In this document: one piece after another, positions 1-64,000 of the stretch
Layout of the letters: each line of letters starts with the position of its first letter
Numbering within the stretch: position 1 is the stretch's first letter
Assembly (NCBI GenBank): GCA_965204565.1
Contig: CBDBEU010000005.1
Span: forward strand, 1,412,366 to 1,476,365
Reading direction: 5' to 3'
Length of the DNA stretch: 64,000 nt
Source of the DNA: Hyphomicrobiales bacterium
GTDB lineage: Bacteria > Pseudomonadota > Alphaproteobacteria > Rhizobiales > TMED25
Notes under the pieces: model-generated
The model's input: the letters and a program-made list of their open reading frames with translations, nothing else
The model's database searches: none
What the model was told of the DNA's origin: nothing
Translations under genes and position numbers: made by a program

Positions 1-933
<933 letters not shown>

Positions 934-936
934 CGG

Positions 937-1224
937 CTATTCCACCACTTTCGGAACTACGAAATAACCGTCCTCGGCGCGCGGCGCATTGGCGAGCACA
1001 CGATCACGATCATCGCCGTCATTGACTAAATCGTCGCGCATCTTGATGGTCGCCTCGACAACGCTGGTCATTGGCTCGACACCGTCGGTTTCAACCTCGT
1101 CAAGCTGCTCAACCCAGGTGAGGATCGAACTCAATTCGGAGACCAGGCCCGAGGCCTCATCATCGGCGATATTGATGCACGCAAGACGGGCGATGCGCCG
1201 CACAGTGGCTTCATCGACCTGCAT
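937..1224 (-). CDS. gatC: Asp/Glu-tRNA amidotransferase subunit C
   Basis: ORF 937..1266 trimmed to [54 protein letters not shown], a typical 95-aa GatC. It is followed by gatA. Confidence 0.9.
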
Positions 1225-1329
1225 GACAAATCCTTTAATCCGGAAGACTCGACAATTCTCCCGCACACATAGCCCGCACTCTCAAGGTACGCAATATCAC
1301 CAGCAGACGGCTTGAAGGAACCCCATGAA

Positions 1330-1806
1330 ATGACACAGTTGAAGAAGGCCAATCGCCGGGTGGCCGATGCTGCTGAGGGAGCCGGGCTGGATATCGAAAT
1401 TGTCACCATGAACAAGAGCACCCGCACCGCCGAAGAAGCGGCCGCGGCCTGTGGCTGCGAAGTCGGGCAAATCGTCAAATCGCTGATCTTTGCCGGGGGA
1501 ACCGGCGAAAACGCGATCCTCATTCTCGTATCCGGCGCAAACCGGGTCGATGAGGCAAAAGTGGCGAGTGTTATAGGCGAGCCGCTTGAACGGCCTAACG
1601 CTGCCTATGTGCGCGAAGTCACCGGATTTGCCATAGGCGGTGTGCCGCCGCTGGGCCACGCCACAACGCTCAATGTCTTGATCGACCGAGATCTCCTGAG
1701 CCATCGGACGGTGTGGGCCGCGGCCGGCACGCCGGACAGCGTGTTTGCGGTAGATCCGCAAAAGCTTGCCGAAGCAACCGGAGCCCGCATCGTCGGTGTC
1801 GCCTGA
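1330..1806 (+). CDS. YbaK/EbsC-type aminoacyl-tRNA editing (deacylase) domain protein
   Basis: ORF 1312..1806 has its first ATG at 1330. The pattern EEAAAACGCEVGQIVKSLIF...VTGFAIGGVPPLGH...WAAAGTP is typical of the YbaK/ProX family. Confidence 0.75.
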   Translation: MTQLKKANRRVADAAEGAGLDIEIVTMNKSTRTAEEAAAACGCEVGQIVKSLIFAGGTGENAILILVSGANRVDEAKVASVIGEPLERPNAAYVREVTGFAIGGVPPLGHATTLNVLIDRDLLSHRTVWAAAGTPDSVFAVDPQKLAEATGARIVGVA

Positions 1807-1844
1807 TAGCGAACTGTTCGCCGTTGCCGGAAAGAGCGATACTT

Positions 1845-2534
1845 CTAGAGTTCGAAGCCGACACCGATTTCAGGAACCGTCACCCTGGTCGGTGCCATTG
1901 CCTTGACGAAGATATCTGCCGACTGATCGATGATCGGGAAGGTGCCCCAGTGGATAGGCACAACGGTGGTAAAATCGAAATATTTCTTGCAGGCAAGCGC
2001 CGCAGTCTCACCCCCCATGGTGAAGCGGTCGCCGATCGGTACAAGGCCGATACGCGGTTTGTAGATCTCATCGACCAGCGCCATGTCGGAGAATATGTCG
2101 GTATCACCCATATGATAGATGGTGTGGCCGTCGCCGCGCACGATCAGTCCCAGAGGGTTGCCCAGATATGTGATCGATCCGTCGGCGAGCGAGGCCGATG
2201 AGTGCAACGCCTGAACGAAGGAAACCGAAAACGCACCCAGATCGATGGTGCCGCCGGTGTTGCCGGGTTCGAATTTTTCCAAACCCTTGCTTCCCAGATA
2301 GTTGCAGATCTCAAAGCAGGCGATGACCGTTGCGTCATTCGCCTTGGCGATGTCGACGGTGTCGCCGATATGGTCGTCATGGCCATGGCTGAGCGCGATA
2401 TGGGTACAGCCCTTTGCCGCTGCCGCGACGTCGCCGGTAAAGCTCGGGCTTCCGGAAAGAAAAGGATCGATCATCAATACCGCATCGGCAAGATCAATGC
2501 GGAAGGCCGAATGGCCCAGCCAGGTAATCTTCAT
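1845..2534 (-). CDS. UPF0173-type metal-dependent hydrolase (metallo-beta-lactamase fold)
   Basis: MKITWLGHSAFRIDL...IDPFLSG...THIALSHGHDDHIGD; 229 aa. Confidence 0.85.
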   Translation of the reverse strand: MKITWLGHSAFRIDLADAVLMIDPFLSGSPSFTGDVAAAAKGCTHIALSHGHDDHIGDTVDIAKANDATVIACFEICNYLGSKGLEKFEPGNTGGTIDLGAFSVSFVQALHSSASLADGSITYLGNPLGLIVRGDGHTIYHMGDTDIFSDMALVDEIYKPRIGLVPIGDRFTMGGETAALACKKYFDFTTVVPIHWGTFPIIDQSADIFVKAMAPTRVTVPEIGVGFEL

Positions 2535-2654
2535 CGCTCATAACCTCCCAAATGCACGTGTCACCAGTACTTGAGACAAAGCTAACGCATTTTGCCGGCG
2601 ACTGGAATCACTGGCAAGCGGGGGAGGCTGGCGCACCTTGCCGCCCGCCATGCT

Positions 2655-3125
2655 ATGAGCATTTGCATGATTGTCGAGCAACTAACCGATATCGCTCCGC
2701 TTCTGGCGCGGGCCGCGCGCCTGATGGGCCTTGATCTCGGCACCAAGACCATCGGTCTGGCGCTGTCGGATATCTCGCGAAAGGTGGCAAGCCCGTTTGA
2801 CACCATCCGCCGCACCAAGTTTCAGGCCGATGCCGACCAATTGCTGGCGCTGGCTCACGAGCATCAAGTCGGCGGCTTTATTCTGGGTCTTCCCCTCAAC
2901 ATGAATGCCAGCGAAGGCCCGCGCGCCCAGGCCACCCGCGCTTTTGCCGCCAATCTGGCAAAGCGTACCGGCATTCCGATCGCTTATTGGGATGAGCGGC
3001 TGTCGACGGTCGCTGCCGAGCGCGTATTGCTGGAGGCTGATCAAAGCCGGCACCGCCGCGCCCAGGTGATCGACAAGATGGCCGCGGCCTATTTTCTGCA
3101 AGGCGCGCTCGACCGGCTGCAGTGA
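2655..3125 (+). CDS. ruvX: Putative pre-16S rRNA nuclease / Holliday-junction resolvase-like YqgF
   Basis: ORF 2592..3125; [17 protein letters not shown]...[25 protein letters not shown]...[12 protein letters not shown]. The start is uncertain (2655 or 2667). Confidence 0.85.
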
Positions 3126-3225
3126 TGAACATCCTTGGCAGGCAATACTCCGATTCACCAATTATCCACCTCACACAAAGACGCGCTTGCCAGGTTGCAA
3201 GGCTGAACATATAAAGTGTCTTTCG

Positions 3226-4185
3226 ATGGCAGAACCTGTCGAAATCCCCTCCCCCATCCTGCGCTTGCCGCATCTTCTGGGTATTGACGGCCTTGGCGTC
3301 GACGAGGTTTTGGCACTGCTCGACCTTGCCGACCAATGGGTCGAGCGCAATCGGGCCGCACCGCAAAAGCGCGATACCTTGCGCGGGCGCACCCAGATCA
3401 ATCTGTTCTTTGAGTCATCAACACGCACCCAAAGCTCGTTCGAACTCGCCGGCAAAAGGCTGGGCGCCGATGTCGTCAATATGGCAGTTGCACGCTCGGC
3501 CGTTGCCAAGGGCGAAACACTGATCGATACCGCGATGACGCTGAACGCCATGAACCCGGACATTCTGGTGATCCGCCATGAGGCGGCAGGCGCGGTCGAG
3601 CTGCTTTCGCAAAAGGTTGATTGTTCGGTGGTTAATGCCGGCGATGGCGCGCGAGAGCATCCCACCCAGGCGCTGCTTGATGCACTTACCATTCGCCGCC
3701 GCAAGGAACGGCTTGAGGGGCTGACGGTGGCGATATGCGGTGATATCGCCCATAGCCGGGTGGCGCGCTCCAATCTGGTATTGTTGTCGATGCTGGGCGC
3801 GCGGCTGCGTCTGGCGGCACCGCGAACATTGCTGCCGCCGGCGGTCGAGCGATTTGGTGCCGAAGTTTTCACCAATCTCGAAGACGCGATCGTTGATGCC
3901 GATGTGGTGATGATGCTGCGGCTGCAGAAAGAGCGCATGACATCGTCCTATATTCCATCGGCGCGCGAGTATTTCCGATTTTTCGGTCTGGATCACGCCA
4001 AGCTGGCGCGCGCCAAGCCGGATGCCATCGTCATGCATCCGGGGCCGATGAACCGCGGCGTGGAGATCGACAGCGCGGTAGCGGACGATCCGCGCGCGGT
4101 AATACGCGAACAGGTGGAAATCGGCGTATCGGTGCGCATGGCGGTGCTTGAAGCGCTGGCCGCCCACGTCTTGCCGGCGCCATGA
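3226..4185 (+). CDS. pyrB: Aspartate carbamoyltransferase catalytic subunit
   Basis: ORF 3187..4185 trimmed to MAEPVEI; [40 protein letters not shown] motifs. Confidence 0.9.
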
Positions 4186-4221
4186 GGGCCATATGACAAA
4201 GCCAATCCGGCGGGACTGCCG

Positions 4222-5544
4222 ATGAACGCACACACAGCACCACCCACGGTGTTCCGAAATGCACGACTGATCGACCCTGCAAGCGGGCTCGACGAGTTTG
4301 GTGCGCTGATGATCGCGGACGGTCTGATTGCCGACATCATCCCCGGCACCGCGCGCCTTTCCCCGCCCGACGACGCGCGCGTGATCGATTGCCGAGGTCA
4401 TGTTCTGGCTCCGGGACTGGTCGATATGCGGGTGTTCGCCGGTGAGCCGGGTTTTGAGCACCGTGAAACGCTGGCGGGTGCCAGCCGTGCGGCATCAGCC
4501 GGGGGTGTGACCACGCTGATCTGCCGGCCGGATACCGAACCGGTGATCGACGATGCAGCATTGGTTGATTATATCCGCCGACGGGCGCGCGACGATGCAC
4601 TGGTGCATGTCCATCCGATGGCGGCACTGACGCGGGGACTTCAGGGCCGCGAAATGACCGAGATCGGTCTGCTCGCCGAAGCCGGCGCGGTGGCGTTCGG
4701 CGATGGTGCCGGCAGTATCGCCGATGCGCGGGTGATGCGTCATGCGCTGACCTACTCTCAGTCCTTCGATGCGCTGATCCTCCCCCATGTCGAGGATGCA
4801 GCGCTCGCAGTCAACGGCGTGATGAACGAAGGCGAGATTTCAGCACGTCTGGGTCTACCCGGCTCGCCCGCCATGGCGGAGATTATCGCTGTTGAACGCG
4901 ATATGCGCCTGGTTGAGCTTACCGGTGGACGCTATCACGCTGCTGCCATTTCCTGTGGCGCATCGATAAGCGCGATCGCGGCGGCCAAACAAGGTGGACA
5001 ATCCGTGACCTGCGGTGTGTCGATCAATAATCTGTTGTTGAACGAAATCGATGTCGGCCCCTACCGAACCTTCTTCAAGCTGCGCCCGCCGCTGAGACCG
5101 GAGTCTGATCGTAGCGCCGTGATCGAGGGGCTGGCATCGGGGGCAATTGACGTCATTGTCTCCGATCACGATCCGCAGGATACCGACTCAAAGCGCCGAC
5201 CCTTCGTTGAAGCCGGTTTTGGCGCGGTCGGTCTTGAAACTCTGCTCCCGGCCGCCTTGGGGCTTTATCATGAAGGACATATCGAACTGAAACGGCTGCT
5301 GGCTGCGATGACCTGCAATCCGGCACGTATTCTGGGGCTTGATACCGGACGGCTGGAGCGCGGGCTTGCCGCTGATCTGGTGGTGATCGATCTCGACACT
5401 CCATTCGTGGTGATTGCCGAAGAACTGGTCTCCAAATGCCAGAACACGACTTTCGAGCGGAGGCGCATGCAGGGACGCGCAATCACAACCATGGTTGCTG
5501 GCGAAATCGTGTTTGAACGCGCGCCGGAAAAGACCGATGCCTGA
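4222..5544 (+). CDS. pyrC: Dihydroorotase-family amidohydrolase (PyrC / PyrC-prime)
   Basis: 440 aa, next to pyrB; amidohydrolase pattern [12 protein letters not shown]...SDHDPQ. Whether it is catalytic cannot be decided by eye. Confidence 0.8.
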
Positions 5545-6148
5545 TCCGATCAGCTGGCAGTACACTGCACCTTATTTCGCAGCAGCACTGGTATTTGGCT
5601 ATCTTCTGGGCTCGATTCCCTTCGGCATGCCACTGACCAAGCTCGCTGGCACAGCGGATCTGCGCTCAATCGGCTCAGGCAATATCGGCACCACCAATGT
5701 GCTGCGCACCGGCCGCAAGGATCTGGCGGCGGCAACACTCCTTCTCGATGCAGTTAAAGGTACTTTTGCCGTGTTGGCTGCCGCTCAGTGGGGCAACGAT
5801 ACGGCAGTGATTGCTGGTCTTGGCGCGTTTCTCGGCCATTTGTTCCCGGTGTGGCTCAAATTTCGCGGCGGCAAGGGTGTCGCCACATTTCTCGGCATTC
5901 TTGCCGCGTTGCACTGGCCTTCGGCCCTGATCTTTGCCGGCATCTGGCTCACTGTCGCAGCCCTCACCCGCTACTCATCACTGGCCGCCCTGATCGCATC
6001 TCTTGGCGCACCGGTCGGTCTCTACGCGTTCGACGAGCTCCAGTTCATGGAACTGTTCATTCTGTTGACGGTTCTTTTGTATCTGACCCACCGCACAAAT
6101 ATTGTGCGTCTAGCGCGCAGGAGCGAGACCAGGATCGGCGGTGGGTGA
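5537..6148 (+). CDS. plsY: Glycerol-3-phosphate acyltransferase PlsY
   Basis: Internal start of ORF 5414..6148; [10 protein letters not shown]...[16 protein letters not shown]...FKGGKGVAT. It overlaps the pyrC stop by 8 nt. Confidence 0.9.
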
Positions 6149-6153
6149 ACATC

Positions 6154-7323
6154 ATGGACGAAAGCCGGACCGGAGCCCGTCTCGATGATCGCCAGCGCAT
6201 TGCGTGGCTTCGATTGTTAAGATCGGAGAATATCGGTCCAAGATCGTTTCACGAACTGGTCAATAGGTTCGGCGGTGCGAGCGCAGCCTTGGAGGCACTG
6301 CCGGAGCTGGCGCGGCGTGGCGGCAGGCGCAATGGCGTGCGCGTATTTGCACAAGAAGCGGCAGAGGACGAGTTGGAGGCGGTATCCCGCGCCGGTGCCG
6401 TACTGGCCGTACCCGGAGAGGACGGATACCCGCCAGCACTTGCTCATATCCATGACGCCCCGCCACTGCTGTGCGTCAAAGGCCGCCCGGAACTCAGCAT
6501 AGGCCGCATCGTCGCCGTGGTCGGCGCAAGACAAGCATCCGCACTTGGCCAGAGGATGGCAGCGCTGATCGCGCGTGAATTGGGCTCCCGGGGTTATGTC
6601 GTTACCTCCGGCCTTGCTCGCGGCGTTGATACATCAGCGCATGAAGCCTCCCTTTCAAGCGGAACCATCGCGGCACTGGCTGGTGGAATCGACATCGTCT
6701 ATCCACCGCAGAACGAAGCGTTGATGGATCAGATCGGAAAAACCGGGCTACTGGTGAGCGAAATGCCGCCGGGCTTGAAGCCCGGTGCGCGGCATTTTCC
6801 GCGCCGCAATCGGCTGATCTCGGGCATGTCGCTCGGTGTGGTGATCATTGAGGCTGCACGGCGGTCGGGATCACTCATCACAGCCCGGATGGCACTCGAA
6901 CAGGGGCGCGAGGTGTTCGCGGTTCCAGGCTCTCCTCTCGATCCTCGCGCGGAGGGCGCCAATCGATTGATCCGCGACGGCGCTACCCTGACCAGGTCAG
7001 CCGACGACGTCATTGAAGGACTTGAACCGATGCTCGGAACTATCGCTGCCGGCCCCGACGATGCCGCCAATGGACTTGCTGATTTTGCTGAAGGAGCGAA
7101 CCGACCAGCGCCGGACCCGCCCGATGAAGATGCACGCGCCGGCATAACCGCGCTTCTCAGCGTCAGCCCAACATCGATTGACGATATTATCCGTCGGTCA
7201 GGCAGCGATGCCGCAATTGTTGCAGGTGTTTTGCTGGAGTTGGAACTCGCCGGACGGCTGGTGCGCCAATCAGGACAACTTGTGGCACTGGCACCGCAAG
7301 ATGAGGCAACGCGTTCGTATTAA
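6154..7323 (+). CDS. dprA: DNA-processing protein DprA (Smf)
   Basis: ATG at 6154 inside ORF 5788..7323; WLRLLRSENIGPRSFHELVNRFG, SGLARGVDTSAHEASL, FPRRNRLISG. Confidence 0.85.
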   Translation: MDESRTGARLDDRQRIAWLRLLRSENIGPRSFHELVNRFGGASAALEALPELARRGGRRNGVRVFAQEAAEDELEAVSRAGAVLAVPGEDGYPPALAHIHDAPPLLCVKGRPELSIGRIVAVVGARQASALGQRMAALIARELGSRGYVVTSGLARGVDTSAHEASLSSGTIAALAGGIDIVYPPQNEALMDQIGKTGLLVSEMPPGLKPGARHFPRRNRLISGMSLGVVIIEAARRSGSLITARMALEQGREVFAVPGSPLDPRAEGANRLIRDGATLTRSADDVIEGLEPMLGTIAAGPDDAANGLADFAEGANRPAPDPPDEDARAGITALLSVSPTSIDDIIRRSGSDAAIVAGVLLELELAGRLVRQSGQLVALAPQDEATRSY

Positions 7324-7577
7324 CCGAAGGGACTGCATGGTCGGCGTTGGAACAAGCACCAGCCTATCCCTCGAATTCGAGGCTCGGGGGAACGCGGGCA
7401 TTCTGATTGCACCTTTGCTTCCTCAGCCGCCATATCGAGGATGTGTGCGAGCAGATCATAGCCGGCGAAATTGGCCGGATCACGAAGCTCTATCGTCATG
7501 TCGGAAATGTAACGTGCGGCTTCCGCCCGCCTTCCCGGGCTTTCGTCGTTTCTGACGGCAGATGGATGACGTGACAT
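7320..7577 (-). CDS. Small hypothetical protein (85 aa)
   Basis: ORF 7320..7598 trimmed to MSRHPS. I recognise no family. Convergent with dprA. Coding status is uncertain. Confidence 0.3.
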   Translation of the reverse strand: MSRHPSAVRNDESPGRRAEAARYISDMTIELRDPANFAGYDLLAHILDMAAEEAKVQSECPRSPEPRIRGIGWCLFQRRPCSPFG

Positions 7578-7754
7578 GATTGGAATCGTTGGTCTCAAAC
7601 GACATCTATCTATACAAGATTATTTATCCGCCACTCAACTATAAATAGAAGCATTTGATGAGCAAAACACACATCGTTTGACAGCGGGGCAACGAGCACC
7701 CATGTTGCGCTGCCGTGAACGGACAGGTGAGTCACTCTCTCGGACCGTTCGTGA

Positions 7755-7786
7755 CCCCATCAATTTCAGCGCCCATCAATTTCAGC
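7755..7786. repeat. 16-bp tandem duplication (2 units, 1 mismatch) in the topA leader
   Basis: ccccatcaatttcagc at 7755-7770 and gcccatcaatttcagc at 7771-7786. The repeat ends 16 nt before the topA ATG (7803). Confidence 0.9.
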
Positions 7787-7802
7787 AATCGAATCGGACC
7801 AT

Positions 7803-10361
7803 ATGAACGTCGTCGTTGTTGAATCGCCTGCCAAGGCGAAGACGATCAACCGCTATCTCGGCAGTGACTATACCGTGCTCGCCTCCTATGGCCATGTGCG
7901 TGATCTGCCGTCAAAGGATGGCTCTGTCAAACCAGACCGGGATTTCGAAATGACCTGGCAGGTCGACCCGAAATCCGCCAAACGGGTCAACGATATCGTC
8001 GCTGCGCTGAAAGGCGCAGAACGGCTCATATTGGCGACCGACCCCGACCGCGAGGGCGAGGCGATTTCGTGGCACGTACTGGAATTGCTGAAGCGCAAGG
8101 GTGCGCTCAAAGGCGTGGATGTCGAACGCGTGGTGTTCAATGCGGTGACCAAAAGCGCAATTGTCGAAGCGATGGCTCATCCGCGCAAGCTCGACGAGGA
8201 TCTGGTTGAAGCCTATCTCGCTCGCCGCGCACTTGATTATCTGGTCGGGTTCACGCTCTCGCCGGTGTTGTGGCGCAAACTGCCGGGTTCGCGCTCGGCC
8301 GGACGCGTTCAATCGGTCGCGCTGCGCCTGATCTGCGAGCGCGAGCTCCAGATTGAAAGTTTTCGCGCGCGCGAATACTGGACCATCGATGCGAATCTGC
8401 GCACGCTCGAGGATGAACCGTTCACTGCCAAACTAGTGGCACGTGACGGCGAAAAACTCGATCGCTTCGCCATCGGCGATGAAGCACAAGCCAGCGCCAT
8501 CAAGAGCAGTCTTGAAGGTCAGGAGTGTTCCGTCTCCGGTGTTGAGCGCAAGGATGCCAAACGCCACCCGCAACCGCCCTTCACCACCTCGACCCTGCAG
8601 CAGGAAGCCTCGCGAAAACTGGGTTTTGGTGCGAGCCGCACCATGCAGATTGCACAGCGTTTGTACGAAGGCATCAATATCGGTGGAGAAACGGTCGGTC
8701 TCATAACCTATATGCGTACCGACGGGGTGCAGATTGCTGACGAGGCAATTGTTTCCTGCCGGGATGTGATTTCAGGGCGATATGGGCGCAATTACATGCC
8801 TGATGCGCCCAGGGTCTACCGGGTCAAGGCGAAGAATGCACAAGAGGCACATGAAGCGATCCGCCCGACCGATCTCGACCGCCGTCCAAACGATGTTGCA
8901 GCAACGCTCGAACCCGATCAGGCAAAGCTCTATGAGCTGATCTGGAAGCGCACGCTGGCAAGCCAGATGGCGAGTGCAGAACTGGAGCGAACCGCCGCCG
9001 ATATTGCTGTCACCGGCAGTAACGGCATCGCCAATGTGCTGCGCGCCACCGGTCAGGTGATCCGGTTTGATGGTTTTCTCACGCTCTATCAGGAAAGCAG
9101 CGACGACAGTGACGAGGGTGATGATGGCCGGCTACCCGCCCTTGCCGAGCGCGATGCGCTGGGACTGGATGAAATTCTGGCAGGCCGGCATTTCACTGAA
9201 CCGCCGCCGCGCTTTACTGAAGCAAGCCTGATCAAGCGCATGGAAGAGCGCGGTATCGGGCGGCCTTCGACCTATGCCCAGACGCTCACGGTGCTGCGTG
9301 AGCGCGACTATGTGACACTGGAAAAGCGCCGCCTGTTTCCCCATGACAAAGGCCGGCTGGTGACCGCGTTTCTGGAATCGTTCTTCACCCGCTATGTGCA
9401 GTACGACTTCACTGCGGAATTGGAAGAAAAACTCGACCTGATCTCCAATGGCGAGTTCGAATGGAAGGCGCTGTTGCGCGATTTTTGGTCACAGCTTGAG
9501 AGCGACGTTGAGGGTATTTCGGACCTACGGATCACACAGGTGCTCAATGCACTGAATGAAGTTCTGGGTCCGCACATCTTCCCCGATCCCGGAGATGGTA
9601 CCGACCCGCGCAAATGCCCATCCTGCGAGGATGGACAGGTCAGTCTCAAAGTCGGCCGCCTCGGCGCTTTTATCGGCTGCTCGAACTATCCGGATTGCCA
9701 TCACACGCGCCAATTGGCGGTAGGCAATGGAAATGAGGCTGCAAAGCAGGCGCAAGAAGCGCGTGTGCTGGGACCTGATCCTGAAACCGGCGAGGATGTT
9801 TCCATCCAGAACGGCCGTTTTGGACCCTATGTCCAGCTTGGCGCGGCGAGTGATGGCGAAAAGCCCAAACGGGCATCAATCCCTGCAAGCGAAGACCCGG
9901 CATCGCTGACGCTGGAGCGTGCATTGGCGCTGTTATCACTGCCGCGCGAAGTCGGGATCCATCCCGAAACCGGCAAACCGATCAATGCCGGCATTGGCCG
10001 CTATGGCCCGTTTGTTCAGCATGAACGCACCTACGCAAACCTCGAATCGGTCGAAGAAGTATTCACCGTCGGGCTCAACCGGGCGGTCACGCTGATCGCG
10101 GAAAAGCAGAGAATTGGCGGGCGTGGATCGGCGAAGTCGCTCAAGGATCTTGGTGCGCATCCGAGTGATGGTGAGCCGGTATTCGTGATGGATGGGCGTT
10201 ACGGGCCTTATGTCAAACACGGCAAGACCAATGCCACATTGCCGCGCGGTACCGACCCGCAAAACGTGACCATGGAGACGGCCGTTGAGCTGATTGCGGC
10301 CAAAGCAGCAGCCGGTCCGCGCAAGCGCGGCACCCGCAAATCAAAGGCCGCCACTGGCTGA
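7803..10361 (+). CDS. topA: DNA topoisomerase I
   Basis: 852 aa; MNVVVVESPAKAKTINRYLG (TOPRIM), C-terminal Zn-ribbon CPSCEDG...CSNYPDC. Confidence 0.95.
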   Translation: MNVVVVESPAKAKTINRYLGSDYTVLASYGHVRDLPSKDGSVKPDRDFEMTWQVDPKSAKRVNDIVAALKGAERLILATDPDREGEAISWHVLELLKRKGALKGVDVERVVFNAVTKSAIVEAMAHPRKLDEDLVEAYLARRALDYLVGFTLSPVLWRKLPGSRSAGRVQSVALRLICERELQIESFRAREYWTIDANLRTLEDEPFTAKLVARDGEKLDRFAIGDEAQASAIKSSLEGQECSVSGVERKDAKRHPQPPFTTSTLQQEASRKLGFGASRTMQIAQRLYEGINIGGETVGLITYMRTDGVQIADEAIVSCRDVISGRYGRNYMPDAPRVYRVKAKNAQEAHEAIRPTDLDRRPNDVAATLEPDQAKLYELIWKRTLASQMASAELERTAADIAVTGSNGIANVLRATGQVIRFDGFLTLYQESSDDSDEGDDGRLPALAERDALGLDEILAGRHFTEPPPRFTEASLIKRMEERGIGRPSTYAQTLTVLRERDYVTLEKRRLFPHDKGRLVTAFLESFFTRYVQYDFTAELEEKLDLISNGEFEWKALLRDFWSQLESDVEGISDLRITQVLNALNEVLGPHIFPDPGDGTDPRKCPSCEDGQVSLKVGRLGAFIGCSNYPDCHHTRQLAVGNGNEAAKQAQEARVLGPDPETGEDVSIQNGRFGPYVQLGAASDGEKPKRASIPASEDPASLTLERALALLSLPREVGIHPETGKPINAGIGRYGPFVQHERTYANLESVEEVFTVGLNRAVTLIAEKQRIGGRGSAKSLKDLGAHPSDGEPVFVMDGRYGPYVKHGKTNATLPRGTDPQNVTMETAVELIAAKAAAGPRKRGTRKSKAATG

Positions 10362-12649
10362 TGCCCCGACCGCACCGGCCCCGCACCTCAACCGCCTCAT
10401 CCAGGCCATCGGGATTGGCCGCGCGCGCGGGCAAAATACCGAGCAAGGCCGAAATTCGGAGTTTTGTCGATTCTGCACCTGGTCGTGTCGGGCGACGTGA
10501 AATTGCACGTGCATTCGGTCTGGGTATCGCAGAACGCAATGCGTTGAAGAAGCTTTGGCGTGAAATCAAAGCAGAGCGCATTAGCAAGCCCGGAGGCTGC
10601 ACCACTGCCCGTTCCAATGGGCTTCCGCCTGTTGGTCTGGCAACAGTCAGCGACGTTGATGATGATGGAGCTATCAGCGTCACCCCGCATCATGATGACG
10701 GTGCGGCGGGTTCATTTGCGCTGCGCGGACTGAAGCAAGAATCGATTTCAATAGCTCTCGGGCTTGGAGATCGGGTGCTAGTGCGCTTCATCACGCCGGG
10801 TGGCGGTGAAGGGCACGCAGGTGAGCGCCATGCACGCCTGATTCGCCATCTTGGCCGGAACACGCGCCGGATAACCGGTATTGTTTCGGGACCCATGGGC
10901 GGGCCCTACTGGCTTGAATCGGTTTCTAAGCGCAAGCGGGATGATGTCGCACTCGATCCAGCCGGAACGCCTGTCTCGGTCGGCGATCTGGTATCGGCAG
11001 AGATAGATGGGGAGAAGAGGCGCGGCGCGGCGCGATTGATAACTATACACGGACCGGCAGCAGCGGTATCGCAAACAAGTCTCATAGCGGTGCACGAATA
11101 CGAAATACGCCACGAATTTCCGCAGGCTGTCGTGGAAGAGGCAGCTGCCGCTCAAGCCCCCTCGCCCGCCGGCCGCACCGATCTTAGCCACGTACCCTTC
11201 ATCACCATCGATCCGGAAGACGCGCGCGACCATGACGACGCGGTGCATGCCATGCCCGACCCGGATGCCGGCAACCCGGACGGCTGGATCATTCAGGTCG
11301 CGATTGCCGATGTCGCACATTTCGTGCGTCCCGGATCGGCACTCGATCGCGAAGCACGCAAGCGCGGCAATTCGGTCTATTTTCCTGACCGCGTGGTGCC
11401 GATGTTGCCTGAAGCATTGTCGACTGATCTGTGTTCACTCAAACTAGGCGTAGAGCGCGCCGCCTTTGTCGCTCGCATGGTGTTCGACGCATCCGGTGCG
11501 ATGCGGCACCACAGCTTTGAACGCGCCATTATCGTATCACGCGCCAACCTCACCTATGTCGATGCGCAGCAGGCCATAGACGGTGCTGCGGACGCGAACT
11601 CGGGCGAGTTCCTTGACCAGGCGCTGCGACCACTATGGGCAGCCTACGCAGTTCTGTCCCACGGGCGCGAGCGTCGCGACCCGCTCGCGCTTGTACTGCC
11701 TGAAAGGCGCATCCTGTTCGATGAGAGCGGAGAGCCGTGCGATGTGATCACACCGCCACGACTTGATTCTCATTGTCTGATCGAAGAGTTCATGATCCAG
11801 GCCAATGTCGCCATCGCGGAGACGCTTGAAAACCGCAAAGTCGCATTTTTGCGCCGCGTCCACGATGCGCCGGCAACGGAAAAAGTGGACGCTTTGGGCG
11901 AATATCTTCGCAGCCTCGATCTCAAGCTGGCGCGCGTCCAGAGCCTAACGACCTCTCATTTCAACCATTTGATCGCACAGGCCGAATCAACACCGCATGG
12001 CGATGCCGTGGCCCAGGCGGTATTGCGCGCCCAGAGTCAGGCAGTCTACGGTGCACGCGACCGTGGACATTTCGGCCTCAATCTGCGGCGCTACGCTCAT
12101 TTCACCTCGCCGATTAGACGCTATGCCGACATCATCGCTCACCGGGCTCTGATCTCCCAGATGGCTCTTGGACCGGACGGCAATGACCGTGAAACCATCG
12201 CCGCGCTTGATGAAATAGGAGCGCAGATTTCAGAAGCTGAGCGCCGCGCCATGGCGGCCGAACGCGACACCGCTGACAGGTTGATAACTCGCTTGCTTGC
12301 CAAACGGGTGGGTGCAATTTTCTCTGGCCGTATTGCTGGAATGGTGCGCTCAGGCCTGTTTGTCGAACTCGACGAGACCGGTGCCAGCGGTTTTGTCGCC
12401 GCGGCTGCTCTGGGACGCAAGCATGGTGACTATTTCACTGCTGACGAGGCGACATTCTCACTTCGTGGTCGGGAAAGCGGTAGCGGCTATCGCATCGGCG
12501 AGCGTGTTGAAGTGCGGCTGACTGATGCCGAACCGATGAGTGGTTCTCTTGATTTTGAGATGTTGACGCTGCCCCGCAAACTGGCTTCAAGCCGGCGCCG
12601 GTGTGCAGACCGCCCAATCAGGCGGGGACGCCGGGAACAGGCCCGGTGA
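10361..12649 (+). CDS. rnr: Ribonuclease R
   Basis: 762 aa; RNB motifs ITIDPEDARDHDDAV and HFGL...YAHFTSPIRRYADIIAHR; C-terminal S1-like domain. The ATG overlaps the topA stop (TGATG). Confidence 0.9.
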   Translation: MPRPHRPRTSTASSRPSGLAARAGKIPSKAEIRSFVDSAPGRVGRREIARAFGLGIAERNALKKLWREIKAERISKPGGCTTARSNGLPPVGLATVSDVDDDGAISVTPHHDDGAAGSFALRGLKQESISIALGLGDRVLVRFITPGGGEGHAGERHARLIRHLGRNTRRITGIVSGPMGGPYWLESVSKRKRDDVALDPAGTPVSVGDLVSAEIDGEKRRGAARLITIHGPAAAVSQTSLIAVHEYEIRHEFPQAVVEEAAAAQAPSPAGRTDLSHVPFITIDPEDARDHDDAVHAMPDPDAGNPDGWIIQVAIADVAHFVRPGSALDREARKRGNSVYFPDRVVPMLPEALSTDLCSLKLGVERAAFVARMVFDASGAMRHHSFERAIIVSRANLTYVDAQQAIDGAADANSGEFLDQALRPLWAAYAVLSHGRERRDPLALVLPERRILFDESGEPCDVITPPRLDSHCLIEEFMIQANVAIAETLENRKVAFLRRVHDAPATEKVDALGEYLRSLDLKLARVQSLTTSHFNHLIAQAESTPHGDAVAQAVLRAQSQAVYGARDRGHFGLNLRRYAHFTSPIRRYADIIAHRALISQMALGPDGNDRETIAALDEIGAQISEAERRAMAAERDTADRLITRLLAKRVGAIFSGRIAGMVRSGLFVELDETGASGFVAAAALGRKHGDYFTADEATFSLRGRESGSGYRIGERVEVRLTDAEPMSGSLDFEMLTLPRKLASSRRRCADRPIRRGRREQAR

Positions 12650-13407
12650 ACAAGCAGACGCCATTAAAAAGTGCCGAATTGGGGTCCGGCACATACCATG
12701 CCGGTGTGCGTCCACGCGATGCCGCAACGCTGATCATCGTGCGCTTCGATACCGATACACCACGGGTATTGATGGGTAAGCGCCACGACGCCCATCGTTT
12801 CATGCCGGGAAAGGTGGTGTTTCCGGGCGGAAAGATCGATCGTGCCGATTATGCCTTGTCCGGGATCGGCGATCTTGCACCCAAGACACGAGAGCTCCTG
12901 CTTGCCCGCGTGAGCGGGAAAGCAAGCGATCGCTGGGCGCGAGCCATTGCGCTTGCCGCCATTCGCGAAACATTTGAGGAGACCGGCATTCTTGTCGGCC
13001 GGCCGGCAGCTAAAGGCACAATACTTCCGCGATCCGCATACTGGCGTCCGTTTTTTGATCACGGTGTGGTGCCTGATGTTGAATCACTCGGTCTAGTTGC
13101 CAGAGCAATCACACCGCCGGGCATGGTGAGGCGCTTCGATACGCGTTTCTTTCTCGCTGAAGCACGCTCAATTGCCAAGCAGGTTGCACCGCCTAGCGAT
13201 GAATTGGAGGCTCCCGGCTGGTTCACCTTCAATGAGGCGCGCCGAAGCGACATTCCAAGCATCACCGGGACGGTACTTGATCTGGCTGAAAAGCGCTTGC
13301 ATGAATTCCGGACGGGGCGTCTCAGCCCTCAAGCGCCATTCCTCTATTTTCGCCACGGTCGGCGGGTGGTCGAACAGATTTCGCTCGCGCAAACCGCAAA
13401 GTGCTGA
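12646..13407 (+). CDS. NUDIX-family hydrolase
   Basis: In frame of ORF 12601..13407; the probable GTG start at 12646 overlaps the rnr stop. Nudix box FPGGKID...[12 protein letters not shown]. Confidence 0.75.
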
Positions 13408-13516
13408 CCTGCGGGACGGTTGGGTTGGCAGGTCATCCAATTCGATTAACTTGACACCAGCGCCTCGGGGTCATTATGTGCGGCCAAGTTTATCAGTCAA
13501 CGCGCAGGATATTGCC

Positions 13517-13684
13517 ATGGCCAAGGCACCATCGATCAAAATCAAGCTCGAGAGCACAGCGGGCACCGGGTACTATTACGTCACCAAGAAAAATTCCCGC
13601 ACGCAGACGGACAAGCTTTCGGTCAATAAATATGATCCGGTTGTGCGCAAGCATGTTGAGTTCAAGGAAACGCGCATAAAATAG
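13517..13684 (+). CDS. rpmG: 50S ribosomal protein L33
   Basis: [55 protein letters not shown] (55 aa), inside track ORF 13172..13684. Confidence 0.95.
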
Positions 13685-13709
13685 CAGCGATCGAGTTCCC
13701 GGCAAAAAA

Positions 13710-13737
13710 GGCGCCGTCGATGACGGCGCCTTTTGTA
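13710..13737 (+). terminator. Rho-independent terminator of rpmG
   Basis: Perfect 9-bp stem ggcgccgtc / gacggcgcc with loop gat, followed by ttttgtattt. It is preceded by an A-run, so it may act in both directions. Confidence 0.75.
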
Positions 13738-14060
13738 TTTCCGGTGGCCAATCCGGATGATCTTCACAGGCTATAATTTCAGTGGCCGGCCGATAGCGGC
13801 ATTCGTCGAGGACGACCACTCAAGCCACTAACCGACCGGCCCACCCCACGGACCCAAGAGATGCGGCGGACCTGAGCACTCCGTAAGGCATTCTATAGCA
13901 GTCATCGCCGCTGTTATTCTTAACCGGCGACGCTAATTCTCGGTGAACTTAAGATGCCGCCGTTCCGCGTTTCTATCAACGCGCTTTATATTTCGAATTG
14001 GATATTATTGATTGTGGAGCGAAACGCAATGAATATATCTGAACTTACCGATACGTTCTA

Positions 14061-14909
14061 GGCTCAGAACCCATTAATTTGCATTGAAGTTCGATTTTTG
14101 ATTCAGGATGGCAAAGGAGTTTGCCATGTCGGATCTGTTGCTGCTCTCACGCGCTCAAATGTCAAAGATCGAGCCATTCTTTCCCAGGTCCAACGGAGTT
14201 GCCCGGGGGGATGATCGTCGTGTTGTGTCAGGCATCGTCTGCGTGCTGAAGCACGGGCTGCAATGGAAGGACGCAGCTGCGGCCTGCGGCCCGCACAAGA
14301 CGCTCTGCAGTCGCTTTCGACGCTGGACCGAACTACCGCGTGTTCGACAAGATTTTCAGTCACTTGACCGCTTCTGACGGGCCACCCGATACGCTGATGC
14401 CCGATACGCTGATGATTGATGCAACACACTTGAAGGCTCATCGCACCGCGTCGAGCCTTCTGAAAGGGGGTCTTCCCCGCCACATCGGGCGCACAAAAGG
14501 CGGGCCGAACACCAGACTCCATGACGTCTGCGATGGCGACGGACGACCGCCGGCCATGTGCCTGGCGGCTGGCCAGCTGTCGGATCATATCGGTGCGAAG
14601 CTCTTGTATCCGGGTCTCTAGTGATAGCGTCAAAGCTATAATGATCGCAGATAAGGGATACGATTCAGACGATGATCGCGCGGCGCTGAAAGCCGGGGGG
14701 ATCACCCCGTGCATTCCGCCCCGAACAGGACGAAAGGCACCCGCTTCCTTCTGCAACATTCAATACAAACAGCGCCATAAGGTTGAGAACATGTTCGCAC
14801 CGCTCAAGGACCGGCGCCGCATCGCGATATGACCGGCGGGCAGACGTCTTCATGGCCGCAATCACAATGGCAGCCATCCTCATATGGTGGCTATAATGAG
14901 TTCTGAGCC
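14061..14909 (+). mobile_element. IS5-family (IS427-group-like) insertion sequence, 849 bp, transposase frame broken
   Basis: Imperfect terminal IRs GGCTCAGAACCCATTAAT and GGCTCAGAACTCATTATAG (reverse complement of the right end). Flanking TA/TA at 14059-60 and 14910-11. OrfA begins MSDLLLLSRAQMSKIEPFFPRS...RRVVSGIVCVLKHGLQWKDA. The rest of the transposase (HLKAHRTA, IGRTKGGPNTRLH, ADKGYDSD, KQRHKVENMF, RYDRRADVFMAAITMAAILIWWL) is spread over at least 4 frames. It also contains a 15-bp tandem duplication at 14394-14423. Confidence 0.85.
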
Positions 14910-14911
14910 TA

Positions 14912-14984
14912 GAGCATTTTCACATTGAGCGTTGATATCCTGCTGCGTGGAAGAAGTTTTCGCATTCGGCCGGGAGGAAGCAGT
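14912..14984 (-). mobile_element. IS630-family element, 3-prime terminal piece (part 1 of a copy split by the IS5-like element)
   Basis: gagcattttcacattgagcgttgatatcctgctgcgtggaaga...ggaggaagc is about 95% identical to 30365-30436. It encodes the transposase C-terminus ...CFLPAECENFFHAAGYQRSM*. Confidence 0.75.
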
Positions 14985-16163
14985 CGGACCCCCTGCAGAC
15001 CCCTGTCTTCTGCCTGGAATCGGGTGACGAGAGCGCCTTTACGGCCGCGATGCGTGTCGGCCCTTTGCCTGGGTTGTGGTTCGGGATTTGGTTTCGCCGG
15101 GGCCGGGCTATGCCACGGCGCCTTTGCGCTCCCGGAACAGGAGCCGTTTCATGTTGAATGCGATGTTGGCCATGCCGATCCTGGCCCTCGCCCGGTCGAT
15201 GCCGATGGTGCGGACGAAGAGCCCCATTCGTGCCTTCATCCCGGCGAAGGGATGTTCGATCGCGGATCGGACCTTCGACCGTGCGGCATTGGCCCTCTCG
15301 TGATGCATGGGCATCGGCTTGCCGGGCGGCGTCGGTGACGATCCATGTCCGGACGAAGCCGTGGCGCCGGTCGGCATTGATATGGGATTTGCAGCCGAAC
15401 ACCGGCGTGGCGATTGCGCCCATCGCCGTGCCGTCCGGGCGCGTCTTCTTGCGCCCTCGCTTGAGCGTCCAACGCGCGTCGCGATCCTTTTGCGCCAGTT
15501 TCCGGGGCCAGTTTCCGGGGATTGGCCTGCCAATCAGGCGGGATGCCCCCGCCCTTGACGATCTCCTTCCCGGCATCGGTCATGCGCTGGCGCGGGGCCG
15601 CCACGATGGTGGCATCGACGAGCTGCCCGCGCCCATGGCGAGATATCCGGGCGAGATGTCCGGCGTCCTCAAGATGCGCGTCGAACCGGGCGAAGAGTTT
15701 CTCCACCGTGCCGGTCCGCACCAGGGCTTCCCGGAACCGCCGGATGGTCGTCTCGTCCGGCGCCCGCGCGCCGTCATCGAGGCCGAGGAAACGGCCAAAG
15801 CTGCGCCGGTCCATGATTTGGAACGCCGCCTGCGCATCCGACAGGCCTTAGAGCGCCTGGATCACCGGCACCTTGAACATGAGGACCGGGTCCATCGGCG
15901 GGCGCCCGCCTTGCCTGCCCCCGCCTTGCCTGCCATCGGAACGATCAAGCGTCGCATCCAACCCTGGCCGGCAACTCTGGCCGGAAGAGCTCGAAGTCGA
16001 TACCCCCTGCAAGCCGCTCCAGCGGATCTCCCGCCTTCGATAACGCCGCGTAGCGCTCATCCGGATCGAACAACCCGCGCTGTGCAGCCATCGTACCCTC
16101 CGTCGCTGATATCCCCACGGAATCACGCCAGCACGCTCAAAGCCAGGGGGGGTCAGGGCGTCC
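14985..16163 (-). mobile_element. Defective IS5-family element, copy A (1179 bp)
   Basis: Transposase remnants on the minus strand: MAAQRGLFDPDERYAALSKAGDPLERL, GGRPPMDPVLMFKVPVIQAL*GLSD, RRSFGRFLGL, QLVDATIVAAPRQR, KDRDARWT, RSKVRSAIEHPFAGMKARMGLFVRTIGIDRARARIGMANIAFNMKRL. Terminal IRs are GGACCCCCTGCAGACCCC and GGACGCCCTGACCCCCCC. Direct repeats AGTC lie at 14981-84 and 16164-67. Near-identical to 21184..22352. Confidence 0.85.
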
Positions 16164-16490
16164 AGTCGAGATAGTGCAGCCGATGCGTTCAACGAGGGCG
16201 TCGAAGGTTCGGGCCGGATCTTGCCTGAGCAGCGCCTTGGGCCTGGCAAAGGCCTTCTCGATGGGGTTCATGTCGGGGCTGCAGGGCGGCAGATAGAAGA
16301 TCCGGGCGCATCGGGAGGTGGTGATCTGACGGATGCCGGCGACCTTATGGGCAGGCAGGTTGTCGAGCACCACGACATCATCGCGTGTCGGGGTCGGTGC
16401 CGGCACCTCCTCAATATAGACGCGAAAAGCCTAGCTATCCATCGGACCATCGAGGACCCGGGGGGCCGTGATGCCTGAGAGGCGAGGGCC
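16164..16490 (-). mobile_element. IS630-family element, transposase C-terminal remnant (part 2), abutting the pleD 3-prime end
   Basis: Minus-strand translation RLSGITAPRVLDGPMDS*...[19 protein letters not shown]...FYLPPCSPDMNPIEKAFARPKALLRQ (DDE region) with internal stops. 16164-16265 is about 95% identical to 30437-30548. Confidence 0.8.
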
Positions 16491-17848
16491 GGCAACTCTG
16501 TTACGCCCGGTCCGTTTGGCGCGATATAATGATTCATCAGCACGGCGCAGAATATTGGTGGGACTATCGATCGGATTTTCAATACCGGAAATACCAATGC
16601 TGACGGTGACATTCAATCCACCCTCAGCTCCTAGAGCATCGAACGATTCTGCGGCAATGCGTTCCCGTAATCTCTCGGCTACGATGCCGGCAATCATCAT
16701 GCCGGTTTCAGGCATGATGACGACGAATTCCTCGCCGCCATACCGGCACACCAAATCAACACTGCGAACGTTGCTGCTGAGCCTCTGGGAGAACTCGCGA
16801 ATTACCGCATCACCTGAATCGTGGCCGTGATTGTCGTTGATCGCCTTGAAGTGGTCGATATCGAGAAGCAGCATCTACAAGGGCTTGCCGCGATGGGCCG
16901 CCTGATCGATCAAGGTGGCCATGTGACCTTCCATGTATCGGCGATTATGCAGGCCGGTGGTCGGATCGGTCACCGCAAATTCAATGCTTTGTTCGAGATT
17001 GGCGCGCAATCGGTCTGCAAATCTTTTGCGCCGTAGTTGTTCGCGCACCCCCGCCAGAAGTTCGTTCTTGTCGATCGGGCGCAGAAGATAGTCGTTGACC
17101 CCGAGATCGAGCGCGCGAATGAACCGCCCATTGTCGTCGGGTTCGCAAAGAACCAGGATCGGGAGATTGCGGGTGCGGTCGACCGAGCGCAACTGCGAGC
17201 AAAGTCTCAGACAGTCGAAATTGGCCAGCGACAGAGACACGATCATCAAGTCGAAGCCACCGTCAACAGCGCGAAACAAGGCTTCTTGAGGATTTTCCTC
17301 AATCGTTACCTCATGGTGCTCGCTAATGATCGCCTTTGCACGGTTGCGTGAACTGCTACGATCATCGACCAGCAGGATCTTGCCACCTTCCTCGGCACTT
17401 GCATCGGCGAGTGTGAGCAGGTCCTGCAATCCCATGCGTTCACCGATTGCAGCACGCAGCATCAACTCGTCGGTGATCATCTTGAGGCGTACAAGGCTGC
17501 GCACGCGGGCCAGCAAAGCGATGTTGCTTACCGGCTTGGTCAGGAATCATCGGCGCCGGCTTCCAGACCCTGGACACGATCGGCCGGAGAATCGAGAGCT
17601 GTGACCATGATCACGGGAATGTGGTGAGTCAGCGGGTTTTGCTTGATGCGGCAACAGACCTCAAAGCCGTCCATGCCGGGCATCATGACGTCAATCAGTA
17701 CGATGTCGGGATGCGCACGCTCGACAATACCTAGTGCTTCCTTGCCGTCGCGCGCAGTCAGTACACCGAAATACTCGGCCGTCAGTTTGGCCTCAAGCAG
17801 TGTGACGTTGGCCAGCACATCATCGACGACCAGAATGCGAGCCGTCAT
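16491..17848 (-). pseudogene. pleD: Response-regulator diguanylate cyclase PleD (REC-REC-GGDEF), disrupted
   Basis: Three track ORFs (17540..17848, 16875..17516, 16431..16874) together spell PleD. There is a 1-nt deletion at GADD(F)LTKP (gatgattcctgacc, ~17545). There is an in-frame TAG at 16875-77 (RGKPL*MLLLDIDHFK). The native stop is replaced by IS630-derived sequence after GRNRVA. GGEEF is present. Confidence 0.85.
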
Positions 17849-18291
17849 GAGGGCTCTTTCAGGAAGCCTTCAACGGTTTGCAGAAAGGTTGCAACCGAGA
17901 TCGGCTTGGAAATATAGGCTTCACAACCGCCCTGACGGATTTTTTCCTCATCCCCCTTCATGGCAAACGCTGTGACCGCAATAACAGGGATGTGGCTCAA
18001 ATTCTCATCTTCCTTGAGCCATTTGGTGACTTCCAGGCCGGAAACTTCCGGCAGCTGAATATCCATCAGGATCAGATCAGGCTCGTTCTCGCGCGCGATC
18101 TCAAGCGCCATAAGTCCATTGCGTGTCTGCAGCGTACGATAGCCGTGCGCCTCCAGCAAATCGTTGAAAAGCTTCATATTTAGCTCATTGTCCTCAACGA
18201 TCAGGACCGTCTTGGCGGTGACGTTCTCAGCGGCGGGAGGTGGATTGACCGTGGCCTTTTCAACCATCCGTTCACTCTGTATCTCACTCAT
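17845..18291 (-). CDS. divK: Single-domain cell-cycle response regulator DivK
   Basis: [25 protein letters not shown]...[25 protein letters not shown]...[33 protein letters not shown]. Its stop overlaps the pleD ATG (ATGA). The start is uncertain (18303, 18291 or 18267). Confidence 0.88.
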
Positions 18292-18410
18292 GGGATCCAA
18301 CAAGTCTGTTGATGACGGTTCAGGGCTCCACGAAATCGGCTGCGGGCTGTAAAATGATTGAAGCAGGATTCTGTAACTAACGGTTTAATTGAATCATCGC
18401 GATATCGCGA

Positions 18411-18704
18411 TTGTCTTGGAAAATGACAATGAGCAGCATGTCTCGCGACCGCGCGGACCAGATCGCAGCAGATGGGCTGCGCTTTCTGGCGAGTGACGAA
18501 GACCGCCTCGCCCGCTTTCTCGGCTTGACAGGGATTGATGGCGGCGCCATTCGCGATCATGTCAGCGAACCAACCTTCATGGCCGGTATTCTCGACTATC
18601 TTCTGGCTGATGAAAGCCTCCTGCTGGAATGGGTCGAGAGCTCGGGAATCGCACCCGAAGAACCGTTGCTGGCACGTACCGCGCTGGCGGAGTGCATTTC
18701 GTGA
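18411..18704 (+). CDS. DUF3572-family protein
   Basis: ADQIAADGLRFLASDEDRLARFLGLTGIDGGAIRD...FMAGILDYLLADESLLLEW matches my memory of DUF3572, which sits near divK in Rhizobiales. Confidence 0.7.
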   Translation: MSWKMTMSSMSRDRADQIAADGLRFLASDEDRLARFLGLTGIDGGAIRDHVSEPTFMAGILDYLLADESLLLEWVESSGIAPEEPLLARTALAECIS

Positions 18705-18747
18705 GAGTGCCCGCGGGCACCATGCTTAACCGGTCCGTTAGTCTAGC

Positions 18748-19715
18748 ATGAGCGGGCCGGTGCGTATCGGGATTGATCTTGGCGGTACCAAGATCGCCGG
18801 GGTCGCTGTTGATGCGAACGGCAGGGTTGTTGCCCAGGAGCGGGTTGCAACGCCGTGCGGCGGCTATCATGGGTCAATCGAGGCGATTGCTGAAATGGTG
18901 TCACGCTTGCGCCAACAAGCCACAGGGAGCGTGAGGGCAGCAGAAGGACTAAATGGTGTTGGCATTGGCATTCCTGGCTCGATCTCTCCGGCGACGGGGG
19001 TGATTCAGAACGGAGATTCGGTTTGGCTCAATGGCCGCCCACTCCACCTCGATCTTGAACGGCGCATGGAGTGCCCGGTAAGGCTGGCCAATGATGCTGA
19101 CCGCCTCCCCCTTTCTGAAGCCCATGACAGCGCGGGGGCAGACATGAGCACCGTATTTGCTGTCATTCTTGGCACCGGCTGCGGTGGTGGCATTGTGGTT
19201 GACCACCGGCTGGTGACTGGCCCACACCACACTGGCAGCGAGTGGGGCCACATACCGCTGCCCTGGGCACAGGCCGATGAACATGACGGCCCGCAATGCT
19301 GGTGTGGCAGACGCTCATGCATGGAGACATGGGTATCCGGTCCGGCCTGGCGCGCGATCATGAGCGTGTTACCGGTCAATCCCTGACCACGCACGAAATC
19401 GTGGCCGCCGCCGAGACTGGGGACGCAGCTGCCAGAGCGGCACTTGAGCACCACGCCGACCGGCTCGCCAGGGGGCTTGCAGTAATTGTCGATCTGATAG
19501 ATCCCGACGTCATCGTGCTGGGGGCGGGCTTTCAAATCTCTCTTAATCTCTATTCCGTATTGCCGGAAAAGATGGTGCCGCACATTTTTGCCGATTCGGT
19601 TCAAGTCACAATCAGGCCCCCCATGCATGGAGATTCGAGTGGCGTGCGCGGCACCGCGCGGCTTTGGGACGATACCGCTGCCGGGGGAAATTTTGCCGGA
19701 ATCGGGGGACCGTAA
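18748..19715 (+). pseudogene. ROK-family sugar kinase (fructokinase / N-acetylglucosamine kinase-like), one frameshift
   Basis: ORFs 18748..19386 and 19296..19715. N-terminus RIGIDLGGTKIAGVAVD, Zn motif CWCGRRSCMETWVSGPG. The frame changes at ggtccggcctgg (~19345, a G-run). The C-terminal part RDHERVTG...PDVIVLGAGF...HGDSSGVRGTARLW is in the next frame. Confidence 0.65.
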
Positions 19716-19734
19716 TGCCGGCAAGCATGGCCCG

Positions 19735-21036
19735 ATGAACGGTTTTTGCCGCGATTGCCTTGGTGAGGTTGAAAGCGGCGAGCGGTGTCCGGACTGTTCC
19801 AGCCCGCGTCTTGTCCGCCATTCAGAAATTGACCGGTTGGCGATCGCCCATATTGATTGCGATGCGTTTTACGCAGCCATCGAAAAACGTGACAATCCAT
19901 CGCTTGCCGAACGCCCGGTGATTGTCGGCGGCGGCAGGCGCGGGGTCGTGGCCACAGCGTGTTATATCGCACGGATAAGTGGCGTTCACTCCGCCATGCC
20001 GATGTTCAAGGCGCTGCAGATTTGCCCTGGGGCAGTGGTGATCAGCCCCGACATGGCAAAATATGTCAACGTCGGACGCCAGATCCGAAACATGATGCTG
20101 GAGTTGACCCCACTGGTTGAACCCTTGTCGATTGACGAGGCATTTCTCGATTTATCGGGCACCGAACTCATCCATGGCCTGAACCCCGCACGCACGCTTG
20201 CATCTTTCGCCACCCGGATTGAGAACGAAGTCGGTATCACCATTTCGGTTGGCCTCAGCCACAACAAGTTCCTTGCCAAGATCACGTCCGATCTCGACAA
20301 ACCGCGAGGCTTTCAGATCATTGGCCGGGCTGAGACCGAAGCATTCCTTGCCGATCAACCGATCGACATCATCTGGGGGGTGGGAAAGGCACTGCAGCGG
20401 CGGCTGGCTGGCGACGGGCTGAAGCACATATCCGATCTGCGAAATGCTGGCGAGCCTTTGTTGACCGCGCGATATGGCACGATTGGCCGCCGGCTGGCTG
20501 CGCTCGCATGGGGCAATGACACGCGTGCCGTGACGCCACAGCGAAACCCCAAGAGCATCAGCGCCGAAACAACCTTCGAGACCGATATTGCGGACTATGG
20601 TGAGCTTGAATCGCGTCTATGGAATTTGTGCGAAAAGGTATCGGCGCGGGCCAAGAAAGCCGATCTTGATGGCCGTACCGTTGTGCTCAAACTCAAAACC
20701 GCTCAATTCAAGGCCAGTACGCGAAATGCCAGGCTCGATGTACCGACGCAACTTGCCGGAATTCTATTTGGCGCGCTGGCGCCGGTGCTCCAGTGTGAAG
20801 CTGACGGGCGCCGATTTCGCCTGCTGGGACTTGGCCTTAGCGATCTTTCACCAGCCAGCGAGGAGCCGGCAAGCGATCTGTTTGCTGGTGAGCGGGTAAA
20901 AAACGCTCAGGTTGAAGCCGCGATGGATGAAGTCAGGGCCCGGTTCGGCCCCGGTTCGATCGACAAGGGACGCGCTTTCAGGCGGGGCCGGAAGCCTCGG
21001 CGCAGTCAGGCACGTCCAAAACCTGCATCTCAGTGA
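19735..21036 (+). CDS. dinB: DNA polymerase IV (Y-family) with N-terminal Cys-rich extension
   Basis: ATG at 19735 within ORF 19588..21036; IAHIDCDAFYAAIEKRDNP...PVIVGG...SIDEAFLDLSG. Confidence 0.9.
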   Translation: MNGFCRDCLGEVESGERCPDCSSPRLVRHSEIDRLAIAHIDCDAFYAAIEKRDNPSLAERPVIVGGGRRGVVATACYIARISGVHSAMPMFKALQICPGAVVISPDMAKYVNVGRQIRNMMLELTPLVEPLSIDEAFLDLSGTELIHGLNPARTLASFATRIENEVGITISVGLSHNKFLAKITSDLDKPRGFQIIGRAETEAFLADQPIDIIWGVGKALQRRLAGDGLKHISDLRNAGEPLLTARYGTIGRRLAALAWGNDTRAVTPQRNPKSISAETTFETDIADYGELESRLWNLCEKVSARAKKADLDGRTVVLKLKTAQFKASTRNARLDVPTQLAGILFGALAPVLQCEADGRRFRLLGLGLSDLSPASEEPASDLFAGERVKNAQVEAAMDEVRARFGPGSIDKGRAFRRGRKPRRSQARPKPASQ

Positions 21037-21183
21037 GCCGCCGAGCGTCAGGCCGGCTGCAATCCCGGTCTCATAGATATCGAAACTTTGAGTGAAAGCC
21101 GGCGTCTCGTCCTCGTTTCCGGTGCCCTTGAAATAACTGACCGTAACGCGCCACAAATGCTGATCACTCAGTTGCTCGCCCTG

Positions 21184-22352
21184 CCCCCCTGGCTTTGAGC
21201 GTGCTGGCGTGATTCCGTGGGGATATCAGCGACGGAGGGTACGATGGCTGCACAGCGCGGGTTGTTCGATCCGGATGAGCGCTACGCGGCGTTATCGAAG
21301 GCGGGAGATCCGCTGGAGCGGCTTGCAGGGGGTATCGACTTCGAGCTCTTCCGGCCAGAGTTGCCGGCCAGGGTTGGATGCGACGCTTGATCGTTCCGAT
21401 GGCAGGCAAGGCGGGGGCAGGCAAGGCGGGCGCCCGCCGATGGACCCGGTCCTCATGTTCAAGGTGCCGGTGATCCAGGCGCTCTAAGGCCTGTCGGATG
21501 CGCAGGCGGCGTTCCAAATCATGGACCGGCGCAGCTTTGGCCGTTTCCTCGGCCTCGATGACGGCGCGCGGGCGCCGGACGAGACGACCATCCGGCGGTT
21601 CCGGGAAGCCCTGGTGCGGACCGGCACGGTGGAGAAACTCTTCGCCCGGTTCGACGCGCATCTTGAGGACGCCGGACATCTCGCCCGGATATCTCGCCAT
21701 GGGCGCGGGCAGCTCGTCGATGCCACCATCGTGGCGGCCCCGCGCCAGCGCATGACCGATGCCGGGAAGGAGATCGTCAAGGGCGGGGGCATCCCGCCTG
21801 ATTGGCAGGCCAATCCCCGGAAACTGGCCCCGGAAACTGGCGCAAAAGGATCGCGACGCGCGTTGGACGCTCAAGCGAGGGCGCAAGAAGACGCGCCCGG
21901 ACGGCACGGCGATGGGCGCAATCGCCACGCCGGTGTTCGGCTGCAAATCCCATATCAATGCCGACCGGCGCCACGGCTTCGTCCGGACATGGATCGTCAC
22001 CGACGCCGCCCGGCAAGCCGATGCCCATGCATCACGAGAGGGCCAATGCCGCACGGTCGAAGGTCCGATCCGCGATCGAACATCCCTTCGCCGGGATGAA
22101 GGCACGAATGGGGCTCTTCGTCCGCACCATCGGCATCGACCGGGCGAGGGCCAGGATCGGCATGGCCAACATCGCATTCAACATGAAACGGCTCCTGTTC
22201 CGGGAGCGCAAAGGCGCCGTGGCATAGCCCGGCCCCGGCGAAACCAAATCCCGAACCACAACCCAGGCAAAGGGCCGACACGCATCGCGGCCGTAAAGGC
22301 GCTCTCGTCACCCGATTCCAGGCAGAAGACAGGGGTCTGCAGGGGGTGTCCA
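21184..22352 (+). mobile_element. Defective IS5-family element, copy B (~1169 bp), inverted relative to copy A
   Basis: The track ORFs are identical in sequence to those of copy A on the opposite strand (for example 21521..22099 + equals 15236..15814 -). AGT lies on both flanks (21181-83 and 22353-55). The termini differ from copy A by a few nt. Confidence 0.85.
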
Positions 22353-22355
22353 AGT

Positions 22356-23405
22356 GTTTCCCACCAGGACCCGCATCCTCAACCCGCTGCACCGGCCGAT
22401 CGACGCCGACCCGTATCACTGCCATTGATGCCCCACAGGCCCTGGAGCCGAGGCGCGAGCCCCGAAGGCCGACCCGGCCCGCTAAGATGCCCTTCGCGGC
22501 AAGGAGGGCTCTCCTGCGTCATGACCCTGCAAGCGCCGCCGTCATGGTCATGCTGCGCTCCGTCAGGATGTACGGCATGGCCCGGGCCGCCGGAGATCTC
22601 ATCGAACGGCGCGCGCCCGCCTTCGATACGGCGCTCCCCATCCTCTCGCAGATGCTCAAGGCCGAGGTCGCCGAACGCGAGGTCCGGTCCGTCGCCTGCC
22701 GGATGAAGGCAGCCCGCTTCCCTGCCTGCAAGGTCCCGGCCGGGTTCGACCCTGCTTCCGGCGAAGTGAACGGGGCCATGGTGCGCCGGCTGCATCGCTG
22801 CGCGTTTATCGAAGGCGCGCATAACGTCGTGGCTGCAGGTGGCCCCGGCACCGGAACGACCCATATCGCTGCGGCCCTGGGCGTCCGGGCGGTTGAGCAT
22901 CATCGCAGGAAAGTACGGTTCTTCTCCACCGTCGACACGGTCAACCTGCTCCAACAGCAAAAGGCCCTGAACAAGGCCGGGCGCCTGCCGCGCCTCGATC
23001 CCGTTATCCTCGATTAGCCGGGATACCTGCCGTTCGGTCCGTCGGGCGGGGCGCTGCTGTTCCACCTGCTCTCAAAGCTCTACGAACGCACCGGCGTCGT
23101 TATAACCACCAACCTCAACTTCTCAGTGAGCGGGCGGCGTGTTCGGCGATACCAGGATGACCACGGCCCTGCTCGACCGGCTCACTCATCATTGCCACAT
23201 CCCGGAGACCGGAAACGACAGCTTCCGGTTCAAGACTTCCGCTGCCGGCGGCAAAGCGAAAAAGGAGACCGTCCAACACTTGACCAGGCCTCCAACCAGG
23301 GGGGACATGTCACACCACAACCCGGCTCACTTCTCGATGAAAATCCCGCGGCAAACCTCAGCAGAAATCAACAAATACCCTTCAGATAGTATCCTGCCGA
23401 ATTAG
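22356..23405 (+). pseudogene. istB: IS21-family remnant: istB helper-ATPase gene with frameshifts; istA absent
   Basis: HDPASAAVMVMLRSVRMYGMA...PILSQMLKAEVAEREVRS...GGPGTGTTHIAAALG...VILD*PGYLPFGPSGGALLFHLLSKLYERTGVVITTNL, then in another frame [25 protein letters not shown]. The left boundary is uncertain. Confidence 0.8.
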
Positions 23406-23439
23406 CCAATTGCCCATTTTTGTCCAGGTCGGCGATCTC

Positions 23440-24425
23440 GCTCTAGATCGGTTTTTATTTAATCCCGTTCATATCCTGCGTCGGCGATAACGTCCCAAAG
23501 GTCCGTGACGGTTCTGACGGCTGCCTTTCGTAGCAAAGCCTTGAGCTTTGAGAATGCCATCTCGATCGGGTTGAAGTCGGGACTGTAGGGCGGAAGATAG
23601 AACAGCGTGGCTCCGGCGGCCTCGATGGCTTGGCGGATGCCGGTCACCTTGTGAGCGGGCAGGTTGTCCATGACCACGATGTCGCCTTGACTGCGTTCGG
23701 GCACGAGTACCTGTTCGACATAGGCCTTGAAGGCGACGCCATTCATCGGCCCATTGAGCAGCATCGGGGCTGCCATGCCGGACAGGCGCAAGCCGGCGGC
23801 AAACGTGGTCGTCTTCCAGTGTCCATGCGGGAGCGCGGCCCGACAGCGCTCGCCGCGTGGAGCCCGGCCGCGAAGCCGCGCCATCTTCGTGCTGGCACCC
23901 GTCTCGTCGATGAAGATCAGCCGTTCCGGGTCGAGGTTCGTCTGGCCGCTGAACCAGAGCTGGCGCCGAGCCAGGACATCCGGGCGTTGCTGCTCGGCCG
24001 CGTGCGCCGTCTTTTTTCGAACGTCAGCCCGCGCTTGGCAAGGAAGCGGCACACTGTCGGGTCAGATGCTCGAACCCCATGGCGGCGCTCCAGTTCCTCG
24101 GCGGTCTCATGTAAGGCGATGTCCTTGCGCGATGCCACCAGCCCAAGAATGAAGTCCTCGTGCGCGTCCAGCTTCGAGCCCGGCGGTTGGCCCTGGCGCG
24201 CCGGCCGGATATTACCGCTCGCTCGCCACTGCCGATACCAGCTCCCAGCCGTCGATATCCCGATCGAGAACCGGCCCGTCCTCGATCGCGGCGATCACTC
24301 GTCGGCGAAGGTCCAAACCATAAGCACACGCCATATCTGCCTCCCGATAAGCCTCGGGACACAGAATCATGTGCCAAACCATTTGGGAATCCCCTAAATC
24401 GACTCCGATTACGTGAAACATGCTC
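23440..24425 (-). mobile_element. IS630-family element (a different member from the other IS630 remnants), transposase in at least 3 frames
   Basis: N-terminus MACAYGLDLRRRVIAAIEDG (24212..24421 -), middle [37 protein letters not shown] (23917..24138 -). The DDE part is [25 protein letters not shown]...[13 protein letters not shown]...[27 protein letters not shown] (23459..24052 -). The ends are approximate. Confidence 0.8.
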
Positions 24426-24765
24426 TAGGGTGCAGGTCAATACCCAGAAACACCGGATTGCCATCGACTTCACCAGCCCGCTCTTCAACGATGAAGTAGC
24501 CATCACCGCTAATCGACATATGTGTGGCAATCGAAGAGTCCTGAATATCTCCCTCGACCGTATTGGTCGCGCGCGATATCCCAAAAACTGATCCGCCCGG
24601 TTGAGTCCCAAGGCTGGATTCAGTCACCAGATCCTTGGACACCGTTTCGGTACGCTTGCATCCGATGGTCTGAGAGTTGGCGATATTGTCTGACACATGC
24701 TCCAGCGCGAAGGATTGAGCCTGAAGTCCGGTAATCGCCGTTGTCATTGCCCCGAATATTCCCAT
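24425..24765 (-). pseudogene. Flagellar hook/rod family protein (FlgE/FlgG-like), N-terminal ~113 codons only, truncated at the IS630 boundary
   Basis: MGIFGAMTTAITGLQAQSFALEHVSDNIANSQTIGCKRTETV...GDGYFIV within ORF 24409..24813. This is the conserved Flg basal-body N-terminal domain. The reading frame runs into IS630 sequence. Confidence 0.7.
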
Positions 24766-25018
24766 GACCTGTCTCCAAATGCACGATTGCCGGATCCCCG
24801 GCCCCACCTGCACCTAGCAAACACGGGGACAAGAGAGAAAACCGTTTAAAGATAATATGTTAAACTGTTTCTTGGGATCTTTATTGGCTTGCCGCATGGA
24901 CAATTTTACCGTGCCGGGCGGCAAATGCTGCTGGGTAGACGACCTCGCACCAGCCGCTCAAAGCCTGTGCAACCGCGGATCTCGAGAATTTGCCACGGCG
25001 TATCCTGCTGCTGAATAG

Positions 25019-25471
25019 CTATTTCAGCTCGATCGCCATGCCGCTCAGATCAATAGAAAATTCCAGTCCGATTTTCTTGCCGCGTAATTGTAGCTCAACA
25101 CCCCGCGAATTTTGCAGCAGTGCTGCACCTTCACCACCGGCAACCGCGTAGCCGGATTCCGTAGCGCTATAGATCCCCTGAATGTCATATGGCGAATGCA
25201 AATTGTAGACTTCACCAACAAGATCCGCGCTTGAGGCCCCAATTGTCGCCCCAAGGCTGACACTGCTAATGCGCAGCGGATAGCTGTTATCCTTGATAAA
25301 GAGCATGCCCGAACCACCGCTAACGCCAACGATAAAGCCGGCTTTGAAGAACTCGAGCTGAATGGTGCCGCTTGGCGCCTGTGCACGCGAGGGAACTAGC
25401 GTGACAAAGGCGGCCATCACGGCCAGCACCAGAAACAACACAGTTTTCCTTAGATTGTTTGACATTGACAA
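25019..25471 (-). CDS. Secreted Gly-rich beta-type protein, unknown function (tentatively DUF1134/EipA-like)
   Basis: Signal peptide MSMSNNLRKTVLFLVLAVMAAFVTLVPSRAQA, then repeated G-x-G beta-strand patterning. The family call is from memory only. Confidence 0.55.
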   Translation of the reverse strand: MSMSNNLRKTVLFLVLAVMAAFVTLVPSRAQAPSGTIQLEFFKAGFIVGVSGGSGMLFIKDNSYPLRISSVSLGATIGASSADLVGEVYNLHSPYDIQGIYSATESGYAVAGGEGAALLQNSRGVELQLRGKKIGLEFSIDLSGMAIELK

Positions 25472-25677
25472 ATCCCTTCTGGGCGTAAATGGCTATTGCG
25501 GCGACGCGTAGAATTTTGTCCGCCCAACATAACCGCCAATACTGATGACCTCTAGCGGGCTAGCAACCCTGCGATGATCGGGGGCGCTCATGATATATGC
25601 CTTTTTGTCGTCGGTCGCGAATTTGGCTTATCACCATGACATCCGCATTGAACGCATTTTGAATAAGCCCCTGCCTC

Positions 25678-26211
25678 GTGCCCGGAAGGAGAAAAATCCT
25701 GCAGCTTCTCATTCTCAGACACGCCAAAGCTGAGTCCAACCGCCCTGGATCGCGCGATTTCGACCGCGCATTGGACGCGCGCGGACTGCATGATGCGAGC
25801 GCCATCGGCCGGGAATTGAAAAATCGCGGTCAGGGGCCCGAGCTTGCCTTGTGCTCGCCGGCGCTGCGCACCCGCCAGACTCTGGCCCTGGCAAATGCCA
25901 TGCTCGGCATTGACTGGAATCAAAGATTTGTCGACAAGCTCTACGAAGCTGATCTAAACGATGTGTTCGACTGTATCCACAAGTTTGGTGCCAACGCGTC
26001 ACCGTTGCTTGTTGTGGGCCACAATCCAGTTCTCCAGCACTTCGCGCTTGCAATCGCCAGCCCAAAAACCGACCACGGGATTGAAATGATTGCCAGCAAA
26101 TTTCCAACCGCAGCGTTGGCAGCATTCGAAGTGCCAATCTCTGACTGGAGTGAACTCGGCCCGAATACCGCTCGCCTGGATGCCTATCTGCCACCCCGCG
26201 AGCTTGCGTGA
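25678..26211 (+). CDS. Histidine phosphatase superfamily protein (SixA-like)
   Basis: LLILRHAKAESN...RDFDRALDARG...LLVVGHNP (the RHG and H catalytic motifs of branch 1). Confidence 0.75.
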   Translation: MPGRRKILQLLILRHAKAESNRPGSRDFDRALDARGLHDASAIGRELKNRGQGPELALCSPALRTRQTLALANAMLGIDWNQRFVDKLYEADLNDVFDCIHKFGANASPLLVVGHNPVLQHFALAIASPKTDHGIEMIASKFPTAALAAFEVPISDWSELGPNTARLDAYLPPRELA

Positions 26212-28601
26212 GTAATATGGACCAAGAGACACTTAAAGACGATGACGCTACGGTTGGAGAGAACTCGAGCGACCAGCAAAAGCGCCGCTCCATCATCCGC
26301 ATCGGTTTCGGCCTTGAGGTCATCGGCCATTGGGCATTGGCCGCACCCCGGATCACGCTAGCGGTCATTGCACTGCTTATAATTGTCGCCGGTGCTTCCG
26401 CCAGCCGCATCGGCTTTGACGACAGCCTTTATAGCATTTACAGCAACGACACTGCCGATTTTGAGCATTTCAATCTTCTATCCGATCTGTTCCCGGTTCT
26501 GCGTGATCGCCAGGTAATCTTGTTCGAAGGGCCAGACACAACCACACGCGAAGGCCTGACTGCGATCAGATCGATCCATCTCGAACTTCAATTTGCCGAG
26601 GGAGTTCTGGGTGCAACTTCGATTTTCTCCACCAGAAAGCAAAGCGTTGGCGGCGCCACGCCGGCGCCAATTCTCCCAAGGGAAATTCCTGAAGGCGAGG
26701 AACTGGAGCGCGTACTCGACAAGATCGCGGCCAACCCGCTGGCCGGTGATCGGATGCTCGCACCCGACCGTTCCGCCACCTTGATGACGGTCGCCATTGA
26801 TCCCGACTCCGATGCCATCGCCACCGCTCTTGGCATTCGTGAAGTGGCACTGGAGGTTTTCCAGCAAGAAGCTGACGGCCTCGACATGGAAATCGGTTTT
26901 ACTGGTGCGCCACTCTTGCGTAGCGATATTCTGACATCCCTGCGCCGCGACCAACGCATGTTGAACGGCATTGGTGCTTTAGTCACACTAACCTTGTGTT
27001 TGGCCTTTTTTGGTCGTTTTCGGCTGGTCGCCGTTGCGCTGATACCGGGCATCACCGGCATCATCTGGATTCTCGGGGCCCTTGCCGCTTCAGGTCAAAA
27101 CATCAACGCCATCAACAGTGTTCTACCAACATTGGTGCTGGTGATCGCTTTCGCCGATTCATTACACATGACGGCCTCAATGCGATCCGCCCTTGGGGAG
27201 GGCATGTCTGCCATGCAGGCCGCACGCCGCGCCATCACGCGCGTCGGCCCCGCTTGCGCCATGACTGCAATCACCACTGCGATAGCCTTCGGCTCGCTTG
27301 CCACATCAAGTTCCAATGCTATCGGACAGTTTGGGTTTGCCGGTGCGGTGGCGGCATTTTTTGCTTTTTTGGCTGTCATCACCATTATCCCCTGCCTTGG
27401 CTCGCTGATATTGCGCCCAAGTGACGGTCCAGCGCGCAGTGCAATCGACAGCATGCTCAGCCGCCTGACGTCACATATTGCCGCAGGCGCCAGCAATCTG
27501 GTCAGAGGCTATCCCCGCACGGTGGCTTTCCTCGGCGCGATAATGCTCGCCATCACCACGGTGTTCTATTTTTCGGTCGAGCCCCGCTATGGATATCGCG
27601 ATTTTCTTCCCGACCGCAGCGCTGCCAACGAGGTGATCGACCGCATCGACACCCAATTTAAGGGTGCCGACAACGCGACCATTCTGATCCATAGGGGGGC
27701 CGCGGTCGGTGAGGCTTCGCCACCACCCGCAGAAGTGGTGCGAGCGGTTCACAATATCGTCGAGCGCTCCGAGGGTTTCAGCAACGTCATGTCGTTGAAG
27801 ACAGCCGAACAGTGGATAGACAGAGACCTTTCTGTTTGGGCTGAAACCAGCGTGTCTCGCGACGATCCTGACCTCTTGCGCCTCAATCTTGGCATGCCTG
27901 AACACGTTGCCGCCCAATTCAAGTCAGATGATGCATCCGCTTGGCTGGTTTCAACCACTCTTCCCTCAATGGATGCAAGCCTTTCGGTACCAATGTTCAA
28001 CGAGCTCGACAGCTCTCTTGATGAAGTACGCAATCGGGCGGCGGGCTATGACATTTCCGTGACTGGGATTGTGCCTATGACCACCCGTGCTGGCATTGAT
28101 CTTGTCACATCCCTTAACATCAATCTGGCCGCCGCTGTGATCGTCACCATCGCATTGGTCGCACTTTCCTTGCGTTCCGCGCTGGTCGGCCTGCTGGCAG
28201 GCGTACCAAATCTGCTGCCGCTTGCGATTGCCGGAACCGCTCTTTATCTAACCGACACAGGTTTGCAGATCACGGGAATGGTTGCCTTAACGGTTGCATT
28301 TGGCATCGCCGTCGACGATACGATCCATCTGGTTCATCGCTGGCAACTAGAGTGTGAGGTATACTCGCCGCGCGAGGCGGTCGATCGGGCCCTTCGCCGT
28401 GTCGGACCGATCATGATTGCAACAACCATCGTCCTGTCCGCCGGTCTTGTGGCAACTTTGGCCAGTGGATTGCCGATGGTGCGGCTATTTGGCGGATTGT
28501 GCATATTGACTTTCATCGCCGCAGTTGGCGCCGCACTGATATTCATGCCAGCCGCTTTGACCGTATTTGCCCGACAGGTATCATCTAAAAATCAGGAGTA
28601 G
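26208..28601 (+). CDS. MMPL/RND-superfamily transporter (two 6-TM sterol-sensing-like bundles)
   Basis: 797 aa. Duplicated hydrophobic blocks with LVLVIAFADSLHM and ALTVAFGIAVDDTIHLVHRW motifs. The start overlaps the upstream stop. Confidence 0.8.
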   Translation: MSNMDQETLKDDDATVGENSSDQQKRRSIIRIGFGLEVIGHWALAAPRITLAVIALLIIVAGASASRIGFDDSLYSIYSNDTADFEHFNLLSDLFPVLRDRQVILFEGPDTTTREGLTAIRSIHLELQFAEGVLGATSIFSTRKQSVGGATPAPILPREIPEGEELERVLDKIAANPLAGDRMLAPDRSATLMTVAIDPDSDAIATALGIREVALEVFQQEADGLDMEIGFTGAPLLRSDILTSLRRDQRMLNGIGALVTLTLCLAFFGRFRLVAVALIPGITGIIWILGALAASGQNINAINSVLPTLVLVIAFADSLHMTASMRSALGEGMSAMQAARRAITRVGPACAMTAITTAIAFGSLATSSSNAIGQFGFAGAVAAFFAFLAVITIIPCLGSLILRPSDGPARSAIDSMLSRLTSHIAAGASNLVRGYPRTVAFLGAIMLAITTVFYFSVEPRYGYRDFLPDRSAANEVIDRIDTQFKGADNATILIHRGAAVGEASPPPAEVVRAVHNIVERSEGFSNVMSLKTAEQWIDRDLSVWAETSVSRDDPDLLRLNLGMPEHVAAQFKSDDASAWLVSTTLPSMDASLSVPMFNELDSSLDEVRNRAAGYDISVTGIVPMTTRAGIDLVTSLNINLAAAVIVTIALVALSLRSALVGLLAGVPNLLPLAIAGTALYLTDTGLQITGMVALTVAFGIAVDDTIHLVHRWQLECEVYSPREAVDRALRRVGPIMIATTIVLSAGLVATLASGLPMVRLFGGLCILTFIAAVGAALIFMPAALTVFARQVSSKNQE

Positions 28602-28603
28602 CC

Positions 28604-29158
28604 ATGCGTCTCGCCCTATTTTTCACATTTGTGATTTTAACAGCTTCGGCGGTTGCCGGAATACCCCCATTGGCGATGGCTGCCAGTGCGGACTCTGCAC
28701 TCAAACAACTGCAGAGCCCGGTGGCATCCGATGTTACGCTAGGCAAACTGATCGGCAAATGGTCCGGCGAAGGCGTGGTTCGCCAATCCTCAGCTGGACG
28801 CGAGGAGCCGGTGAAATGCCGGCTCACCACAAACTGGACGGCAGAAAACAAGTTGATGAAGATGCTGCTTGCATGCCGCGGCATCGACTATGTGTTCACA
28901 GCCACCAGTTTCATAGGCCGATCGGGCAGCATTTATCGCGGTTCGCTAAATTCCTCCGTCAGCGGAGAGGCCAATGTCGCCGGCCGCAAATCTGGGAATG
29001 GGCTTTCGTTCAATATGGCCGGCCGTTCCAAGAACGGACCGGTTCAGTCCAGTCTCTCTCTCGCTATTGCCGGTAGCCAGGTGACCAACGTGGTCAAGCG
29101 AACCGATCCTGATACGGGCAAGAAATACACCGCGCTTAATGTGACGATGTCGCGATGA
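28604..29158 (+). CDS. Secreted protein of unknown function, coupled to the MMPL transporter
   Basis: 184 aa; signal peptide MRLALFFTFVILTASAVAGIPPLAMA. It starts 2 nt after the transporter stop. Confidence 0.6.
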   Translation: MRLALFFTFVILTASAVAGIPPLAMAASADSALKQLQSPVASDVTLGKLIGKWSGEGVVRQSSAGREEPVKCRLTTNWTAENKLMKMLLACRGIDYVFTATSFIGRSGSIYRGSLNSSVSGEANVAGRKSGNGLSFNMAGRSKNGPVQSSLSLAIAGSQVTNVVKRTDPDTGKKYTALNVTMSR

Positions 29159-29240
29159 GCTTTTCCACGGACAATCAGGTGCTTGGCGCGGCACATTTAA
29201 TCCCAGCCTGACAATCGGATGGGCCCGCACAGGTTCGAGA

Positions 29241-30364
29241 ATGGCAACATTTGCCGATGAAGCCGCACCGCCGACTTTGCCGCTTCGGTAATCCAGCCCA
29301 CCGTGAGGTTGGGCGTTACCGGTCTTGCACGTTGCGGCAAGACTGTGTTCATCACGGCACTGGTTCATAATTTGATCCATGGCGGGTGTATGCCACTATT
29401 TCGCCCTCTCACCGAAGGGCGCATCCGCCTTGCTTATCTTGCGCCACAGCCTGATGATGCTGTGCCGGGATTCGACTACGAGGGATCGCTGGCGCTTCTT
29501 ACTGGTGCCGGCCGCAACGGGTCGGAGGGTGCCCGTTCAATAAGCGAGCTTCGACTGATCATCGAATATGAACCGCGCGGATTTCTTGCCCGGCTCGACC
29601 GGCGAGATCGTCTGGCAATCGATATTGTCGACTATCCGGGTGAATGGCTACTCGACCTTGCATTGATCGACCAGAACTTCGCCGACTGGTCGCGCGAGGC
29701 CATGACACTCTCGCGCCTGCAACCCCGAGCCGAACTTGCAACCGAATGGCATACCCTCCTCGCCGGCATCGAACCGATGGCGATGGCGGAAGCTGACGAA
29801 TTGGGTGCGATCGACGCAGCGCGAATATTCACTACCTATTTGAGGGCATGCCGCCAGGATCAAGTCGCACTCTCACCATCCCCTCCCAGGGCGCTTTGTC
29901 GCACCCGGAGACCTTGAAGGCTCGCCTGCGTTTATCCTTTTTTCACCCCTCGACTTGCCCGAAGGTGCACGGCCACCTCGAAACTCCCTGTGGGCAATGA
30001 TGGAGCGCCGCTTCGAGGCCTACAAGAACATCGTGGTGCGGCCCTTCTTCCGCGACCACTTCGCACGGCTCGACCGGCAGATCGTGTTGGTCGACGCTCT
30101 GTCGCCGCTCAATGCCGGACCTGCTGCCATTGCCGATCTCGAGCGCGCTCTTCAAGTGTGCCCAGTGCTTTTCGCACCGGCAGCGCGTCATTCCTCACCT
30201 CAATCATTCGTCCCCGGATCGACAAAATGTTGTTCGCCGCGACCAAGGCCGATCATTTGCACCACACCAGTCACGACCGGTTGCAGGCCATTCTCGAACG
30301 CATCGTCGCTCGCGCCTGCGATCGTGCCGAGGTCACCGGCGCAGAAGTGGCAACAATGGCGCTG
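29241..30364 (+). pseudogene. ycjX: YcjX-like P-loop ATPase (DUF463), 3 frameshifts and 3-prime truncation
   Basis: MATFADEAAPPTLPLR* then VRLGVTGLARCGKTVFITALVHNL (29303..29917). Then PGRFVAPGDLEGSPA...FFRDHFARLDRQIVLVDAL (29955.. frame). Then RPRIDKMLFAATKADHLHHTSHDRL...AEVATMAL (29990.. frame). It is cut at 30364 by an IS630 end. Confidence 0.8.
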
Positions 30365-30548
30365 GAGCATTTTCACATTGAGCGTTGATATCCTGCTGCG
30401 TGGAAGACGTTTTCGCATTCGGCCGGGAGGAAGCAGCCGATGCGTTCAACGAGGGCGTCGACGGTTCAGGCCGGATCTTGCCTGAGCAGCGCCTTGGGCC
30501 TGGCAAAGACCATCTCGATGGGGTTCATGTCGGGGCTTTTGCGGCAGC
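30365..30548 (-). mobile_element. IS630-family 3-prime terminal fragment (~185 bp)
   Basis: About 95% identical to 14912-14984 plus 16178-16265. It encodes ...NPIEMVFARPKALLRQDPA..VDALVERIGCFLPAECENVFHAAGYQRSM*. It lacks 14 bp that are present around the IS5 insertion site of the other copy. Confidence 0.75.
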
Positions 30549-31084
30549 CGACAATCGCGGTGCGCCGGCGGACGTATCCGGGCGATCGATTGATCGGGGG
30601 ATCGATCGGGCTCACGCCGCGATGGCGCCCGAATGGATCACACCGGACATGGACAATACACTCAACGGATGTTAAGAGCAGACGTTAATCGCCCAATGAG
30701 CGCGTATGGAATCTGTGGGTGGTTGCTGCCGGTACCGGCGGAAAATCACATATCCCAAATTTCGCCTCAGAGCTTGATCTAGATGTGCTTCGTTCTGACA
30801 AGGGCTCGCTTCAAGACATTTTGGCCCCCGATCCGAATTGTGATGTCGCCTCGCAACAGCAAGTCTCCCAGAATTTGCGAGGGGCGTGATCAATTACTCA
30901 TCCCTGGCCGGTTTCCAGGAAGCAACTAATCATCTATCCAAAAAATGCGGTTTCCGCTATGATTTTAAAGGAAAAAGGAGTTGGCTTCATCCGTGCGAAC
31001 AATTGCGGTCTCTCCGAAAATGACCCCTGCCGTTCAACCCAGAATTAACTTTGATGATTACAAAAATTTGGCGCAGATGAAATA

Positions 31085-31441
31085 ATGTCGGCACCTAACG
31101 AATGGAATTACCTTTATCAAAATCATAGAAGTGCACAAATTCAACAAAAACTAAAAGAATTCAAACGAGAAGATTTTATCATAAATGCAATTTCTATATC
31201 ATTAATTGGTGCAATTGTTGTCGGAACAGAATTCTGGGTCGGAACAATCAGGAATGGGCAGAATAATTCGATTCAGATGGAAGTCCACACAAACTTTCCC
31301 TCAGGCTGGCACGAAGAATCCTACCTCTTGGCAAATCCCGATGTTGCCAATGCAGTGAAAAATGGACAAATTCGATCAGGCTGGCATCACTACAATACCT
31401 ACGGAAAGTTTGAAGGTCGCGGCGGTGTCTCAGCCCCCTAG
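31085..31441 (+). CDS. Low-GC orphan membrane-anchored protein (118 aa)
   Basis: About 40% GC by eye against a ~60% background. One TM segment FIINAISISLIGAIVVGTEFWVG. C-terminal motif YLLANPDVANAVKNGQIRSGWHHYNTYGKFEGR. The stop is 4 nt from an IS3 end. Confidence 0.5.
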   Translation: MSAPNEWNYLYQNHRSAQIQQKLKEFKREDFIINAISISLIGAIVVGTEFWVGTIRNGQNNSIQMEVHTNFPSGWHEESYLLANPDVANAVKNGQIRSGWHHYNTYGKFEGRGGVSAP

Positions 31442-31444
31442 AAC

Positions 31445-31746
31445 TGTGCCGGTTTCTGGTCAGGAGTTGGGGAGGTTGTCATGGCGCGGAAACGGCATTC
31501 CGATGAGGATATCCTGAAGCTTTTGCGTGAGATCGAACTTCATCCGGCGGGTGGGGTTGATGTTGCGAAAGCGTGCCGTTCTGCCGGCATCGGTGATGCG
31601 ACGTACGACAACCGGCACAAGACGTGCGGTGGCATGAGGCGGTCTCAATTGTCCGGGTTGAAAGCGCTTGAGAAAGAGAACCGGCGCCTCAGGAAGATCG
31701 TCGCCGATCTCGAACTCGACAGGCTGATCCTCAAGGAGGACCTAGT
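31445..31746 (+). mobile_element. IS3-family left end with orfA (HTH) remnant, truncated
   Basis: Begins TGTGCC.... ORF 31481..31774: MARKRHSDEDILKLLREIE...GDATYDNRHKTCGGMRRSQLSGLKALEKENRRLRKIVADLELDRLILKE. This is the leucine-zipper end of IS3 OrfA. It is cut by the next IS. Confidence 0.7.
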
Positions 31747-32434
31747 GTCTGGACTCATTATAGCCACGAGATGAGGGCTGCGGCGAGCGCGATAGCTGCC
31801 ATGACGTTTTAATGTTGCGCTCGAAGCGAGTCGCGATGCGCCGCCGGTCTTTGAGGCGGCAGAACATGCGTTCGATGATATTTCGCTCCCTGTAGATGGC
31901 CCGATCGTCGTGATATCGGATCTTGCGGGTCTTTCGCGGCGGGATGACGGGCCCGGTCCCGCGCTCTTCAAGCCGTTCGCGCAGTTCCCGGCCGTCACGA
32001 CCTTTGTCGGCGACAATTTCGGCGGATGGCGGCATGGCCTCGATGCAGCGCTGTGCGGCCTTGCAATCATGCACGTTTCCGGGCGTCGGGAGCAGGACGC
32101 AATTGACAAAACATGGGGCGGCCCTTGTGGTCGCAGACGGCGTGGAGCCCGGTGTTGCATCCACCTTCGGTGCGGCCGATACCCCATGGAGGCACGGGGG
32201 GCCAAGGCCCCCTTTTCCGCCGCCGGCGCAGCGCCTGGACGATCCCGCTCGGCAGGACGATCGTCAACTGTTTCCGGGCGATTCCTGCCGCGCATATCGG
32301 TCGTCAGAAGCGGCGCGATCCGGGCCCGCTGAGAATCGGAAAACCGGAAGAAATCATACATCTCGTTACCTCCTCATCGGAGGCAATGAACCATCCTCGG
32401 ATCAAATCGGGAAGACGGCTATTGGGGCCGGACC
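31747..32434 (-). mobile_element. IS5-family (IS427-group-like) element, internally deleted (688 bp), transposase in several frames
   Basis: Ends GTCTGGACTCATTATAGCC and (reverse complement) GGTCCGGCCCCAATAGCC. MYDFFRFSDSQRARIAPLL..VDDR, IGRTEGGCNTGLHAVCDHKGRP, ADKGRDGRELRERLEERGTGPVIPPRKTRKIRYHDDRAIYRERNIIERMFCRLKDRRRIATRFERN. CTAGT lies on both flanks (31742-46, 32435-39). Confidence 0.75.
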
Positions 32435-32441
32435 CTAGTGA

Positions 32442-32627
32442 CTACGACCTCGCCAGCCACACGATTACGACACCTGCAGCGAATGTGACCAGCCCGCCGA
32501 TTCGCAAAGTGCCTTCCGGTTGGTGGCGCAGCGATTCCAACATGCGCATCATTGCACCCGGAAAGGCCGCATAGACAAAACCTTCAATGGCAAATGCAAG
32601 ACCGAGTGCAACAATGAATTCGTTCAT
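32442..32627 (-). CDS. DUF2065-family small membrane protein
   Basis: MNEFIVALGLAFAIEGFVYAAFPGAMMRMLESL...GGLVTFAAGVVIVWLARS. It overlaps the hflC stop. Confidence 0.8.
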   Translation of the reverse strand: MNEFIVALGLAFAIEGFVYAAFPGAMMRMLESLRHQPEGTLRIGGLVTFAAGVVIVWLARS

Positions 32628-33649
32628 TGCCCCGTGCTGGTGATAGCATCGGTCTCAGCAGCAGGGTTTACCAGCGTTGCACTTGCTTCTGCATCGGGCT
32701 GCTGATCTGCTTCCAAACTATCCCCGCCTGCGTCCTCACCTGCTGCTGAATTCTCGGACATCGGCGACACCAATGCCTTTGCTCCCCCAAGCGGGTCCTT
32801 GAAATAACGGAAGAAATCGCTATCGGGTGAAATCACCATCCTTGTATCTCTTGAGGACAGACCTTCTTCGTAGGCGACCATCGAACGATAGAAGCCGAAG
32901 AATTCAGGGTCTCGGCCATAAGCATCAGCATAAAGCCGGTTCCTTTCGCCATCGCCCTCACCACGAACCACCTCAGATTCCCGTGTCGCCTCGGCTTCGA
33001 TCACCCTGACTTCACGGTCGGCGCGAGCACGAATACGCTGCGCTTCTTCCTCACCGCGGGCGCGAATATCATTGGCTTCACGTTCGCGCTCGGTCTGCAT
33101 CCGCCGATAAACCGCCTGGCTGTTTTCCTCCGGCAGGTCAGCACGGCGGATTCGCGCGTCAACCACCGTCATGCCGAACTTTTGCGCTTCGGTATTCACC
33201 TGGGCGGTAATCTGACGCATCAGACGTGGCCGTTCGTCTCTGACGATCTGCTCGAACGTGGCATCACCCAAAACACGGCGGACAGCCGAATTAAAGACGG
33301 TCGAAAGCTGCGCTTCAGCGCCGACCGAACTTCTCACCGATTGGTAGTATCTCAGGGCATCAGTGATTTTGTAGCGCGCATACGCGTCAACCACGAGGCG
33401 CTTCTGATCCGCGGCGATCACTTCCTGAGCCGGCGAATCAAGGTCGAGAATGCGCTTGTCGAGGAAGTCTGCCGTATCCATGAACGGTATCTTCCAATTG
33501 AGCCCCGGCTCAGTGATCACCCGCCTTGGTTCACCAAACCTGAGAATCAGTGCCTGTTGCGTCTGGTGCACTGTGAACAGCGTCATATAGGAGACGATGG
33601 AGATTGCGACGATCAAGATCGCCGCACCGACGAGAAGGATGCGCTGCAT
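32624..33649 (-). CDS. hflC: Protease modulator HflC (SPFH domain) with acidic C-terminal tail
   Basis: 341 aa; TLFTVHQTQQALILRFGEP...RIRRADLPEENSQAVYRRMQTEREREA. Confidence 0.9.
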   Translation of the reverse strand: MQRILLVGAAILIVAISIVSYMTLFTVHQTQQALILRFGEPRRVITEPGLNWKIPFMDTADFLDKRILDLDSPAQEVIAADQKRLVVDAYARYKITDALRYYQSVRSSVGAEAQLSTVFNSAVRRVLGDATFEQIVRDERPRLMRQITAQVNTEAQKFGMTVVDARIRRADLPEENSQAVYRRMQTEREREANDIRARGEEEAQRIRARADREVRVIEAEATRESEVVRGEGDGERNRLYADAYGRDPEFFGFYRSMVAYEEGLSSRDTRMVISPDSDFFRYFKDPLGGAKALVSPMSENSAAGEDAGGDSLEADQQPDAEASATLVNPAAETDAITSTGQ

Positions 33650-34776
33650 TACTGGCCCCCTTGGCTGGCGGCCGGCGCGCCCGAATTGCGCGTCAACTCG
33701 TTAAGTGGGAGATATGGGACAACACCCGACCCCCCGACACTCTGATCGATGATGATTTTATCGGTGCTCCCGAGAACACGCTCCATGGTCTCCAGGAACA
33801 TGCGTTGGCGGGTCACCTCCGGTGCAACCCGGTATTCTTCATAAATCGCATTGAAGCGCGACGCCTGACCGCGTGCATCGGCGATCACCGCATTTCGATA
33901 GCCTTCTGCAGCCTCAGTAATCTGTGCAGCTTTACCTCGCGCCTCCGGAATGGCCCGGTTTGCATAAGCTTCAGCTTCATTCTGAAGCCGTTCCTGGTCC
34001 GCTTTCGCTGCCTGCACATCGCGGAACGAATCGATCACCGCCGCTGGCGGGTCGACCTTCTGGGACTGAACCTGGGTAATTTCAATTCCGGCGCCATAAG
34101 TATCAAGCGTCTGCTGGATCAAATTCTGAACATCCGCCTCGGTCCTCGCTCGTCCCTGCGACAGGATCGGCGAAAGCTCGGAATGGCCGACGATCTCACG
34201 CATCGAGCTTTCTGCCACTGCTTTGACGGTTGCTTCCTGGGCTTCGATATTGAACATGAAGTCGGCAGCGTTCTTGATGCGCCACAGCACGGTGAAATCA
34301 ACATCGACGATGTTTTCATCGCCCGTCAGCATCAGGCTTTCCTCGGGCACATCGCGCACTGTCGCACCGCGTCCCACGCTCGATTCGCCCAGTGAGCCAC
34401 GCATTCCGACATCGACCCGATTGATGCGCGTTACCTTCGGGGTTTCTGCCACCTCGATCGGGAACGGCCAATGATAATTGAGCCCGGGCTGCGTCAACTC
34501 GGCGAATTTGCCAAATCGCAGCACCACGCCCTGCTCATCGGGTTCCACACGATAGAGCCCCGAGGCAAGCCACAGCGCCAATAAAACGAGCCCACCTATC
34601 AGGAAACCACGCCCGCCCATTGATCCGCCAGGCAAAAAGTGACGCAGGCGGTCCTGACCACGCCTCAGGATATCTTCAAGATCCGGCCCGCCAGCAGGGC
34701 CACCACCGGCCGGTCCCTGACCCCAGGGACCGCGACCGCTGCCCTTCGAGCCCCCGTTCTGATCATTCCACGACAT
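33649..34776 (-). CDS. hflK: Protease modulator HflK
   Basis: MSWNDQNGGSKGSGRGPWGQGP..., YRVEPDEQGVVLRFGKF, SPFH domain. ORF 33649..34788 trimmed to MSWND. Confidence 0.9.
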   Translation of the reverse strand: MSWNDQNGGSKGSGRGPWGQGPAGGGPAGGPDLEDILRRGQDRLRHFLPGGSMGGRGFLIGGLVLLALWLASGLYRVEPDEQGVVLRFGKFAELTQPGLNYHWPFPIEVAETPKVTRINRVDVGMRGSLGESSVGRGATVRDVPEESLMLTGDENIVDVDFTVLWRIKNAADFMFNIEAQEATVKAVAESSMREIVGHSELSPILSQGRARTEADVQNLIQQTLDTYGAGIEITQVQSQKVDPPAAVIDSFRDVQAAKADQERLQNEAEAYANRAIPEARGKAAQITEAAEGYRNAVIADARGQASRFNAIYEEYRVAPEVTRQRMFLETMERVLGSTDKIIIDQSVGGSGVVPYLPLNELTRNSGAPAASQGGQ

Positions 34777-34889
34777 GTTCACTTCCATTTCTGGGCACCA
34801 CTACGGTGCACTGTTTTTCTTAGCTCGCTTATACGCGAGGGGCACTCGTCTCGCAATCCGCCCCTCACATGGGGTCTTCTGCCATGTGA

Positions 34890-35414
34890 TCAAGAATGGC
34901 GCGGCGTTTGACGCTCCAGTACCACGAAAGAAAAGTCAGCGCTGTCATCTCCTTCCGCCGCATAACGCTCGCGTGAGATCTCTCGCCATTGATCGGGCTC
35001 AAAGGCCCCAAGCACCACGTCACCCTCAGCCTGAAAATGAACCTCGGTCAGATAAATGCGTTTGGCGTAGGTGAGCGCCAAACGATAGATCGCAGCACCG
35101 CCAATGACACAAATTTCCTTGGCTCCCGATTGTTCCGCCAGGCGTTTGGCAGCCGCAATAGCGCTTTCAAAATCGTCCACCACATGACACCCCGGCGCAG
35201 TGAATTTACGGTTGCGCGTGATGATGATGTTGTCGCGCCCCGGAAGAGGCCGGCCAATCGCTTCATGCGTCTTGCGGCCCATGATGATCGGCTTGCCCAT
35301 GGTCATCGCACGATAGTGTTTCAAATCGCGCGACAGTCTCCACGGCAGATTGCCATCGCATCCGATCACGCCATTGTCAGCGCGGGCGACGGCAAGAACC
35401 AGATCTGGATTCAA
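34890..35414 (-). CDS. folA: Dihydrofolate reductase
   Basis: [56 protein letters not shown]. Confidence 0.92.
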
Positions 35415-36205
35415 ACCGCGACCTCGGCGCTAATGTGAGGATGCGGATCATAGCCGCTGACCGCCACATCCTCAAAACGGAAGGCGAAAATGTCCCGAAT
35501 GTCCGGATTTAGATCAAGCCGCGGCAGTGCGCGCGGGGAACGCCCCAGTTGCTCATGCGCCTGATCCAGATGATTGCGGTAGAGATGAGCATCTCCGAAT
35601 GTGTGGATGAATTCACTCGCTTGGAGCCCCGTCACCTGCGCCACCATGTGTGTCAGAAGGGCATAGGAAGCGATATTGAACGGCACCCCCAAAAACACAT
35701 CTGCCGAGCGCTGATAGAGCTGGCAACTGAGCCGGCCATCAGCGACATATAACTGAAACAGGCAATGGCACGGTGCCAGCGCCATGGCGTCAAGTTCACC
35801 AACATTCCAGGCGCTGACGATATGGCGGCGGGAATTGGGATCGGATTTGATCTCTTCGATAAGACGCGCGATCTGATCGACGTGCCCACCCTGGGGCAAC
35901 GGCCATGAGCGCCACTGCCGGCCATAGACCGGCCCGAGATCGCCATTCTCACCCGCCCATTCGTTCCAGATTCTAACGCCGTTTTCCTTCAGATAAGCAA
36001 TATTGGTTTCGCCGGACAGAAACCAGATCAGCTCGTGAACGATCGATTTCAGATGTAGCTTCTTGGTGGTGATCAACGGAAAGCCGTCGCGGAGATCAAA
36101 GCGCAGTTGATGGCCAAATACCGACAACGTCCCGGTTCCGGTACGGTCGTCTTTTTGGGCCCCTTCATTAAGGATTCGGGCCATGAGATCTAGATATTGG
36201 CGCAC
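35411..36205 (-). CDS. thyA: Thymidylate synthase (ThyA)
   Basis: GTG start at 36205 gives [31 protein letters not shown]...; [12 protein letters not shown] active-site Cys; 264 aa. The track ORF 35411..36277 is over-extended. Confidence 0.95.
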
Positions 36206-36310
36206 TTTCTGGAGTCTCACACCGATTCCGCCGCCCCTGCGACATCTCTTTGTAAATTGGCGCATAAATTGGCGCACATCTTTTTTTAAAGCCCCGGAGT
36301 GCCTATATTA

Positions 36311-36675
36311 GGCCCGCCGGCTTGCCGGCTATGGTGATAAATGGGCGTCGTAATAAACCTGTCGGACCCGGGGGCAGTACCCGGCGCCTCCACCAAATGC
36401 CGTCAGGAGGCTGAATGACGGTATCTCTGTGGGGGCGAAACAGGATCGACGAGGGCGTAAAGGACGTACTTTTGCTCGGCATGGTACCGCCGTTATCGGG
36501 CCATTGTTATAGTTGCAAACGACAACTATGCTCCGGTGGCTCAGGCTGCGTAACGCAGTTTGATCATCGAAATTCAAGTCCTGGGCCGTAGCAGGCTCTA
36601 GGCGGGGTTTGGGGGGCACCTGGCAACAGAAGCCCTCCGCTTTTGCCTCCACTCCCATGCGCGGCGGCGCTTTTT
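36311..36675 (+). ncRNA. ssrA: tmRNA (ssrA), circularly permuted two-piece alphaproteobacterial type
   Basis: The acceptor 3-prime strand CGCCTCC-A-CCA (36385-36395) lies UPSTREAM of the acceptor 5-prime strand GGGGGCG (36431-37). The 7-bp pairing includes G3:U. T-arm CCGGG-GGCAGTA-CCCGG. Tag ORF GCA AAC GAC AAC TAT GCT CCG GTG GCT CAG GCT GCG TAA (36515-36553) = ANDNYAPVAQAA*. The outer boundaries are approximate. Confidence 0.85.
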
Positions 36676-36726
36676 ACCCGTCAGAATCACATTTGACCGC
36701 AATTTCCGGTTGAATGTCGCGTCTGG

Positions 36727-38277
36727 GCCTATTCCGTTGAAAAAATTGCCTTAATATCGGCATTTTGGGCTGCTTCAGTTTCCCCATTGCTTTGGGAGAT
36801 TTATTGCGATGATGGGACCAAGGCAGGAAGCGCGGGCCGCATTGTTTTATGAGTTCTGTCTTGAAGATCATGTTCCAGCGATCATTTGTTGCGGTCGATA
36901 GATCGGTTTGCTGATCTGTCTGATATCCGTCCACACCCTGCATCGTTCTACAGTTCAACCGGTCGACCTTCTATTGATCCGGAACTTCTGATCCGAATGT
37001 TGCTGGTTGGTTATTGCATGGGCATTCGTTCTGAACGGCGACGATGCGAAGAGGTTCATCTCAACCTGGCCTGCCGTTGGTTCTGCCGTCTTGATCCGGC
37101 TGATCCCGTTCCCGACCATTCGACCTTCTCCAGGAACCGCCACGGTCGGTTCCGCGATAGTGGCCTTCTGCGTCATGTGTTTGAGACGGTAGGTGCCCGT
37201 TGTATTGCTGAGGGCTTTGTCAGTCAGCGGCCAGCGTCCTGCTGTTGATGCCAGTCTGATCGAAGCGGATACCAATCGGCAAAACTCCACATCGAAAGAA
37301 GAATGGCAGCCGGACAAGATTAATCACGAAGACGCACCCCGTGCGGTGCGCGAGTATTTGGACACGTTGGATGATGCAGCTTTTGGTGCAGCCACTCCGG
37401 TGCAGCCAGGGGTCACTTCCCGTTCCGACCCCGCATCGCAATGGACTGCAGCACGCAAAGACCCGGCGTATTTTGCATATTCTGCCAACGACATGATTGA
37501 TACGGGCAATGCTGCGATCCTGGATGTGGAAGCCACGCGATCAGTTCGACAAGCCGAACCTGGTGCCATGCAAACCATGATCGACAGAACTAAACACACC
37601 TTCGGCAGTCAACCCGAACGTATGATTGCAGATACCGCTTATGGAACCGGACCATTGCTGGAATGGCCGGTTCAGGAACGGGGTATGGCTCCGCATGGTC
37701 CGGTAGTCGATAAATCTGGCCGAACCGACGGAACTTTCGAACGTGTCGACTTTACCCATGATGATGAGCACGATCTTTATATCTGTCCTGGTGGGAAAGA
37801 ACTCAAACAAAGCCGTCGTGCCTTCACCAATCCCAGAACACCCGGGCCAGACAAGTATGGTGTGTTGCGTTACCGCGCCAAAAAGGCTGATTGCGAAGGC
37901 TGCCAACTCAAATCCCGGTGTTGCCCCAAAGAGCCTCAGCGCAAGGTAACTCGTTCCATCCATGAACCTTCACGCGATGCCGCCCGCAAGATCCACCAGA
38001 CCATCGACTATGCGATCTCATGCAAGTTGCGCAAAAAGATCGAGATGCTGCTTGCCCATCTCAAACGCATTCCGGGGCTGGGAAGGTTGCGATTACGAGG
38101 GCCCTGTGGGGCCAAAGACGAATTCCACCTTGCAGCAACCGCTCAAAACCTCAGAAAACTCGCAAAACTGATCAAAGCACCAGGCCCAATCAGTAAAACA
38201 GCAAAGAACGGCGCGTAGAAACAGTGTGATCATCAACCGGAAAGCGTCAGACAAGCGACTTTTTCAACGGAATAGGC
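36727..38277 (+). mobile_element. IS1182-family-like insertion sequence (1551 bp), transposase with at least 2 frameshifts
   Basis: Perfect 18-bp terminal IRs GCCTATTCCGTTGAAAAA (36727-44; reverse complement at 38260-77). MMGPRQEARAALFYEF.. / DRFADLSDIRPH..GRPSIDPELLIRMLLVGYCMGIRSERR..FSRNRHGRF / AVDASLIEAD..MIADTAYGTG..YICPGGKEL..CEGCQLKSRCC..LRLRGP..EFHLAATAQNLRKLAKL in three frames. Confidence 0.85.
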
Positions 38278-38337
38278 TTGATGCCGCCCCAATCCCGAAT
38301 ACCTTAGGTGCTGGCTTGTCTATTGGTTGGCGAATCC

Positions 38338-38928
38338 ATGTCTGAAGACTTGATGCGGTACGATCTTCTCACCCAGCAGGCGTTGCGCGGCGTGGTGCGC
38401 TCAGCACTCGAACGCGCTGCACGCGGCGGATTGCCGGGTGATCACCATTTCTACATTGCCTTTTCCACCCTGGCTCCCGGCGTGCAGGTGTCCCATCGCC
38501 TGCGTGAACGTTATGCCGAGGAAATGACGATCGTCTTGCAACATCAGTTCTATGGGCTGGAAGTGACGCCCGATCGTTTCACCGTGCAGCTGCATTTCAA
38601 CAATGTGCCTGAGACGCTGGTGGTGCCCTTCAGTGCCGTCAAAGGATTCTACGACCCCTCGGTTCAATTCGGTCTGCAGTTCGATGCCACTATACAGGCC
38701 GCAGAAGCAAGCCGGCGGCGGGGCAAATCAGGCGCCCGGCACCAGAAGGCGGCAAACAGCCAGCCCGACCGCCCCTCCTCCAAGACAACCAAGTCCGAAG
38801 CCAGGGCCGCGAAAAGCGATCAAGCGGAAAACGTCGAAGAGAGCGAGAGTAAAGACGCGCCTGCCGGCGGAGTCGCTGCCGGTGGGGCGCAGGTCGTATC
38901 GATCCATCAATTCCGCAACAAGAAATAG
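38338..38928 (+). CDS. sspB: SspB-alpha-type ClpXP adaptor (stringent starvation protein B homologue)
   Basis: MRYDLLTQQALRGVVRSALERAARGGLPGDHHFYIAFSTLAPGVQV...EMTIVLQHQFYGLEV...FYDPSVQFGLQF plus a disordered tail ending in a basic ClpX-tether-like motif. This resembles Caulobacter SspB-alpha from memory. Confidence 0.75.
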   Translation: MSEDLMRYDLLTQQALRGVVRSALERAARGGLPGDHHFYIAFSTLAPGVQVSHRLRERYAEEMTIVLQHQFYGLEVTPDRFTVQLHFNNVPETLVVPFSAVKGFYDPSVQFGLQFDATIQAAEASRRRGKSGARHQKAANSQPDRPSSKTTKSEARAAKSDQAENVEESESKDAPAGGVAAGGAQVVSIHQFRNKK

Positions 38929-39016
38929 GCAGGCACCCCCGCACACCTGCTATTGTGGGGCGTTCGTGCTAGAGAGCACGTCACTTTGCTGACACGGCTT
39001 GAGGGGTTCGACTGCC

Positions 39017-40405
39017 ATGCCCACCCGCACAGAAACTGATACATTTGGTCCAATTGAAGTCACCGCGCAGAGCTATTGGGGCGCGCAGGCCCAGCGCTCA
39101 CTCGGCAATTTCAAGATCGGCTGGGAGAAACAGCCCCTGCCAATCGTGCGTGCACTCGGCATCGTCAAGCGGGCAGCGGCAGAAGCCAATATTGAACTTG
39201 GCCGGCTTGATGCCGGTATCGGCAAAGCGCTTATCGAAGCCGCTCAGGAAGTGATCGAAGGCAAGCTCGATGAGCACTTCCCGCTTGTTGTCTGGCAAAC
39301 CGGCTCCGGCACCCAGTCAAACATGAACGCCAATGAAGTGATTTCCAATCGGGCAATCGAAATTCTCGGCGGCGAGATGGGCTCCAAGAGCCCGGTGCAC
39401 CCGAACGATCACTGCAATATGTCGCAGTCGTCAAACGACACTTATCCGACCGCCATGCATATTGCCTGCGCCGGGGAGATCAGCCACCGCCTGCTGCCGG
39501 CGCTGCAAAAACTCCGCAACGCCCTGAACGACAAGGCGCAAGGTTGGGCCAGGATCATCAAGATCGGGCGCACCCACACCCAGGACGCAACTCCCCTCAC
39601 CCTTGGCCAGGAGTTTTCCGGCTACACCCGGCAAATAGAGAACGGCGCTGCCCGCATCGAGCAAACCCTGCCCAAACTCATGGAGTTGGCGCAGGGCGGT
39701 ACGGCTGTGGGTACAGGGCTCAACGCGCCGGTTGGTTTTGCCGAGCTGGTGGCTGAAAAAATAGCTGCGATCACCAAGCTTGACTTTACCACCGCGCCCA
39801 ACAAATTCGAGGCGCTTGCCGCCCATGACGCGATGGTCTTTTCCCATGGCGCGATCAACACTGTCGCTGCATCTCTGTTCAAGATCGCCAACGACATCCG
39901 CTTTCTGGGATCGGGACCGCGTTCAGGCCTCGGCGAGCTGGCTTTGCCTGAAAACGAGCCCGGTTCCTCGATCATGCCTGGCAAGGTGAACCCAACTCAG
40001 TGCGAAGCCCTGACCCAGGTTTGTGTGCAGATCTTCGGCAACCACGCCGCCCTGACTTTCGCTGGCAGCCAGGGCCATTTCGAGCTCAATGTGTTCAACC
40101 CTGTGATGGCTTACAATTTCCTGCAATCGGTGAGGTTGATGTCGGATGCCGCCGTGTCATTCACCGACAATTGCATCGCCGGTATCGAGCCGCGTGAAAA
40201 CAACATCCAGGCCGGCCTGGAGCAATCGCTGATGCTGGTCACGGCGATGGCACCCAGGATCGGATACGACAAGGCCGCCGAGGTCGCCAAGACCGCACAC
40301 AAGAACGGCACCACACTGAAAGATGAAGCGCTGCGGCTGGGTTATGTCACTGCCGAAGAATTCGATGCCCTGGTGCGCCCGGAAGACATGATCTCACCGC
40401 GATAG
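39017..40405 (+). CDS. fumC: Class II fumarate hydratase
   Basis: [15 protein letters not shown]...; [16 protein letters not shown] signature. ORF 38999..40405. Confidence 0.95.
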
Positions 40406-40502
40406 GCCTGAACCCCACACACCGAACGCATCGCTGATGCATAAAGAAATTATTAAACATCAGGTTACGCGAAATTGTTCCTCCAAATGGAGGAGCAGAT
40501 CA

Positions 40503-40880
40503 ATGAGTTCAAATGGCTATGTGTCACCAGAAAAATCAAACCCGGATCACGCGCAATTCGCATTGAAGATTAAGCGTGAGGGGAAAGGGGAAGGGACGGA
40601 TCTCCGGGTAAAGCTCGACGGGAATTTCGTCCGCCGCCGCCCGGGCAAAACCATGCGCGAGTTCGACGATGCATGCCTTGCGCCCGCGCCCGTTTTGGCA
40701 CCCGAGGGAATCAAGGCGATCCGCGAGTCTGAGCATGTCTCGCAGCCTGTTTTTGCGCGTTATCTCAATGTGTCGAAGAACCTCGTTTCCGACTGGGAGC
40801 GCGGCGCGAAGAAACCGGGCGGGCCTGCATTGCGGCTGCTTTCAATCATTCAACGTAATGGGCTCGACGCGGTGGCATAG
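40503..40880 (+). CDS. XRE-family HTH protein of the COG2944 / HigA-MqsA antitoxin-like type, no toxin partner
   Basis: C-terminal IKAIRESEHVSQPVFARYLNVSKNLVSDWERGAKKPGGPALRLLSIIQRNG. GGAGGA RBS before the ATG at 40503. AT-rich 5-prime end. Confidence 0.7.
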   Translation: MSSNGYVSPEKSNPDHAQFALKIKREGKGEGTDLRVKLDGNFVRRRPGKTMREFDDACLAPAPVLAPEGIKAIRESEHVSQPVFARYLNVSKNLVSDWERGAKKPGGPALRLLSIIQRNGLDAVA

Positions 40881-40886
40881 AAAATA

Positions 40887-40922
40887 TGCATCAAACAGAT
40901 TGATGCAGATTTTTAGTTGACA
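40887..40922 (+). promoter_or_regulatory. Perfect 8-bp inverted repeat (TGCATCAA-N5-TTGATGCA) followed by TTGACA, between the HTH gene and the RM operon
   Basis: IR at 40887-40907, T-run at 40909-13, TTGACA at 40917-22, which is 30 nt upstream of the half-hsdS ATG. It could be an operator plus -35 box, or a weak terminator. Confidence 0.35.
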
Positions 40923-40952
40923 TTGCCGCCGTAATGGGATCGTTTTCGCTGC

Positions 40953-41576
40953 ATGAAGCGTGAAGATGCACTCGATTCGACAATCCTGGTTGAGATGGCC
41001 TCCATCTCGGCTGGCTATCCGTTTCGGGGTAAGATTGATCAACTTCCCAAGGGCGATGTTGCTGTCATTCAGATGCGCAACGCTGATCCGGAAACCGGAA
41101 TCGATTGGCAGGGTCTAACCCGCGCTGAATTGCCGCAAAGTTCCGAAAAGGCGTTCCTGCATTCGGGCGACATTATTCTGTCTACGCGAGGCGGCAGGAA
41201 TTTTGCCTATTGCATTGAGAAGGGAAAGGGGCCGGTGGTTTGCTCACCGCACTTTTTCCTGATCCGGCTCATGCGAGATTCGATCCTGCCTGAATTTCTC
41301 GCATGGCAGATCAATCAAACGCACGCCCAAAACTATTTCACTGCGGGTGCCACAGGCTCTTACATTCTTAACCTGAAGCGCGCAGTCGTCGAACGACTTC
41401 CGATAGTGCTGCCATCCTTTGAACGGCAAAACTCCATAGTCCAAGCCGACAAAGCAGCGCGGGCCGAGCGCCTTGTTCTCAATCGGCTTATCCAGAACAG
41501 AACGAAAGAGATGAATGCCTTGGCCAAAGAGTTTTTGGGCAACGTCTCGGCATATCCAGAGCGAGAATCGACATGA
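40953..41576 (+). CDS. hsdS: Type I RM specificity subunit, half-size (single target-recognition domain plus one coiled-coil region)
   Basis: 207 aa; TRD followed by LPIVLPSFERQNSIVQADKAARAERLVLNRLIQNRTKEMNALAKEFL. The stop overlaps the hsdM ATG (ATGA). Confidence 0.8.
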   Translation: MKREDALDSTILVEMASISAGYPFRGKIDQLPKGDVAVIQMRNADPETGIDWQGLTRAELPQSSEKAFLHSGDIILSTRGGRNFAYCIEKGKGPVVCSPHFFLIRLMRDSILPEFLAWQINQTHAQNYFTAGATGSYILNLKRAVVERLPIVLPSFERQNSIVQADKAARAERLVLNRLIQNRTKEMNALAKEFLGNVSAYPEREST

Positions 41577-43081
41577 GCGACAGGATCGGACAGGACGAAG
41601 TGAACAAGGCCGTCTGGGCCGCCTGCGATACCTTTCGCGGAACGGTCTCGGCAGACGTCTACAAGGACTACGTCCTTAGCATGCTGTTTCTGAAATATAT
41701 CTCGGATGTGTGGCGGGACCATCATGACGAATACAAGAATCAATATGGCGACGAGCCCGAGCTGATCGCGGAACTGATGACGAACGAGCGCTTCGTCCTT
41801 CCCGAAAGCGCGAATTTCACCGCGCTCTTCAACGCTCGTTACGAGCCGGGGAATGGCGAACGGATCGACAAGGCGCTGCACGCCATCGAAGAAGCCAATA
41901 TCGTCAGGTTGCGCGATGTTTTCCAGGATATCAGCTTCAATTCGAACAAGCTGGGCGAGGAGAAGCAGAAGAACGACATCCTGCGCCATCTGCTGGAGGA
42001 TTTCGAGCGGCCCGAACTGAACATGCGTCCCTCGCGCATCGGCAATCTCGACGTGATCGGCAACGCCTATGAATTCCTCATCAAGAATTTCGCCGCCGAC
42101 GCCGGTCGCAAGGCCGGCGAGTTCTACACGCCTCCCGAAGTCTCGGAACTGATGGCCGAGATCATGGACATGGCCGAGGGCGAGGAAGCCTGCGATCCCG
42201 CCTGCGGTTCCGGCTCGCTGTTGATGAAGTGCGCTCGCCGCGTTCAGGCCAGGTTTGGCGGGTCTAAAAAATACGCACTGTTTGGGCAGGAATCGATCGG
42301 CAGCACCCAGGCGCTCGCCAGGATGAACATGTTCCTCCACGGCGAGGACAATCACCGCATCGAATGGGGCGACACAATTCGCAACCCCAAGCTGCTCGAT
42401 GGCGAGGACCGTCTGAAGCACTTCGATGTGGTCGTCGCCAATCCCCCTTTCAGCCTCGACAAATGGGGCCACGACACGGCAGAGAACGACAGGTTCGGAC
42501 GCTTCCGGCGCGGCGTGCCGCCCAGGACCAAGGGCGACTACGCCTTCATCCTCCATATGATCGAGACAATGAAGCCGAAGACCGGGCGGATGGCGGTGGT
42601 CGCGCCGCATGGCGTGCTGTTTCGCGGATCGAGCGAGGGCGGGATCAGGCGGAAACTGATCGAGGAGAACCTGCTCGAAGCGGTGATCGGCCTGCCGGAG
42701 AAGCTGTTCTACGGCACCGGCATTCCGGCCTGCATCCTGATCTTCCGCAAGACAAGGGCGGACGACAAGGTGCTGTTCGTCGATGCGAGCCGCGAGTTCA
42801 AATCGGGCAAGAACCAGAACCGGCTCGAAGAAGGGCATCTAGCGAAGATCGTCGAGACGTATCGCGAGCGGAAAACCGTCGACAGATACGCCTGTCTCGC
42901 CACGCCCGGGGAACTGGCCGAAAACGACTACAACCTCAACATTCCGCGCTATGTCGACACGTTCGAGGAAGAAGAGGAGATCGACCTCCTTGCCGTCCGC
43001 GCCGAACGGCTGAAACTGAAGGCGGAACTGGCCGAGTTGGAGAAGAAGATGGACGGCTATCTTCAGGAGCTTGGCTACTGA
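41573..43081 (+). CDS. hsdM: Type I RM N6-adenine DNA methyltransferase subunit
   Basis: 502 aa; FYTPPEVSELM, DPACGSGSLL (SAM motif I), VVANPPFS (motif IV). Confidence 0.95.
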   Translation: MSDRIGQDEVNKAVWAACDTFRGTVSADVYKDYVLSMLFLKYISDVWRDHHDEYKNQYGDEPELIAELMTNERFVLPESANFTALFNARYEPGNGERIDKALHAIEEANIVRLRDVFQDISFNSNKLGEEKQKNDILRHLLEDFERPELNMRPSRIGNLDVIGNAYEFLIKNFAADAGRKAGEFYTPPEVSELMAEIMDMAEGEEACDPACGSGSLLMKCARRVQARFGGSKKYALFGQESIGSTQALARMNMFLHGEDNHRIEWGDTIRNPKLLDGEDRLKHFDVVVANPPFSLDKWGHDTAENDRFGRFRRGVPPRTKGDYAFILHMIETMKPKTGRMAVVAPHGVLFRGSSEGGIRRKLIEENLLEAVIGLPEKLFYGTGIPACILIFRKTRADDKVLFVDASREFKSGKNQNRLEEGHLAKIVETYRERKTVDRYACLATPGELAENDYNLNIPRYVDTFEEEEEIDLLAVRAERLKLKAELAELEKKMDGYLQELGY

Positions 43082-44109
43082 TGGCGGGCGAACTCGTCCT
43101 TTACACCACCGAGGACGGCGATCTCGTTGTCCGCTTGCAGGAGCGGGACGGGAGCGTCCGGCTGACCCAATTGCAGCTTGCCGAACTCTTTCAAACCACG
43201 GTTTCCAATATCAACAAGCATATCAGGGGGGTATTGGACGATTGCGAGCAGGATGAGGCAACTATTGAGGAATACTCAATAGTTCAAACAGAGGGCAAGC
43301 GCAGCGTCGAGCGTCTGGTTGCGCATTACAGCCTCCCGATGATCCTTTCGGTCGGCTTTCGCGTGCGCTCCCCGCGCGGTGCACAGTTCCGCCGCTGGGC
43401 GGCAGAGACCCTGTCCGAATATATGGTCAAGGGCTTCGTCATGGATGACGACCGGCTGAAGGAGCCGGACAACGACTATTTCGAAGAACTGCTCGCCCGC
43501 ATCCGCGACATTCGCGCATCGGAAAAGCTGTTCTACAAGAAGGTGCTCGATATCTACGCGACTGCGGTGGATTATGATCCGAAGGCGGAGGCGAGCCAGC
43601 GGTTCTTCCAGACGGTGCAGAACAGGATGCACCACGCCGCCCATGGCCGGACGGCGGCGGAAACGAAGATTGCGCGGGCCGACAGTTCCAGGCCGATGAT
43701 GGGGCTGACCGGCTGGACCGGCGAGAAAAAGGGGCGTCTGCCCACGAAGCAGGATGCGCAGGTGGCGAAGAACCATCTGCAGGATGGCGAGATGGAGACG
43801 CTGAACCGCATCACCGTCGCCTTCCTCGAATTTGCCGAGGCCATGGCGACAGACCGAAAGCCGATGCACATGGCCGACTGGATCGCCAGGCTCGACGATT
43901 TCCTCAAACTGGGCGATCACAGGCCGCCGAGCGGTGCAGGCAAGGTTTCGGCCAGGGCGGCGACGAAAAAAGTGAGCGCCGAATATGACCGCTGGCATAA
44001 ACGAGCGATCAACGCGCCGAGCGCGATCGAGCGGCATTTTATCGAGGCCACCGCCAAGGTGAAGAAGCTCGCTGCGGAGAAGCCCGCCGGCAAGGGCGGT
44101 GCGGCATGA
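43081..44109 (+). CDS. rhuM: RhuM-family protein embedded between hsdM and hsdS
   Basis: MAGELVLYTTEDGDLVVRLQERDGSVRLTQLQLAELFQTTVSNINKHI...YSLPMILSVGFRVRSPRGAQFRRWAAETL...FYKKVLDIYATAVDYD. The ATG shares 1 nt with the hsdM TGA. The track ORF 42364..44109 is over-extended. Confidence 0.85.
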   Translation: MAGELVLYTTEDGDLVVRLQERDGSVRLTQLQLAELFQTTVSNINKHIRGVLDDCEQDEATIEEYSIVQTEGKRSVERLVAHYSLPMILSVGFRVRSPRGAQFRRWAAETLSEYMVKGFVMDDDRLKEPDNDYFEELLARIRDIRASEKLFYKKVLDIYATAVDYDPKAEASQRFFQTVQNRMHHAAHGRTAAETKIARADSSRPMMGLTGWTGEKKGRLPTKQDAQVAKNHLQDGEMETLNRITVAFLEFAEAMATDRKPMHMADWIARLDDFLKLGDHRPPSGAGKVSARAATKKVSAEYDRWHKRAINAPSAIERHFIEATAKVKKLAAEKPAGKGGAA

Positions 44110-45311
44110 TTCCGGAGGGGTGGAAGCAGACCGAACTCGGTGCCTTGGCTGACTTCGCTTCGGGTGGGACGCCTTCGAAGCAGAATGAGGCTTTCTGGGG
44201 TGGCTTCTTTCCTTGGGTTTCGGCCAAAGACCTGAAGAAGCATGTCATAAACAACGCTGAACTCTGCCTCACAGAAGAAGGCCGCAAAGTTGCCAAAACT
44301 GCTCCGATTGGCTCAGTTCTGGTTCTCGTTCGCGGTATGACACTCCTCAAGGATGTGCCCATCGGCTATGTGGCGGAACCAGTTGCATTCAATCAAGATA
44401 TCAAAGCCTTGGTCGCGAAGAGCTACGTCGCCCCAAAATTCTTGGCTTATTTACTTGTTTCATTGAGACGCCCGCTCATGACATTAGTCAACACTGCCAA
44501 TCATGGGACAGGTAGGCTCGATACCGATCTGCTCAAATCGTTTCCAGTCGTCCTGCCGTCATTTGTAGAGCAGTGCCGAATCGCAAAGACACTGGAAACG
44601 TGGGACCGCGCCATCGAGACGGTCGAGGCGCTGATCGCCAATGCCCGCGCGCAAAAACAGGCGCTGATGCAGCAACTCCTCCCGCAAGGCGCCACCCCGC
44701 CCAAAAAGCGTCTCCCCGGCTTTTCGGGGGAGTGGCGCGAAATGAAGCTAGGGGGAATGGCAAAAGTTGTGATGGGATCGTCACCGCCCTCATCTGCCTA
44801 CAACGAGACCGAAATAGGGCTGCCGTTGATCCAAGGCAATGCCGACATTAAGAACCGTCAGTCCGCACCACGTGTTCATACCAGCGAGATTACCCAAGTT
44901 TGCGAACCCAAGGATATTTTGTTCAGCGTGCGAGCACCCGTCGGCGAAATATCCATTGCGATCCACCATGCGTGTATCGGACGAGGCATTGCAGCAATCC
45001 GTCCGCATAGCGGAAGCGACGCTGACTTCTTGTATTTTTGCTTGCTTGCCGCAGAATCTCGATGGGCCCGCTTATCTCAAGGAAGCACCTTTCAGGCAGT
45101 GAACAGCAAGGATCTTAGGGGGTCCATAGTTTTCGCGCCCTCGAAAGAGACTGAACGTGAAGCAATCGGAGCGGCGGTTCGTGAGTCGCAATCGGCCAAA
45201 GACAACCTGCAATCCCAACTCGCCGCCCTCCGCCGGGAAAAGGCCGCGCTGATGCAGCAACTGCTCACCGGCAAGCGGCGGGTGAAACTCCCGGAAAGCG
45301 AGGTAGCGTAA
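44106..45311 (+). CDS. hsdS: Type I RM specificity subunit, full length (two TRDs)
   Basis: 401 aa; two variable TRDs separated by LPSFVEQCRIAKTLETWDRAIETVEALIANARAQKQALMQQLL. It ends with LAALRREKAALMQQLLTGKRRV. Confidence 0.9.
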   Translation: MIPEGWKQTELGALADFASGGTPSKQNEAFWGGFFPWVSAKDLKKHVINNAELCLTEEGRKVAKTAPIGSVLVLVRGMTLLKDVPIGYVAEPVAFNQDIKALVAKSYVAPKFLAYLLVSLRRPLMTLVNTANHGTGRLDTDLLKSFPVVLPSFVEQCRIAKTLETWDRAIETVEALIANARAQKQALMQQLLPQGATPPKKRLPGFSGEWREMKLGGMAKVVMGSSPPSSAYNETEIGLPLIQGNADIKNRQSAPRVHTSEITQVCEPKDILFSVRAPVGEISIAIHHACIGRGIAAIRPHSGSDADFLYFCLLAAESRWARLSQGSTFQAVNSKDLRGSIVFAPSKETEREAIGAAVRESQSAKDNLQSQLAALRREKAALMQQLLTGKRRVKLPESEVA

Positions 45312-46972
45312 TGGCTAAGACCAGATCATTTTCCATATTTCTTCTGAAAGACGATGCAACCCCTGATAATGCCTTGAAGGATGTGAAGGATGGCAATGCG
45401 CTGAAAGCGAATGCGGCGGCCAACAATCTGCCAGAAGGCGCGCGTTTATTTCTTTTGGACAAACCGCCTAATCCGCCTTGGTGGAAAGCCTACTTTGACG
45501 TCAAACAAGACCTGTTTCAGGGCTCAAAGGGCGCGCTTGTTTTCGTTCCAGCATCGGGCCGGTGGTTCGCGCTGTCGTTTGGCCATGTCTATCATAATTT
45601 GAAGGACACGAGTTACGAATATGATTTTGGTCTTCGCGTCACACTGAACTGCGTTAACCCGGAGGAGTTGAAAAGCACGGACGTACTGGAACCCAGCGGC
45701 GCAAAACGGCAAAGAACGCAGCTGCCGACAGTCGGCGATCTCACCTTTTTTGATGTCGATGCCGACAGCACAATTTTGAAAAGCCTCACTGGCAAGGTGA
45801 AAGCGGAGCATAAGGAAGTATTCAAGAGCGCAACCGGCTCCAGCAATATCCGCATTTCCTCCGAAGCAGCGCCGAATGAACTGATCGGACTTTGTGAGAA
45901 TCTATATGCTCTGTATCAGGAAGAGACCTACAAGACGGCGTTTCCGGACATACAGAACATCGCGCCGGTACGCGATCCCGTAACCATTGAGAATCTGAAT
46001 GGGCGATTGCTTGAAGCCTTCCGTGAAAAGGATGATGGCTTATCGTTATCGGTCCCTGAGATTGTCGATCATGGCGATGGTATCTGGGGAACATTTACTG
46101 GGGCACGCGCTGGCAAGGTGTATGATGATATTTTCATCGATCAGTATTACGAATATCTTGAAGATAAAAACGTCGGATTGAACACTATCGGCATTGACGT
46201 ACTAAAGCGCCATCAGCTTGCATTGACGAACGAAGATGGTAGCCACATCAGAAACAGCTACAGCATTCTGAAATGTCTGATATTCGATACGACGTTGGAA
46301 AACGGGACACAAAGCTATCATCTTCGTGAAGGGCATTGGTATCTAATCGACGCCGATTATATTGCTCGCCTGAAGACGTATCTTGACCCTCTATGCGAAG
46401 ACACGACGTTGCCGGATTTCGATCACGCAAATGAAGGCGAGTATAATATCGCCGCAGCGGCAGCAGAAAATGGCCGGGTGTGCATGGACAAGAAAAGTAT
46501 CACACCAAAAGGTCAAAAACCGGTCGAGCCTTGCGATATTTATGAAGTGGCCGATGACAAGGCGGTCCTCCATCACGTGAAAATATCGACGCTATCTGCA
46601 CAGCTTAGCCACTTATTCAACCAAGGCATTAACTCGGTCAATTTGATCCGGTCAGAAAGTGAGTCCTTGGAAAAAATGAAGGCGCTGGCTGGAGATGGTT
46701 TGGCTGATGCGGAGAAGGCAGAGTCAATCGCTCCTCTTGAGAATGACAAGTTTCGGATCGTTTATGATATCGTCACGCATAAGGATAAAGCTGACAAATC
46801 GCTAAATCTGCCGCTCTTCTCTCGCATCAGCTTAATGCGCTGCATGAAAGAATTCAGGCGCATGGGCATTGAAGCGGAATATTGCTTTATTCCTAACAAA
46901 TTTCCGAAAAATGCGGGAAAAAAGCGCAAGAAGAAACCCAAAGCTAGTCCCGCCGACGGGGCACAAAATTGA
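45311..46972 (+). CDS. Uncharacterised 553-aa protein between hsdS and hsdR (tentatively TIGR04141 / DUF6119-like; possible degenerate PD-(D/E)xK nuclease core)
   Basis: Overlaps both neighbours (TAATG at 45309-13; TTGA at 46969-72). SFSIFLLK, FALSFGHVYHNL, YDFGLRVTLNCV, EPCDIYEV-x10-LHHVKISTLSAQLSHLFNQG (aa 406-438), Lys-rich tail KKRKKKPK. Hand-counted GC is 42-47% on two 60-nt lines. Confidence 0.6.
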   Translation: MAKTRSFSIFLLKDDATPDNALKDVKDGNALKANAAANNLPEGARLFLLDKPPNPPWWKAYFDVKQDLFQGSKGALVFVPASGRWFALSFGHVYHNLKDTSYEYDFGLRVTLNCVNPEELKSTDVLEPSGAKRQRTQLPTVGDLTFFDVDADSTILKSLTGKVKAEHKEVFKSATGSSNIRISSEAAPNELIGLCENLYALYQEETYKTAFPDIQNIAPVRDPVTIENLNGRLLEAFREKDDGLSLSVPEIVDHGDGIWGTFTGARAGKVYDDIFIDQYYEYLEDKNVGLNTIGIDVLKRHQLALTNEDGSHIRNSYSILKCLIFDTTLENGTQSYHLREGHWYLIDADYIARLKTYLDPLCEDTTLPDFDHANEGEYNIAAAAAENGRVCMDKKSITPKGQKPVEPCDIYEVADDKAVLHHVKISTLSAQLSHLFNQGINSVNLIRSESESLEKMKALAGDGLADAEKAESIAPLENDKFRIVYDIVTHKDKADKSLNLPLFSRISLMRCMKEFRRMGIEAEYCFIPNKFPKNAGKKRKKKPKASPADGAQN

Positions 46973-49900
46973 CCATCACCCCCAACACCGCCGAGCTCTA
47001 CAGCTCCCACATCCCCGCACTTGCCACGCTGGTCTCGCTGGGCTGGGACTATCTCCCGCCCGAGGACTGCCTCGCGGCGCGCGGCGGCAATCAGGGGGTG
47101 GTGCTGCGCGATGTGCTGGTCGAGCAACTGCGGCGGCGAACTTTCGAGTACAAGGGGCGGAGCTGTCCGCTCTCGACCAATGCGATCGACCAGATCGTTC
47201 GCGAGCTGACCTCGCCCGCTCTCAACGAAGGGCTGATCGCCGCCAACGAGAAGCTCTACAACGCCATCACGCTGGGCATCACCGTCACCGAATTCGTCGA
47301 CGGCAGGAAGCACAGCGTCACCGTGCCGATTATCGACTGGGCGCATCCGCCGGCGAACAGCTTTATCGTCAGCGAGGAGATGGAAGTGCTGGCCGTGCCG
47401 GGCACGCATACGCGGCGGCCCGATATTGTCGGCTTCGTCAACGGCATTCCGCTGCTGGTGATCGAGGCCAAGCGGCCCGACAGCGGCAACCCAGACAAGT
47501 CGACGGTGGATGAAGGCATCAGCCAGACGATCCGCAATCAGGGGCAGGAGGAAATCCCGCATTTGTTCGCCCATGCGCATCTGCTGTTGTCCATCGGCAT
47601 GACCGACGGCCGTTACGGCACCACCAGGACCCCGCGCAAATTCTGGTCGCAATGGCGTGAGGAGGAATTTTCGGAAGACCATTTCCGCCGGATCAAGAAC
47701 GCGGCGCGAGCGACCGATCCGCGCGCTGCCATCCTGAAGAACCACATCAGCGAGGTGCGCGATCACGTCCAGCACCTGTGGAGCGACGAGCAGGCGGTGA
47801 CCGCGCAGGATCGCCTGCTGATCGGCCTCTGCTCGCCGAAGCGATTGCTGGAATTCGTTCGGTCTTATGTCCTGTTCGACCGCAAGGTGGACAAGATCGT
47901 CGCCCGCCATCAGCAGTTCTTCGGTATCCGTGCGCTGCTGGATCAGATCAGCCGGATCAGGCCGGACGGAGCGCGAGAGGGCGGGGTCATCTGGCACACC
48001 ACCGGTTCTGGCAAGAGCTTCACAATGGTGATGCTGTGCAAGGCACTATTAATTCATGAGAAGTTGAAAGCGTGCCGTCTGGTGGCGGTCACGGACAGGC
48101 GCAATCTGGAAAAGCAGCTGGCCGGGAATTTCCAGACCGGCGGCGCATTAGGCTCTGATGTCGGCTCAAGAAACGCCTCGAAGGCCAAAGCGCAATCTGG
48201 ACGCGACCTGGCCAAACTTATCGGCAAGGGCGTCGAGCGCATCATCTTCACCATCATCAACAAGTTTGGCAGTGCCGCTCGCTATCCGGAGTGCAGGAAT
48301 GACACTGCAGACATGATTGTCTTGGTCGACGAGGGGCACAGGAGCCAGGGCGGCGAGAATCACGAGCGGATGCGCAAAGCGCTGCCCAATGCCGCCTATG
48401 TCGCCTTCACCGGCACGCCTTTGCTGAAGGACGACAAGACCGCAAACAGGTTTGGTCGCATCGTTCACGCATATACAATGAAGGACGCGGTTTCCGACGG
48501 AACCGTAACGCCGATTCTATATGAAGAGCGAAAGCCGATTCTCGCCGTCAATGAGCAAGCAACCGACAACTGGTTTGAGAAGGTCACTGGCGGTCTGTCC
48601 GACGAGCAGAAAAGCGATCTCAAAAAGAAGTTCGGCACCAAGGGAGCGGTTTATGGTTCAGACGACCGGATCGCCCTTATCGCGCTCGATATTGCCACCC
48701 ACTTCAAGGAGAATTTCAAGGACCTCGACCCTGGTCTGAAGGGGCAGCTTGCGACCGACTCAAAGCGGTCTGCCATCCGTTATAAAAAGGCGCTCGATGC
48801 GACCGGGCTGGTAAGCAGCGCCATCGTGATTTCGCCGCCCGATACGCGCGAAGGCCATTCGGAGGTCGATGCGGCAGAACTTCCGGAAGTTCAGCAGTGG
48901 TGGAAGGAGAACGTCAAGGGAGATGCCGAAGACTACGAGCGCCGGGTTATTGAAGACTTCTCCACTGAAGGCCGTCCCGATATCTTAATCGTCGTCGATA
49001 AACTGCTCACCGGCTTTGATGAGCCACGCAACGCTGTCCTTTACATCGACAAGAAGCTTGAGCAGCATAATTTGATCCAGGCAATCGCCCGCGTGAACCG
49101 GTTGCATGAGCAGAAAAAATACGGCCTTCTCATTGACTATCGTGGCATCCTGAAGGCTTTGGACACCGCGCTTACCGAATATCAAGACCTCGCGGATCGG
49201 ACTCAAGGAGGTTTTGATCTCAAGGATATAGACGAGCTCTACGCCGATGTCAGCACCGAGTATAAGCGCCTGCCAAAACTTCATGCCGAACTCCGGGCGA
49301 TCTTCAATCCTGTCAAAAACAGGGTCGACATTGAGCAGTACAGACAGTTAATGGTGCCAAATATCCGCGAAACGGATGACGGAACTCCAGTCGATCAAAA
49401 TCAGAAGATTAGAGAAGACTTCTACGAAGCTCTTACTGCCTACGGCATGTGTCTCAAGATCGCCCTCGGATCGCGCTCATTCTTTGAGGACTTGTCGACA
49501 AGCGAGGCCCGGATCGCGGAATACAAGCGCGACCTGAAGTTCTTCACCAGCCTGCGAAAAATCGTAAGGCAGGACGCTCAGGAAACGGTCGACTATAGCG
49601 CATATGAGGATCAGATCAGTCGCCTGGTCGATCGCTATGTCGCAGGTGAAGACGTTGAGAACGTCGATGGCGTATTGATCGTCAACGACCTCGGGAAGCA
49701 GGAGCCTGCGGAGTCCTGGTCAGCGGAAAAGACGCGCAATGAAACAGATATCATCCGCTCCCGTATGCGCAAGACGATAGAACAGGAACTTGCTGATGAT
49801 CCCTATGCGCAGCGATTCTTCTCTGATCTTCTGAAGCGCGCAATCGCGGAAGCGTCAGCGCTATTCGACCACCCCTATAAGCAGTATGTCTTGTTCAGGG

Positions 49901-50253
49901 ATCTGGAACAAAAGCTCGCGTCAAAGCGCATCGACGACATACCGGACGAGTTGGAAGGGCGCTCCCATGCAAGTGCATATTTCGGTATCATTCGCCTCGA
50001 AATAGCGGACGATATTGCGATTAAAGAACAGCGCAAAGCGCTCGTTGAGGCCTCTCTCGATATGGAAAAGGCCGTCGAACAGGCGATTGCTGAGAATTCG
50101 CTCAATACTGCCAACATCGAGGCGGCAATTCGCAAGGCTTTACTGCCCCGCCTATTCAGCCTGGTCGGCTTGGACAAAGCGAAAATCATCACCGAGCGGA
50201 TCGTTGAAATAACACGCACAGGACTCGCGCGCGGCAGTTCCAAACGACCATGA
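46969..50253 (+). CDS. hsdR: Type I RM restriction/translocase subunit
   Basis: 1094 aa; WHTTGSGKSFTMV (motif I), LVDEGHRSQ (DEAH-like motif II), FTGTP, helicase C-terminal domain. Apparent TTG start. Confidence 0.93.
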   Translation: MTITPNTAELYSSHIPALATLVSLGWDYLPPEDCLAARGGNQGVVLRDVLVEQLRRRTFEYKGRSCPLSTNAIDQIVRELTSPALNEGLIAANEKLYNAITLGITVTEFVDGRKHSVTVPIIDWAHPPANSFIVSEEMEVLAVPGTHTRRPDIVGFVNGIPLLVIEAKRPDSGNPDKSTVDEGISQTIRNQGQEEIPHLFAHAHLLLSIGMTDGRYGTTRTPRKFWSQWREEEFSEDHFRRIKNAARATDPRAAILKNHISEVRDHVQHLWSDEQAVTAQDRLLIGLCSPKRLLEFVRSYVLFDRKVDKIVARHQQFFGIRALLDQISRIRPDGAREGGVIWHTTGSGKSFTMVMLCKALLIHEKLKACRLVAVTDRRNLEKQLAGNFQTGGALGSDVGSRNASKAKAQSGRDLAKLIGKGVERIIFTIINKFGSAARYPECRNDTADMIVLVDEGHRSQGGENHERMRKALPNAAYVAFTGTPLLKDDKTANRFGRIVHAYTMKDAVSDGTVTPILYEERKPILAVNEQATDNWFEKVTGGLSDEQKSDLKKKFGTKGAVYGSDDRIALIALDIATHFKENFKDLDPGLKGQLATDSKRSAIRYKKALDATGLVSSAIVISPPDTREGHSEVDAAELPEVQQWWKENVKGDAEDYERRVIEDFSTEGRPDILIVVDKLLTGFDEPRNAVLYIDKKLEQHNLIQAIARVNRLHEQKKYGLLIDYRGILKALDTALTEYQDLADRTQGGFDLKDIDELYADVSTEYKRLPKLHAELRAIFNPVKNRVDIEQYRQLMVPNIRETDDGTPVDQNQKIREDFYEALTAYGMCLKIALGSRSFFEDLSTSEARIAEYKRDLKFFTSLRKIVRQDAQETVDYSAYEDQISRLVDRYVAGEDVENVDGVLIVNDLGKQEPAESWSAEKTRNETDIIRSRMRKTIEQELADDPYAQRFFSDLLKRAIAEASALFDHPYKQYVLFRDLEQKLASKRIDDIPDELEGRSHASAYFGIIRLEIADDIAIKEQRKALVEASLDMEKAVEQAIAENSLNTANIEAAIRKALLPRLFSLVGLDKAKIITERIVEITRTGLARGSSKRP

Positions 50254-50975
50254 TTGTGCACTACGGAAATGACGAAGTGACCTGTCGGATCAGCCGAAAT
50301 TCAGCACTTGCCGGTCGCGTTCGCATCCACGTTCTCCCGGATGGTGAAGTTGAGATCGAAGCGCCGGAAACTGAGTCAATCTCTAGCATTGCGTTTGCGG
50401 CGCAAAAGAAGGCGGGATGGATTTTTCGGCACCGTGTGAAGGCGCTTGCTGCTCAAAAACATGCCAAGCCGAGAGAGTTCGTAAGCGGTGAAACCCATTT
50501 CTATCTTGGACGCCGCTACAAGCTTGTCGTGCACGAGAAAGCGGGAACGCCTTCCAGTGTAAAGCTCTTGCGGGGAAGGATTGAAGTTACACTTCCAGTC
50601 GCTGATCCAGCGGCTGTTAGACGACGTTTGGGTGCCTGGTATTCCGAGCGTGCTTCCGCGTATCTAGGGGCGAAATTGCAAGAGATCGCAGCAAGAATTT
50701 CGTGGATTAAGGGGGAGCCCCGATTCAAGTTGATACGAATGCAAACGCAATGGGGGAGCTGCTCGCCAGAGGGAGTCATTTATCTCAACCCTGCACTTGT
50801 GAGGGTGCCCAGGCACTGCATCGAATACGTGATTGTTCATGAACTTTGTCACCTATGCGAGCACAATCACAGCAAGCGCTTCTACGAGCTTCTCGATCGA
50901 AGCGTTCCTAGATGGAGATCAACAAAATGCGAGTTGGATGAGCTTGCCGAGCTTGTTTTGGCAGGCAATTTTTGA
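50250..50975 (+). CDS. DUF45 / YgjP-like M48-family zinc metallopeptidase coupled to hsdR
   Basis: 241 aa; QWGSCSPEGVIYLNPAL...YVIVHELCHLCEHNHSKRFY (HExxH). The ATG overlaps the hsdR stop (ATGA). Confidence 0.85.
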   Translation: MIVHYGNDEVTCRISRNSALAGRVRIHVLPDGEVEIEAPETESISSIAFAAQKKAGWIFRHRVKALAAQKHAKPREFVSGETHFYLGRRYKLVVHEKAGTPSSVKLLRGRIEVTLPVADPAAVRRRLGAWYSERASAYLGAKLQEIAARISWIKGEPRFKLIRMQTQWGSCSPEGVIYLNPALVRVPRHCIEYVIVHELCHLCEHNHSKRFYELLDRSVPRWRSTKCELDELAELVLAGNF

Positions 50976-51185
50976 CAGCTCATTCGAGGTGGAAAATGGA
51001 AGGATCGGACACCGCAGTCTGCCTTAACGAAATGGCCATTTGTTACCGGACCGGTCCCCATTGAGAACAAACTTCCGTTCTCGCCTCTTCACCTCAAGCC
51101 CGGTTCGGGCTAGGAAACCCGCGTGAAACCAAGGCCTTTGCCGTCATTGAACGGCCGGGGCAGTGGTGGATCAGACCATGCATAT

Positions 51186-51434
51186 ATGGGGAACAACTTC
51201 GTGCATACTGTATTGGGGAACATGCGCAAACGCTCGGTTCGGGTCGCAGGCCACCCCACCAGCGTCTCGCTGGAAGACGAATTCTGGGACGCGCTCAACG
51301 AGATTGCGCGCCAAAGGCAAACCAGCATGACAAGACTGATCGGCGAGATCGATGCCAAACGCGCTGGTACCGGCTTGTCCTCGGCAATCAGGATTTATGT
51401 GCTCAAATGCGTTCGCACAGCCGCAAACGGCTGA
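51186..51434 (+). CDS. Ribbon-helix-helix domain protein (COG4321-like)
   Basis: RSVRVAGHPTSVSLEDEFWDALNEIARQRQTSMTRLIGEID...LSSAIRIYVL. The start is uncertain (track ORF begins at 51123). Confidence 0.6.
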   Translation: MGNNFVHTVLGNMRKRSVRVAGHPTSVSLEDEFWDALNEIARQRQTSMTRLIGEIDAKRAGTGLSSAIRIYVLKCVRTAANG

Positions 51435-51444
51435 GGGCACCGGC

Positions 51445-54400
51445 TCACCCGGCGCCGTCATCGATCACCGAAGGTGCCGATTGTTCGAGGATCGGCAGAT
51501 CAATGATCTGCTGATCAATCAGCCCGACAGGCGGCACCTCGCCTATCGCGGGCCGGTCGGGCAAACTGCCCTCCACCCCGGCATTGTCCCCAACTCCTTC
51601 GCCGGTGTCGGTCGCCGTCGGTTCGACCCTGACCCATTCATCGACCGGGTCTGGCGGCGGCAGTGCATAGTCGTCGAGCGGCTCACTCCAGCGCACTGTA
51701 CCCAGATCTGGCACATTGGTGATTTCCACCTCGCGATCGACATCTCCGAACAACCCGGCATGTACAAGAAAGACTTCCGGTCCGGCCCCGCCCTTTTGTT
51801 GCAGAACCAGTTCCTGATCGATCCGCCGGCCGGGCAACTCGATAAAGCTCGTCACTTCACCGGTAAGGTGTTCGGCTTCGAGTTTGGCCGGTCCGAATTT
51901 AAGCCGCCCATTGGCAGCCTCGAACCTGCCCGATACCGGCTCAAGCTCCGTTGTAGCCGTGCGCCCTGCAAGAAGAGCTGCATCGAAGACTGATTGATCA
52001 TCGGTGATCGTGGCAATATCAAACAGCGTTGCTGCATCAAACCGTGTCACCTTTGGCTCGGCGACGGCAAAGGTGCCGGTTCCTTCAAGCGAAGCAACCA
52101 GGCTGAGAAGACTGCGTCCACCTGCGGAGAAATCGCTTTCAAAATTGGCCCGCCCGCCAGCAAGTCCACGGCCCTTACCATCGACAATGACACGCTCCAG
52201 CGAAATGCCGCGCAGTTCAATTTCGCCTTCAACCTGCAGGCTCTGATCCACGACCCCGGCTTGCCCGCTGACCGCCAGGGTGCCGTCACCCAATCGGCCA
52301 TCTAGGCGCGTGACATGCAAACTGCCACTGGAGACCGCAAGAGCGAATTCCGCATCGTGCAGTTTCATGGCGGGACCTAGATACAGCCGCTCCGTCTTGC
52401 CGGACACGGATAGCTCCGTGCCATCGAAAACCCGGGTATCGATCAATTCGGTCGGCCATGCCGCAACCAGTGATGCCTGCGCAGTTTTCTCATCGCTCGC
52501 GACAGAATCTTTTGCAAAAACTGCAGACGCAATCCATGGCAGCGAAAGCCGAGAGCTCTCAAACTCGAGATCGATCTTGCGTGGAGCACCATCCGCAATT
52601 GCCGCGGTGCCGGCGACCCGCGCGCCAGCAACAATGCCTTCCTCCAACTCGATTGTCAGCCGATCCGTGGTACCTTCGACAATCGCATCCACGCGGATCG
52701 GCGCCACCGCGGCAATGTCCGGAACACCGAGGCCAAGGGCCACGGCAACCGGTCCGAATTGGTCGGCACCAAGGGAGAGTTTCGCACGCGCCTGGTCGCC
52801 GCCGTCAATATGCCCGTCACCCTTCAGAATTCCGCCAAAAGCTTCCGCCAGCAACACAAACTCAAGCTTGTCCGATAGCCGGCCTTCGCCGGTGACGCTC
52901 ACCCGGCCGGCACCGCTCTCCTGCACCTTGACGGTGAGTGGCAGCAGGCCACCGGGCCCAATGATGCGTGCTGCTTCACTTGCCTCAATATTCACCGCCA
53001 GCTTCAACGCACCATCGGTAAAATCCGCCAATGGAGCATCGGAACTGGCACTGATCTCCACAGATGTGCCTGCAATCTCACCGAATGCGGAAATCTCGAC
53101 TGTGCTGCCTTGATCGCTGGGCACATTGTCAATCGACAGCACCAGATCGACTTCACGCAAGGAGGGTGAAACGCCCATGAACCTGGGAGCGTCGATATCG
53201 AATACGCGCAACAGCGAAGACAAATCGAGAGCTTCCAGCCCTATCTGCACTGCGCCCAAAGGCCCATCAGGTGATGGCCGCACATGACCTTCGGCTGAAA
53301 TTGTTGCCCCGGCAAAGCGGCCGATATTAAATCCCACAATATCGATACCGCCATCGTCTGAAATCAGACCGACTTCCACGCCCTTGGCTTCACGTCCGCG
53401 CCATGTCACGCGCTTGGCACGCGCGTCAATAACAATTTCCCAATCCGTGGTTACTGAGAGTTGCGGATCGGCAAGCCGCGAGAACAAATCAGCGGGCTTT
53501 GCATCAGCGGGCAGATATCGATCAAGCGCGATGAGATCGAAAGCAAGATCGGTGCGTCCACGCGGTCGTTCCTCCTCGAACTCAACCAGGAACGATCCGG
53601 AAAAAGGGTTGCCATCCGCAAAACCATCGACCGCATCAAGTGTCAGCGACGTCTCGTCTGCGCTCAGCTTTCCGCTGATCGAATAATTTCCGCGTGAGCG
53701 TCCTAAAACATCGCCAAGCCCGTCCCCGTGCCCGGGCGCAACCCACCGCACCAGCCGGCCGGCTTCCAGCGTCTCGGCAACCAGATTGCCTTCAAATCGC
53801 GGCGCCCCGGCGAGATCGATCTTTCCGCTCAAGCTGACATTGGTTTCTCCGGGCAGCGAGCTTCGCAAATTGATTATGGCGACGGTGCCGGGTGAGATTT
53901 CGACGGCGGCTGAAATATCGCGCATCAATTCACCGCGCCAGGTTGCACCACCCACACCAAGCTGCAGCCGCCCGCCCACCTCATGCTCACTTGCAAAACG
54001 CGCCAGCAAAGCGCTCATGTCCCGGATTTCGCGCACCAGTGCATCGTTCTGCGAATTGCCGAGTATCGCATCGAGATCTATCTGGCGCGCATCGAGATCA
54101 GCGCTGAACCGCGGCGCACCCTCAAAGCTCGCCCGGCCTGTTCCGGCAAATGTCAGCGCCTGTGCACCATCCGCGGCCGTTAACTTCACATCAGCCAAAT
54201 CAGCCAAACCGGATGAAAGCTCAGCATCGGTCTCAAGGGTGATGCGACCGGGCTCACCTTCTTCAGACGATGCAAATTCCCGCTCGAGCTTCAAACGGCC
54301 TCGATAGCGCGGCGTTGCGGCGAGGACATCAAGCGATCCGTCAAAAGAAACCTCGCCAATATCAAAACCGATGCGGCCGGCGATCTTGACCGTACCGCCA

Positions 54401-55005
54401 TGATCAATCGTTCCGACCGAGCTTGTAAAAGCTGGACGCTCCACCCCTTCACCACGCGGGCCATAGCTTCCGTTGATCTTGTACGGCCCGGTCAGAGTCG
54501 AAGCGGTGATCTGCAGATCGACATCGGAGGCAGTCAGCGTGCCTTCGTCGAAAGGATGATCGAACACCAGCTTCGCATTCTGGGCTTCGATACGCCGCAG
54601 CACACCAGGCCTTGCCGGCGCCAGTTCGCGCTCACCGAAACTGACGATTCCTTCGAGCAATGGCCCGACCTGCAATTCAGGTGCGTCCAGGGCGAGTTCA
54701 CTGATTTCGATATTCCCGAGAACCAGAGCGCCAAGATCAAGATGAAGGTCCACCGATTGCGCGCTGACGATGGCCGCACCGCTCTCACTGCGGTGAACAC
54801 TCACTTCAGCAGCCCACAAGCGCGGCCTCGGCAGCACCCGCACTCTCAACTCGCCGCCCATCTTGACCGGGCGCCCGGCAAAACGGCTGGCCTCTGCCTC
54901 AATCAGCGTGCGGTATCCATTCCAGTCGACAAAATTCGGCCCGACCAGCGCCACCGTCAACGCTGTCACCAATACCAAGCCCAGCAATATCAGAAACGCC
55001 CTCAA
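51445..55005 (-). CDS. AsmA-family outer-membrane biogenesis protein (1186 aa)
   Basis: N-terminal anchor MRAFLILLGLVLVTALTVALVGPNFVDWNGYR, followed by a long beta-rich repetitive body. Typical of the AsmA/TamB-like family. Confidence 0.8.
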   Translation of the reverse strand: MRAFLILLGLVLVTALTVALVGPNFVDWNGYRTLIEAEASRFAGRPVKMGGELRVRVLPRPRLWAAEVSVHRSESGAAIVSAQSVDLHLDLGALVLGNIEISELALDAPELQVGPLLEGIVSFGERELAPARPGVLRRIEAQNAKLVFDHPFDEGTLTASDVDLQITASTLTGPYKINGSYGPRGEGVERPAFTSSVGTIDHGGTVKIAGRIGFDIGEVSFDGSLDVLAATPRYRGRLKLEREFASSEEGEPGRITLETDAELSSGLADLADVKLTAADGAQALTFAGTGRASFEGAPRFSADLDARQIDLDAILGNSQNDALVREIRDMSALLARFASEHEVGGRLQLGVGGATWRGELMRDISAAVEISPGTVAIINLRSSLPGETNVSLSGKIDLAGAPRFEGNLVAETLEAGRLVRWVAPGHGDGLGDVLGRSRGNYSISGKLSADETSLTLDAVDGFADGNPFSGSFLVEFEEERPRGRTDLAFDLIALDRYLPADAKPADLFSRLADPQLSVTTDWEIVIDARAKRVTWRGREAKGVEVGLISDDGGIDIVGFNIGRFAGATISAEGHVRPSPDGPLGAVQIGLEALDLSSLLRVFDIDAPRFMGVSPSLREVDLVLSIDNVPSDQGSTVEISAFGEIAGTSVEISASSDAPLADFTDGALKLAVNIEASEAARIIGPGGLLPLTVKVQESGAGRVSVTGEGRLSDKLEFVLLAEAFGGILKGDGHIDGGDQARAKLSLGADQFGPVAVALGLGVPDIAAVAPIRVDAIVEGTTDRLTIELEEGIVAGARVAGTAAIADGAPRKIDLEFESSRLSLPWIASAVFAKDSVASDEKTAQASLVAAWPTELIDTRVFDGTELSVSGKTERLYLGPAMKLHDAEFALAVSSGSLHVTRLDGRLGDGTLAVSGQAGVVDQSLQVEGEIELRGISLERVIVDGKGRGLAGGRANFESDFSAGGRSLLSLVASLEGTGTFAVAEPKVTRFDAATLFDIATITDDQSVFDAALLAGRTATTELEPVSGRFEAANGRLKFGPAKLEAEHLTGEVTSFIELPGRRIDQELVLQQKGGAGPEVFLVHAGLFGDVDREVEITNVPDLGTVRWSEPLDDYALPPPDPVDEWVRVEPTATDTGEGVGDNAGVEGSLPDRPAIGEVPPVGLIDQQIIDLPILEQSAPSVIDDGAG

Positions 55006-55360
55006 GAACGCAGCTCCTGACTGTTGGGCGAAAGGAGGAAGGCTTCACGACCGATCATGCGATAATTTGCCGTGCAGTCGAGACCGCCATGCCCGCCGCC
55101 ATTGGGGTGCCCCGGAACCACCGCGATCCGGCACCAGCACCCAATGTTTCTAGTTAGGCTCTATTGTCATAGAAGTCGACAGGCTCACGCAGAGCCCATC
55201 ACTCCATTGATCCGATTTCTCACAACAATGATCAACAAATCCGCATTTTTAAACCAGAAGCACTTTGCCCGCCCCGCCTGCGCTTTGACGTGTGCACGAA
55301 TCGCAGAGAAAGATGAGCTTGGTGCGCATCTTGAGATCGAAGCGACAACGGCACATTTGC

Positions 55361-56889
55361 ATGGCCGACATTTTCAATTATCTCACACGTCATACCGCTC
55401 ACACGGTGAAGCCCAATCTGCGCACTTTTCTGTCCTCTCGCCAGCCTGAACTATGGTTCATGGCGATCGGCATCGGTGTTGCCGGCATGGCGATTACATT
55501 TCGCGCCCTGATTGGCTGGATACAATTCAGTTGGCTTGGCACTTCCAGCGAAACCCTGATTGACTGGGTCCGCCTGCTTCCATTCTGGGCAGTCATTCTG
55601 GCTCCGACCGCCGGCGGTCTCGCGGTCGGTCTGCTGTTGACCTTATGCATTGCCCAATCGTCGTGCCGAAGCGGTCGCCGATGTGATCGAGGCAAAAGCA
55701 ATAAAAGGCGGCAGAATGGTGCTCAAGACGGGCCTTTGGAGCGCGTTGGTAACCGCCATTTCACTGGGATCGTGTGCCAGCGCCGGACGCGAGGGGCCGG
55801 TGGTGCATTTGGGCGCTACGCTCGGATCATGGTTCGCCGGACGCATCAAATTGCCTGCGGGCGCTACTCGCACCATGCTCGGCTGTGGCGTAGCGGCCGC
55901 GATTGCTGCCTCATTCAACGCCCCGATTGCAGGCGTCCTATTCGCCTTGGAAGTCATTCTCGGGCACTACGCGCTGTCGGCTTTTGTGACGATTGTGATT
56001 TCCTCCGTTGCTGCAACGCTGATCACCCGCATTCAGTTTGGTGACTATCCCGCTTTTGCGATTCCCGACTATTCGATCATGTCGTTTTATGAGTTCCCGG
56101 CCTTCGCGCTATTGGGCTTCGTGTGCGCTGCAACCGCAATCGCCTTTCAGTTTGCCCTGATCACCACCGACCGCGTGGCGAGGGGAATACCACTGCCGCT
56201 TTGGGCCCGGCCGGTCGTAGGAGACCTCATGGTCGGCACCATCGGGGTCTTCCTCCCCGACATTCTGGGCGTCGGCTATGCCGCGACCGCGATAACTCTG
56301 GCCAGCCGTTTCGGCGGCGGCGTGTTTTCACCCTCACTTTATATATCGCCATATCGCCGCCATGCTGTTTCCCGAGCAGTCATCGAGCCCTGGCCTTTAC
56401 GCACTAATCGGCATGGGCGGCGTTGCCGCTGCCGTGCTGGGCGCACCGATTTCGACGATTCTGATCGTGTTCGAACTGACCGGCGGATTTGACGTCGCGA
56501 TTGCGCTCATGCTGACGATTTCGATTTCGACCGGTCTCATCCAGGCGGTCTATGGCCGCAGTTTCTTTCATCTCCAGCTTGAAGGACGCGGCCTGGTGCT
56601 GACCGAAGGTGCCCACCGCACCATCATGTTCACGCTTGCGGTGCGAGACTTCATGCACCATGTCAGTTCCGACAAGCCAACCGCGATCGCGTCCGATAGA
56701 GACCCGCGTCTGACGCAAAGCGATACGCTGGAAACGGCGCTGCGCCTGTTTGACACCACTGGTCAGGAACGTTTGCCAGTAGTGGCTGAGCATAATGCCG
56801 ATGAGGTGATTGGCGGGGCAACCCATGTCGCTGCCCTCGATCGCTTCAACAAGGGATTGATCGACGCCAATGTTGAAGAACATCGTTAG
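55361..56889 (+). pseudogene. ClC-type voltage-gated chloride channel with C-terminal CBS pair, multiply disrupted
   Basis: Three frames (55292.., 55650.., 56362..). There is a +1 shift near 55645. GREGPVVHLGA and GVLFALEV motifs are present. An apparent in-frame deletion at GVGYAAT-AITLASRFGGGVFSPSL. An 8-bp tandem duplication atatcgcc x2 (56343-58) shifts the frame before MLFPE...GMGGVAAAVLGAPIST. Confidence 0.8.
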
Positions 56890-56943
56890 GCGCCGGCCAA
56901 CTCGGCCCTATCGCCACGCCCACGAATCCCTATAGTCGGGCAT

Positions 56944-59310
56944 ATGGCGAACACCGCTTCTGAATCCACAGAGGATCTGCCCCCTGCCGCCGTGCCAAAA
57001 CCCGGTGGAATTGCCGCGCGTGCAATGGCAGCAAACGCGCCTGCTTACCTGGATCAACTCAATAACGCCCAGCGCGAAGCGGTTGAGGCGCTTGACGGCC
57101 CGGTCCTGGTCCTTGCCGGTGCCGGCACCGGCAAGACCAAGGTGCTGACCACGCGCCTCGCTCACATCATAAATACCGACCGTGCGCGTCCGTCCAATAT
57201 TCTGGCAGTCACCTTCACCAACAAGGCCGCGCGCGAGATGAAGTCTCGCATCGGCGGGCTTGTCGGCCATGTGGTCGAAGGAATGACCTGGCTCGGCACT
57301 TTTCACTCCATTGGCGTCAAGATTTTGCGCCGGCATGCGGAACTGGTGAAATTACGCTCGAATTTCACGATCCTCGACACCGACGATCGGATTCGCCTGA
57401 TGAAACAGGTGCTGAAAGCCGAGAATATCGATGAGAAGCGCTGGCCAGCCCGCCAATTGGCGGGTGTGATCGACAATTGGAAGAATCGTGGACTGCGGCC
57501 GGAAGACGTTCCCGAAGCTGACGGATTCCTGTTTGCCAACGGTCTCGCGGTCAAGCTCTACAGTGCCTATCAGGAGCGGTTAAAGACGCTCAATGCGGCT
57601 GATTTCGGCGACCTGCTGCTTGAATGCCTGACCCTGCTCCGCGACCATCCTGACATATTGGGCGAATATCAGGACCGCTTCGCCTACATGCTGGTCGATG
57701 AATATCAGGACACCAATGTCGCACAATATCTATGGCTGCGGCTCTTGGCTCAGGGCCACGGCAACATTGCCTGCGTCGGCGACGACGACCAGTCGATCTA
57801 CGGTTGGCGCGGCGCTGAAGTCGATAACATCCTGCGCTTCGAGACCGATTTTCCCGGCGCGCGGGTGGTGCGGTTAGAGGAAAACTACCGCTCAACCCAG
57901 AATATCCTTGCCGCCGCATCAGCCCTGATCAGCCACAATGAGTGCCGTCTTGGCAAGACGCTGCACGCCGCATCGTCAGAAGATGGCGAACCTGTGCATG
58001 TGCGCAGTGTGTGGGACGCCGAAGACGAAGCGCGCCTCGTCACCGACGAAGTCGAATCCCTGCATGGCAGGGGTCACCGGCTTGATGAAATCGCGGTTCT
58101 GGTACGCGCCAGCTTCCAGATGCGGGAGTTTGAAGACCGATTCGTCATGCTCCGTCTCCCCTACCGGGTGATCGGCGGGCCGCGCTTTTACGAACGCCAG
58201 GAAATCAGAGACGCCATCGCCTATCTTCAGGTCATTGCCAATCCCGATCATGACGTCAAATTCCAGCGCATCGTCAATGTACCCAAGCGCTCGATCGGCG
58301 AGCGCTCGCTTGGCATTGTCATCGATGCGGCACGCACACGCGGGCTCTCGCTCTACCGCGCCGCCACCGAAATCGTTGAAACCGACGAAATCAGAGGCCA
58401 GGCCCGCGCCTCTCTAACCGAGTTGATCGCCTCATTCGAACGCTGGCGCGGTCTGGTCGATACCATGCGCCATACCGAGCTTGCCGAAATGATCCTGGAT
58501 GAGTCCGGCTATACCGGCATGTGGCAGCAGGACCGCTCGCCAGCGGCAGCCGGTAGACTCGACAATCTGAAGGAAATGATCGGGCAGATGGACGAGTTTG
58601 AGTCACTTGCCGCCTTTCTCGAACATGTTTCGCTGGTAATGGATGTCGAAGCTGATGCGGGCGCTGACAAGATCAATCTGATGACCCTGCATGCAGCCAA
58701 GGGGCTTGAATTCGACACCGTTTTCCTTCCCGGCTGGGAAGAAGGCGTATTTCCCCATCGGCGCTCTCTCGATGAAGCCGGGCACGCCGGGCTTGAGGAG
58801 GAGCGCCGCCTCGCCCATGTCGGCCTCACCCGTGCCCGCCACCGCGCCTGGATCAGTTTTGCATCCAACCGCCGCATTCACGGCCCGTGGCAGGGATCGA
58901 TACCCTCGCGCTTTGTCGATGAATTGCCGGGAGATCGGGTGGACGTTGATTCAGGCGATGGACATTACGCCGCGGGCACCACCAGCCGTTTCGCCACCGG
59001 CTTTGAGGCACCATTTGCTTCGACCTACGACACCCCTGGTTGGCATCGTGCCCAGGCTGGACGCCAATCGCGCAGTAGCGACGCTGAAACAACCCCTGGA
59101 CCAGGTCATGCCCGGGCGGGAATGACGATTGAGGGCGAACTGGTTGCCCAGGACGCCCCCACAACCTCGAGATACGCAACCGGTGAGCGCGTCTTCCACC
59201 TCAAATTCGGCTATGGTGCGATCGTTGCCATTGAAGGCAACAAGCTCACCGTCGAGTTTGAAAAGGCGGGCCGCAAGCGCGTTTTCGACTCCTTCGTCGA
59301 ACGACATTGA
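56944..59310 (+). CDS. uvrD: UvrD/Rep/PcrA-family ATP-dependent DNA helicase
   Basis: 788 aa; VLAGAGTGKTKVLT (Walker A), LVDEYQDTN, YRSTQNIL, MTLHAAKGLEF, VGLTRAR. Confidence 0.9.
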   Translation: MANTASESTEDLPPAAVPKPGGIAARAMAANAPAYLDQLNNAQREAVEALDGPVLVLAGAGTGKTKVLTTRLAHIINTDRARPSNILAVTFTNKAAREMKSRIGGLVGHVVEGMTWLGTFHSIGVKILRRHAELVKLRSNFTILDTDDRIRLMKQVLKAENIDEKRWPARQLAGVIDNWKNRGLRPEDVPEADGFLFANGLAVKLYSAYQERLKTLNAADFGDLLLECLTLLRDHPDILGEYQDRFAYMLVDEYQDTNVAQYLWLRLLAQGHGNIACVGDDDQSIYGWRGAEVDNILRFETDFPGARVVRLEENYRSTQNILAAASALISHNECRLGKTLHAASSEDGEPVHVRSVWDAEDEARLVTDEVESLHGRGHRLDEIAVLVRASFQMREFEDRFVMLRLPYRVIGGPRFYERQEIRDAIAYLQVIANPDHDVKFQRIVNVPKRSIGERSLGIVIDAARTRGLSLYRAATEIVETDEIRGQARASLTELIASFERWRGLVDTMRHTELAEMILDESGYTGMWQQDRSPAAAGRLDNLKEMIGQMDEFESLAAFLEHVSLVMDVEADAGADKINLMTLHAAKGLEFDTVFLPGWEEGVFPHRRSLDEAGHAGLEEERRLAHVGLTRARHRAWISFASNRRIHGPWQGSIPSRFVDELPGDRVDVDSGDGHYAAGTTSRFATGFEAPFASTYDTPGWHRAQAGRQSRSSDAETTPGPGHARAGMTIEGELVAQDAPTTSRYATGERVFHLKFGYGAIVAIEGNKLTVEFEKAGRKRVFDSFVERH

Positions 59311-60362
59311 CCGGACTCATACGCCTTGCCCTGTCAGGCGACCGCGAAACGGCGGACCGCGCTGAATATGCGCTTGAGGCTGGCAATCCGGCACCGATTT
59401 CAACCGCGCTTTTTGCCGGTGGCGGCACATGGACACTGGAAGCTCTCTATGGCCAGCCGCCTGAACGCCATGCAATTGCCGAACTGCTAAGCGCCGCTCT
59501 TGGCCGCGCTCCCGAATTCGATCTCGCACCTTTGCCCGAACGCGACTGGATTGCCGAATCCCTGAAAGGGCTAGCGCCGGTTCGCGCCGGCCGTTTCCTG
59601 ATCCACGGTAGCCATGACCGCAAAGCTGCACGGCATTCGCCACTGGCGATAGAGATTGAAGCAGGTGCCGCCTTTGGCACCGGCCACCACGCAACCACAT
59701 TCTGCTGCCTTGAGGCGCTCGGCCATATCGCCCGCGCCCATCATCACCCCCGAATCCTCGATATCGGGACAGGCACTGGAATCCTTGCGATCGCAGCCGC
59801 TAAACTTTGGAAAGCGCCGGTCATGGCCAGCGATATCGATCCGGTCGCCGTAGCCGTCGCCCGCATAAATGCACGAATCAACGCCGTTACTCCGCTGATT
59901 AACGCAATCAACGCAAACTCGGCGCTTGATCCGCGCATAGTCCGCCATGCGCCCTATGATCTGATTATTGTGAACATTCACGCCAAGCCCCTGATGGGAC
60001 TTGCCGCTCCGGTCGCGCAAATTGCTTCGCACCGCAGCAAAATCATCCTTTCAGGCCTGCTGGAGAACCAAACGAGGATGGTTGCCGCCGCCTGGCGAAC
60101 ACATGGATTTGTGCGTTGCCGGCAGTTCCTGATCAATGGCTGGGCGACTTTGCTGCTCGCCCGGCCCGGCATCTTCCCGGTTAGGAACCGGAGGATGCCC
60201 TCCCCCTACCAGGCAAATCCGTCGCGTTGGCAGCCTTTGATATACGCCTGCGCACGGCGCTGCTGCGCGGACAAGATCAACATGATAAACACCGCGACCA
60301 AAAGCGCCCACGCGCCGCCAAACGGCGTCCAGCGACAGGCCGCTGGACACCTTGCTGATTGA
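59307..60362 (+). CDS. prmA: Ribosomal protein L11 methyltransferase, with an unexpected ~60-aa C-terminal extension
   Basis: IEIEAGAAFGTGHHATTFCCLEAL...ILDIGTGTGILAIAAAK...ASDIDPVAV...INGWATLLLAR, then 60 low-complexity residues. TTG start overlaps the uvrD stop. Confidence 0.75.
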   Translation: MTGLIRLALSGDRETADRAEYALEAGNPAPISTALFAGGGTWTLEALYGQPPERHAIAELLSAALGRAPEFDLAPLPERDWIAESLKGLAPVRAGRFLIHGSHDRKAARHSPLAIEIEAGAAFGTGHHATTFCCLEALGHIARAHHHPRILDIGTGTGILAIAAAKLWKAPVMASDIDPVAVAVARINARINAVTPLINAINANSALDPRIVRHAPYDLIIVNIHAKPLMGLAAPVAQIASHRSKIILSGLLENQTRMVAAAWRTHGFVRCRQFLINGWATLLLARPGIFPVRNRRMPSPYQANPSRWQPLIYACARRCCADKINMINTATKSAHAPPNGVQRQAAGHLAD

Positions 60363-60397
60363 TACATAGCCATTATCTGCAACACCTGTGTTTGAGT

Positions 60398-60625
60398 TTA
60401 GTGGCTCTTGAAGCCTTCCCAAACACGCTCGTGAATGTTCAAGCGGTTGATGCCGATATCGCTCAACTCGTGGTCACTGAGAGCTCGCAGATGGGCTTCC
60501 GCCCGGGCCAACTCGTTGTAGCGCCTGATGCGTGCTGCAAGCTCGCTGAAGGATCGGAAAATTGGCTCAAGGAAACCAGAGTGTGTGTGGCTTTCCGAAC
60601 CGGTTGTCGGCGTCATAAGGGTCAT
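60398..60625 (-). CDS. DUF1127-domain small protein
   Basis: ORF 60398..60748 trimmed to MTLMTP...; C-terminal RRYNELARAEAHLRALSDHELSDIGINRLNI is the DUF1127 signature. Confidence 0.75.
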   Translation of the reverse strand: MTLMTPTTGSESHTHSGFLEPIFRSFSELAARIRRYNELARAEAHLRALSDHELSDIGINRLNIHERVWEGFKSH

Positions 60626-60757
60626 TCTAGTTCTCCATTCAGTTCTGCACCGCTGCTTTTGTGCAGTGCAATGTTTGAACTCTATATGAGCGCTGGTTTG
60701 GCCTTGTGGAAGTGGAATTATCGCATTCCACACATGCTCTAAATGCATGCCTATTGG

Positions 60758-61156
60758 TCACAGTCCATTCACAATTCGCAGGGTTTGGTCCTCTGCCCGC
60801 GCCCAAATGCGGCTGACGGCGTGAGCCTGATCTTCAAGTGCCTGGCGGCCGTTTTCCGTCAACTCATAAATTCGTTTGCCGGTGTCGAGTGATTTGCCGG
60901 CAGCAAGATCCTGGTCGTGAAGCTGCTGGAGCGTGGGATAGACGCTGCCGGCGCTGGCCTCATAAAGCCCGCCGGTGCGGGATTCCAGTTTCTTCATCAG
61001 TTCATAACCGTGGCGGGGACCGTCTGCCAACAGCGAGAGCAGGGCAAGCGGCAATTCTCCCCGCTCGAAAAAGCTTCCTCGCCAACTCCACGGGCCGAAC
61101 CCATGCCGGCCGTCGTGTCGTCCTTGGCGGGAGCCTCTACGATTGGAATGTCTCAT
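60758..61156 (-). CDS. PadR-family transcriptional regulator
   Basis: LPLALLSLLADGPRHGYELMKKLESRTGGLYEASAGSVYPTLQQLHDQDL. ORF 60758..61225 trimmed to MRHSN. Confidence 0.8.
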   Translation of the reverse strand: MRHSNRRGSRQGRHDGRHGFGPWSWRGSFFERGELPLALLSLLADGPRHGYELMKKLESRTGGLYEASAGSVYPTLQQLHDQDLAAGKSLDTGKRIYELTENGRQALEDQAHAVSRIWARAEDQTLRIVNGL

Positions 61157-61339
61157 GTAGTTTTCCTTTATTATTTCGATAAACGCAATGATATGTATAT
61201 CGACATATATATTGTCAACCACCAATTTGCACCCATTGCGCTATTGGGTGGGGGCAGGGATGATGCGTGCGCCGGGTGTCGCATCGGTCTGGTTGACGGG
61301 GTGGGAAGCACAGATTTTGTTTGAAGGACGCGCGTCATC

Positions 61340-62185
61340 GTGGATTTGACACTTGCAGATTTTGGCTGGCGGACGTTCTTTCAGGCTCAACTTGATTGTG
61401 CTGCCGGGATCGGTTGCAGGCCGGTGCGCGTGACGGCGGTGCATCGCGACAAGATCGAAGTTGCCGCGCCCGGAATCGAGGCCCGGATAGAGCCGTTTCG
61501 GGGTGATCTTTCACACGAAGAGGATGTGGCGACCGTAGGCGATTGGTTGATCCTGGATGCAGGGGGGGAGCGTGCGTCGCGGCGGCTTGAACGTTACAGC
61601 TTGTTCAAGCGCCGGGCCATCGGAAAAGGGCGCCGTGTGCAGTTGATTGCAGCCAATGTCGATACGCTGTTCATCGTTACCTCCTGCAACCAGGAGTTCA
61701 ATCCGGCCCGTCTGGAGAGGTTTTTGTCTCTTGGCCGTGCCGCAGAGGTAACGCCGGTGATCGTTTTGACCAAGGCCGATCTGACCGATGATGCAGCCGA
61801 CTATGCAGCCCGTGTGCGTGAGGCGATGCCGGATGTGCTGGTCGAGATCATCGACGCGCGAAAGCCTGAGGACGCCGCGCATCTGGCCGGCTGGTGCGGC
61901 CATGGGCAGACGATCGCGATGGCTGGTTCATCTGGTGTCGGCAAATCGACGTTGGTCAACACGTTGATGGGGGCAAGCGCGCAAGAGACCGGCGCAGTGC
62001 GCGAAGACGATGATCGCGGACGGCACACCACCTCTTCGCGTTCTTTGCACCGCATGCGGTCTGGCAGCTGGCTGCTTGACATGCCCGGAATGCGTGAAGT
62101 GCAACTCACCGGTGTTGCCGAAGCTATAGATCAGGTGTTTGCCGATCGCAATTGCGCTGACCTTCGGCGACCGTTAAAAACCCGT
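61340..62185 (+). pseudogene. rsgA: Ribosome small-subunit-dependent GTPase RsgA lacking its C-terminal Zn-finger region; open in frame into pepP
   Basis: Not in the ORF track because the ORF is open to the window end. My translation from GTG at 61340: VDLTLADFGWRTFFQAQL...PVRVTAVHRDKIEV...NVDTLFIVTS...VLTKADL...GSSGVGKSTLVN...LLDMPGMREVQL...AIDQVFAD. After that come only 13 codons (RNCADLRRPLKTR) before the pepP ATG. Confidence 0.7.
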
Positions 62186-64000
62186 ATGTTCCAAACCTTC
62201 GAGGAGCGTGGAGACCCGCAATGGGCTCGCGAGCGCCTTCCTGCCCTGCGCCGGCATCTGGCCAAGTCGGGTTGCGACGGTTTCATCCTGCCACGCACCG
62301 ATGCACATCAAAGCGAATACCTGGCCGACCACGATCAGCGCCTCACCTGGTTGACCGGATTCACCGGTTCCGCCGGCACCGCCATCATCCTCGCCGAACG
62401 CGCCGTCATCTTCGTCGATGGCCGCTATACGGTTCAGGTCGCACGGCAGGTCGATGGCAAGCTGTTTAACATCGTTAATGTCACCGACAAGAACCCCAGC
62501 GACTGGATCGCTGATGAAGCCGGCGAAGGCACGCGTCTTGGCTATGATCCCTGGCTTCATACGCCCGATGGGCTGGAACGGCTTCGAAAGGCCGCTGAAA
62601 AAGCCGGTGCCGAACTTGTTGCATTGGCTACAAATCCGGTCGATGCCATCTGGACTGGCCAACCGGAGCCGCCATCGGCCCCGATTGTGCCTCACCCGCT
62701 AAAATTCGCCGGTGAACTGACCGGTGCCAAGCTCATGCATTTGCGCGAAGAACTTGCCAAAACAGGCAGTGACGCACTGGTATTGAGCCTTAGTGATTCA
62801 ATTGCCTGGCTGTTCAATATTCGTGGCTCAGACGTGGCACACACGCCTGTTGCCCTCGCGTTCGCCATCATTACCCGGGACAAAGCCACACTTTTCTGCG
62901 ACCCGCAAAAAGTCGGCCCCGATACCGCTGCCTGGCTCGCCCCCCATGTCACCACTGAACACGAATCCAAACTCGGACCGGCGCTCGATGCCCTGGGTGC
63001 ACAAGCAGCCACGGTTCAGATCGACCCGGCCTCCTCTCCGGTATGGATTGTCGAGCGTCTCGATGCCGCCGGCGCCGATATTGGCCGTGAGCCCGATCCC
63101 TGCACCGCCGCCAAAGCGCTCAAGAACCAGACCGAAATTGCAGGTGCACGCACCGCCCATTTGCGCGATGCAATCGCGCTCGCTCGTTTCCTGAGCTGGC
63201 TCGATACTGAGGCCCCATCCGGCAATACCGACGAGATATCAGCTGTCAAACGTCTGGAGGAATTGAGAGCTCAGTCCAATGCCCTTCGTGACGCAAGTTT
63301 CGAGACAATTGCTGGATCAGGCCCCAATGGCGCGATTGTGCACTACCGGGTAAATGAATACACGAACCGACCGCTTGAACCCGGAAGCCTGTTTCTGGTT
63401 GATTCCGGCGCGCAATACCGCGATGGAACCACCGATGTCACACGAACCGTCGCCATCGGTACGCCAAGCGATGAGATGCAGCGGTTGTTCACACTCGTTC
63501 TCAAGGGCCACATCGCCATTGCCACCGCGCGCTTTCCGCAAGGCACCGCTGGTGTACAGCTCGACGCATTGGCCCGCATTGCACTGTGGCGGGCAGGTCA
63601 CGATTATGACCATGGCACCGGCCATGGCGTGGGTTCCTATCTTGGCGTTCACGAAGGCCCACAGGGAATTTCCAAGCGCGCCAAGGTGTCTCTCGAACCC
63701 GGCATGATCCTGTCCGACGAACCCGGCGTCTATATTGAGGGCGCGTTCGGCATCCGCATCGAAAACCTACTTCTGGTGAGAGAACCCGAACCGATCGACC
63801 ATGGCGCAAGGCCAATGCTGAGCTTTGAGACATTGACGCTTGCGCCAATCGACCTGCGGCTGGTCGAGCCTCGCATGCTCAGCCAAGCCGAACTCGAATG
63901 GCTCAATGCCTATCATGCAAGGGTGCGCGATGAGCTGGCCTCTCAGCTCCAATCACTCGAACGAGACTGGTTGATCGCGGCGACAGTTCCAATCAGTGCC
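62186..64000 (+). CDS. pepP: Aminopeptidase P family (M24B Xaa-Pro aminopeptidase), N-terminal ~605 codons (continues past window end)
   Basis: My translation: MFQTFEERGDPQWARERLPALRRHLAKSGCDGFILPRTDAHQSEYL...LTGFTGSAGTAII...FLVDSGAQYRDGTTDVTRT...HGTGHGVGSYLGVHEGPQ...SDEPGVY...GIRIENL. Confidence 0.88.
   Translation, partial: MFQTFEERGDPQWARERLPALRRHLAKSGCDGFILPRTDAHQSEYLADHDQRLTWLTGFTGSAGTAIILAERAVIFVDGRYTVQVARQVDGKLFNIVNVTDKNPSDWIADEAGEGTRLGYDPWLHTPDGLERLRKAAEKAGAELVALATNPVDAIWTGQPEPPSAPIVPHPLKFAGELTGAKLMHLREELAKTGSDALVLSLSDSIAWLFNIRGSDVAHTPVALAFAIITRDKATLFCDPQKVGPDTAAWLAPHVTTEHESKLGPALDALGAQAATVQIDPASSPVWIVERLDAAGADIGREPDPCTAAKALKNQTEIAGARTAHLRDAIALARFLSWLDTEAPSGNTDEISAVKRLEELRAQSNALRDASFETIAGSGPNGAIVHYRVNEYTNRPLEPGSLFLVDSGAQYRDGTTDVTRTVAIGTPSDEMQRLFTLVLKGHIAIATARFPQGTAGVQLDALARIALWRAGHDYDHGTGHGVGSYLGVHEGPQGISKRAKVSLEPGMILSDEPGVYIEGAFGIRIENLLLVREPEPIDHGARPMLSFETLTLAPIDLRLVEPRMLSQAELEWLNAYHARVRDELASQLQSLERDWLIAATVPISA

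Follow-up and report, generated by a model that had tools for sequence, protein, structure and literature searches.

A broken pleD next to an open divK in an IS-rich, decaying Hyphomicrobiales-type genome

We analyzed a 64,000-nucleotide (nt) stretch of DNA (the window) in which positions 16491 to 17848 of the minus strand hold a pseudogene of the PleD family (REC-REC-GGDEF). The reading we prefer, with a probability of roughly 0.85, is a recently inactivated pleD in an IS-expanding, decaying Hyphomicrobiales-type genome after loss of the structures that PleD controls. The lineage would first have lost the structures controlled by DivJ/PleC-PleD, namely the flagellum, chemoreceptors, and pili. 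Little or no selection would have been left on pleD in their absence, and three lesions would then have accumulated in the gene, namely the loss of 1 nt, a nonsense substitution, and a 3'-end deletion associated with an IS. The branch formed by DivK, CckA, and the PdhS/DivJ/PleC-type kinases would have stayed open and conserved. This is ordinary pseudogenization, with no new mechanism or system.

The pseudogene is read in three pieces, all on the minus strand. Piece 1 (17546 to 17848) comprises codons 1 to 101 with the first receiver domain, ends in GADD, and is 95% identical to residues 1 to 101 of PleD from locus L024 of a relative. Piece 2 (16878 to 17543) lies in the -1 frame with respect to piece 1 and spans the end of the first receiver, the second (adaptor) receiver, and the beginning of the GGDEF domain; its translation runs (F)LTKPVSNIALL...HRGKPL and is followed by TAG. 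Past the TAG, piece 3 (16491 to 16874) resumes as MLLLDIDHFK...GGEEF...GRNRVA and contains the remaining GGDEF domain with the RSVD I-site and the GGEEF active site. Pfam searches detected Response_reg in piece 1 and Response_reg plus GGDEF in pieces 2 and 3, in the order found in PleD. When the TAG was read across, the GGDEF profile was covered at 161 of its 161 positions. The NCBIfam PleD equivalog NF007135 matched piece 1 at profile positions 1 to 101 (177.6 bits) and pieces 2 and 3, read through the TAG, at positions 102 to 453 of 457 (446.1 bits). The summed score exceeds the equivalog cut-off of 474 bits, which no single open frame surpasses. Alignment with 11 orthologs showed that the phospho-acceptor Asp (Asp53; DVMMPGMDG), RSVD, and GGEEF are all kept, and pleD lies directly downstream of divK as in relatives. 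No uninterrupted reading frame was found, placing the gene in the family as a pseudogene, a nonworking member. Judged by its sequence, the gene is pleD, and it is broken.

The domain order REC-REC-GGDEF, the phospho-acceptor Asp, RxxD, and GGEEF are shared with PleD of Caulobacter crescentus and Agrobacterium tumefaciens (Atu1297), and the gene order and the divK/pleD start-stop overlap are those of the divK-pleD operon in both. Unlike these proteins, the PleD described here has a broken frame and an IS-derived replacement of its last four codons, and it is encoded by an organism without a flagellum to eject. An exact-peptide scan of species-representative contigs with the PleD read-through matched only an unrelated betaproteobacterial GGDEF protein. 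The scan returned no pleD ortholog, as the species representatives include no near relative.

The frame is first lost at 17540 to 17546 (minus strand). Here the window reads GAT GAT TCC TGA (equivalent to GAT GAT TC CTG ACC), compared to GAT GAT TTC CTG ACC in three close relatives; the remaining TT is at 17545-17546, and the TGA stop of frame 1 is at 17540-17542. The DDFLTKP motif is invariant in all 11 more distant orthologs. Together with the TTT of the relatives, this shows that one T was lost from a T3 run in the window. Thus, the frameshift that the first-pass annotation had placed near 17545, ending frame 1, is borne out. The second lesion is an in-frame TAG at 16875-16877 (minus strand), in place of a conserved Ser codon. 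The codon is TCG in all three close relatives and the residue is Ser in 9 of the 11 orthologs, indicating a C-to-A change. The surrounding codons are CTG TCG GTN (Leu-Ser-Val) in the relatives and TTG TAG ATG in the window, so that the next codon differs too. The alignment with the three relatives also agrees with the earlier claim that the TAG is a substitution and not a homopolymer error. The frameshift and the TAG clearly inactivate pleD.

This substitution, with its altered adjacent codon, also speaks against a sequencing or assembly artifact behind which the true pleD would be intact or less damaged, an explanation we consider very improbable. The evidence for the 1-nt deletion and the IS junction is the assembly sequence, and an error at the frameshift would be favored by its position in a short homopolymer and by an assembly probably made from long reads (5 contigs despite 25% repeats). 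However, about 59 kb of long, essential housekeeping ORFs (rpoB, rpoC, gyrA/B, polA, secA, uvrA, carB, and others) are uninterrupted in the same assembly and contain no frameshift. Therefore, its indel rate is low, and the chance of an error in the 1.37 kb is below approximately 7%. RpoB (1405 aa) and RpoC (1414 aa) are both open, and 494 ORFs have a length of at least 500 aa. The IS junction at the 3' end, where a microhomology connects unique DNA with the interior of an IS, is unlike a repeat collapse, and the pleD-rpmG neighborhood is preserved across the repeat mosaic found there.

Even less probable is that the fragments still work, be it by recoding (frameshifting or TAG read-through), as a stand-alone receiver, or as a GGDEF fragment started at the ATG after the TAG. 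Piece 1 is still coupled to divK through ATGA and still has the phospho-acceptor Asp, but it ends short of the conserved TKP Lys, leaving an incomplete receiver fold. An ATG directly follows the TAG, but a product initiated there would be devoid of the first ~35 GGDEF residues, including the LTGLxNRR segment, and of the receiver domains, which PleD needs to dimerize and become active. Among the 50 tRNAs of the genome, none with a CUA anticodon (amber suppressor) was found. Amber suppression of the pleD TAG was thus ruled out.

The third lesion is of a different kind. In the relatives, pleD ends with AAC AGA GTT GCT GCG ACA GCT GCC TGA (...GRNRVAATAA-stop). In the window the corresponding sequence is AAC AGA GTT GCC GGC CCT CGC..., and it is IS630-like from TTGCC onward, placing the pleD/IS630 junction (16491 to 16495, minus strand) within a TTGC(C) microhomology of 4 to 5 nt. 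The last four codons, the stop codon, and approximately 230 bp of intergenic DNA were lost. The breakpoint corresponds to about position 660 of an IS630-family element of ~1.06 kb, which is internal and away from the IS terminus, and no terminal inverted repeat with a TA target duplication was found at the junction. A simple IS630 insertion into pleD was ruled out by this internal position of the junction. To judge by it, the third event was a deletion or an illegitimate recombination and did not insert the element into pleD.

The IS630-family relic (16163 to 16495, minus strand) represents approximately positions 660 to 990 of the element, covers positions 80 to 145 of the 146-position Pfam profile DDE_3, and is 90 to 96% identical to many genomic copies, of which the full ones have ~1.06 kb. 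It contains a defective IS5-like copy (14987 to 16162, minus strand) with a DUF772 match and up to 94 genomic matches; the final ~77 bp of the IS630 element (14910-14986) lie beyond this copy. In total, a repeat mosaic of 2.6 kb occupies 13912-16490. The pleD-rpmG spacer has 468 bp in relatives, and ~230 bp are left in the window on the rpmG side. This rpmG-proximal half (13679 to 13911) belongs to a segment, 13493-13911, with 78% identity to L024 and L025. The rpmG gene itself (ribosomal protein L33; 13517 to 13684, plus strand) is intact and is a conserved convergent neighbor of pleD, in an order shared on L024 to L027.

In frame with pleD, the relic is read for ~20 codons to its own TAG at 16431-16433. 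By itself, the 3'-end lesion would swap four residues for a tail of ~20 residues, which is not a demonstrated inactivation. As the swap leaves the catalytic domain complete, we did not regard it as an inactivation in its own right. The first-pass annotation had pleD inactivated in three independent ways. All three features are present at the positions it gave, and two of them inactivate, but the third removes only four codons. Likewise, its description of the C-terminus and stop as replaced by IS630-derived sequence fits the junction, but concerns just these four codons and the stop, with GGDEF coverage complete.

In front of the broken gene, divK (17845 to 18291, minus strand) encodes a single receiver domain of 148 aa (Pfam Response_reg, E=2.4e-26) and is open. 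Its TGA overlaps the pleD ATG as ATGA at 17845-17848 (ctcATGAcgg). DivK is 88.5% identical over 148 of 148 residues to the ortholog from L024 and 94% identical to that from L028, with a divK dN/dS of ~0.04 (0.039). An exact look-up of the DivK sequence retrieved no identical record. The earlier description of divK as undamaged and overlapping pleD by ATGA thus stands. Elsewhere in the genome, CckA is full length (1053.7 bits; cut-off 1000), and the open kinase ORFs include one PdhS-like (1005 aa) and two DivJ/PleC-like proteins. DivK, CckA, and the PdhS/DivJ/PleC-type kinases look intact, and with them the cell-cycle branch is retained, open and conserved.

A protein search of metagenome assemblies detected intact 457-aa PleD orthologs with 90, 85, and 82% identity. 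The DNA of the relatives (loci L024 to L029) has the common gene order ROK - DUF3572 - divK - pleD - rpmG - NUDIX - rnr - topA - dprA. The synteny is the same in the window, where dprA-topA-rnr-NUDIX-rpmG is followed by the repeats and then by pleD-divK-DUF3572-ROK-dinB, as on L024. Between pleD and its nearest relative, dN was 0.053 and dS 1.18, corresponding to a dN/dS of 0.045, which is similar to that of divK. At this ratio over a dS of ~1.2, pleD was under purifying selection for nearly all of the divergence, and its inactivation is therefore recent. With two outgroups, 19 amino-acid and 33 synonymous changes in pleD were assigned to this genome, versus 10 and 42 to the nearest relative; this excess of amino-acid changes was nonsignificant (Fisher p=0.08). 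The changes unique to this pleD include some at positions that are otherwise conserved, for example L-to-T in LTGL and, in CRRIK, R-to-C. These data are a weak sign of a late relaxation of selection on pleD, a hint and not proof.

We searched the genome (4.06 Mb, 5 contigs, estimated 97.4% complete) for motility and cyclic di-GMP (c-di-GMP) genes. Family searches of the genome gave no match to FlhA or flagellin and no T2SSE-type (CpaF/PilB/VirB11) ATPase. The sole Flg_bb_rod (rod/hook) match in the genome was an flgE stump in the window (24409 to 24813, minus strand), which encodes the first ~100 residues (profile positions 1 to 98 of 422 of NF004242 FlgE) and is cut at 24428, the boundary of a repeat block (21168-24428). 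The truncated flagellar hook gene noticed earlier at 24.4 kb is this stump. For fliF, one locus was found (C4:249432-251064), a pseudogene with TAG, TAA, and broken collinearity. A tblastn search of the genome with 323 ORFs from the flagellar regions of two relatives revealed no further orthologs. All three matches to the MCP signaling domain in the genome were truncated.

GGDEF domains were found at five loci: pleD, three loci with degenerate or truncated motifs, and one further gene. Among these, only the last still has intact RxxD and GGDEF motifs; it encodes an apparently competent 251-aa GGDEF protein without a receiver domain. Of approximately seven EAL loci, three to four are broken, and PilZ had four matches in the genome. 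Family searches of the genome retrieved no second REC-REC-GGDEF protein; they and the tblastn search with the 323 ORFs ruled out another PleD and an overlooked flagellar cluster. Thus, neither a complete flagellar regulon nor a pilus ATPase nor a second functional pleD paralog was found in this 97.4%-complete genome. With one GGDEF protein and several EAL and PilZ proteins remaining, c-di-GMP signaling is reduced, not gone, and as a whole is still under some selection. The loss of the motile-to-sessile switch is well supported by this census. The census also agrees with the earlier proposal that selection on this switch has been lost in the lineage, but decay was found to be genome-wide, with no special targeting of pleD.

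In a self-comparison at an identity of at least 85%, repeated DNA made up 25.6% of the genome, with some families exceeding 90 copies. In the block that is syntenic with L024, 4 of 14 genes are broken: pleD, the gene for a ROK-family sugar kinase, eipB, and a GDPD gene. The ROK kinase pseudogene (18748 to 19715, plus strand), an immediate syntenic neighbor of divK, has a frameshift near 19350; in tblastn with the 312-aa ortholog, residues 1 to 200 matched in frame 1 and residues 198 to 310 in frame 3. The eipB gene was split by a rearrangement into a C-terminal stump at 20981-21207 and an N-terminus 120 kb away, and the GDPD gene is read in three frames. Among ~72 ABC ATPase loci, ~9 were fragmentary or contained stops (at least ~12% of the domains). 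A high repeat load together with pseudogenes of mixed lesion type is the picture of reductive evolution by IS expansion. An IS-expansion stage of reductive evolution is represented by Sodalis pierantonius SOPE, Shigella, and Burkholderia mallei. Like these bacteria, the genome described here has a quarter of its length in mobile repeats, pseudogenes with mixed lesions, IS-mediated deletions and rearrangements, and a loss of motility genes. The pleD gene is thus one of many decaying genes and was not a special target.

Such breakage in genes of unrelated function, the repeat load, and the damaged ABC ATPase domains would all be expected if pleD were a random drift casualty of a mobile-DNA-rich genome, maybe still mildly useful and with no specific link to motility or attachment. 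The weak, nonsignificant amino-acid excess on the pleD branch would fit this as well. However, we consider drift of this kind unlikely, since the motility and c-di-GMP families decay much more heavily than the ABC ATPases: flagellar genes are missing or disrupted, no MCP match is complete, and about half of the EAL loci are damaged. In addition, the loss of pleD and the retention of divK recur in other genomes of the family, as described below. The background pseudogene rate is ~12 to 29%; at this rate a random loss of pleD is unsurprising, and the causal link to motility is circumstantial.

For comparison we used 18 other genomes (0.9 to 2.2 Mb) placed in the same family by reference taxonomy. 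No pleD was found across the 18 genomes, and divK was kept in all five that were examined for it. The G+C content around divK was about 30% for two of the genera and 45% for a third. In the closest family genome, whose DivK is 78% identical, divK is followed by ATG ACC ACG CGG ATG CCA GTG GTG GCG TGA, recognizable as a remnant of ~10 codons of the pleD start; rpmG lies ~0.5 kb past it. Seventeen of the 18 genomes gave no FlhA match. The match in the remaining one (G017), an assembly of 330 contigs with 7% contamination, was rejected as a probable contaminant. Neither GGDEF nor EAL genes were found in the two genera of smallest genome size (0.9 to 1.6 Mb). These small genomes represent uncultured lineages known from metagenome-assembled genomes, some with marine (Tara) matches, and are not proven symbionts. 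Across eleven further families of the order, pleD is intact and encodes 455 to 457 aa wherever its start could be placed.

In model alphaproteobacteria, DivJ/PleC phosphorylate PleD, and the c-di-GMP made by PleD drives ejection of the flagellum, formation of the holdfast and stalk, and PopA-dependent turnover of CtrA (PMC3577659). Deletion of pleD in A. tumefaciens has almost no phenotype (PMC3577659). The divK gene is essential in Caulobacter and Brucella, but Agrobacterium tolerates deletions of divK and of pleD (PMC3577659). The statement of the first-pass annotation that DivK is essential and PleD is not is therefore correct for divK in the first two genera, but does not extend to Agrobacterium. 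Nonflagellate Rickettsiales, for example Ehrlichia and most Wolbachia, retain pleD (PMC4426382), and thus the loss of the flagellum alone does not make PleD useless.

A precedent is Wolbachia wOo, whose pleD is broken up over several ORFs and whose pleC is a pseudogene (Christensen & Serbus 2015, PMC4426382). As in wOo, the PleC/PleD c-di-GMP branch decays and CckA/CtrA are kept in a nonmotile, genome-reduced alphaproteobacterium (PMC4426382). In contrast to the Anaplasmataceae, which are far more reduced and have no divK, the genome studied here still has divK and PdhS/DivJ/PleC-type kinases. It also still has 4 Mb, corresponding to an early, IS-rich stage of decay.

Returning to the preferred reading of a recently inactivated pleD, we infer that the loss of motility preceded the decay of pleD and made the gene dispensable. 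We leave this causal step at that strength because background breakage is high and nonflagellate Anaplasmataceae mostly keep pleD. The flagellum-first order is read solely from the degree of decay. It is possible, although we hold it somewhat below an even chance, that the polarity module is dismantled in an ordered manner: the output structures, which are almost entirely deleted here, would go first and PleD next, its gene still being close to full length with two or three lesions, and the DivK-PdhS/DivJ/PleC-CckA core would be retained indefinitely. The end state of such a dismantling would be seen in the family genomes of 0.9 to 2.2 Mb with divK and without pleD.

The pattern fits the genetics of Caulobacter, Brucella, and Agrobacterium. 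It provides a clean, well-dated case of a regulator that decays after the structures under its control are gone, with the divK half of the operon preserved. Intact orthologs with 82 to 90% identity and family members lacking pleD could provide a comparative series for the order in which genes of the DivK/PleD/CtrA network are lost. If the ordered dismantling is true, this lineage would amount to a natural time series of the collapse of a regulatory network after the loss of its targets.

The chimeric reading frame that joins pleD to the IS630 relic fused to its 3' end was found to be ended by a TAG at window positions 16431-16433. This stop is a nonsense change within the relic itself; most other aligned copies carry CAG at this site and one carries CAT. 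In the closest family genome (G002), all of pleD has been deleted except a remnant of its start of about 10 codons (MTTRMPVVA*), which directly follows divK in the divK-rpmG interval on contig C38.

In the window, DUF3572/divK is adjoined by a ROK-family sugar kinase gene (18748-19715, plus strand) that is frameshifted near 19350. Compared with a 312-aa intact orthologue, residues 1-200 are read in one frame and residues 198-310 in another. Further along, eipB was split into two pieces by a rearrangement. A C-terminal piece of about 75 residues (20981-21207, minus strand) abuts a repeat block at 21168, and the N-terminal 88 residues are encoded about 120 kb from it in the same genome (G000), in a stretch at C5:1313173-1314740. 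Beside this distant piece are yjgF, a femAB-like gene that is intact, and a GDPD pseudogene whose reading is spread over three frames. In relatives, eipB and these three genes are all contiguous with dinB.

Flagellar genes were also found as relics. A fliF pseudogene (G000 C4:249432-251536, including a small neighbour) contains a TAG, a TAA, and broken collinearity, and is approximately 50% identical to FliF of relatives. The small conserved gene adjoining it shares 74% identity with a 96-aa ORF in a relative's flagellar cluster. Beyond these two and the flgE stump (window 24409-24813, minus strand), no flagellar relics were found in G000. Among the family genomes, the sole flagellar export match was a full-length FlhA (C102:2779-4740) in G017, whose 1.6-Mb assembly is 7% contaminated and split into 330 contigs; this match is probably a contaminant.

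Two MCP fragments in G000 (C4:598518-598760 and C3:611254-611496) are identical in extent and score and thus probably represent one truncated chemoreceptor piece carried by a repeat. Multi-kb ABC transporter stretches are repeated with identical scores, twice (C3:2354-3676 and C5:9496-10818; C3:94000-95241 and C4:940217-941460) or three times (C4:4820-7551, C3:423351-426082, and C3:799067-801798). Several lie close to contig ends. These repeated stretches may reflect either segmental duplication or redundancy in the assembly. The estimated contamination of G000 is 3.58%. The whole genome contains 50 tRNA genes, and a tRNA-SeC lies at 374444-374540 of one contig. Both tRNA-Ile(GAT) and tRNA-Ala(TGC) are single copy, suggesting that this bacterium has one rRNA operon.

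Follow-up and report, generated by a model that had tools for sequence, protein, structure and literature searches.

Does the run of co-directional genes between fumC and an RHH/AsmA gene pair in the 64,000-nt stretch of DNA analysed here (the window) represent an ordinary Type I restriction-modification (RM) operon with stray passengers, or a composite defence island? The 10.7-kb block is a horizontally acquired Type I RM operon whose fixed cargo slots hold two additional genes of defence type (Table 1), and comparison of its sequence with related loci led us to a horizontally acquired composite defence cassette as the best explanation for the block as a whole, with a probability of roughly 0.7. 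Its seven genes would share one autoregulated transcript and be translationally coupled, an R2M2S complex would cut DNA lacking the HsdS-specified m6A mark, and RhuM and the DUF6119 protein would give second-line protection, like PrrC in EcoprrI or DarTG2 in the E. coli RRDM island. PrrC is kept latent by its Type I enzyme, and its place in the operon gives layered defence.

Table 1. Features of the island and its surroundings
Feature	Position	Strand	Description
tmRNA gene	36277-36644		3-4 kb upstream of block
IS5-like transposase	36886-38218		3-4 kb upstream of block
Inserted island	40406-51100 (approximate)	.	From fumC stop (40405) to RHH_4 gene; right edge approximate
XRE/MqsA-type HTH gene	40504-40880	+	ORF open from 40437; PF01381 and TIGR03830 matches
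O1, putative operator	40887-40907	.	Perfect 21-bp palindrome TGCATCA-AACAGAT-TGATGCA; ends 10 nt upstream of -35 hexamer
-35 hexamer, operon promoter	40918-40923	+	TTGACA; 6-10 nt after O1 in 18/32 first-set loci
O2, putative operator	40950-40970	.	Degenerate copy, TGCATGA-AGCGTGA-AGATGCA; covers half-hsdS ATG (40953)
Half-HsdS	40953-41576	+	207 aa; one TRD and one coiled-coil helix; PADLOC Specificity_I 1e-19; weak PDB matches to S subunits 5YBB/3OKG
HsdM	41573-43081	+	502 aa, m6A methyltransferase subunit; PF02384 351 bits; PF12161; TIGR00497 284 bits (cutoff 243)
RhuM-family protein (PDC-S05)	43081-44109	+	Facultative cargo, slot 1 (hsdM|hsdS); PF13310 330 bits; PADLOC PDC-S05 5e-120
Full-length HsdS	44106-45311	+	PF01420, two TRD stretches; PADLOC Specificity_I 8e-69
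DUF6119/TIGR04141 protein	45311-46972	+	553 aa; cargo, slot 2 (hsdS|hsdR); PF19614 465 bits; TIGR04141 450 bits
HsdR	46969-50253	+	1094 aa, nuclease and SF2 translocase, TTG start; PF04313, PF18766, PF22679; TIGR00348 433 bits; PADLOC REase_I 1546 bits
YgjP/DUF45 (M48-like) zinc metallopeptidase	50250-50975	+	PF01863 187 bits; HExxH present as HELCH
Terminator-like hairpin and T-run	50942-50975	+	Over ygjP stop codon; 10 pairs, 5 G-C; consensus match only
Non-coding 3′ tail	50976-51072	+	Travels with cassette; ~85% identical to post-ygjP stretch of L001; homology ends after it

Insertion and composition of the island

Annotation by ORF and profile searches confirmed the seven co-directional genes of the original prediction in the order half-hsdS, hsdM, rhuM, hsdS, a 553-aa ORF, hsdR and a DUF45 peptidase gene, and the six start/stop overlaps (ATGA, TGATG, ATGA, TAATG, TTGA and ATGA) lie exactly where they had been placed. 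In the sub-lineage of the window the genes overlap by 1 or 4 nt at each junction, an arrangement common to the closest homologous cassettes (L001 and L003) and not universal in the lineage, as more distant members have 20-30-nt gaps.

The proposal that the block is an insertion was borne out by relatives with an empty site: in the Parvibaculum-like loci L085-L087, encoding FumC proteins 89% identical to that of the window, RHH_4 follows fumC after 14 nt and is itself followed by AsmA on the minus strand, with nothing between them. The insertion site lies in a conserved thyA-ssrA-sspB-fumC|RHH-asmA neighbourhood, and DNA homology with locus L001, which has a different genomic context, covers positions 40650-51072. 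No flanking direct repeats were found around the block; the earlier statement that integrase, tRNA and flanking repeats are lacking holds for the block, but had missed the tmRNA gene and the IS5-like transposase upstream. At the left edge of the island lies an orphan antitoxin-like gene of the XRE/MqsA HTH type. Its product is 82% identical to the HTH protein of L001, where a RelE-family gene that is absent from the window precedes it, and comparison of upstream genes across loci detected this HTH gene in the window, L001 and L120 only.

The cassette order half-HsdS, HsdM, slot 1, HsdS, slot 2, HsdR and YgjP/M48 peptidase recurs in unrelated contexts and phyla, with hosts among the Alpha- and Gammaproteobacteria, Bdellovibrionales, Pirellulaceae and Acidobacteria. 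The L001 cassette has different flanks, and that of L002 adjoins an integrase and the conjugation genes TraG/TraD/MobA.

A mosaic base composition had also been reported, and the trend was reproduced, although the earlier figures were 5-10 points too extreme. The GC content is 59% for hsdM (peak 400-nt window 63%, versus ~68% before), 63-65% for the 5′ end of hsdR (versus ~75%), dropping to 50-53%, and 48% for the DUF6119 gene (windows 45-52%, GC3 53%), with 58% for the whole window. The chimeric hsdR suggested earlier is contradicted by comparison with homologues, in which the nearest relatives are the same ones from one end of the gene to the other; the 5′-to-3′ fall in GC is seen in homologues too, and no recombination breakpoint was found in HsdR relative to homologues. 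Module swapping inside the operon applies not to hsdR, but to the hsdS TRDs, the 3′ end of rhuM and DUF6119. Within a block otherwise 85-87% identical, both TRDs of hsdS and the end of rhuM diverge from L001, and the conserved regions of HsdS are still 93% identical where the TRDs have been replaced. The identity of DUF6119 is decoupled from that of the backbone, as L068 and L071 have HsdR at 87-88% but DUF6119 at 44% identity.

Core genes and defence cargo

HsdM is 75-93% identical across the lineage. The peptidase gene, previously counted as a passenger, ends nearly every lineage cassette and is therefore a lineage-core gene; it also follows hsdR in the E. coli relatives, with the annotation M48 family metallopeptidase. 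Its product, which gave a weak PDB match to proabylysin, may have its substrate within the system itself, in HsdR or the regulator. The hairpin over its stop codon is the best-scoring plus-strand terminator-like site between 38.5 and 52.5 kb.

Which defence genes occupy the two slots varies from member to member of the lineage, with dGTPase, DUF4917/PDC-S21, YhcG nuclease, Fic, Abi_2, SMODS+SAVED (CBASS), KAP NTPase, kinase and Schlafen genes found in other loci. RhuM, present in only part of the cassettes, matches the PADLOC single-gene defence candidate PDC-S05 over its full length and is an ordinary member of this family, whose members frequently lie within R-M loci (PMC3710099) and for which anti-phage activity was demonstrated experimentally in E. 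coli (PMC12881386). This activity and the presence of other defence genes in both slots of related cassettes uphold the earlier view of the block as a composite defence island.

The slot 2 protein belongs to the uncharacterised DUF6119/TIGR04141 family (3540 clusters at 50% identity) and was not matched by PADLOC. Structure and sequence searches gave no significant match (best Foldseek E 0.02, TM <0.35), and the idea of a possible PD-(D/E)xK-like nuclease in the C-terminal domain, where E406, D409, H421 and K424 are invariant, therefore draws on the motif pattern and on non-significant matches. Among 84 sampled loci of the family, 38 have the gene in slot 2 of this RM lineage, and in 46 it stands alone, with no RM partner or conserved neighbour and only sporadically near defence genes.

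We consider it unlikely that both specificity subunits work in an otherwise ordinary Type I RM system, in which RhuM and DUF6119 are hitchhiking selfish genes and the promoter palindromes described below are bound by a factor from outside the cassette. The stand-alone DUF6119 loci would suit such hitchhiking, but the slot cargo is overwhelmingly of defence families, and RhuM is anti-phage by experiment. Under the composite-cassette reading, DUF6119 would be an autonomous single-gene effector. It could instead be a latent effector or sensor that is freed when a phage anti-restriction protein disables the Type I complex, following the PrrC/EcoprrI logic, or an accessory that modulates restriction. 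Such dependence would agree with its hsdS|hsdR position, which it shares with prrC and DarTG2 (PMC3710099; PMC12255303), with the embedding of 45% of the sampled family in this one RM lineage, and with the occurrence of two divergent subfamilies (44% identity) in the slot of near-identical backbones (L068, L071 and L120). We nevertheless regard dependence as improbable, as neither an RM neighbour nor another conserved partner is found for over half of the family, DUF6119 occurs in only 1/42 cassettes selected by their operators (see below), and a domain search found no HEPN, ABC-ATPase or other PrrC-like domain.

The promoter palindromes and half-HsdS

A single conserved promoter, of σ70 type by its sequence, precedes half-hsdS and is flanked by two 21-bp palindromes of the form TGCAnnA-N7-TnnTGCA, described here for the first time, which together form a putative self-control region. 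O1 lies upstream of the -35 hexamer and O2 over the predicted transcription and translation start; in aligned promoters, the -10 element is weak in the sub-lineage of the window and reads TATAxT in most others. A scan for other plus-strand promoter-like sites in the operon found none except a weak 9/12 match inside DUF6119. O1 is the sole perfect match in the 64 kb (0.05 expected), and O2 is the second of only two strict sites. The sequence and spacing of O1 are conserved across phyla, and a second site equivalent to O2 was found in 10/36 independent loci with strict and 17/36 with relaxed matching, against a background of 0.07 per kb. The right arm of O2 is GAT GCA, the conserved N-terminal Asp-Ala codons. 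When metagenomes were scanned with the DNA pattern only, 42 of the 80 loci returned belonged to this RM lineage; in these, the start of half-hsdS is 31-108 nt away from the site, and the hsdM behind it shows 65-86% identity. Half-site variants change jointly in O1 and O2 of one locus (CTGTA/TACAG in L019, GCAGTA/TACTGC in L008).

These palindromes might be mere hairpins, serving the upstream HTH gene as terminator or forming a REP-like element, since a T-run follows O1 in the window and O1 was flagged as terminator-like on both strands. This is very improbable, as the arms around the freely variable 7-nt centre are conserved in their actual sequence beyond complementarity, L001 and most other loci have no T-run after the palindrome, and a second copy lies after the -10 element, with the position relative to TTGAC being fixed.

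Half-hsdS is conserved as the opening gene of the lineage's cassettes and precedes hsdM in nearly all of them. The median pairwise identity of its TRD is 46%, versus 20-21% for the TRDs of full HsdS in the same 25 loci, and because of this conservation we conclude from the sequences that half-HsdS does not serve as a second, diversifying specificity subunit. Of the two S subunits originally predicted, both HsdS-type genes are present, but half-hsdS is a lineage-core gene and adds no second variable specificity. If both subunits worked in specificity, M2S with full HsdS would give one asymmetric motif and M2(half-S)2 one palindromic motif, and half-S homodimers do work as S subunits in engineered systems (PMC3874165); against this, a TRD conserved across phyla discriminates little, and Type I S subunits do not evolve in this manner. 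A phase-variable shufflon, switching specificity by recombination between the two hsdS genes, can practically be dismissed: there are two hsdS-type genes in the locus and the conserved regions of hsdS are repeated (44645-44681 and 45230-45266, internal repeat D4), but the block contains no recombinase and no inverted repeats linking half-hsdS and hsdS, and both genes are co-directional and intact, with half-hsdS conserved rather than variable.

We tentatively propose half-HsdS with HsdM as the best candidate for the factor that reads or methylates O1 and O2, while considering it possible rather than probable. The site read by a half-HsdS dimer would be a two-part palindrome with constant spacing, and the E. 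coli relatives without half-hsdS are also without the palindromes. Single-TRD S homodimers recognise palindromes such as TCA N8 TGA, whereas DNA binding by S subunits alone is not known (PMC3874165). The invariant outer TGCA bases, 13 bp apart, together cover more than known Type I sites do, which counts against half-HsdS as the reader. Two other loci have this dual-operator promoter in front of a CBASS pair (L090) or a TnsA-like gene (L089) and contain no half-hsdS within the sequence examined, and the reader may therefore be a different, trans-acting factor. However, a search for a conserved regulator gene upstream of the cassettes found none across the loci, and a shared host factor is unlikely given the breadth of the host range.

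Comparison with known systems

The architecture of the composite island is of a known kind and no longer unusual, since work from 2025 characterised a Type I island of seven ORFs that carries embedded cargo and ends in an M48 peptidase (PMC12255303). This RRDM island of enteropathogenic E. coli E2348/69 (RptR-HsdM-HsdS-DarT-DarG-HsdR-M48), compared by layout, is the closest known system: both are horizontally acquired and have seven co-directional ORFs on a Type I backbone, a first gene upstream of hsdM, promoter palindromes at the -10/start region, defence cargo between hsdS and hsdR, and an M48-type metallopeptidase directly after hsdR. The first gene of RRDM acts as repressor, and its authors called hsdS|hsdR a recombination hotspot (PMC12255303). 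The two islands differ in their first gene (a single-TRD HsdS versus the 79-aa RptR), in their sites (two promoter-flanking 21-bp palindromes versus three TAGCTA repeats) and in their cargo (DUF6119, with RhuM in a second slot, versus DarTG2).

In EcoprrI-PrrC, an anticodon nuclease is encoded between hsdS and hsdR (PMC3710099), thus placing a non-RM effector gene in the same Type I operon slot as in the window, but DUF6119 has no ABC-ATPase or HEPN domain and half of its family stands alone. The engineered single-TRD HsdS homodimers EcoDXXI deltaC (TCA N8 TGA) and EcoR124I delta50 (GAA N7 TTC) (PMC3874165) resemble half-HsdS in having one TRD and one helix, for which a symmetric bipartite site with a fixed spacer is expected in the dimer, and the inner part of O1, ATCA-N7-TGAT, resembles their sites. 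The half-HsdS of the window is in contrast natural, lineage-conserved and encoded besides a full HsdS, and the conserved operator bases reach the outer TGCA, giving a span of 21 bp that exceeds every characterised Type I site. Finally, unlike Type II systems with controller (C) proteins, the cassette lineage has no conserved HTH C-protein, but the putative control of the island by a DNA reader encoded in the system itself, a comparison also drawn for RRDM (PMC12255303), is similar to that by Type II C proteins and self-repressing methyltransferases, which also have a strong distal site and a weaker site over the operon start.

A seven-gene Type I cassette downstream of fumC

The gene order and junctions were found as predicted: seven plus-strand ORFs encode, in succession, half-HsdS, HsdM, RhuM, HsdS, DUF6119, HsdR and YgjP, and at every junction start and stop overlap by 1 or 4 nt, with ygjP overlapping the hsdR stop by 4 nt. 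The family assignments were likewise upheld for all seven genes, with the "unknown 553-aa ORF" of the original prediction belonging to DUF6119/TIGR04141. The first gene encodes a 207 aa HsdS-type protein with one TRD. HsdM combines an HsdM_N and a gamma-class N6-adenine methyltransferase domain (PF12161, 86 bits; PF02384, 351 bits; TIGR00497, 283.8 bits, cutoff 242.75), while the full HsdS matches PF01420 in two stretches, representing two TRDs separated by conserved helical regions (PADLOC Specificity_I, full length, 8e-69), and contains the conserved-region repeat D4. HsdR starts with TTG and has an N-terminal nuclease domain and an SF2 motor (PF04313, PF18766, PF04851, PF22679; TIGR00348, 432.6 bits, cutoff 284.55; PADLOC REase_I, 1546 bits). 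By these domain matches the block is predicted to encode a Type I RM gene set, with HsdM, a two-TRD HsdS and HsdR. RhuM gave a full-length match to Virulence_RhuM (PF13310, 329.8 bits, cutoff 33.7; PADLOC PDC-S05, 5.4e-120), and the M48-like YgjP/DUF45 protein (PF01863, 186.8 bits, cutoff 26) has its HExxH zinc site as HELCH in the translation; a literature search on DUF45/COG1451/YgjP gave no usable result. Assignment to MADS (methylation-associated defence system) was rejected, as NF047738 scored only 61.8 bits (cutoff 720) and the PADLOC mad2/mad5 matches were far below those to the Type I models. A phase-variable multi-hsdS locus or shufflon was also rejected, as the block has no recombinase and the two hsdS genes share no inverted repeats.

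Among FumC proteins of named organisms, the nearest come from Parvibaculum and its relatives, and the synteny comparison was based on relatives with 89% identical FumC. Three such long contigs carry thyA, ssrA, sspB and fumC, with RHH_4 located 14 nt after fumC and asmA on the opposite strand, and therefore approximately 10.7 kb of DNA between fumC and the RHH gene is extra in the window. These relatives are without the whole block, so the proposed test, the presence of the same seven genes in related genomes, does not refute the original prediction. No integrase, tRNA or direct repeats flank the block, in agreement with the original prediction, and att sites and target duplications were also absent from its flanks. 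An IS5-like transposase directly follows the tmRNA gene, about 3 kb upstream of the block and with sspB and fumC in between, and in Parvibaculum-like relatives the ssrA-sspB interval is free of an IS. Elsewhere the window contains a match to EcpR1/Atu_C6, a rhizobial cell-cycle sRNA family. The counterpart of the HTH gene at the left island edge in L001, a homologous locus from another genome context, follows a RelE-family toxin gene, with which it forms a RelE-type pair as the antitoxin. In the window this toxin is missing and the first ~70 codons of the HTH gene are unrelated sequence, and it is therefore an orphan antitoxin or a rebuilt gene. At the other end, a 97-nt tail after ygjP is ~85% identical to its L001 counterpart and travels with the cassette.

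Positions of features in the window and in comparison loci
Locus	Feature	Positions	Strand	Description
Window	EcpR1/Atu_C6 sRNA match	13779-13891	-	Rfam, 87 bits (gathering score 60)
Window	tmRNA gene	36277-36644	+	alphaproteobacterial two-piece (permuted), tag ANDNYAPVAQAA
Window	IS5/IS1182-type (IS5-like) transposase	36886-38218	+	two overlapping ORFs (DUF772, then DDE)
Window	fumC	end 40405
Window	HTH gene	40437-40880	+	XRE/MqsA-type antitoxin
Window	O1, putative operator	40887-40907		TGCATCA-AACAGAT-TGATGCA, perfect palindrome, 7 nt after HTH gene
Window	TTGACA (operon promoter)	40918-40923		after O1, before O2
Window	O2, putative operator	40950-40970		TGCATGA-AGCGTGA-AGATGCA, degenerate copy, contains half-hsdS ATG
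Window	Seven overlapping ORFs	40953-50975	+	half-hsdS to ygjP
Window	DUF6119 gene	45311-46972	+
Window	DUF6119 residues 122-155	45674-45775	+	conserved segment
Window	Tail after ygjP	50976-51072		non-coding
L001	HTH counterpart	5163-5687
L002	~112-aa ORF	6304-6642
L009	~112-aa ORF	2078-2410
L060	~112-aa ORF	7518-7862
L068	~112-aa ORF	9663-10004
L071	~112-aa ORF	9666-10001
L120	~112-aa ORF	8781-9119
L089	Dual-operator promoter	143-290		before TnsA-like endonuclease gene
L090	Dual-operator promoter	117-260		before HNH-SAVED + CD-NTase (CBASS) pair
L177 (E. coli)	DUF262 + PD-(D/E)XK nuclease genes	16517-19514		after cassette
L178 (E. coli)	DUF262 + PD-(D/E)XK nuclease genes	17167-19510		after cassette

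The cassette is a conserved mobile unit, acquired as one block, and belongs to a lineage with fixed slots. L001 has the same seven-gene order between entirely different flanks and a 95% identical DUF6119, and a second locus (L002, DUF6119 85% identical) adjoins integrase and TraG/TraD/MobA genes. DNA identity between the window and L001 is 85-87% over positions 40650-51072, except for the rhuM 3′ end and both hsdS TRDs, with the hsdS conserved region still 93% identical. A DUF6119 survey with one genome per species gave 80 loci, or 84 with L001-L004, of which 38 have the order half-hsdS, hsdM, (rhuM), hsdS, DUF6119, hsdR, ygjP, in hosts including Alpha- and Gammaproteobacteria, Acidobacteria, Bdellovibrionales, Pirellulaceae and Nitrospirae. 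Only a part of these 38 cassettes have rhuM, and nearly all have ygjP and half-hsdS.

A related backbone with hsdM is present in 561/5426 complete E. coli genomes, and the two loci inspected have hsdM, hsdS, a YecA-family gene, hsdR and an M48 peptidase. In the E. coli relatives L177 and L178, the cassette lies within an integrase island beside a tRNA-Gly/Cys/Leu cluster and is followed by DUF262 and PD-(D/E)XK nuclease genes, so that this backbone is surrounded by a larger defence island.

The mosaic GC content of the original prediction held as a trend, while its hand-counted values were too extreme: hsdM measured 59% (peak 63%) rather than ~68%, DUF6119 48% (windows 45-52%) rather than 42-47%, the hsdR 5′ end 63-65% rather than ~75% and its 3′ part 50-53% rather than ~47-48%, in a window of 58% overall. 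The genes were better set apart by GC3, with a high group (hsdM 80, rhuM 77, hsdR 71) and a low group (DUF6119 53, ygjP 52, half-hsdS 57), host genes being at 60-71. The low GC content of DUF6119 is restricted to the sub-lineage of the window, L001 and L002, and elsewhere equals that of its neighbours. A chimeric hsdR, which had been suggested from the composition, was not borne out, as the same four loci (L001, L068, L071 and L010) remain nearest along the whole of HsdR in 100-residue windows. Identity drops equally for all homologues in the last ~350 residues, and the 5′-to-3′ fall in GC content is common to most of them (66 to 57 in L001, 60 to 51 in L010). On these comparisons hsdR is not chimeric.

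Cargo slots and the DUF6119 protein

Across the lineage, the positions between hsdM and hsdS (slot 1) and between hsdS and hsdR (slot 2) hold ORFs for dGTPase (HD + HD_assoc), DUF4917/PDC-S21, YhcG PD-(D/E)xK nuclease, Fic/DOC, Abi_2, a SMODS + SAVED pair, KAP NTPase, protein kinase and a Schlafen-type protein, and this variety of defence families at both positions makes them exchangeable defence-gene slots. The proposal of a composite island was thus supported, both by this exchange and by the anti-phage activity of the RhuM family, which lowers T7 and T5 plating ~1000-fold (PMC12881386); RhuM was noted in R-M loci in 2013 (PMC3710099). Cargo and backbone have decoupled histories, judging from protein identities to the window: L068 and L071 have 87-88% identical HsdR and 87-89% identical HsdM, yet only 44% identical DUF6119, and L005 has 64% for HsdR and 71% for DUF6119. 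Six loci carry an ORF of ~112 aa directly upstream of DUF6119, with copies 61-71% identical to each other, which is not found in the window or L001 and has no match in Pfam or PADLOC.

The DUF6119 protein of the window matches PF19614 along the whole profile (465 bits, positions 1-524 of 524), and TIGR04141 with 450 bits (cutoff 35). The family comprises 3540 clusters at 50% identity, nearly all single-domain proteins of 520-560 aa, and has no model in PADLOC v2; our literature search on DUF6119/TIGR04141 found nothing relevant. The 46/84 loci without RM showed no conserved neighbour or partner, and the genes around them differ from locus to locus, with AbiE, methyltransferases, resolvases and integrases occurring here and there. 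Invariant residues in the alignment are E406-P-C-D409, H421, K424 and S433-HLFNQG, in addition to a lysine-rich tail. The full-length model has a pLDDT of 77, and the C-terminal domain (residues 355-535) reached 92.5, with an alpha-beta-beta-alpha...beta order that is compatible with a PD-(D/E)xK core (alpha-beta-beta-beta-alpha-beta). Foldseek searches gave nothing at E < 1e-3 for the full-length model against PDB and BFVD, and nothing significant for the C-terminal model against PDB. The top ranks were mostly PD-(D/E)xK nucleases at non-significant scores (E 0.02-0.1, TM 0.28-0.31), including arenavirus endonuclease, Can2, R2 endonuclease, HincII and SfsA. Neither a profile search of PDB sequences nor a scan of Pfam at E up to 10 gave a match, nuclease families included. 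As the Foldseek ranking is dominated by this fold though non-significant, a role of DUF6119 as nuclease effector is a model-based lead and not a result. Residues 122-155 (STDxLEPSGAKRQRTQ...FDxDxDSTILKSLTGKV) are among the most conserved of the family and modelled with pLDDT below 40, and may form an interaction or substrate-binding loop.

Palindromic sites at the cassette promoter and their possible reader

The operon promoter of the window is flanked by two 21-bp palindromes, O1 and O2, which were not part of the original prediction and are the only two such sites in the 64 kb. A palindrome is located 6-10 nt upstream of TTGAC in 18/32 loci of the first set, most of which continue with a TATAxT -10 element and, immediately behind it, a second site. 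Between loci the arms keep their sequence and the spacing stays at 21 bp, whereas the central 7 nt differ, a pattern that argues for the site of a dimeric protein and not for a hairpin; half-site variants also match within a locus, with CTGTA/TACAG (L019) and GCAGTA/TACTGC (L008) in both sites. We independently scanned metagenomes by DNA pattern alone (TGCATCA-N7-TGATGCA-N6-10-TTGAC), which matched 89 stretches, with 80 kept as loci. In 42/80, half-hsdS starts 31-108 nt from the site and is followed by hsdM (65-86% identity), with DUF6119 present in only one of these 42. A second site was found in 10/36 (strict) or 17/36 (relaxed) non-redundant promoters, against an overall density of 0.07 sites per kb. 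The lineage has one conserved promoter with two palindromic sites, and a literature search on the motif found no description.

There is no conserved regulator gene upstream of O1 across the loci, the XRE/MqsA-type HTH gene being found only in the window, L001 and L120, and half-HsdS is the only cassette-core protein with a sequence-specific DNA-reading domain. Several further points favour it as the reader. S subunits with one TRD form dimers that recognise symmetric bipartite sites, for example TCA N8 TGA (PMC3874165), and the repressor of the E. coli RRDM island is encoded at the half-hsdS position (PMC12255303). The inner operator reads ATCA-N7-TGAT, and the median pairwise identity of the half-HsdS TRD is 46% (minimum 36%, 25 loci), compared with 20-21% for both full-HsdS TRDs and 80% for HsdM in the same loci; the palindromes are absent from E. 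coli relatives without half-hsdS. Against it, what is invariant in the operator is the outer TGCA on either side, separated by 13 bp, and this span exceeds that of any Type I site known to us. Nor is an S subunit alone known to bind DNA (PMC3874165). When the idea was checked on pattern matches without half-hsdS, most were chance matches inside coding regions (such as L115 and L141). Two were genuine dual-operator promoters preceding other genes (a TnsA-like endonuclease gene in L089, a CBASS pair in L090), and the short sequences examined there contain no half-hsdS. This lowered our estimate for half-HsdS, which we consider a doubtful candidate for the reader of O1 and O2. The control module seems able to move from one defence or mobile cassette to another.

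Proposed mechanism and known composite islands

Beyond the tight gene overlaps, the mobile-block acquisition, the fixed slots and the conserved promoter, all of which the comparisons show, the seven genes would be expressed from one autoregulated transcript with coupled translation. The variable HsdS would direct classical Type I restriction, RhuM and DUF6119 would provide added layers for cases of failed or inhibited restriction, and the terminal peptidase may act on a component of the system. In our joint reading, to which we give a probability of roughly 0.3, a half-HsdS of fixed specificity together with HsdM would bind or methylate both promoter palindromes, so that the system senses its own methylation or occupancy and sets its own transcription, and DUF6119 would be a new anti-phage effector of nuclease type that acts as a single gene. 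To our knowledge, next to nothing was known about how transcription of Type I RM is controlled before RptR (2025); a built-in controller would bear on safe establishment in a new host, and one made from the system's own specificity module would, if confirmed, be a new principle. Type I operons with embedded defence cargo are an accepted source of immune genes ("guilt by embedding"), and the island as such is therefore expected. As leads that can be tested, the control region and DUF6119 are worth more than the island itself. DUF6119 is widespread and resides in a slot elsewhere holding dGTPase, CBASS and Abi genes, making it a well-supported and directly testable candidate defence gene. The lineage is common, and its fixed slots can serve in practice as a map for finding cargo genes.

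The cassette falls into a known class, that of composite Type I defence islands, and a specialist would find the island itself ordinary. The older case of EcoprrI-PrrC matches in design, although an anticodon nuclease of the PrrC/RloC type was rejected here, as neither DUF6119 nor RhuM has an ABC-ATPase or HEPN domain. The RRDM island (RptR-HsdM-HsdS-DarT-DarG-HsdR-M48) of enteropathogenic E. coli likewise carries its cargo in the hsdS-hsdR interval, with an M48-type peptidase gene next behind hsdR (PMC12255303), and is alike in its overall design of first-gene regulator, RM backbone, slot cargo and terminal M48 peptidase. Membership of the RptR systems was rejected, since RRDM has RptR first and TAGCTA-type repeats over the -10 element, whereas the first gene of the window is of HsdS type and positions 40880-40975 contain no TAGCTA, TAGATA, TATCTA or TATATA. 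RRDM also carries DarTG2, whereas none of the seven window proteins matched DarT or DarG in PADLOC or Pfam. A literature search for a conserved half-HsdS leader gene found no description. The window cassette is thus distinguished from RRDM and EcoprrI by its half-HsdS first gene, the dual 21-bp palindromes, the second cargo slot and DUF6119.

What the first reader, a model, noticed from the sequence alone, without database searches (positions are those of the whole stretch)
45311..46972. Uncharacterised 553-aa ORF in the PrrC position of a Type I RM operon: candidate RM-guarded nuclease or abortive-infection effector
Seen directly:
- The ORF is wedged between hsdS and hsdR and overlaps both (TAATG with the hsdS stop at 45309-45313; TTGA with the hsdR start at 46969-46972). 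It must therefore be co-transcribed and probably co-translated with the restriction enzyme.
- Its composition is foreign to its neighbours. My hand counts on single 60-nt lines give 47% and 42% GC at 46201 and 46261, against 68% in hsdM (42481) and 75% at the hsdR 5-prime end (47041).
- It has no motif of any enzyme family whose function I can name. Conserved-looking blocks are SFSIFLLK, FALSFGHVYHNL, YDFGLRVTLNCV, and near the C-terminus E406-P-C-D409-IYEV-x10-L-H-H422-V-K424-ISTLSAQLSHLFNQG. A Lys-rich tail (KKRKKKPK) follows.

From memory, this layout resembles the 'sporadically distributed protein' family TIGR04141 / DUF6119, which has no assigned function.

Inference: D409...H/E-V-K424 could be a degenerate PD-(D/E)xK nuclease core (nt 46526-46582).

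Established precedent: in the EcoprrI locus the anticodon nuclease PrrC sits exactly between hsdS and hsdR. The RM complex keeps it latent, and phage anti-restriction activates it.

Hypothesis: this ORF is an analogous second-line effector that fires when the Type I enzyme is inhibited.
Basis: partly seen in the sequence, partly recalled or inferred. Interest (0 to 1): 0.85.

Follow-up and report, generated by a model that had tools for sequence, protein, structure and literature searches.

The report
Uncharacterised defence-type gene inside restriction operon
A 553-residue protein of the unstudied DUF6119/TIGR04141 family is nested between the specificity and nuclease genes of a Type I restriction operon, a slot that in related operons holds known anti-phage genes, so it is a strong but untested candidate for a new, probably nuclease-based, defence gene.

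Summary
ORF 45311-46972 overlaps the hsdS stop (TAATG) and the hsdR TTG start (TTGA). It is AT-richer than its neighbours. It is a full-length member of Pfam DUF6119 / NCBIfam TIGR04141 (E about 1e-135 to 1e-139).

The family is large (2,835 clusters at 50% identity). I found no paper, solved structure or PADLOC model for it.

Of 80 genomic homologues, 34 sit in the same hsdS-DUF6119-hsdR slot, across at least seven phyla. Plasmid copies only 26-29% identical sit there too.

The link to restriction-modification (RM) is optional. Embedded and solo copies interleave on the tree (at least 12 switches). No residue separates them. DUF6119 divergence tracks HsdR weakly (rho 0.36, against 0.91 for HsdR-HsdM). 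Only 1 of 80 operons sampled by HsdR carries it. The slot otherwise holds GmrSD-like, Abi_2, CBASS, HD and other defence genes.

Family-wide polar conservation is concentrated in a confidently modelled C-terminal domain: E375, D393, E406, D409, H422-x-K424, Q438. Its topology and weak fold matches point to a PD-(D/E)xK nuclease, but no match is significant.

Best reading: an autonomous, mobile defence-type effector carried as co-translated cargo. A PrrC-like guard role remains possible but is less likely.

The parts
40437..40880 (+). HTH gene (147 aa; HTH_3, weak MqsA/C-protein-like matches) just upstream of the operon. Possible regulator. Not conserved upstream of related operons.
   Evidence: A hairpin at 40887-40907 follows it. 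tblastn finds it in only 1 of 80 related loci.
40953..41576 (+). Half-size hsdS (207 aa, one target-recognition domain). First gene of the operon. ATGA overlap with hsdM.
   Evidence: PADLOC Specificity_I E 1.2e-19. Weak Pfam Methylase_S match. Conserved upstream of hsdM in most related operons. Junction.
41573..43081 (+). hsdM, Type I methyltransferase subunit
   Evidence: N6_Mtase E 9.4e-105, HsdM_N, TIGR00497
43081..44109 (+). RhuM-family cargo gene between hsdM and hsdS (PADLOC defence candidate PDC-S05). TGATG and ATGA overlaps.
   Evidence: Virulence_RhuM E 5.1e-98. PDC-S05 E 5.4e-120. Junctions.
44106..45311 (+). hsdS, full-length specificity subunit (401 aa)
   Evidence: Methylase_S E 8.2e-26, two stretches
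45311..46972 (+). The finding: DUF6119/TIGR04141 protein, 553 aa, cargo gene in the hsdS-hsdR slot
   Evidence: Model pLDDT 77.8, pTM 0.75.
45311..45670 (+). N-terminal alpha/beta domain (residues 1-120). Family-wide conserved W58, F106, L11-L12-K13, F90-G91, G107, N113. No structural match.
45671..45790 (+). Residues 121-160. Highly conserved within the window's clade but predicted with very low confidence (...PSGAKRQRTQLP...FFDVDAD...). Candidate ligand, nucleic-acid or partner-binding loop.
   Evidence: pLDDT 24-37. Invariant in the 32-sequence alignment: D124 L126 P128 R133 Q134 R135 Q137 L144 F147 D148 D150 D152. Q137 and G161 at 90% or more family-wide.
45791..46345 (+). Middle alpha/beta domain (residues 161-345). 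No structural match.
46394..46900 (+). C-terminal domain (residues 362-530), putative restriction-endonuclease-like catalytic domain. Elements: helix 375-385 (E375, Y378, N379); short strand with C391 and D393; hairpin 410-414 / 417-424 (E406-P-C408-D409 ... H422-V-K424); helix 429-448 (S433 H434 ... Q438).
   Evidence: Domain model pLDDT 91.8, pTM 0.86. Conservation. Weak but consistent PD-(D/E)xK matches.
46526..46624 (+). Core motif E406-x-x-D409 ... H422-x-K424 ... S433-H434 ... Q438, the best candidates for active-site residues
   Evidence: E406, K424 and Q438 are invariant, and D409, H422, S433 and H434 are at 90% or more, in 87 representatives 25-50% identical. All are kept in copies 17-29% identical, including those from Enterococcus and a Pseudomonas phage.
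46901..46945 (+). Lys/Arg-rich tail (NKFPKNAGKKRKKKPKA). Likely nucleic-acid binding. Present in embedded and solo copies alike.
46969..50253 (+). hsdR, Type I restriction subunit. The TTG start overlaps the DUF6119 stop.
   Evidence: HSDR_N, SWI2_SNF2, T1R_D3-like, TIGR00348. Start position supported by homologous ATGA junctions.
50250..50975 (+). YgjP/SprT-like zinc metallopeptidase. ATGA overlap with hsdR. Near-universal partner of this HsdR family.
   Evidence: YgjP-like E 6.2e-55. Present downstream of hsdR in nearly all loci with sequence there.
50942..50966 (+). Terminator-like hairpin (10-bp stem plus T-run) at the 3' end of the operon
   Evidence: The number of such sites in the region is not above shuffled background, so this is weak evidence.

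Best explanation
The ORF encodes a member of DUF6119/TIGR04141. I read this family as a horizontally mobile, single-protein, defence-type module. Here it is cargo in the hsdS-hsdR slot of a seven-gene Type I RM operon, and it is made together with the restriction enzyme through overlapping stop and start codons.

Shown:
- Family membership.
- The operon anatomy.
- Recurrence of this exact nesting across phyla and across subfamilies only 26-29% identical.
- The slot is a general hotspot for defence cargo.
- Solo copies lie mostly among defence or mobile-element genes.

Inferred:
- The C-terminal domain (residues about 362-530) is a metal-dependent, restriction-endonuclease-like nuclease. Its centre would be E375, D393, E406, D409, H422-x-K424 and Q438, with His in the usual acidic position. 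The Lys/Arg tail would help bind nucleic acid.
- The N-terminal two-thirds, including the conserved flexible loop 121-160, would sense an infection cue or keep the nuclease off.
- The protein works on its own as a second layer of defence beside the RM enzyme. That could be against phages that escape Type I restriction, either by direct attack on the invader or by abortive infection. It would not be an obligate subunit or prisoner of the RM complex.
For: Family and size:
- Full-length HMM matches.
- 2,835 clusters at 50% identity with E up to 0.001.

Nesting in Type I RM:
- 34 of 80 genomic homologues are nested as halfS-M-(RhuM)-S-DUF6119-R-YgjP. Most have 4-nt overlaps on both sides. Hosts include Alpha- and Gammaproteobacteria, Smithella, Bdellovibrionales, Pirellulaceae, Cyclobacteriaceae, Nitrospirae, Aminicenantes and Rickettsiales.
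- Plasmid copies 26-29% identical occupy the same slot.
- Two further copies lie next to unrelated Type I systems.

Context of other copies:
- Neighbours include NACHT, TIR plus deaminase, Shedu, UvrD/AAA, AbiEii, integrases and conjugation genes.
- One copy lies between two integrase genes in a temperate Pseudomonas phage.

The slot is a defence hotspot:
- In sister operons it holds DUF4917/AbiH-like, HD-dGTPase-like, CBASS and Schlafen/AlbA_2 genes.
- It also holds GmrSD_N, Abi_2, PDC-S34, DpnII/MboI-type REase, YhcG PD-(D/E)xK, DUF3800 and HerA.

Autonomy:
- At least 12 embedded/solo switches among 81 tips.
- No alignment column discriminates embedded from solo copies, and the basic tail occurs in both.
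- Pairwise identity correlations: DUF6119-HsdR rho 0.36, against HsdR-HsdM 0.91.
- Only 1 of 80 HsdR-sampled operons has DUF6119.
- Closely related embedded and solo pairs occur inside distant subfamilies, at 61% and 73% identity.

Horizontal mobility:
- AT-richer than its flanks in 41 of 43 solo loci.

Nuclease:
- Most family-wide conserved polar residues lie in the C-terminal domain.
- In the predicted hairpin 410-414 / 417-424, D409 should lie opposite H422 and near K424. This is inferred from the strand register. No coordinates were available to measure it.
- PD-(D/E)xK proteins dominate the top of three Foldseek searches in two libraries.
Against: - No experiment exists on any family member, and no paper was found.
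- No PADLOC model matches.
- No Foldseek match reaches significance. Best E is 0.004-0.014 and TM-scores are mostly 0.37 or less.
- No PDB sequence relative was found, even with a profile.
- The canonical acidic residue of (D/E)xK is His here, and it is Cys in part of the window's own clade ('LHCVK').
- Conserved C391, C408, H422 and H434 could instead form a structural metal site.
- The very high share of Type I-nested copies, and the repeated capture of distant subfamilies by the same slot, is more than most independent defence genes show. It could mean a real functional dependence on the RM enzyme.
- The solo/embedded calls rest on tblastn with the window's own RM proteins plus a Pfam scan of two ORFs on each side. 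Divergent RM systems further away would be missed.
Confidence: 0.5

Rival explanations
1. PrrC-like guard. DUF6119 is held latent by the HsdMSR complex made from the same transcript. It is released as a toxic nuclease when a phage anti-restriction protein (Ocr, ArdA or Stp-like) disables the enzyme.
For: - Same position as prrC, between hsdS and hsdR. Embedding of prrC in a Type IC locus is described in PMC12707154. The exact gene order is from my own knowledge of Tyndall et al. 1994.
- Translational coupling on both sides is conserved in many loci.
- About 43% of close homologues are nested.
- Subfamilies only 26-29% identical are nested in the same place.
- 83%-identical copies lie beside two unrelated Type I systems.
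- RM-linked toxic effectors have precedent in PrrC and Ronin (10.1101/2023.04.06.535777).
Against: - No homology to PrrC and no P-loop.
- 46 of 80 close homologues lack nearby Type I genes. PrrC, by contrast, is described as almost exclusively embedded (10.1101/2024.01.29.577857).
- No embedded-specific residues.
- Weak co-divergence with HsdR and HsdM.
- Only about 2% of operons of this RM family carry it.
- The slot also hosts systems of kinds known to act independently of HsdR, such as TgvAB (PMC11411939).
Confidence: 0.18
2. The family is defence- or mobile-element-associated but is not a nuclease. The conserved C-terminal cluster would bind a metal, nucleotide or other ligand, and the protein would act as a sensor, binder or other enzyme.
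For: - No significant structural or sequence match to any nuclease.
- His (or Cys) sits where PD-(D/E)xK needs an acid.
- Conserved Cys and His residues (C391, C408, H422, H434) suit a structural metal site.
Against: - The named matches at the top of three Foldseek lists are overwhelmingly PD-(D/E)xK proteins.
- The E...D...xK...Q pattern and the alpha-beta-beta-beta-alpha order fit that fold.
- A basic tail is present.
Confidence: 0.15
3. A selfish or mobile-element maintenance gene rather than host defence. It could be a free-standing homing-type nuclease that targets the hsdS/hsdR junction of empty operons, or a plasmid/ICE addiction or exclusion factor.
For: - Sporadic distribution and consistent AT-richness.
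- Many independent gains and losses.
- Presence on conjugative plasmids and next to integrases and IS elements.
- Discordance with the host operon's phylogeny.
Against: - At about 550 aa with three conserved domains it is atypical for homing endonucleases (my own knowledge).
- The junctions are precise, conserved stop/start overlaps, not recent insertion scars.
- Solo copies share no common flank.
- The slot's other occupants are defence genes, not homing genes.
Confidence: 0.08
4. An accessory subunit or regulator of the Type I enzyme itself, for example one that modulates restriction, assembly or restriction alleviation.
For: - Translational coupling between hsdS and hsdR would give stoichiometric production.
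- Recurrent association with several Type I families.
Against: - Most operons of this RM family lack it.
- Most close homologues lack a nearby RM system.
- No co-divergence with the RM subunits.
Confidence: 0.05

Closest known systems
PrrC anticodon nuclease in the EcoprrI Type IC locus
   Same: Both are single genes nested between hsdS and hsdR of a Type I operon, in the same orientation and co-expressed. Both are plausible second-line effectors.
   Different: - No sequence homology.
- DUF6119 has no ABC-ATPase/P-loop domain and no PADLOC PrrC hit.
- PrrC is almost always embedded (10.1101/2024.01.29.577857), whereas DUF6119 is embedded in about 43% of close homologues.
- No evidence of latency or of activation by anti-restriction proteins.
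Independently acting defence genes embedded in Type I RM operons: TgvAB/GmrSD-like, RloF, and PADLOC 'phage defence candidates' found by guilt-by-embedding
   Same: - Nested in a Type I operon in the same orientation.
- The slot is shared with GmrSD-like, Abi_2, CBASS and PDC-S05/S34 genes in sister operons.
- Solo homologues exist.
- TgvAB works without HsdR activity (PMC11411939).
   Different: - DUF6119 is not in PADLOC-DB v2.
- It is not in the held, truncated supplementary tables of Payne et al..
- It is unrelated in sequence to any of these genes.
- No phenotype has been shown.
PD-(D/E)xK (restriction-endonuclease-like) nucleases, such as Can2, arenavirus and bunyavirus cap-snatching endonucleases, the R2 endonuclease domain, HincII and OkrAI
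   Same: - Predicted helix, three strands, then helix order.
- An acidic residue at the start of the hairpin (D409) opposite an x-K motif (H422-x-K424), with upstream E375 and downstream Q438.
- These proteins top all three Foldseek lists.
- Some cap-snatching endonucleases also use a His as a metal ligand (my own knowledge).
   Different: - No significant score: E 0.004 or worse, TM-scores mostly 0.37 or less.
- His replaces the canonical Asp/Glu.
- Three helices are inserted between the third and fourth core strands.
- No Pfam clan assignment.
Ronin (RonA with HsdMS decoy) and PARIS, which sense anti-restriction proteins
   Same: They share the concept of a back-up layer linked to Type I RM components.
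   Different: - Ronin lacks hsdR and uses a 61-aa membrane toxin (10.1101/2023.04.06.535777).
- PARIS is an ABC ATPase plus TOPRIM pair (my own knowledge).
- Neither resembles DUF6119, and the operon here has an intact hsdR.

Membership tests
Pfam DUF6119 (PF19614) / NCBIfam TIGR04141 | Full-length HMM match above the curated cut-off | tested here: met
   PF19614: 465 bits (cut-off 27), profile 1-524 of 524. TIGR04141: 450 bits (cut-off 35), profile 1-516 of 516.
Pfam DUF6119 (PF19614) / NCBIfam TIGR04141 | Family-wide conserved residues present | tested here: met
   W58, F106, E375, Y378, E406, K424, L435 and Q438 are invariant in 87 representatives and present in the window protein. D409, H422, S433 and H434 are at 90% or more.
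PrrC anticodon nuclease | Sequence homology to PrrC, with an N-terminal ABC-ATPase-like domain and Walker A motif | tested here: not met
   No Pfam, NCBIfam or PADLOC hit other than DUF6119/TIGR04141. No [AG]xxxxGK[ST] motif.
PrrC anticodon nuclease | Gene located between hsdS and hsdR of a Type I operon | tested here: met
   Recurs in 34 of 80 homologous loci.
PrrC anticodon nuclease | Almost exclusive embedding in Type I RM | tested here: not met
   46 of 80 close homologues are solo. At least 12 context switches.
PrrC anticodon nuclease | Latent complex with the RM enzyme, activated by a phage anti-restriction factor, with tRNA cleavage | not testable with these tools
   Needs pull-downs, Ocr/ArdA/Stp co-expression and tRNA analysis.
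PD-(D/E)xK nuclease superfamily | Restriction-endonuclease-like alpha-beta-beta-beta-alpha-beta core fold | tested here: inconclusive
   Domain model pLDDT 91.8 with compatible element order. Foldseek top hits are PD-(D/E)xK proteins, but best E is 0.014 (PDB) and 0.004 (BFVD) and TM-scores are mostly 0.37 or less. hhalign against the HsdR nuclease domain gives probability 0.2%.
PD-(D/E)xK nuclease superfamily | Catalytic D ... (D/E)-x-K motif | tested here: inconclusive
   D409 ... H422-V-K424 is conserved family-wide, with His in place of the acid. E375 and E406 are additional conserved acids.
PD-(D/E)xK nuclease superfamily | Metal-dependent phosphodiester cleavage | not testable with these tools
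   Biochemistry is required.
Defence genes embedded in defence systems ('guilt by embedding', Payne et al. 2024) | Nested between genes of a known multi-gene defence system, on the same strand | tested here: met
Defence genes embedded in defence systems ('guilt by embedding', Payne et al. 2024) | Non-embedded homologues also lie near defence genes | tested here: inconclusive
   Four of six non-RM-linked plasmid contexts have defence-type neighbours. In 46 solo genomic loci the neighbours are heterogeneous, with scattered defence and mobile-element markers. No genome-wide background was computed.
Defence genes embedded in defence systems ('guilt by embedding', Payne et al. 2024) | Existing model or listing as a known or candidate system | tested here: not met
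   No PADLOC-DB v2.0.0 hit. No occurrence in the held supplementary tables, which were truncated when stored.
Defence genes embedded in defence systems ('guilt by embedding', Payne et al. 2024) | Anti-phage phenotype | not testable with these tools
   Needs plaque assays.
Ronin-type decoy system | hsdS and hsdM without hsdR, plus a small membrane toxin | tested here: not met
   An intact hsdR is present. The cargo is a 553-aa protein, not a 61-aa peptide.

The most novel reading that the evidence does not exclude
DUF6119 is a second, evolutionarily unrelated PrrC-type guard. It would be a latent nuclease bound by the Type I HsdMSR complex made from the same transcript, and unleashed when phage anti-restriction proteins disable that complex. 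Solo copies would then guard RM systems encoded elsewhere, or would have been re-wired to other triggers. This would make RM-guarding by nested nucleases a widespread, multi-phylum strategy, not a peculiarity of EcoprrI.
Probability: 0.17. Interest if true: 0.8.

Novelty: new variant of a known kind. Interest (0 to 1): 0.58.

Why it matters
DUF6119/TIGR04141 is a large family found in many phyla, with 2,835 clusters at 50% identity. It has no known function, no solved structure, no paper that I could find, and no entry in the defence-system library I could search.

This window, with the comparative data, gives the family a concrete and testable role. It is one of the most strongly Type I-RM-nested genes, sitting in a slot that otherwise carries GmrSD-like, Abi, CBASS and similar genes. 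It has a clear candidate active site (E375, D409, H422, K424, Q438) for mutagenesis.

If confirmed, it would add a new single-gene anti-phage system and probably a new branch of restriction-endonuclease-like nucleases. If the guard version is true, it would be only the second nested nuclease known to watch over a Type I enzyme.

The analysis also shows that the hsdS-hsdR junction of this HsdR-YgjP class of Type I operons is a general cargo hotspot. That makes it useful for discovering further systems.

Tried and rejected
- **PDB sequence searches.** Single sequence and an 87-sequence profile gave no hits even at E 10.
- **Foldseek.** I ran the full-length model against PDB, and the high-confidence C-terminal domain model against PDB and BFVD. 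Nothing was significant, so I use only the consistent kind of weak hit.
- **hhalign against the operon's own HsdR PD-(D/E)xK domain.** Probability was 0.2%, the same as the negative controls. This is uninformative, not negative.
- **Literature searches.** I searched DUF6119, TIGR04141, PF19614, IPR026487 and 'sporadically distributed protein'. Only incidental mentions turned up.
- **Supplementary tables of the guilt-by-embedding preprint.** No mention of the family, but the tables were truncated when stored.
- **A second homologue search with a diverse profile.** It returned mostly the same close relatives and added little diversity for structure prediction.
- **Search for a conserved partner gene next to solo copies.** None was found. 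Neighbours are heterogeneous.
- **Search for residues or a tail specific to embedded copies.** None was found.
- **Promoter and terminator scan.** Counts were not above shuffled background. Only the hairpin at the operon's end is worth noting.
- **His-Me/HNH-type beta-beta-alpha reading of hairpin 410-424 plus helix 429-448.** Considered and set aside. The conserved His is at the end of the second strand, not the first, and no HNH protein appeared among the fold matches.
- **Opposite-strand ORFs 46762-47997 and 41360-42838.** Considered and rejected as shadow ORFs of high-GC genes. This is a judgement, not a test.

Full report

Yes. The ORF listing gives a 553-aa ATG ORF at 45311-46972 (+). 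It lies between ORFs 44106-45311 and 46969-50253. The sequence shows GCGTAATGGCT at the hsdS/ORF junction and AAAATTGACC at the ORF/hsdR junction.

Pfam and NCBIfam confirm the neighbours:
- hsdM (N6_Mtase, HsdM_N, TIGR00497)
- hsdS (Methylase_S, two stretches)
- hsdR (HSDR_N, SWI2_SNF2, T1R_D3-like, TIGR00348)

It has seven genes:
- a half-size hsdS (40953-41576)
- hsdM
- a RhuM-family gene (43081-44109, PADLOC candidate PDC-S05)
- hsdS
- the ORF
- hsdR
- a YgjP/SprT-like metallopeptidase (50250-50975)

All six junctions are stop/start overlaps: ATGA, TGATG, ATGA, TAATG, TTGA, ATGA. A terminator-like hairpin sits at the 3' end (50942-50966).

The gene has 48.1% GC and 53.2% GC3. hsdM has 59.1% and 79.9%, and hsdR has 56.9% and 71.0%.

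The operon is a roughly 10.6-kb insert among housekeeping genes. On one side are thyA, a permuted tmRNA, a transposase remnant, sspB and fumC. On the other are an AsmA-like gene, uvrD and prmA. There is no integrase.

**2. What family is it?**

The protein matches Pfam DUF6119 over the whole profile (E 4.2e-139) and NCBIfam TIGR04141 (E 7.9e-135).

Nothing else is known about the family:
- no PADLOC model matches
- no PDB sequence relative exists, even with a profile
- PHROGs lists it only as phrog_18579, 'unknown function'
- full-text searches find no paper that discusses it

The family is large. An exhaustive search of 1.84 billion representatives found 2,835 clusters at 50% identity with E up to 0.001.

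**3. Where do homologues live?**

*Sampling by DUF6119.* A scan of one genome per species returned 178 relatives, of which the best 80 were kept. I ran tblastn with the window's own RM proteins and made simple ORF calls. Thirty-four of the 80 have the arrangement half-S, M, (RhuM), S, DUF6119, R, YgjP. The usual junctions are a 4-nt overlap at S/DUF6119 (15 loci) and an ATGA overlap at DUF6119/R.

The hosts include Alphaproteobacteria, Gammaproteobacteria (Peristeroidobacter, Legionellales), Smithella, Bdellovibrionales, Pirellulaceae, Cyclobacteriaceae, Nitrospirae, Aminicenantes and Rickettsiales.

A random gene would fall inside a Type I operon far less than 1% of the time. That figure is my estimate from the usual one or two such operons per genome, not a computed value.

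*Annotated plasmids.* These extend the pattern to distant subfamilies.
- Copies only 26-29% identical to the window protein sit in exactly the same slot with overlapping junctions. They come from Mameliella, Mesorhizobium and Paracoccus albus.
- Two 83%-identical copies lie beside two unrelated Type I systems. One is downstream of M-S-R-SprT in S. meliloti pSymB. The other is divergent from an EcoAI-family R-M-S in Rhizobium AB2/73.
- Other copies sit next to a NACHT protein, next to TIR plus deaminase, next to Shedu and UvrD/AAA, or next to an S8 peptidase, TrlF ATPase and GIY-YIG nuclease. Two lie only among IS elements or integrases.
- One copy lies between two integrase genes in a temperate Pseudomonas phage.

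*The 46 'solo' genomic loci.* The two ORFs on each side are heterogeneous. Markers are scattered: MT-A70, AAA_30, AbiEii, integrase, resolvase, TrwC, TrbI. There is no conserved partner.

**4. Is the RM link obligatory?**

No. Four results argue against it.

- *Tree.* On a neighbour-joining tree of 81 copies, embedded and solo copies interleave. Parsimony needs at least 12 switches. The same holds in distant subfamilies: an embedded and a solo copy share 61% identity in one, and 73% in another.
- *Sequence.* No alignment column is conserved in embedded copies yet different in solo ones, or the reverse. The Lys/Arg tail is equally present in both, with 7.6 and 7.0 K/R in the last 30 residues.
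- *Co-divergence.* Among 28 operons, pairwise identities of HsdR and HsdM correlate tightly (Spearman 0.91). DUF6119 correlates weakly with either (0.36 and 0.43). For example, L064 and L067 have HsdR 87-88% identical to the window's, but DUF6119 only 47%. The gene has therefore been exchanged within the slot.
- *Sampling by HsdR instead.* Eighty metagenomic operons of this family nearly all keep the YgjP partner. Only one (L159) has DUF6119 upstream of hsdR. Of 42 with both hsdS and hsdR on the contig, 12 have no cargo and 26 have more than 600 nt of other DNA between them.

That other cargo includes GmrSD_N, Abi_2, HAD/PDC-S34, DUF3800, RhuM, DUF4917, a DpnII/MboI-type REase, a YhcG PD-(D/E)xK nuclease, DUF4062 and HerA. 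In operons that do carry DUF6119, additional cargo includes DUF4917/AbiH-like, HD-dGTPase-like, CBASS (SMODS plus SAVED) and Schlafen/AlbA_2 genes.

So the hsdS-hsdR junction of this class of operon is a defence-cargo hotspot. The hsdM-hsdS junction is one to a lesser degree. DUF6119 is one occupant among many.

DUF6119 genes are also AT-richer than their surroundings. This holds in 41 of 43 solo loci (49% against 58% GC) and in most embedded loci. That fits a gene which moves horizontally.

**5. What might the protein do?**

The AlphaFold2 model of the whole protein has pLDDT 77.8 and pTM 0.75. It shows:
- an N-terminal alpha/beta domain (residues 1-120)
- a loop at 121-160 that is strongly conserved within the window's clade but modelled at pLDDT 24-37
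- a middle domain (161-345)
- a C-terminal domain

Modelled alone, the C-terminal part (345-545) reaches pLDDT 91.8 and pTM 0.86.

In 87 representatives only 25-50% identical, the invariant residues are W58, F106, E375, Y378, E406, K424, L435 and Q438. D409, H422, C408, N379, D393, S433 and H434 are at 90% or more. These residues persist in copies 17-29% identical from Enterococcus and a Pseudomonas phage. The conserved polar residues are therefore concentrated in the C-terminal domain.

The order of elements in that domain is:
- helix 375-385, carrying E375
- a short strand with D393
- hairpin 410-414 / 417-424, with D409 at its start and H422-x-K424 at its end
- a long helix carrying S433, H434 and Q438
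- two more strand-helix units

This is the order of a restriction-endonuclease-like core. From the hairpin register, D409 should face H422 and lie near K424. I could not measure distances because no coordinates were available.

Foldseek finds no significant match in PDB or BFVD (best E 0.014 and 0.004; TM-scores mostly 0.37 or less). Yet the named proteins at the top of all three searches are almost all PD-(D/E)xK enzymes:
- arenavirus and bunyavirus cap-snatching endonucleases
- HincII, OkrAI and N.BspD6I
- the R2 endonuclease domain
- Can2
- ERCC4
- RecU
- proteins annotated 'restriction endonuclease'
- a 'PD-(D/E)XK endonuclease-like' protein

A profile comparison with the operon's own HsdR nuclease domain was uninformative. 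I therefore treat the nuclease fold as likely but undemonstrated.

There are three caveats. The canonical acid is His here, and Cys in part of the window's clade. The conserved Cys and His residues could form a structural metal site. There is no P-loop.

**6. Mechanism and rivals**

*Best-supported account (confidence about 0.5).* DUF6119 is a mobile, single-protein, defence-type module. Its C-terminal domain is a metal-dependent nuclease and its N-terminal two-thirds sense or regulate. In this window it is co-translated cargo in a Type I operon, and it acts beside the restriction enzyme, not under it.

Distant subfamilies were captured by the same slot, and near-identical copies sit beside unrelated Type I systems. 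However:
- the protein is unrelated to PrrC
- most copies are solo
- nothing in the sequence marks embedded copies
- embedded systems such as TgvAB are known to work independently of HsdR (PMC11411939)

*Other rivals.*
- a non-nuclease function for the conserved cluster (about 0.15)
- a selfish or mobile-element maintenance role (about 0.08)
- an RM accessory subunit (about 0.05)

**7. Comparison with what is known, and novelty**

Genes nested in Type I operons are a known phenomenon. Examples are PrrC (PMC12707154), TgvAB and RloF (PMC11411939), and the 'guilt-by-embedding' survey that produced the PADLOC candidates (10.1101/2024.01.29.577857). RM-linked back-up systems are also known: PrrC, Ronin and PARIS (10.1101/2023.04.06.535777).

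DUF6119 fits the kind but not any known member. It is absent from PADLOC-DB v2 and from the held tables of that survey, and it has no literature. I therefore class it as a new variant of a known kind.

It is a good experimental target because the family is large, the association is strong and the candidate active site is explicit. It is not shocking, because hundreds of embedded candidates already await testing.

Noticed in passing
window 40953-41576: A half-size hsdS (207 aa, a single target-recognition domain) opens the operon and overlaps hsdM by ATGA, in addition to the full-length hsdS downstream. It is conserved upstream of hsdM in most related operons. The enzyme may therefore have two alternative specificities, for example a half-S dimer recognising a symmetric site.
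   Followed up: partly
window 43081-44109: A RhuM-family gene (PADLOC candidate PDC-S05, E 5.4e-120) is nested between hsdM and hsdS. The operon therefore carries two separate cargo genes. RhuM is present in about half of the related operons.
   Followed up: partly
window 50250-50975; loci L094-L173: A YgjP/SprT-like zinc metallopeptidase overlaps the hsdR stop. It follows hsdR in nearly every one of 80 metagenomic operons of this HsdR family that has sequence there. Its role in Type I restriction is unexplained here.
   Followed up: partly
window 45671-45790 (residues 121-160 of the protein): This segment is almost invariant among close homologues (D124, P128, R133-Q134-R135, Q137, F147-D148, D150, D152). 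AlphaFold models it at pLDDT 24-37. It looks like a functional loop that folds only on binding something.
   Followed up: no
window 36303-36644 and 37193-38218: A permuted (two-piece) tmRNA gene with tag ANDNYAPVAQAA, a type I associate with Alphaproteobacteria (my own knowledge), is followed by a DDE transposase remnant. The RM operon lies about 4 kb further on, beyond sspB and fumC.
   Followed up: no
window 40437-40907: An HTH gene with weak MqsA-antitoxin and C-protein-like matches sits just upstream of the operon. A perfect bidirectional hairpin follows it (40887-40907). It is not conserved upstream of related operons.
   Followed up: no
L050:5587-7914: In an Aminicenantes operon, a CBASS pair (a SAVED-domain effector and an SMODS/CD-NTase) is nested between rhuM and hsdS of the same operon that carries DUF6119 between hsdS and hsdR. 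That makes three cargo modules in one Type I operon.
   Followed up: partly
L054:11592-14294: An IS element (DDE_5 transposase) has inserted just downstream of DUF6119 and splits hsdR. DUF6119 is left intact next to a broken restriction gene.
   Followed up: no
L063, L064, L066-L068, L070, L071, L076, L077: One DUF6119 clade is 610-690 aa long and carries an extra C-terminal extension of roughly 70 aa beyond the basic tail. Examples are ...GTRFRMVVKVADDGSLSTHFGWPFELAA in L064 and a similar end in L077. The clade includes both embedded and solo copies.
   Followed up: no
L081 (S. meliloti pSymB) and L088 (Rhizobium sp. AB2/73 plasmid): Two DUF6119 copies 83% identical to each other lie beside two unrelated Type I systems in different arrangements. 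One is downstream of M-S-R-SprT. The other is divergent from an EcoAI-family R-M-S. This hints at an affinity for Type I RM in general, or simply at shared defence islands.
   Followed up: partly
L087:5692-7401 (Pseudomonas phage vB_PaeS-D14B, BK061476): A temperate phage carries a DUF6119 homologue (phrog_18579) between two integrase genes near the genome end. This is a typical place for prophage-encoded defence or moron genes.
   Followed up: partly
L082:6664-9656 (Paracoccus aminophilus pAMI8): Here a 446-aa hypothetical gene overlaps the start of a solo DUF6119 by 4 nt. Some solo copies may therefore have a partner gene. No such partner was seen in the 46 solo genomic loci.
   Followed up: no
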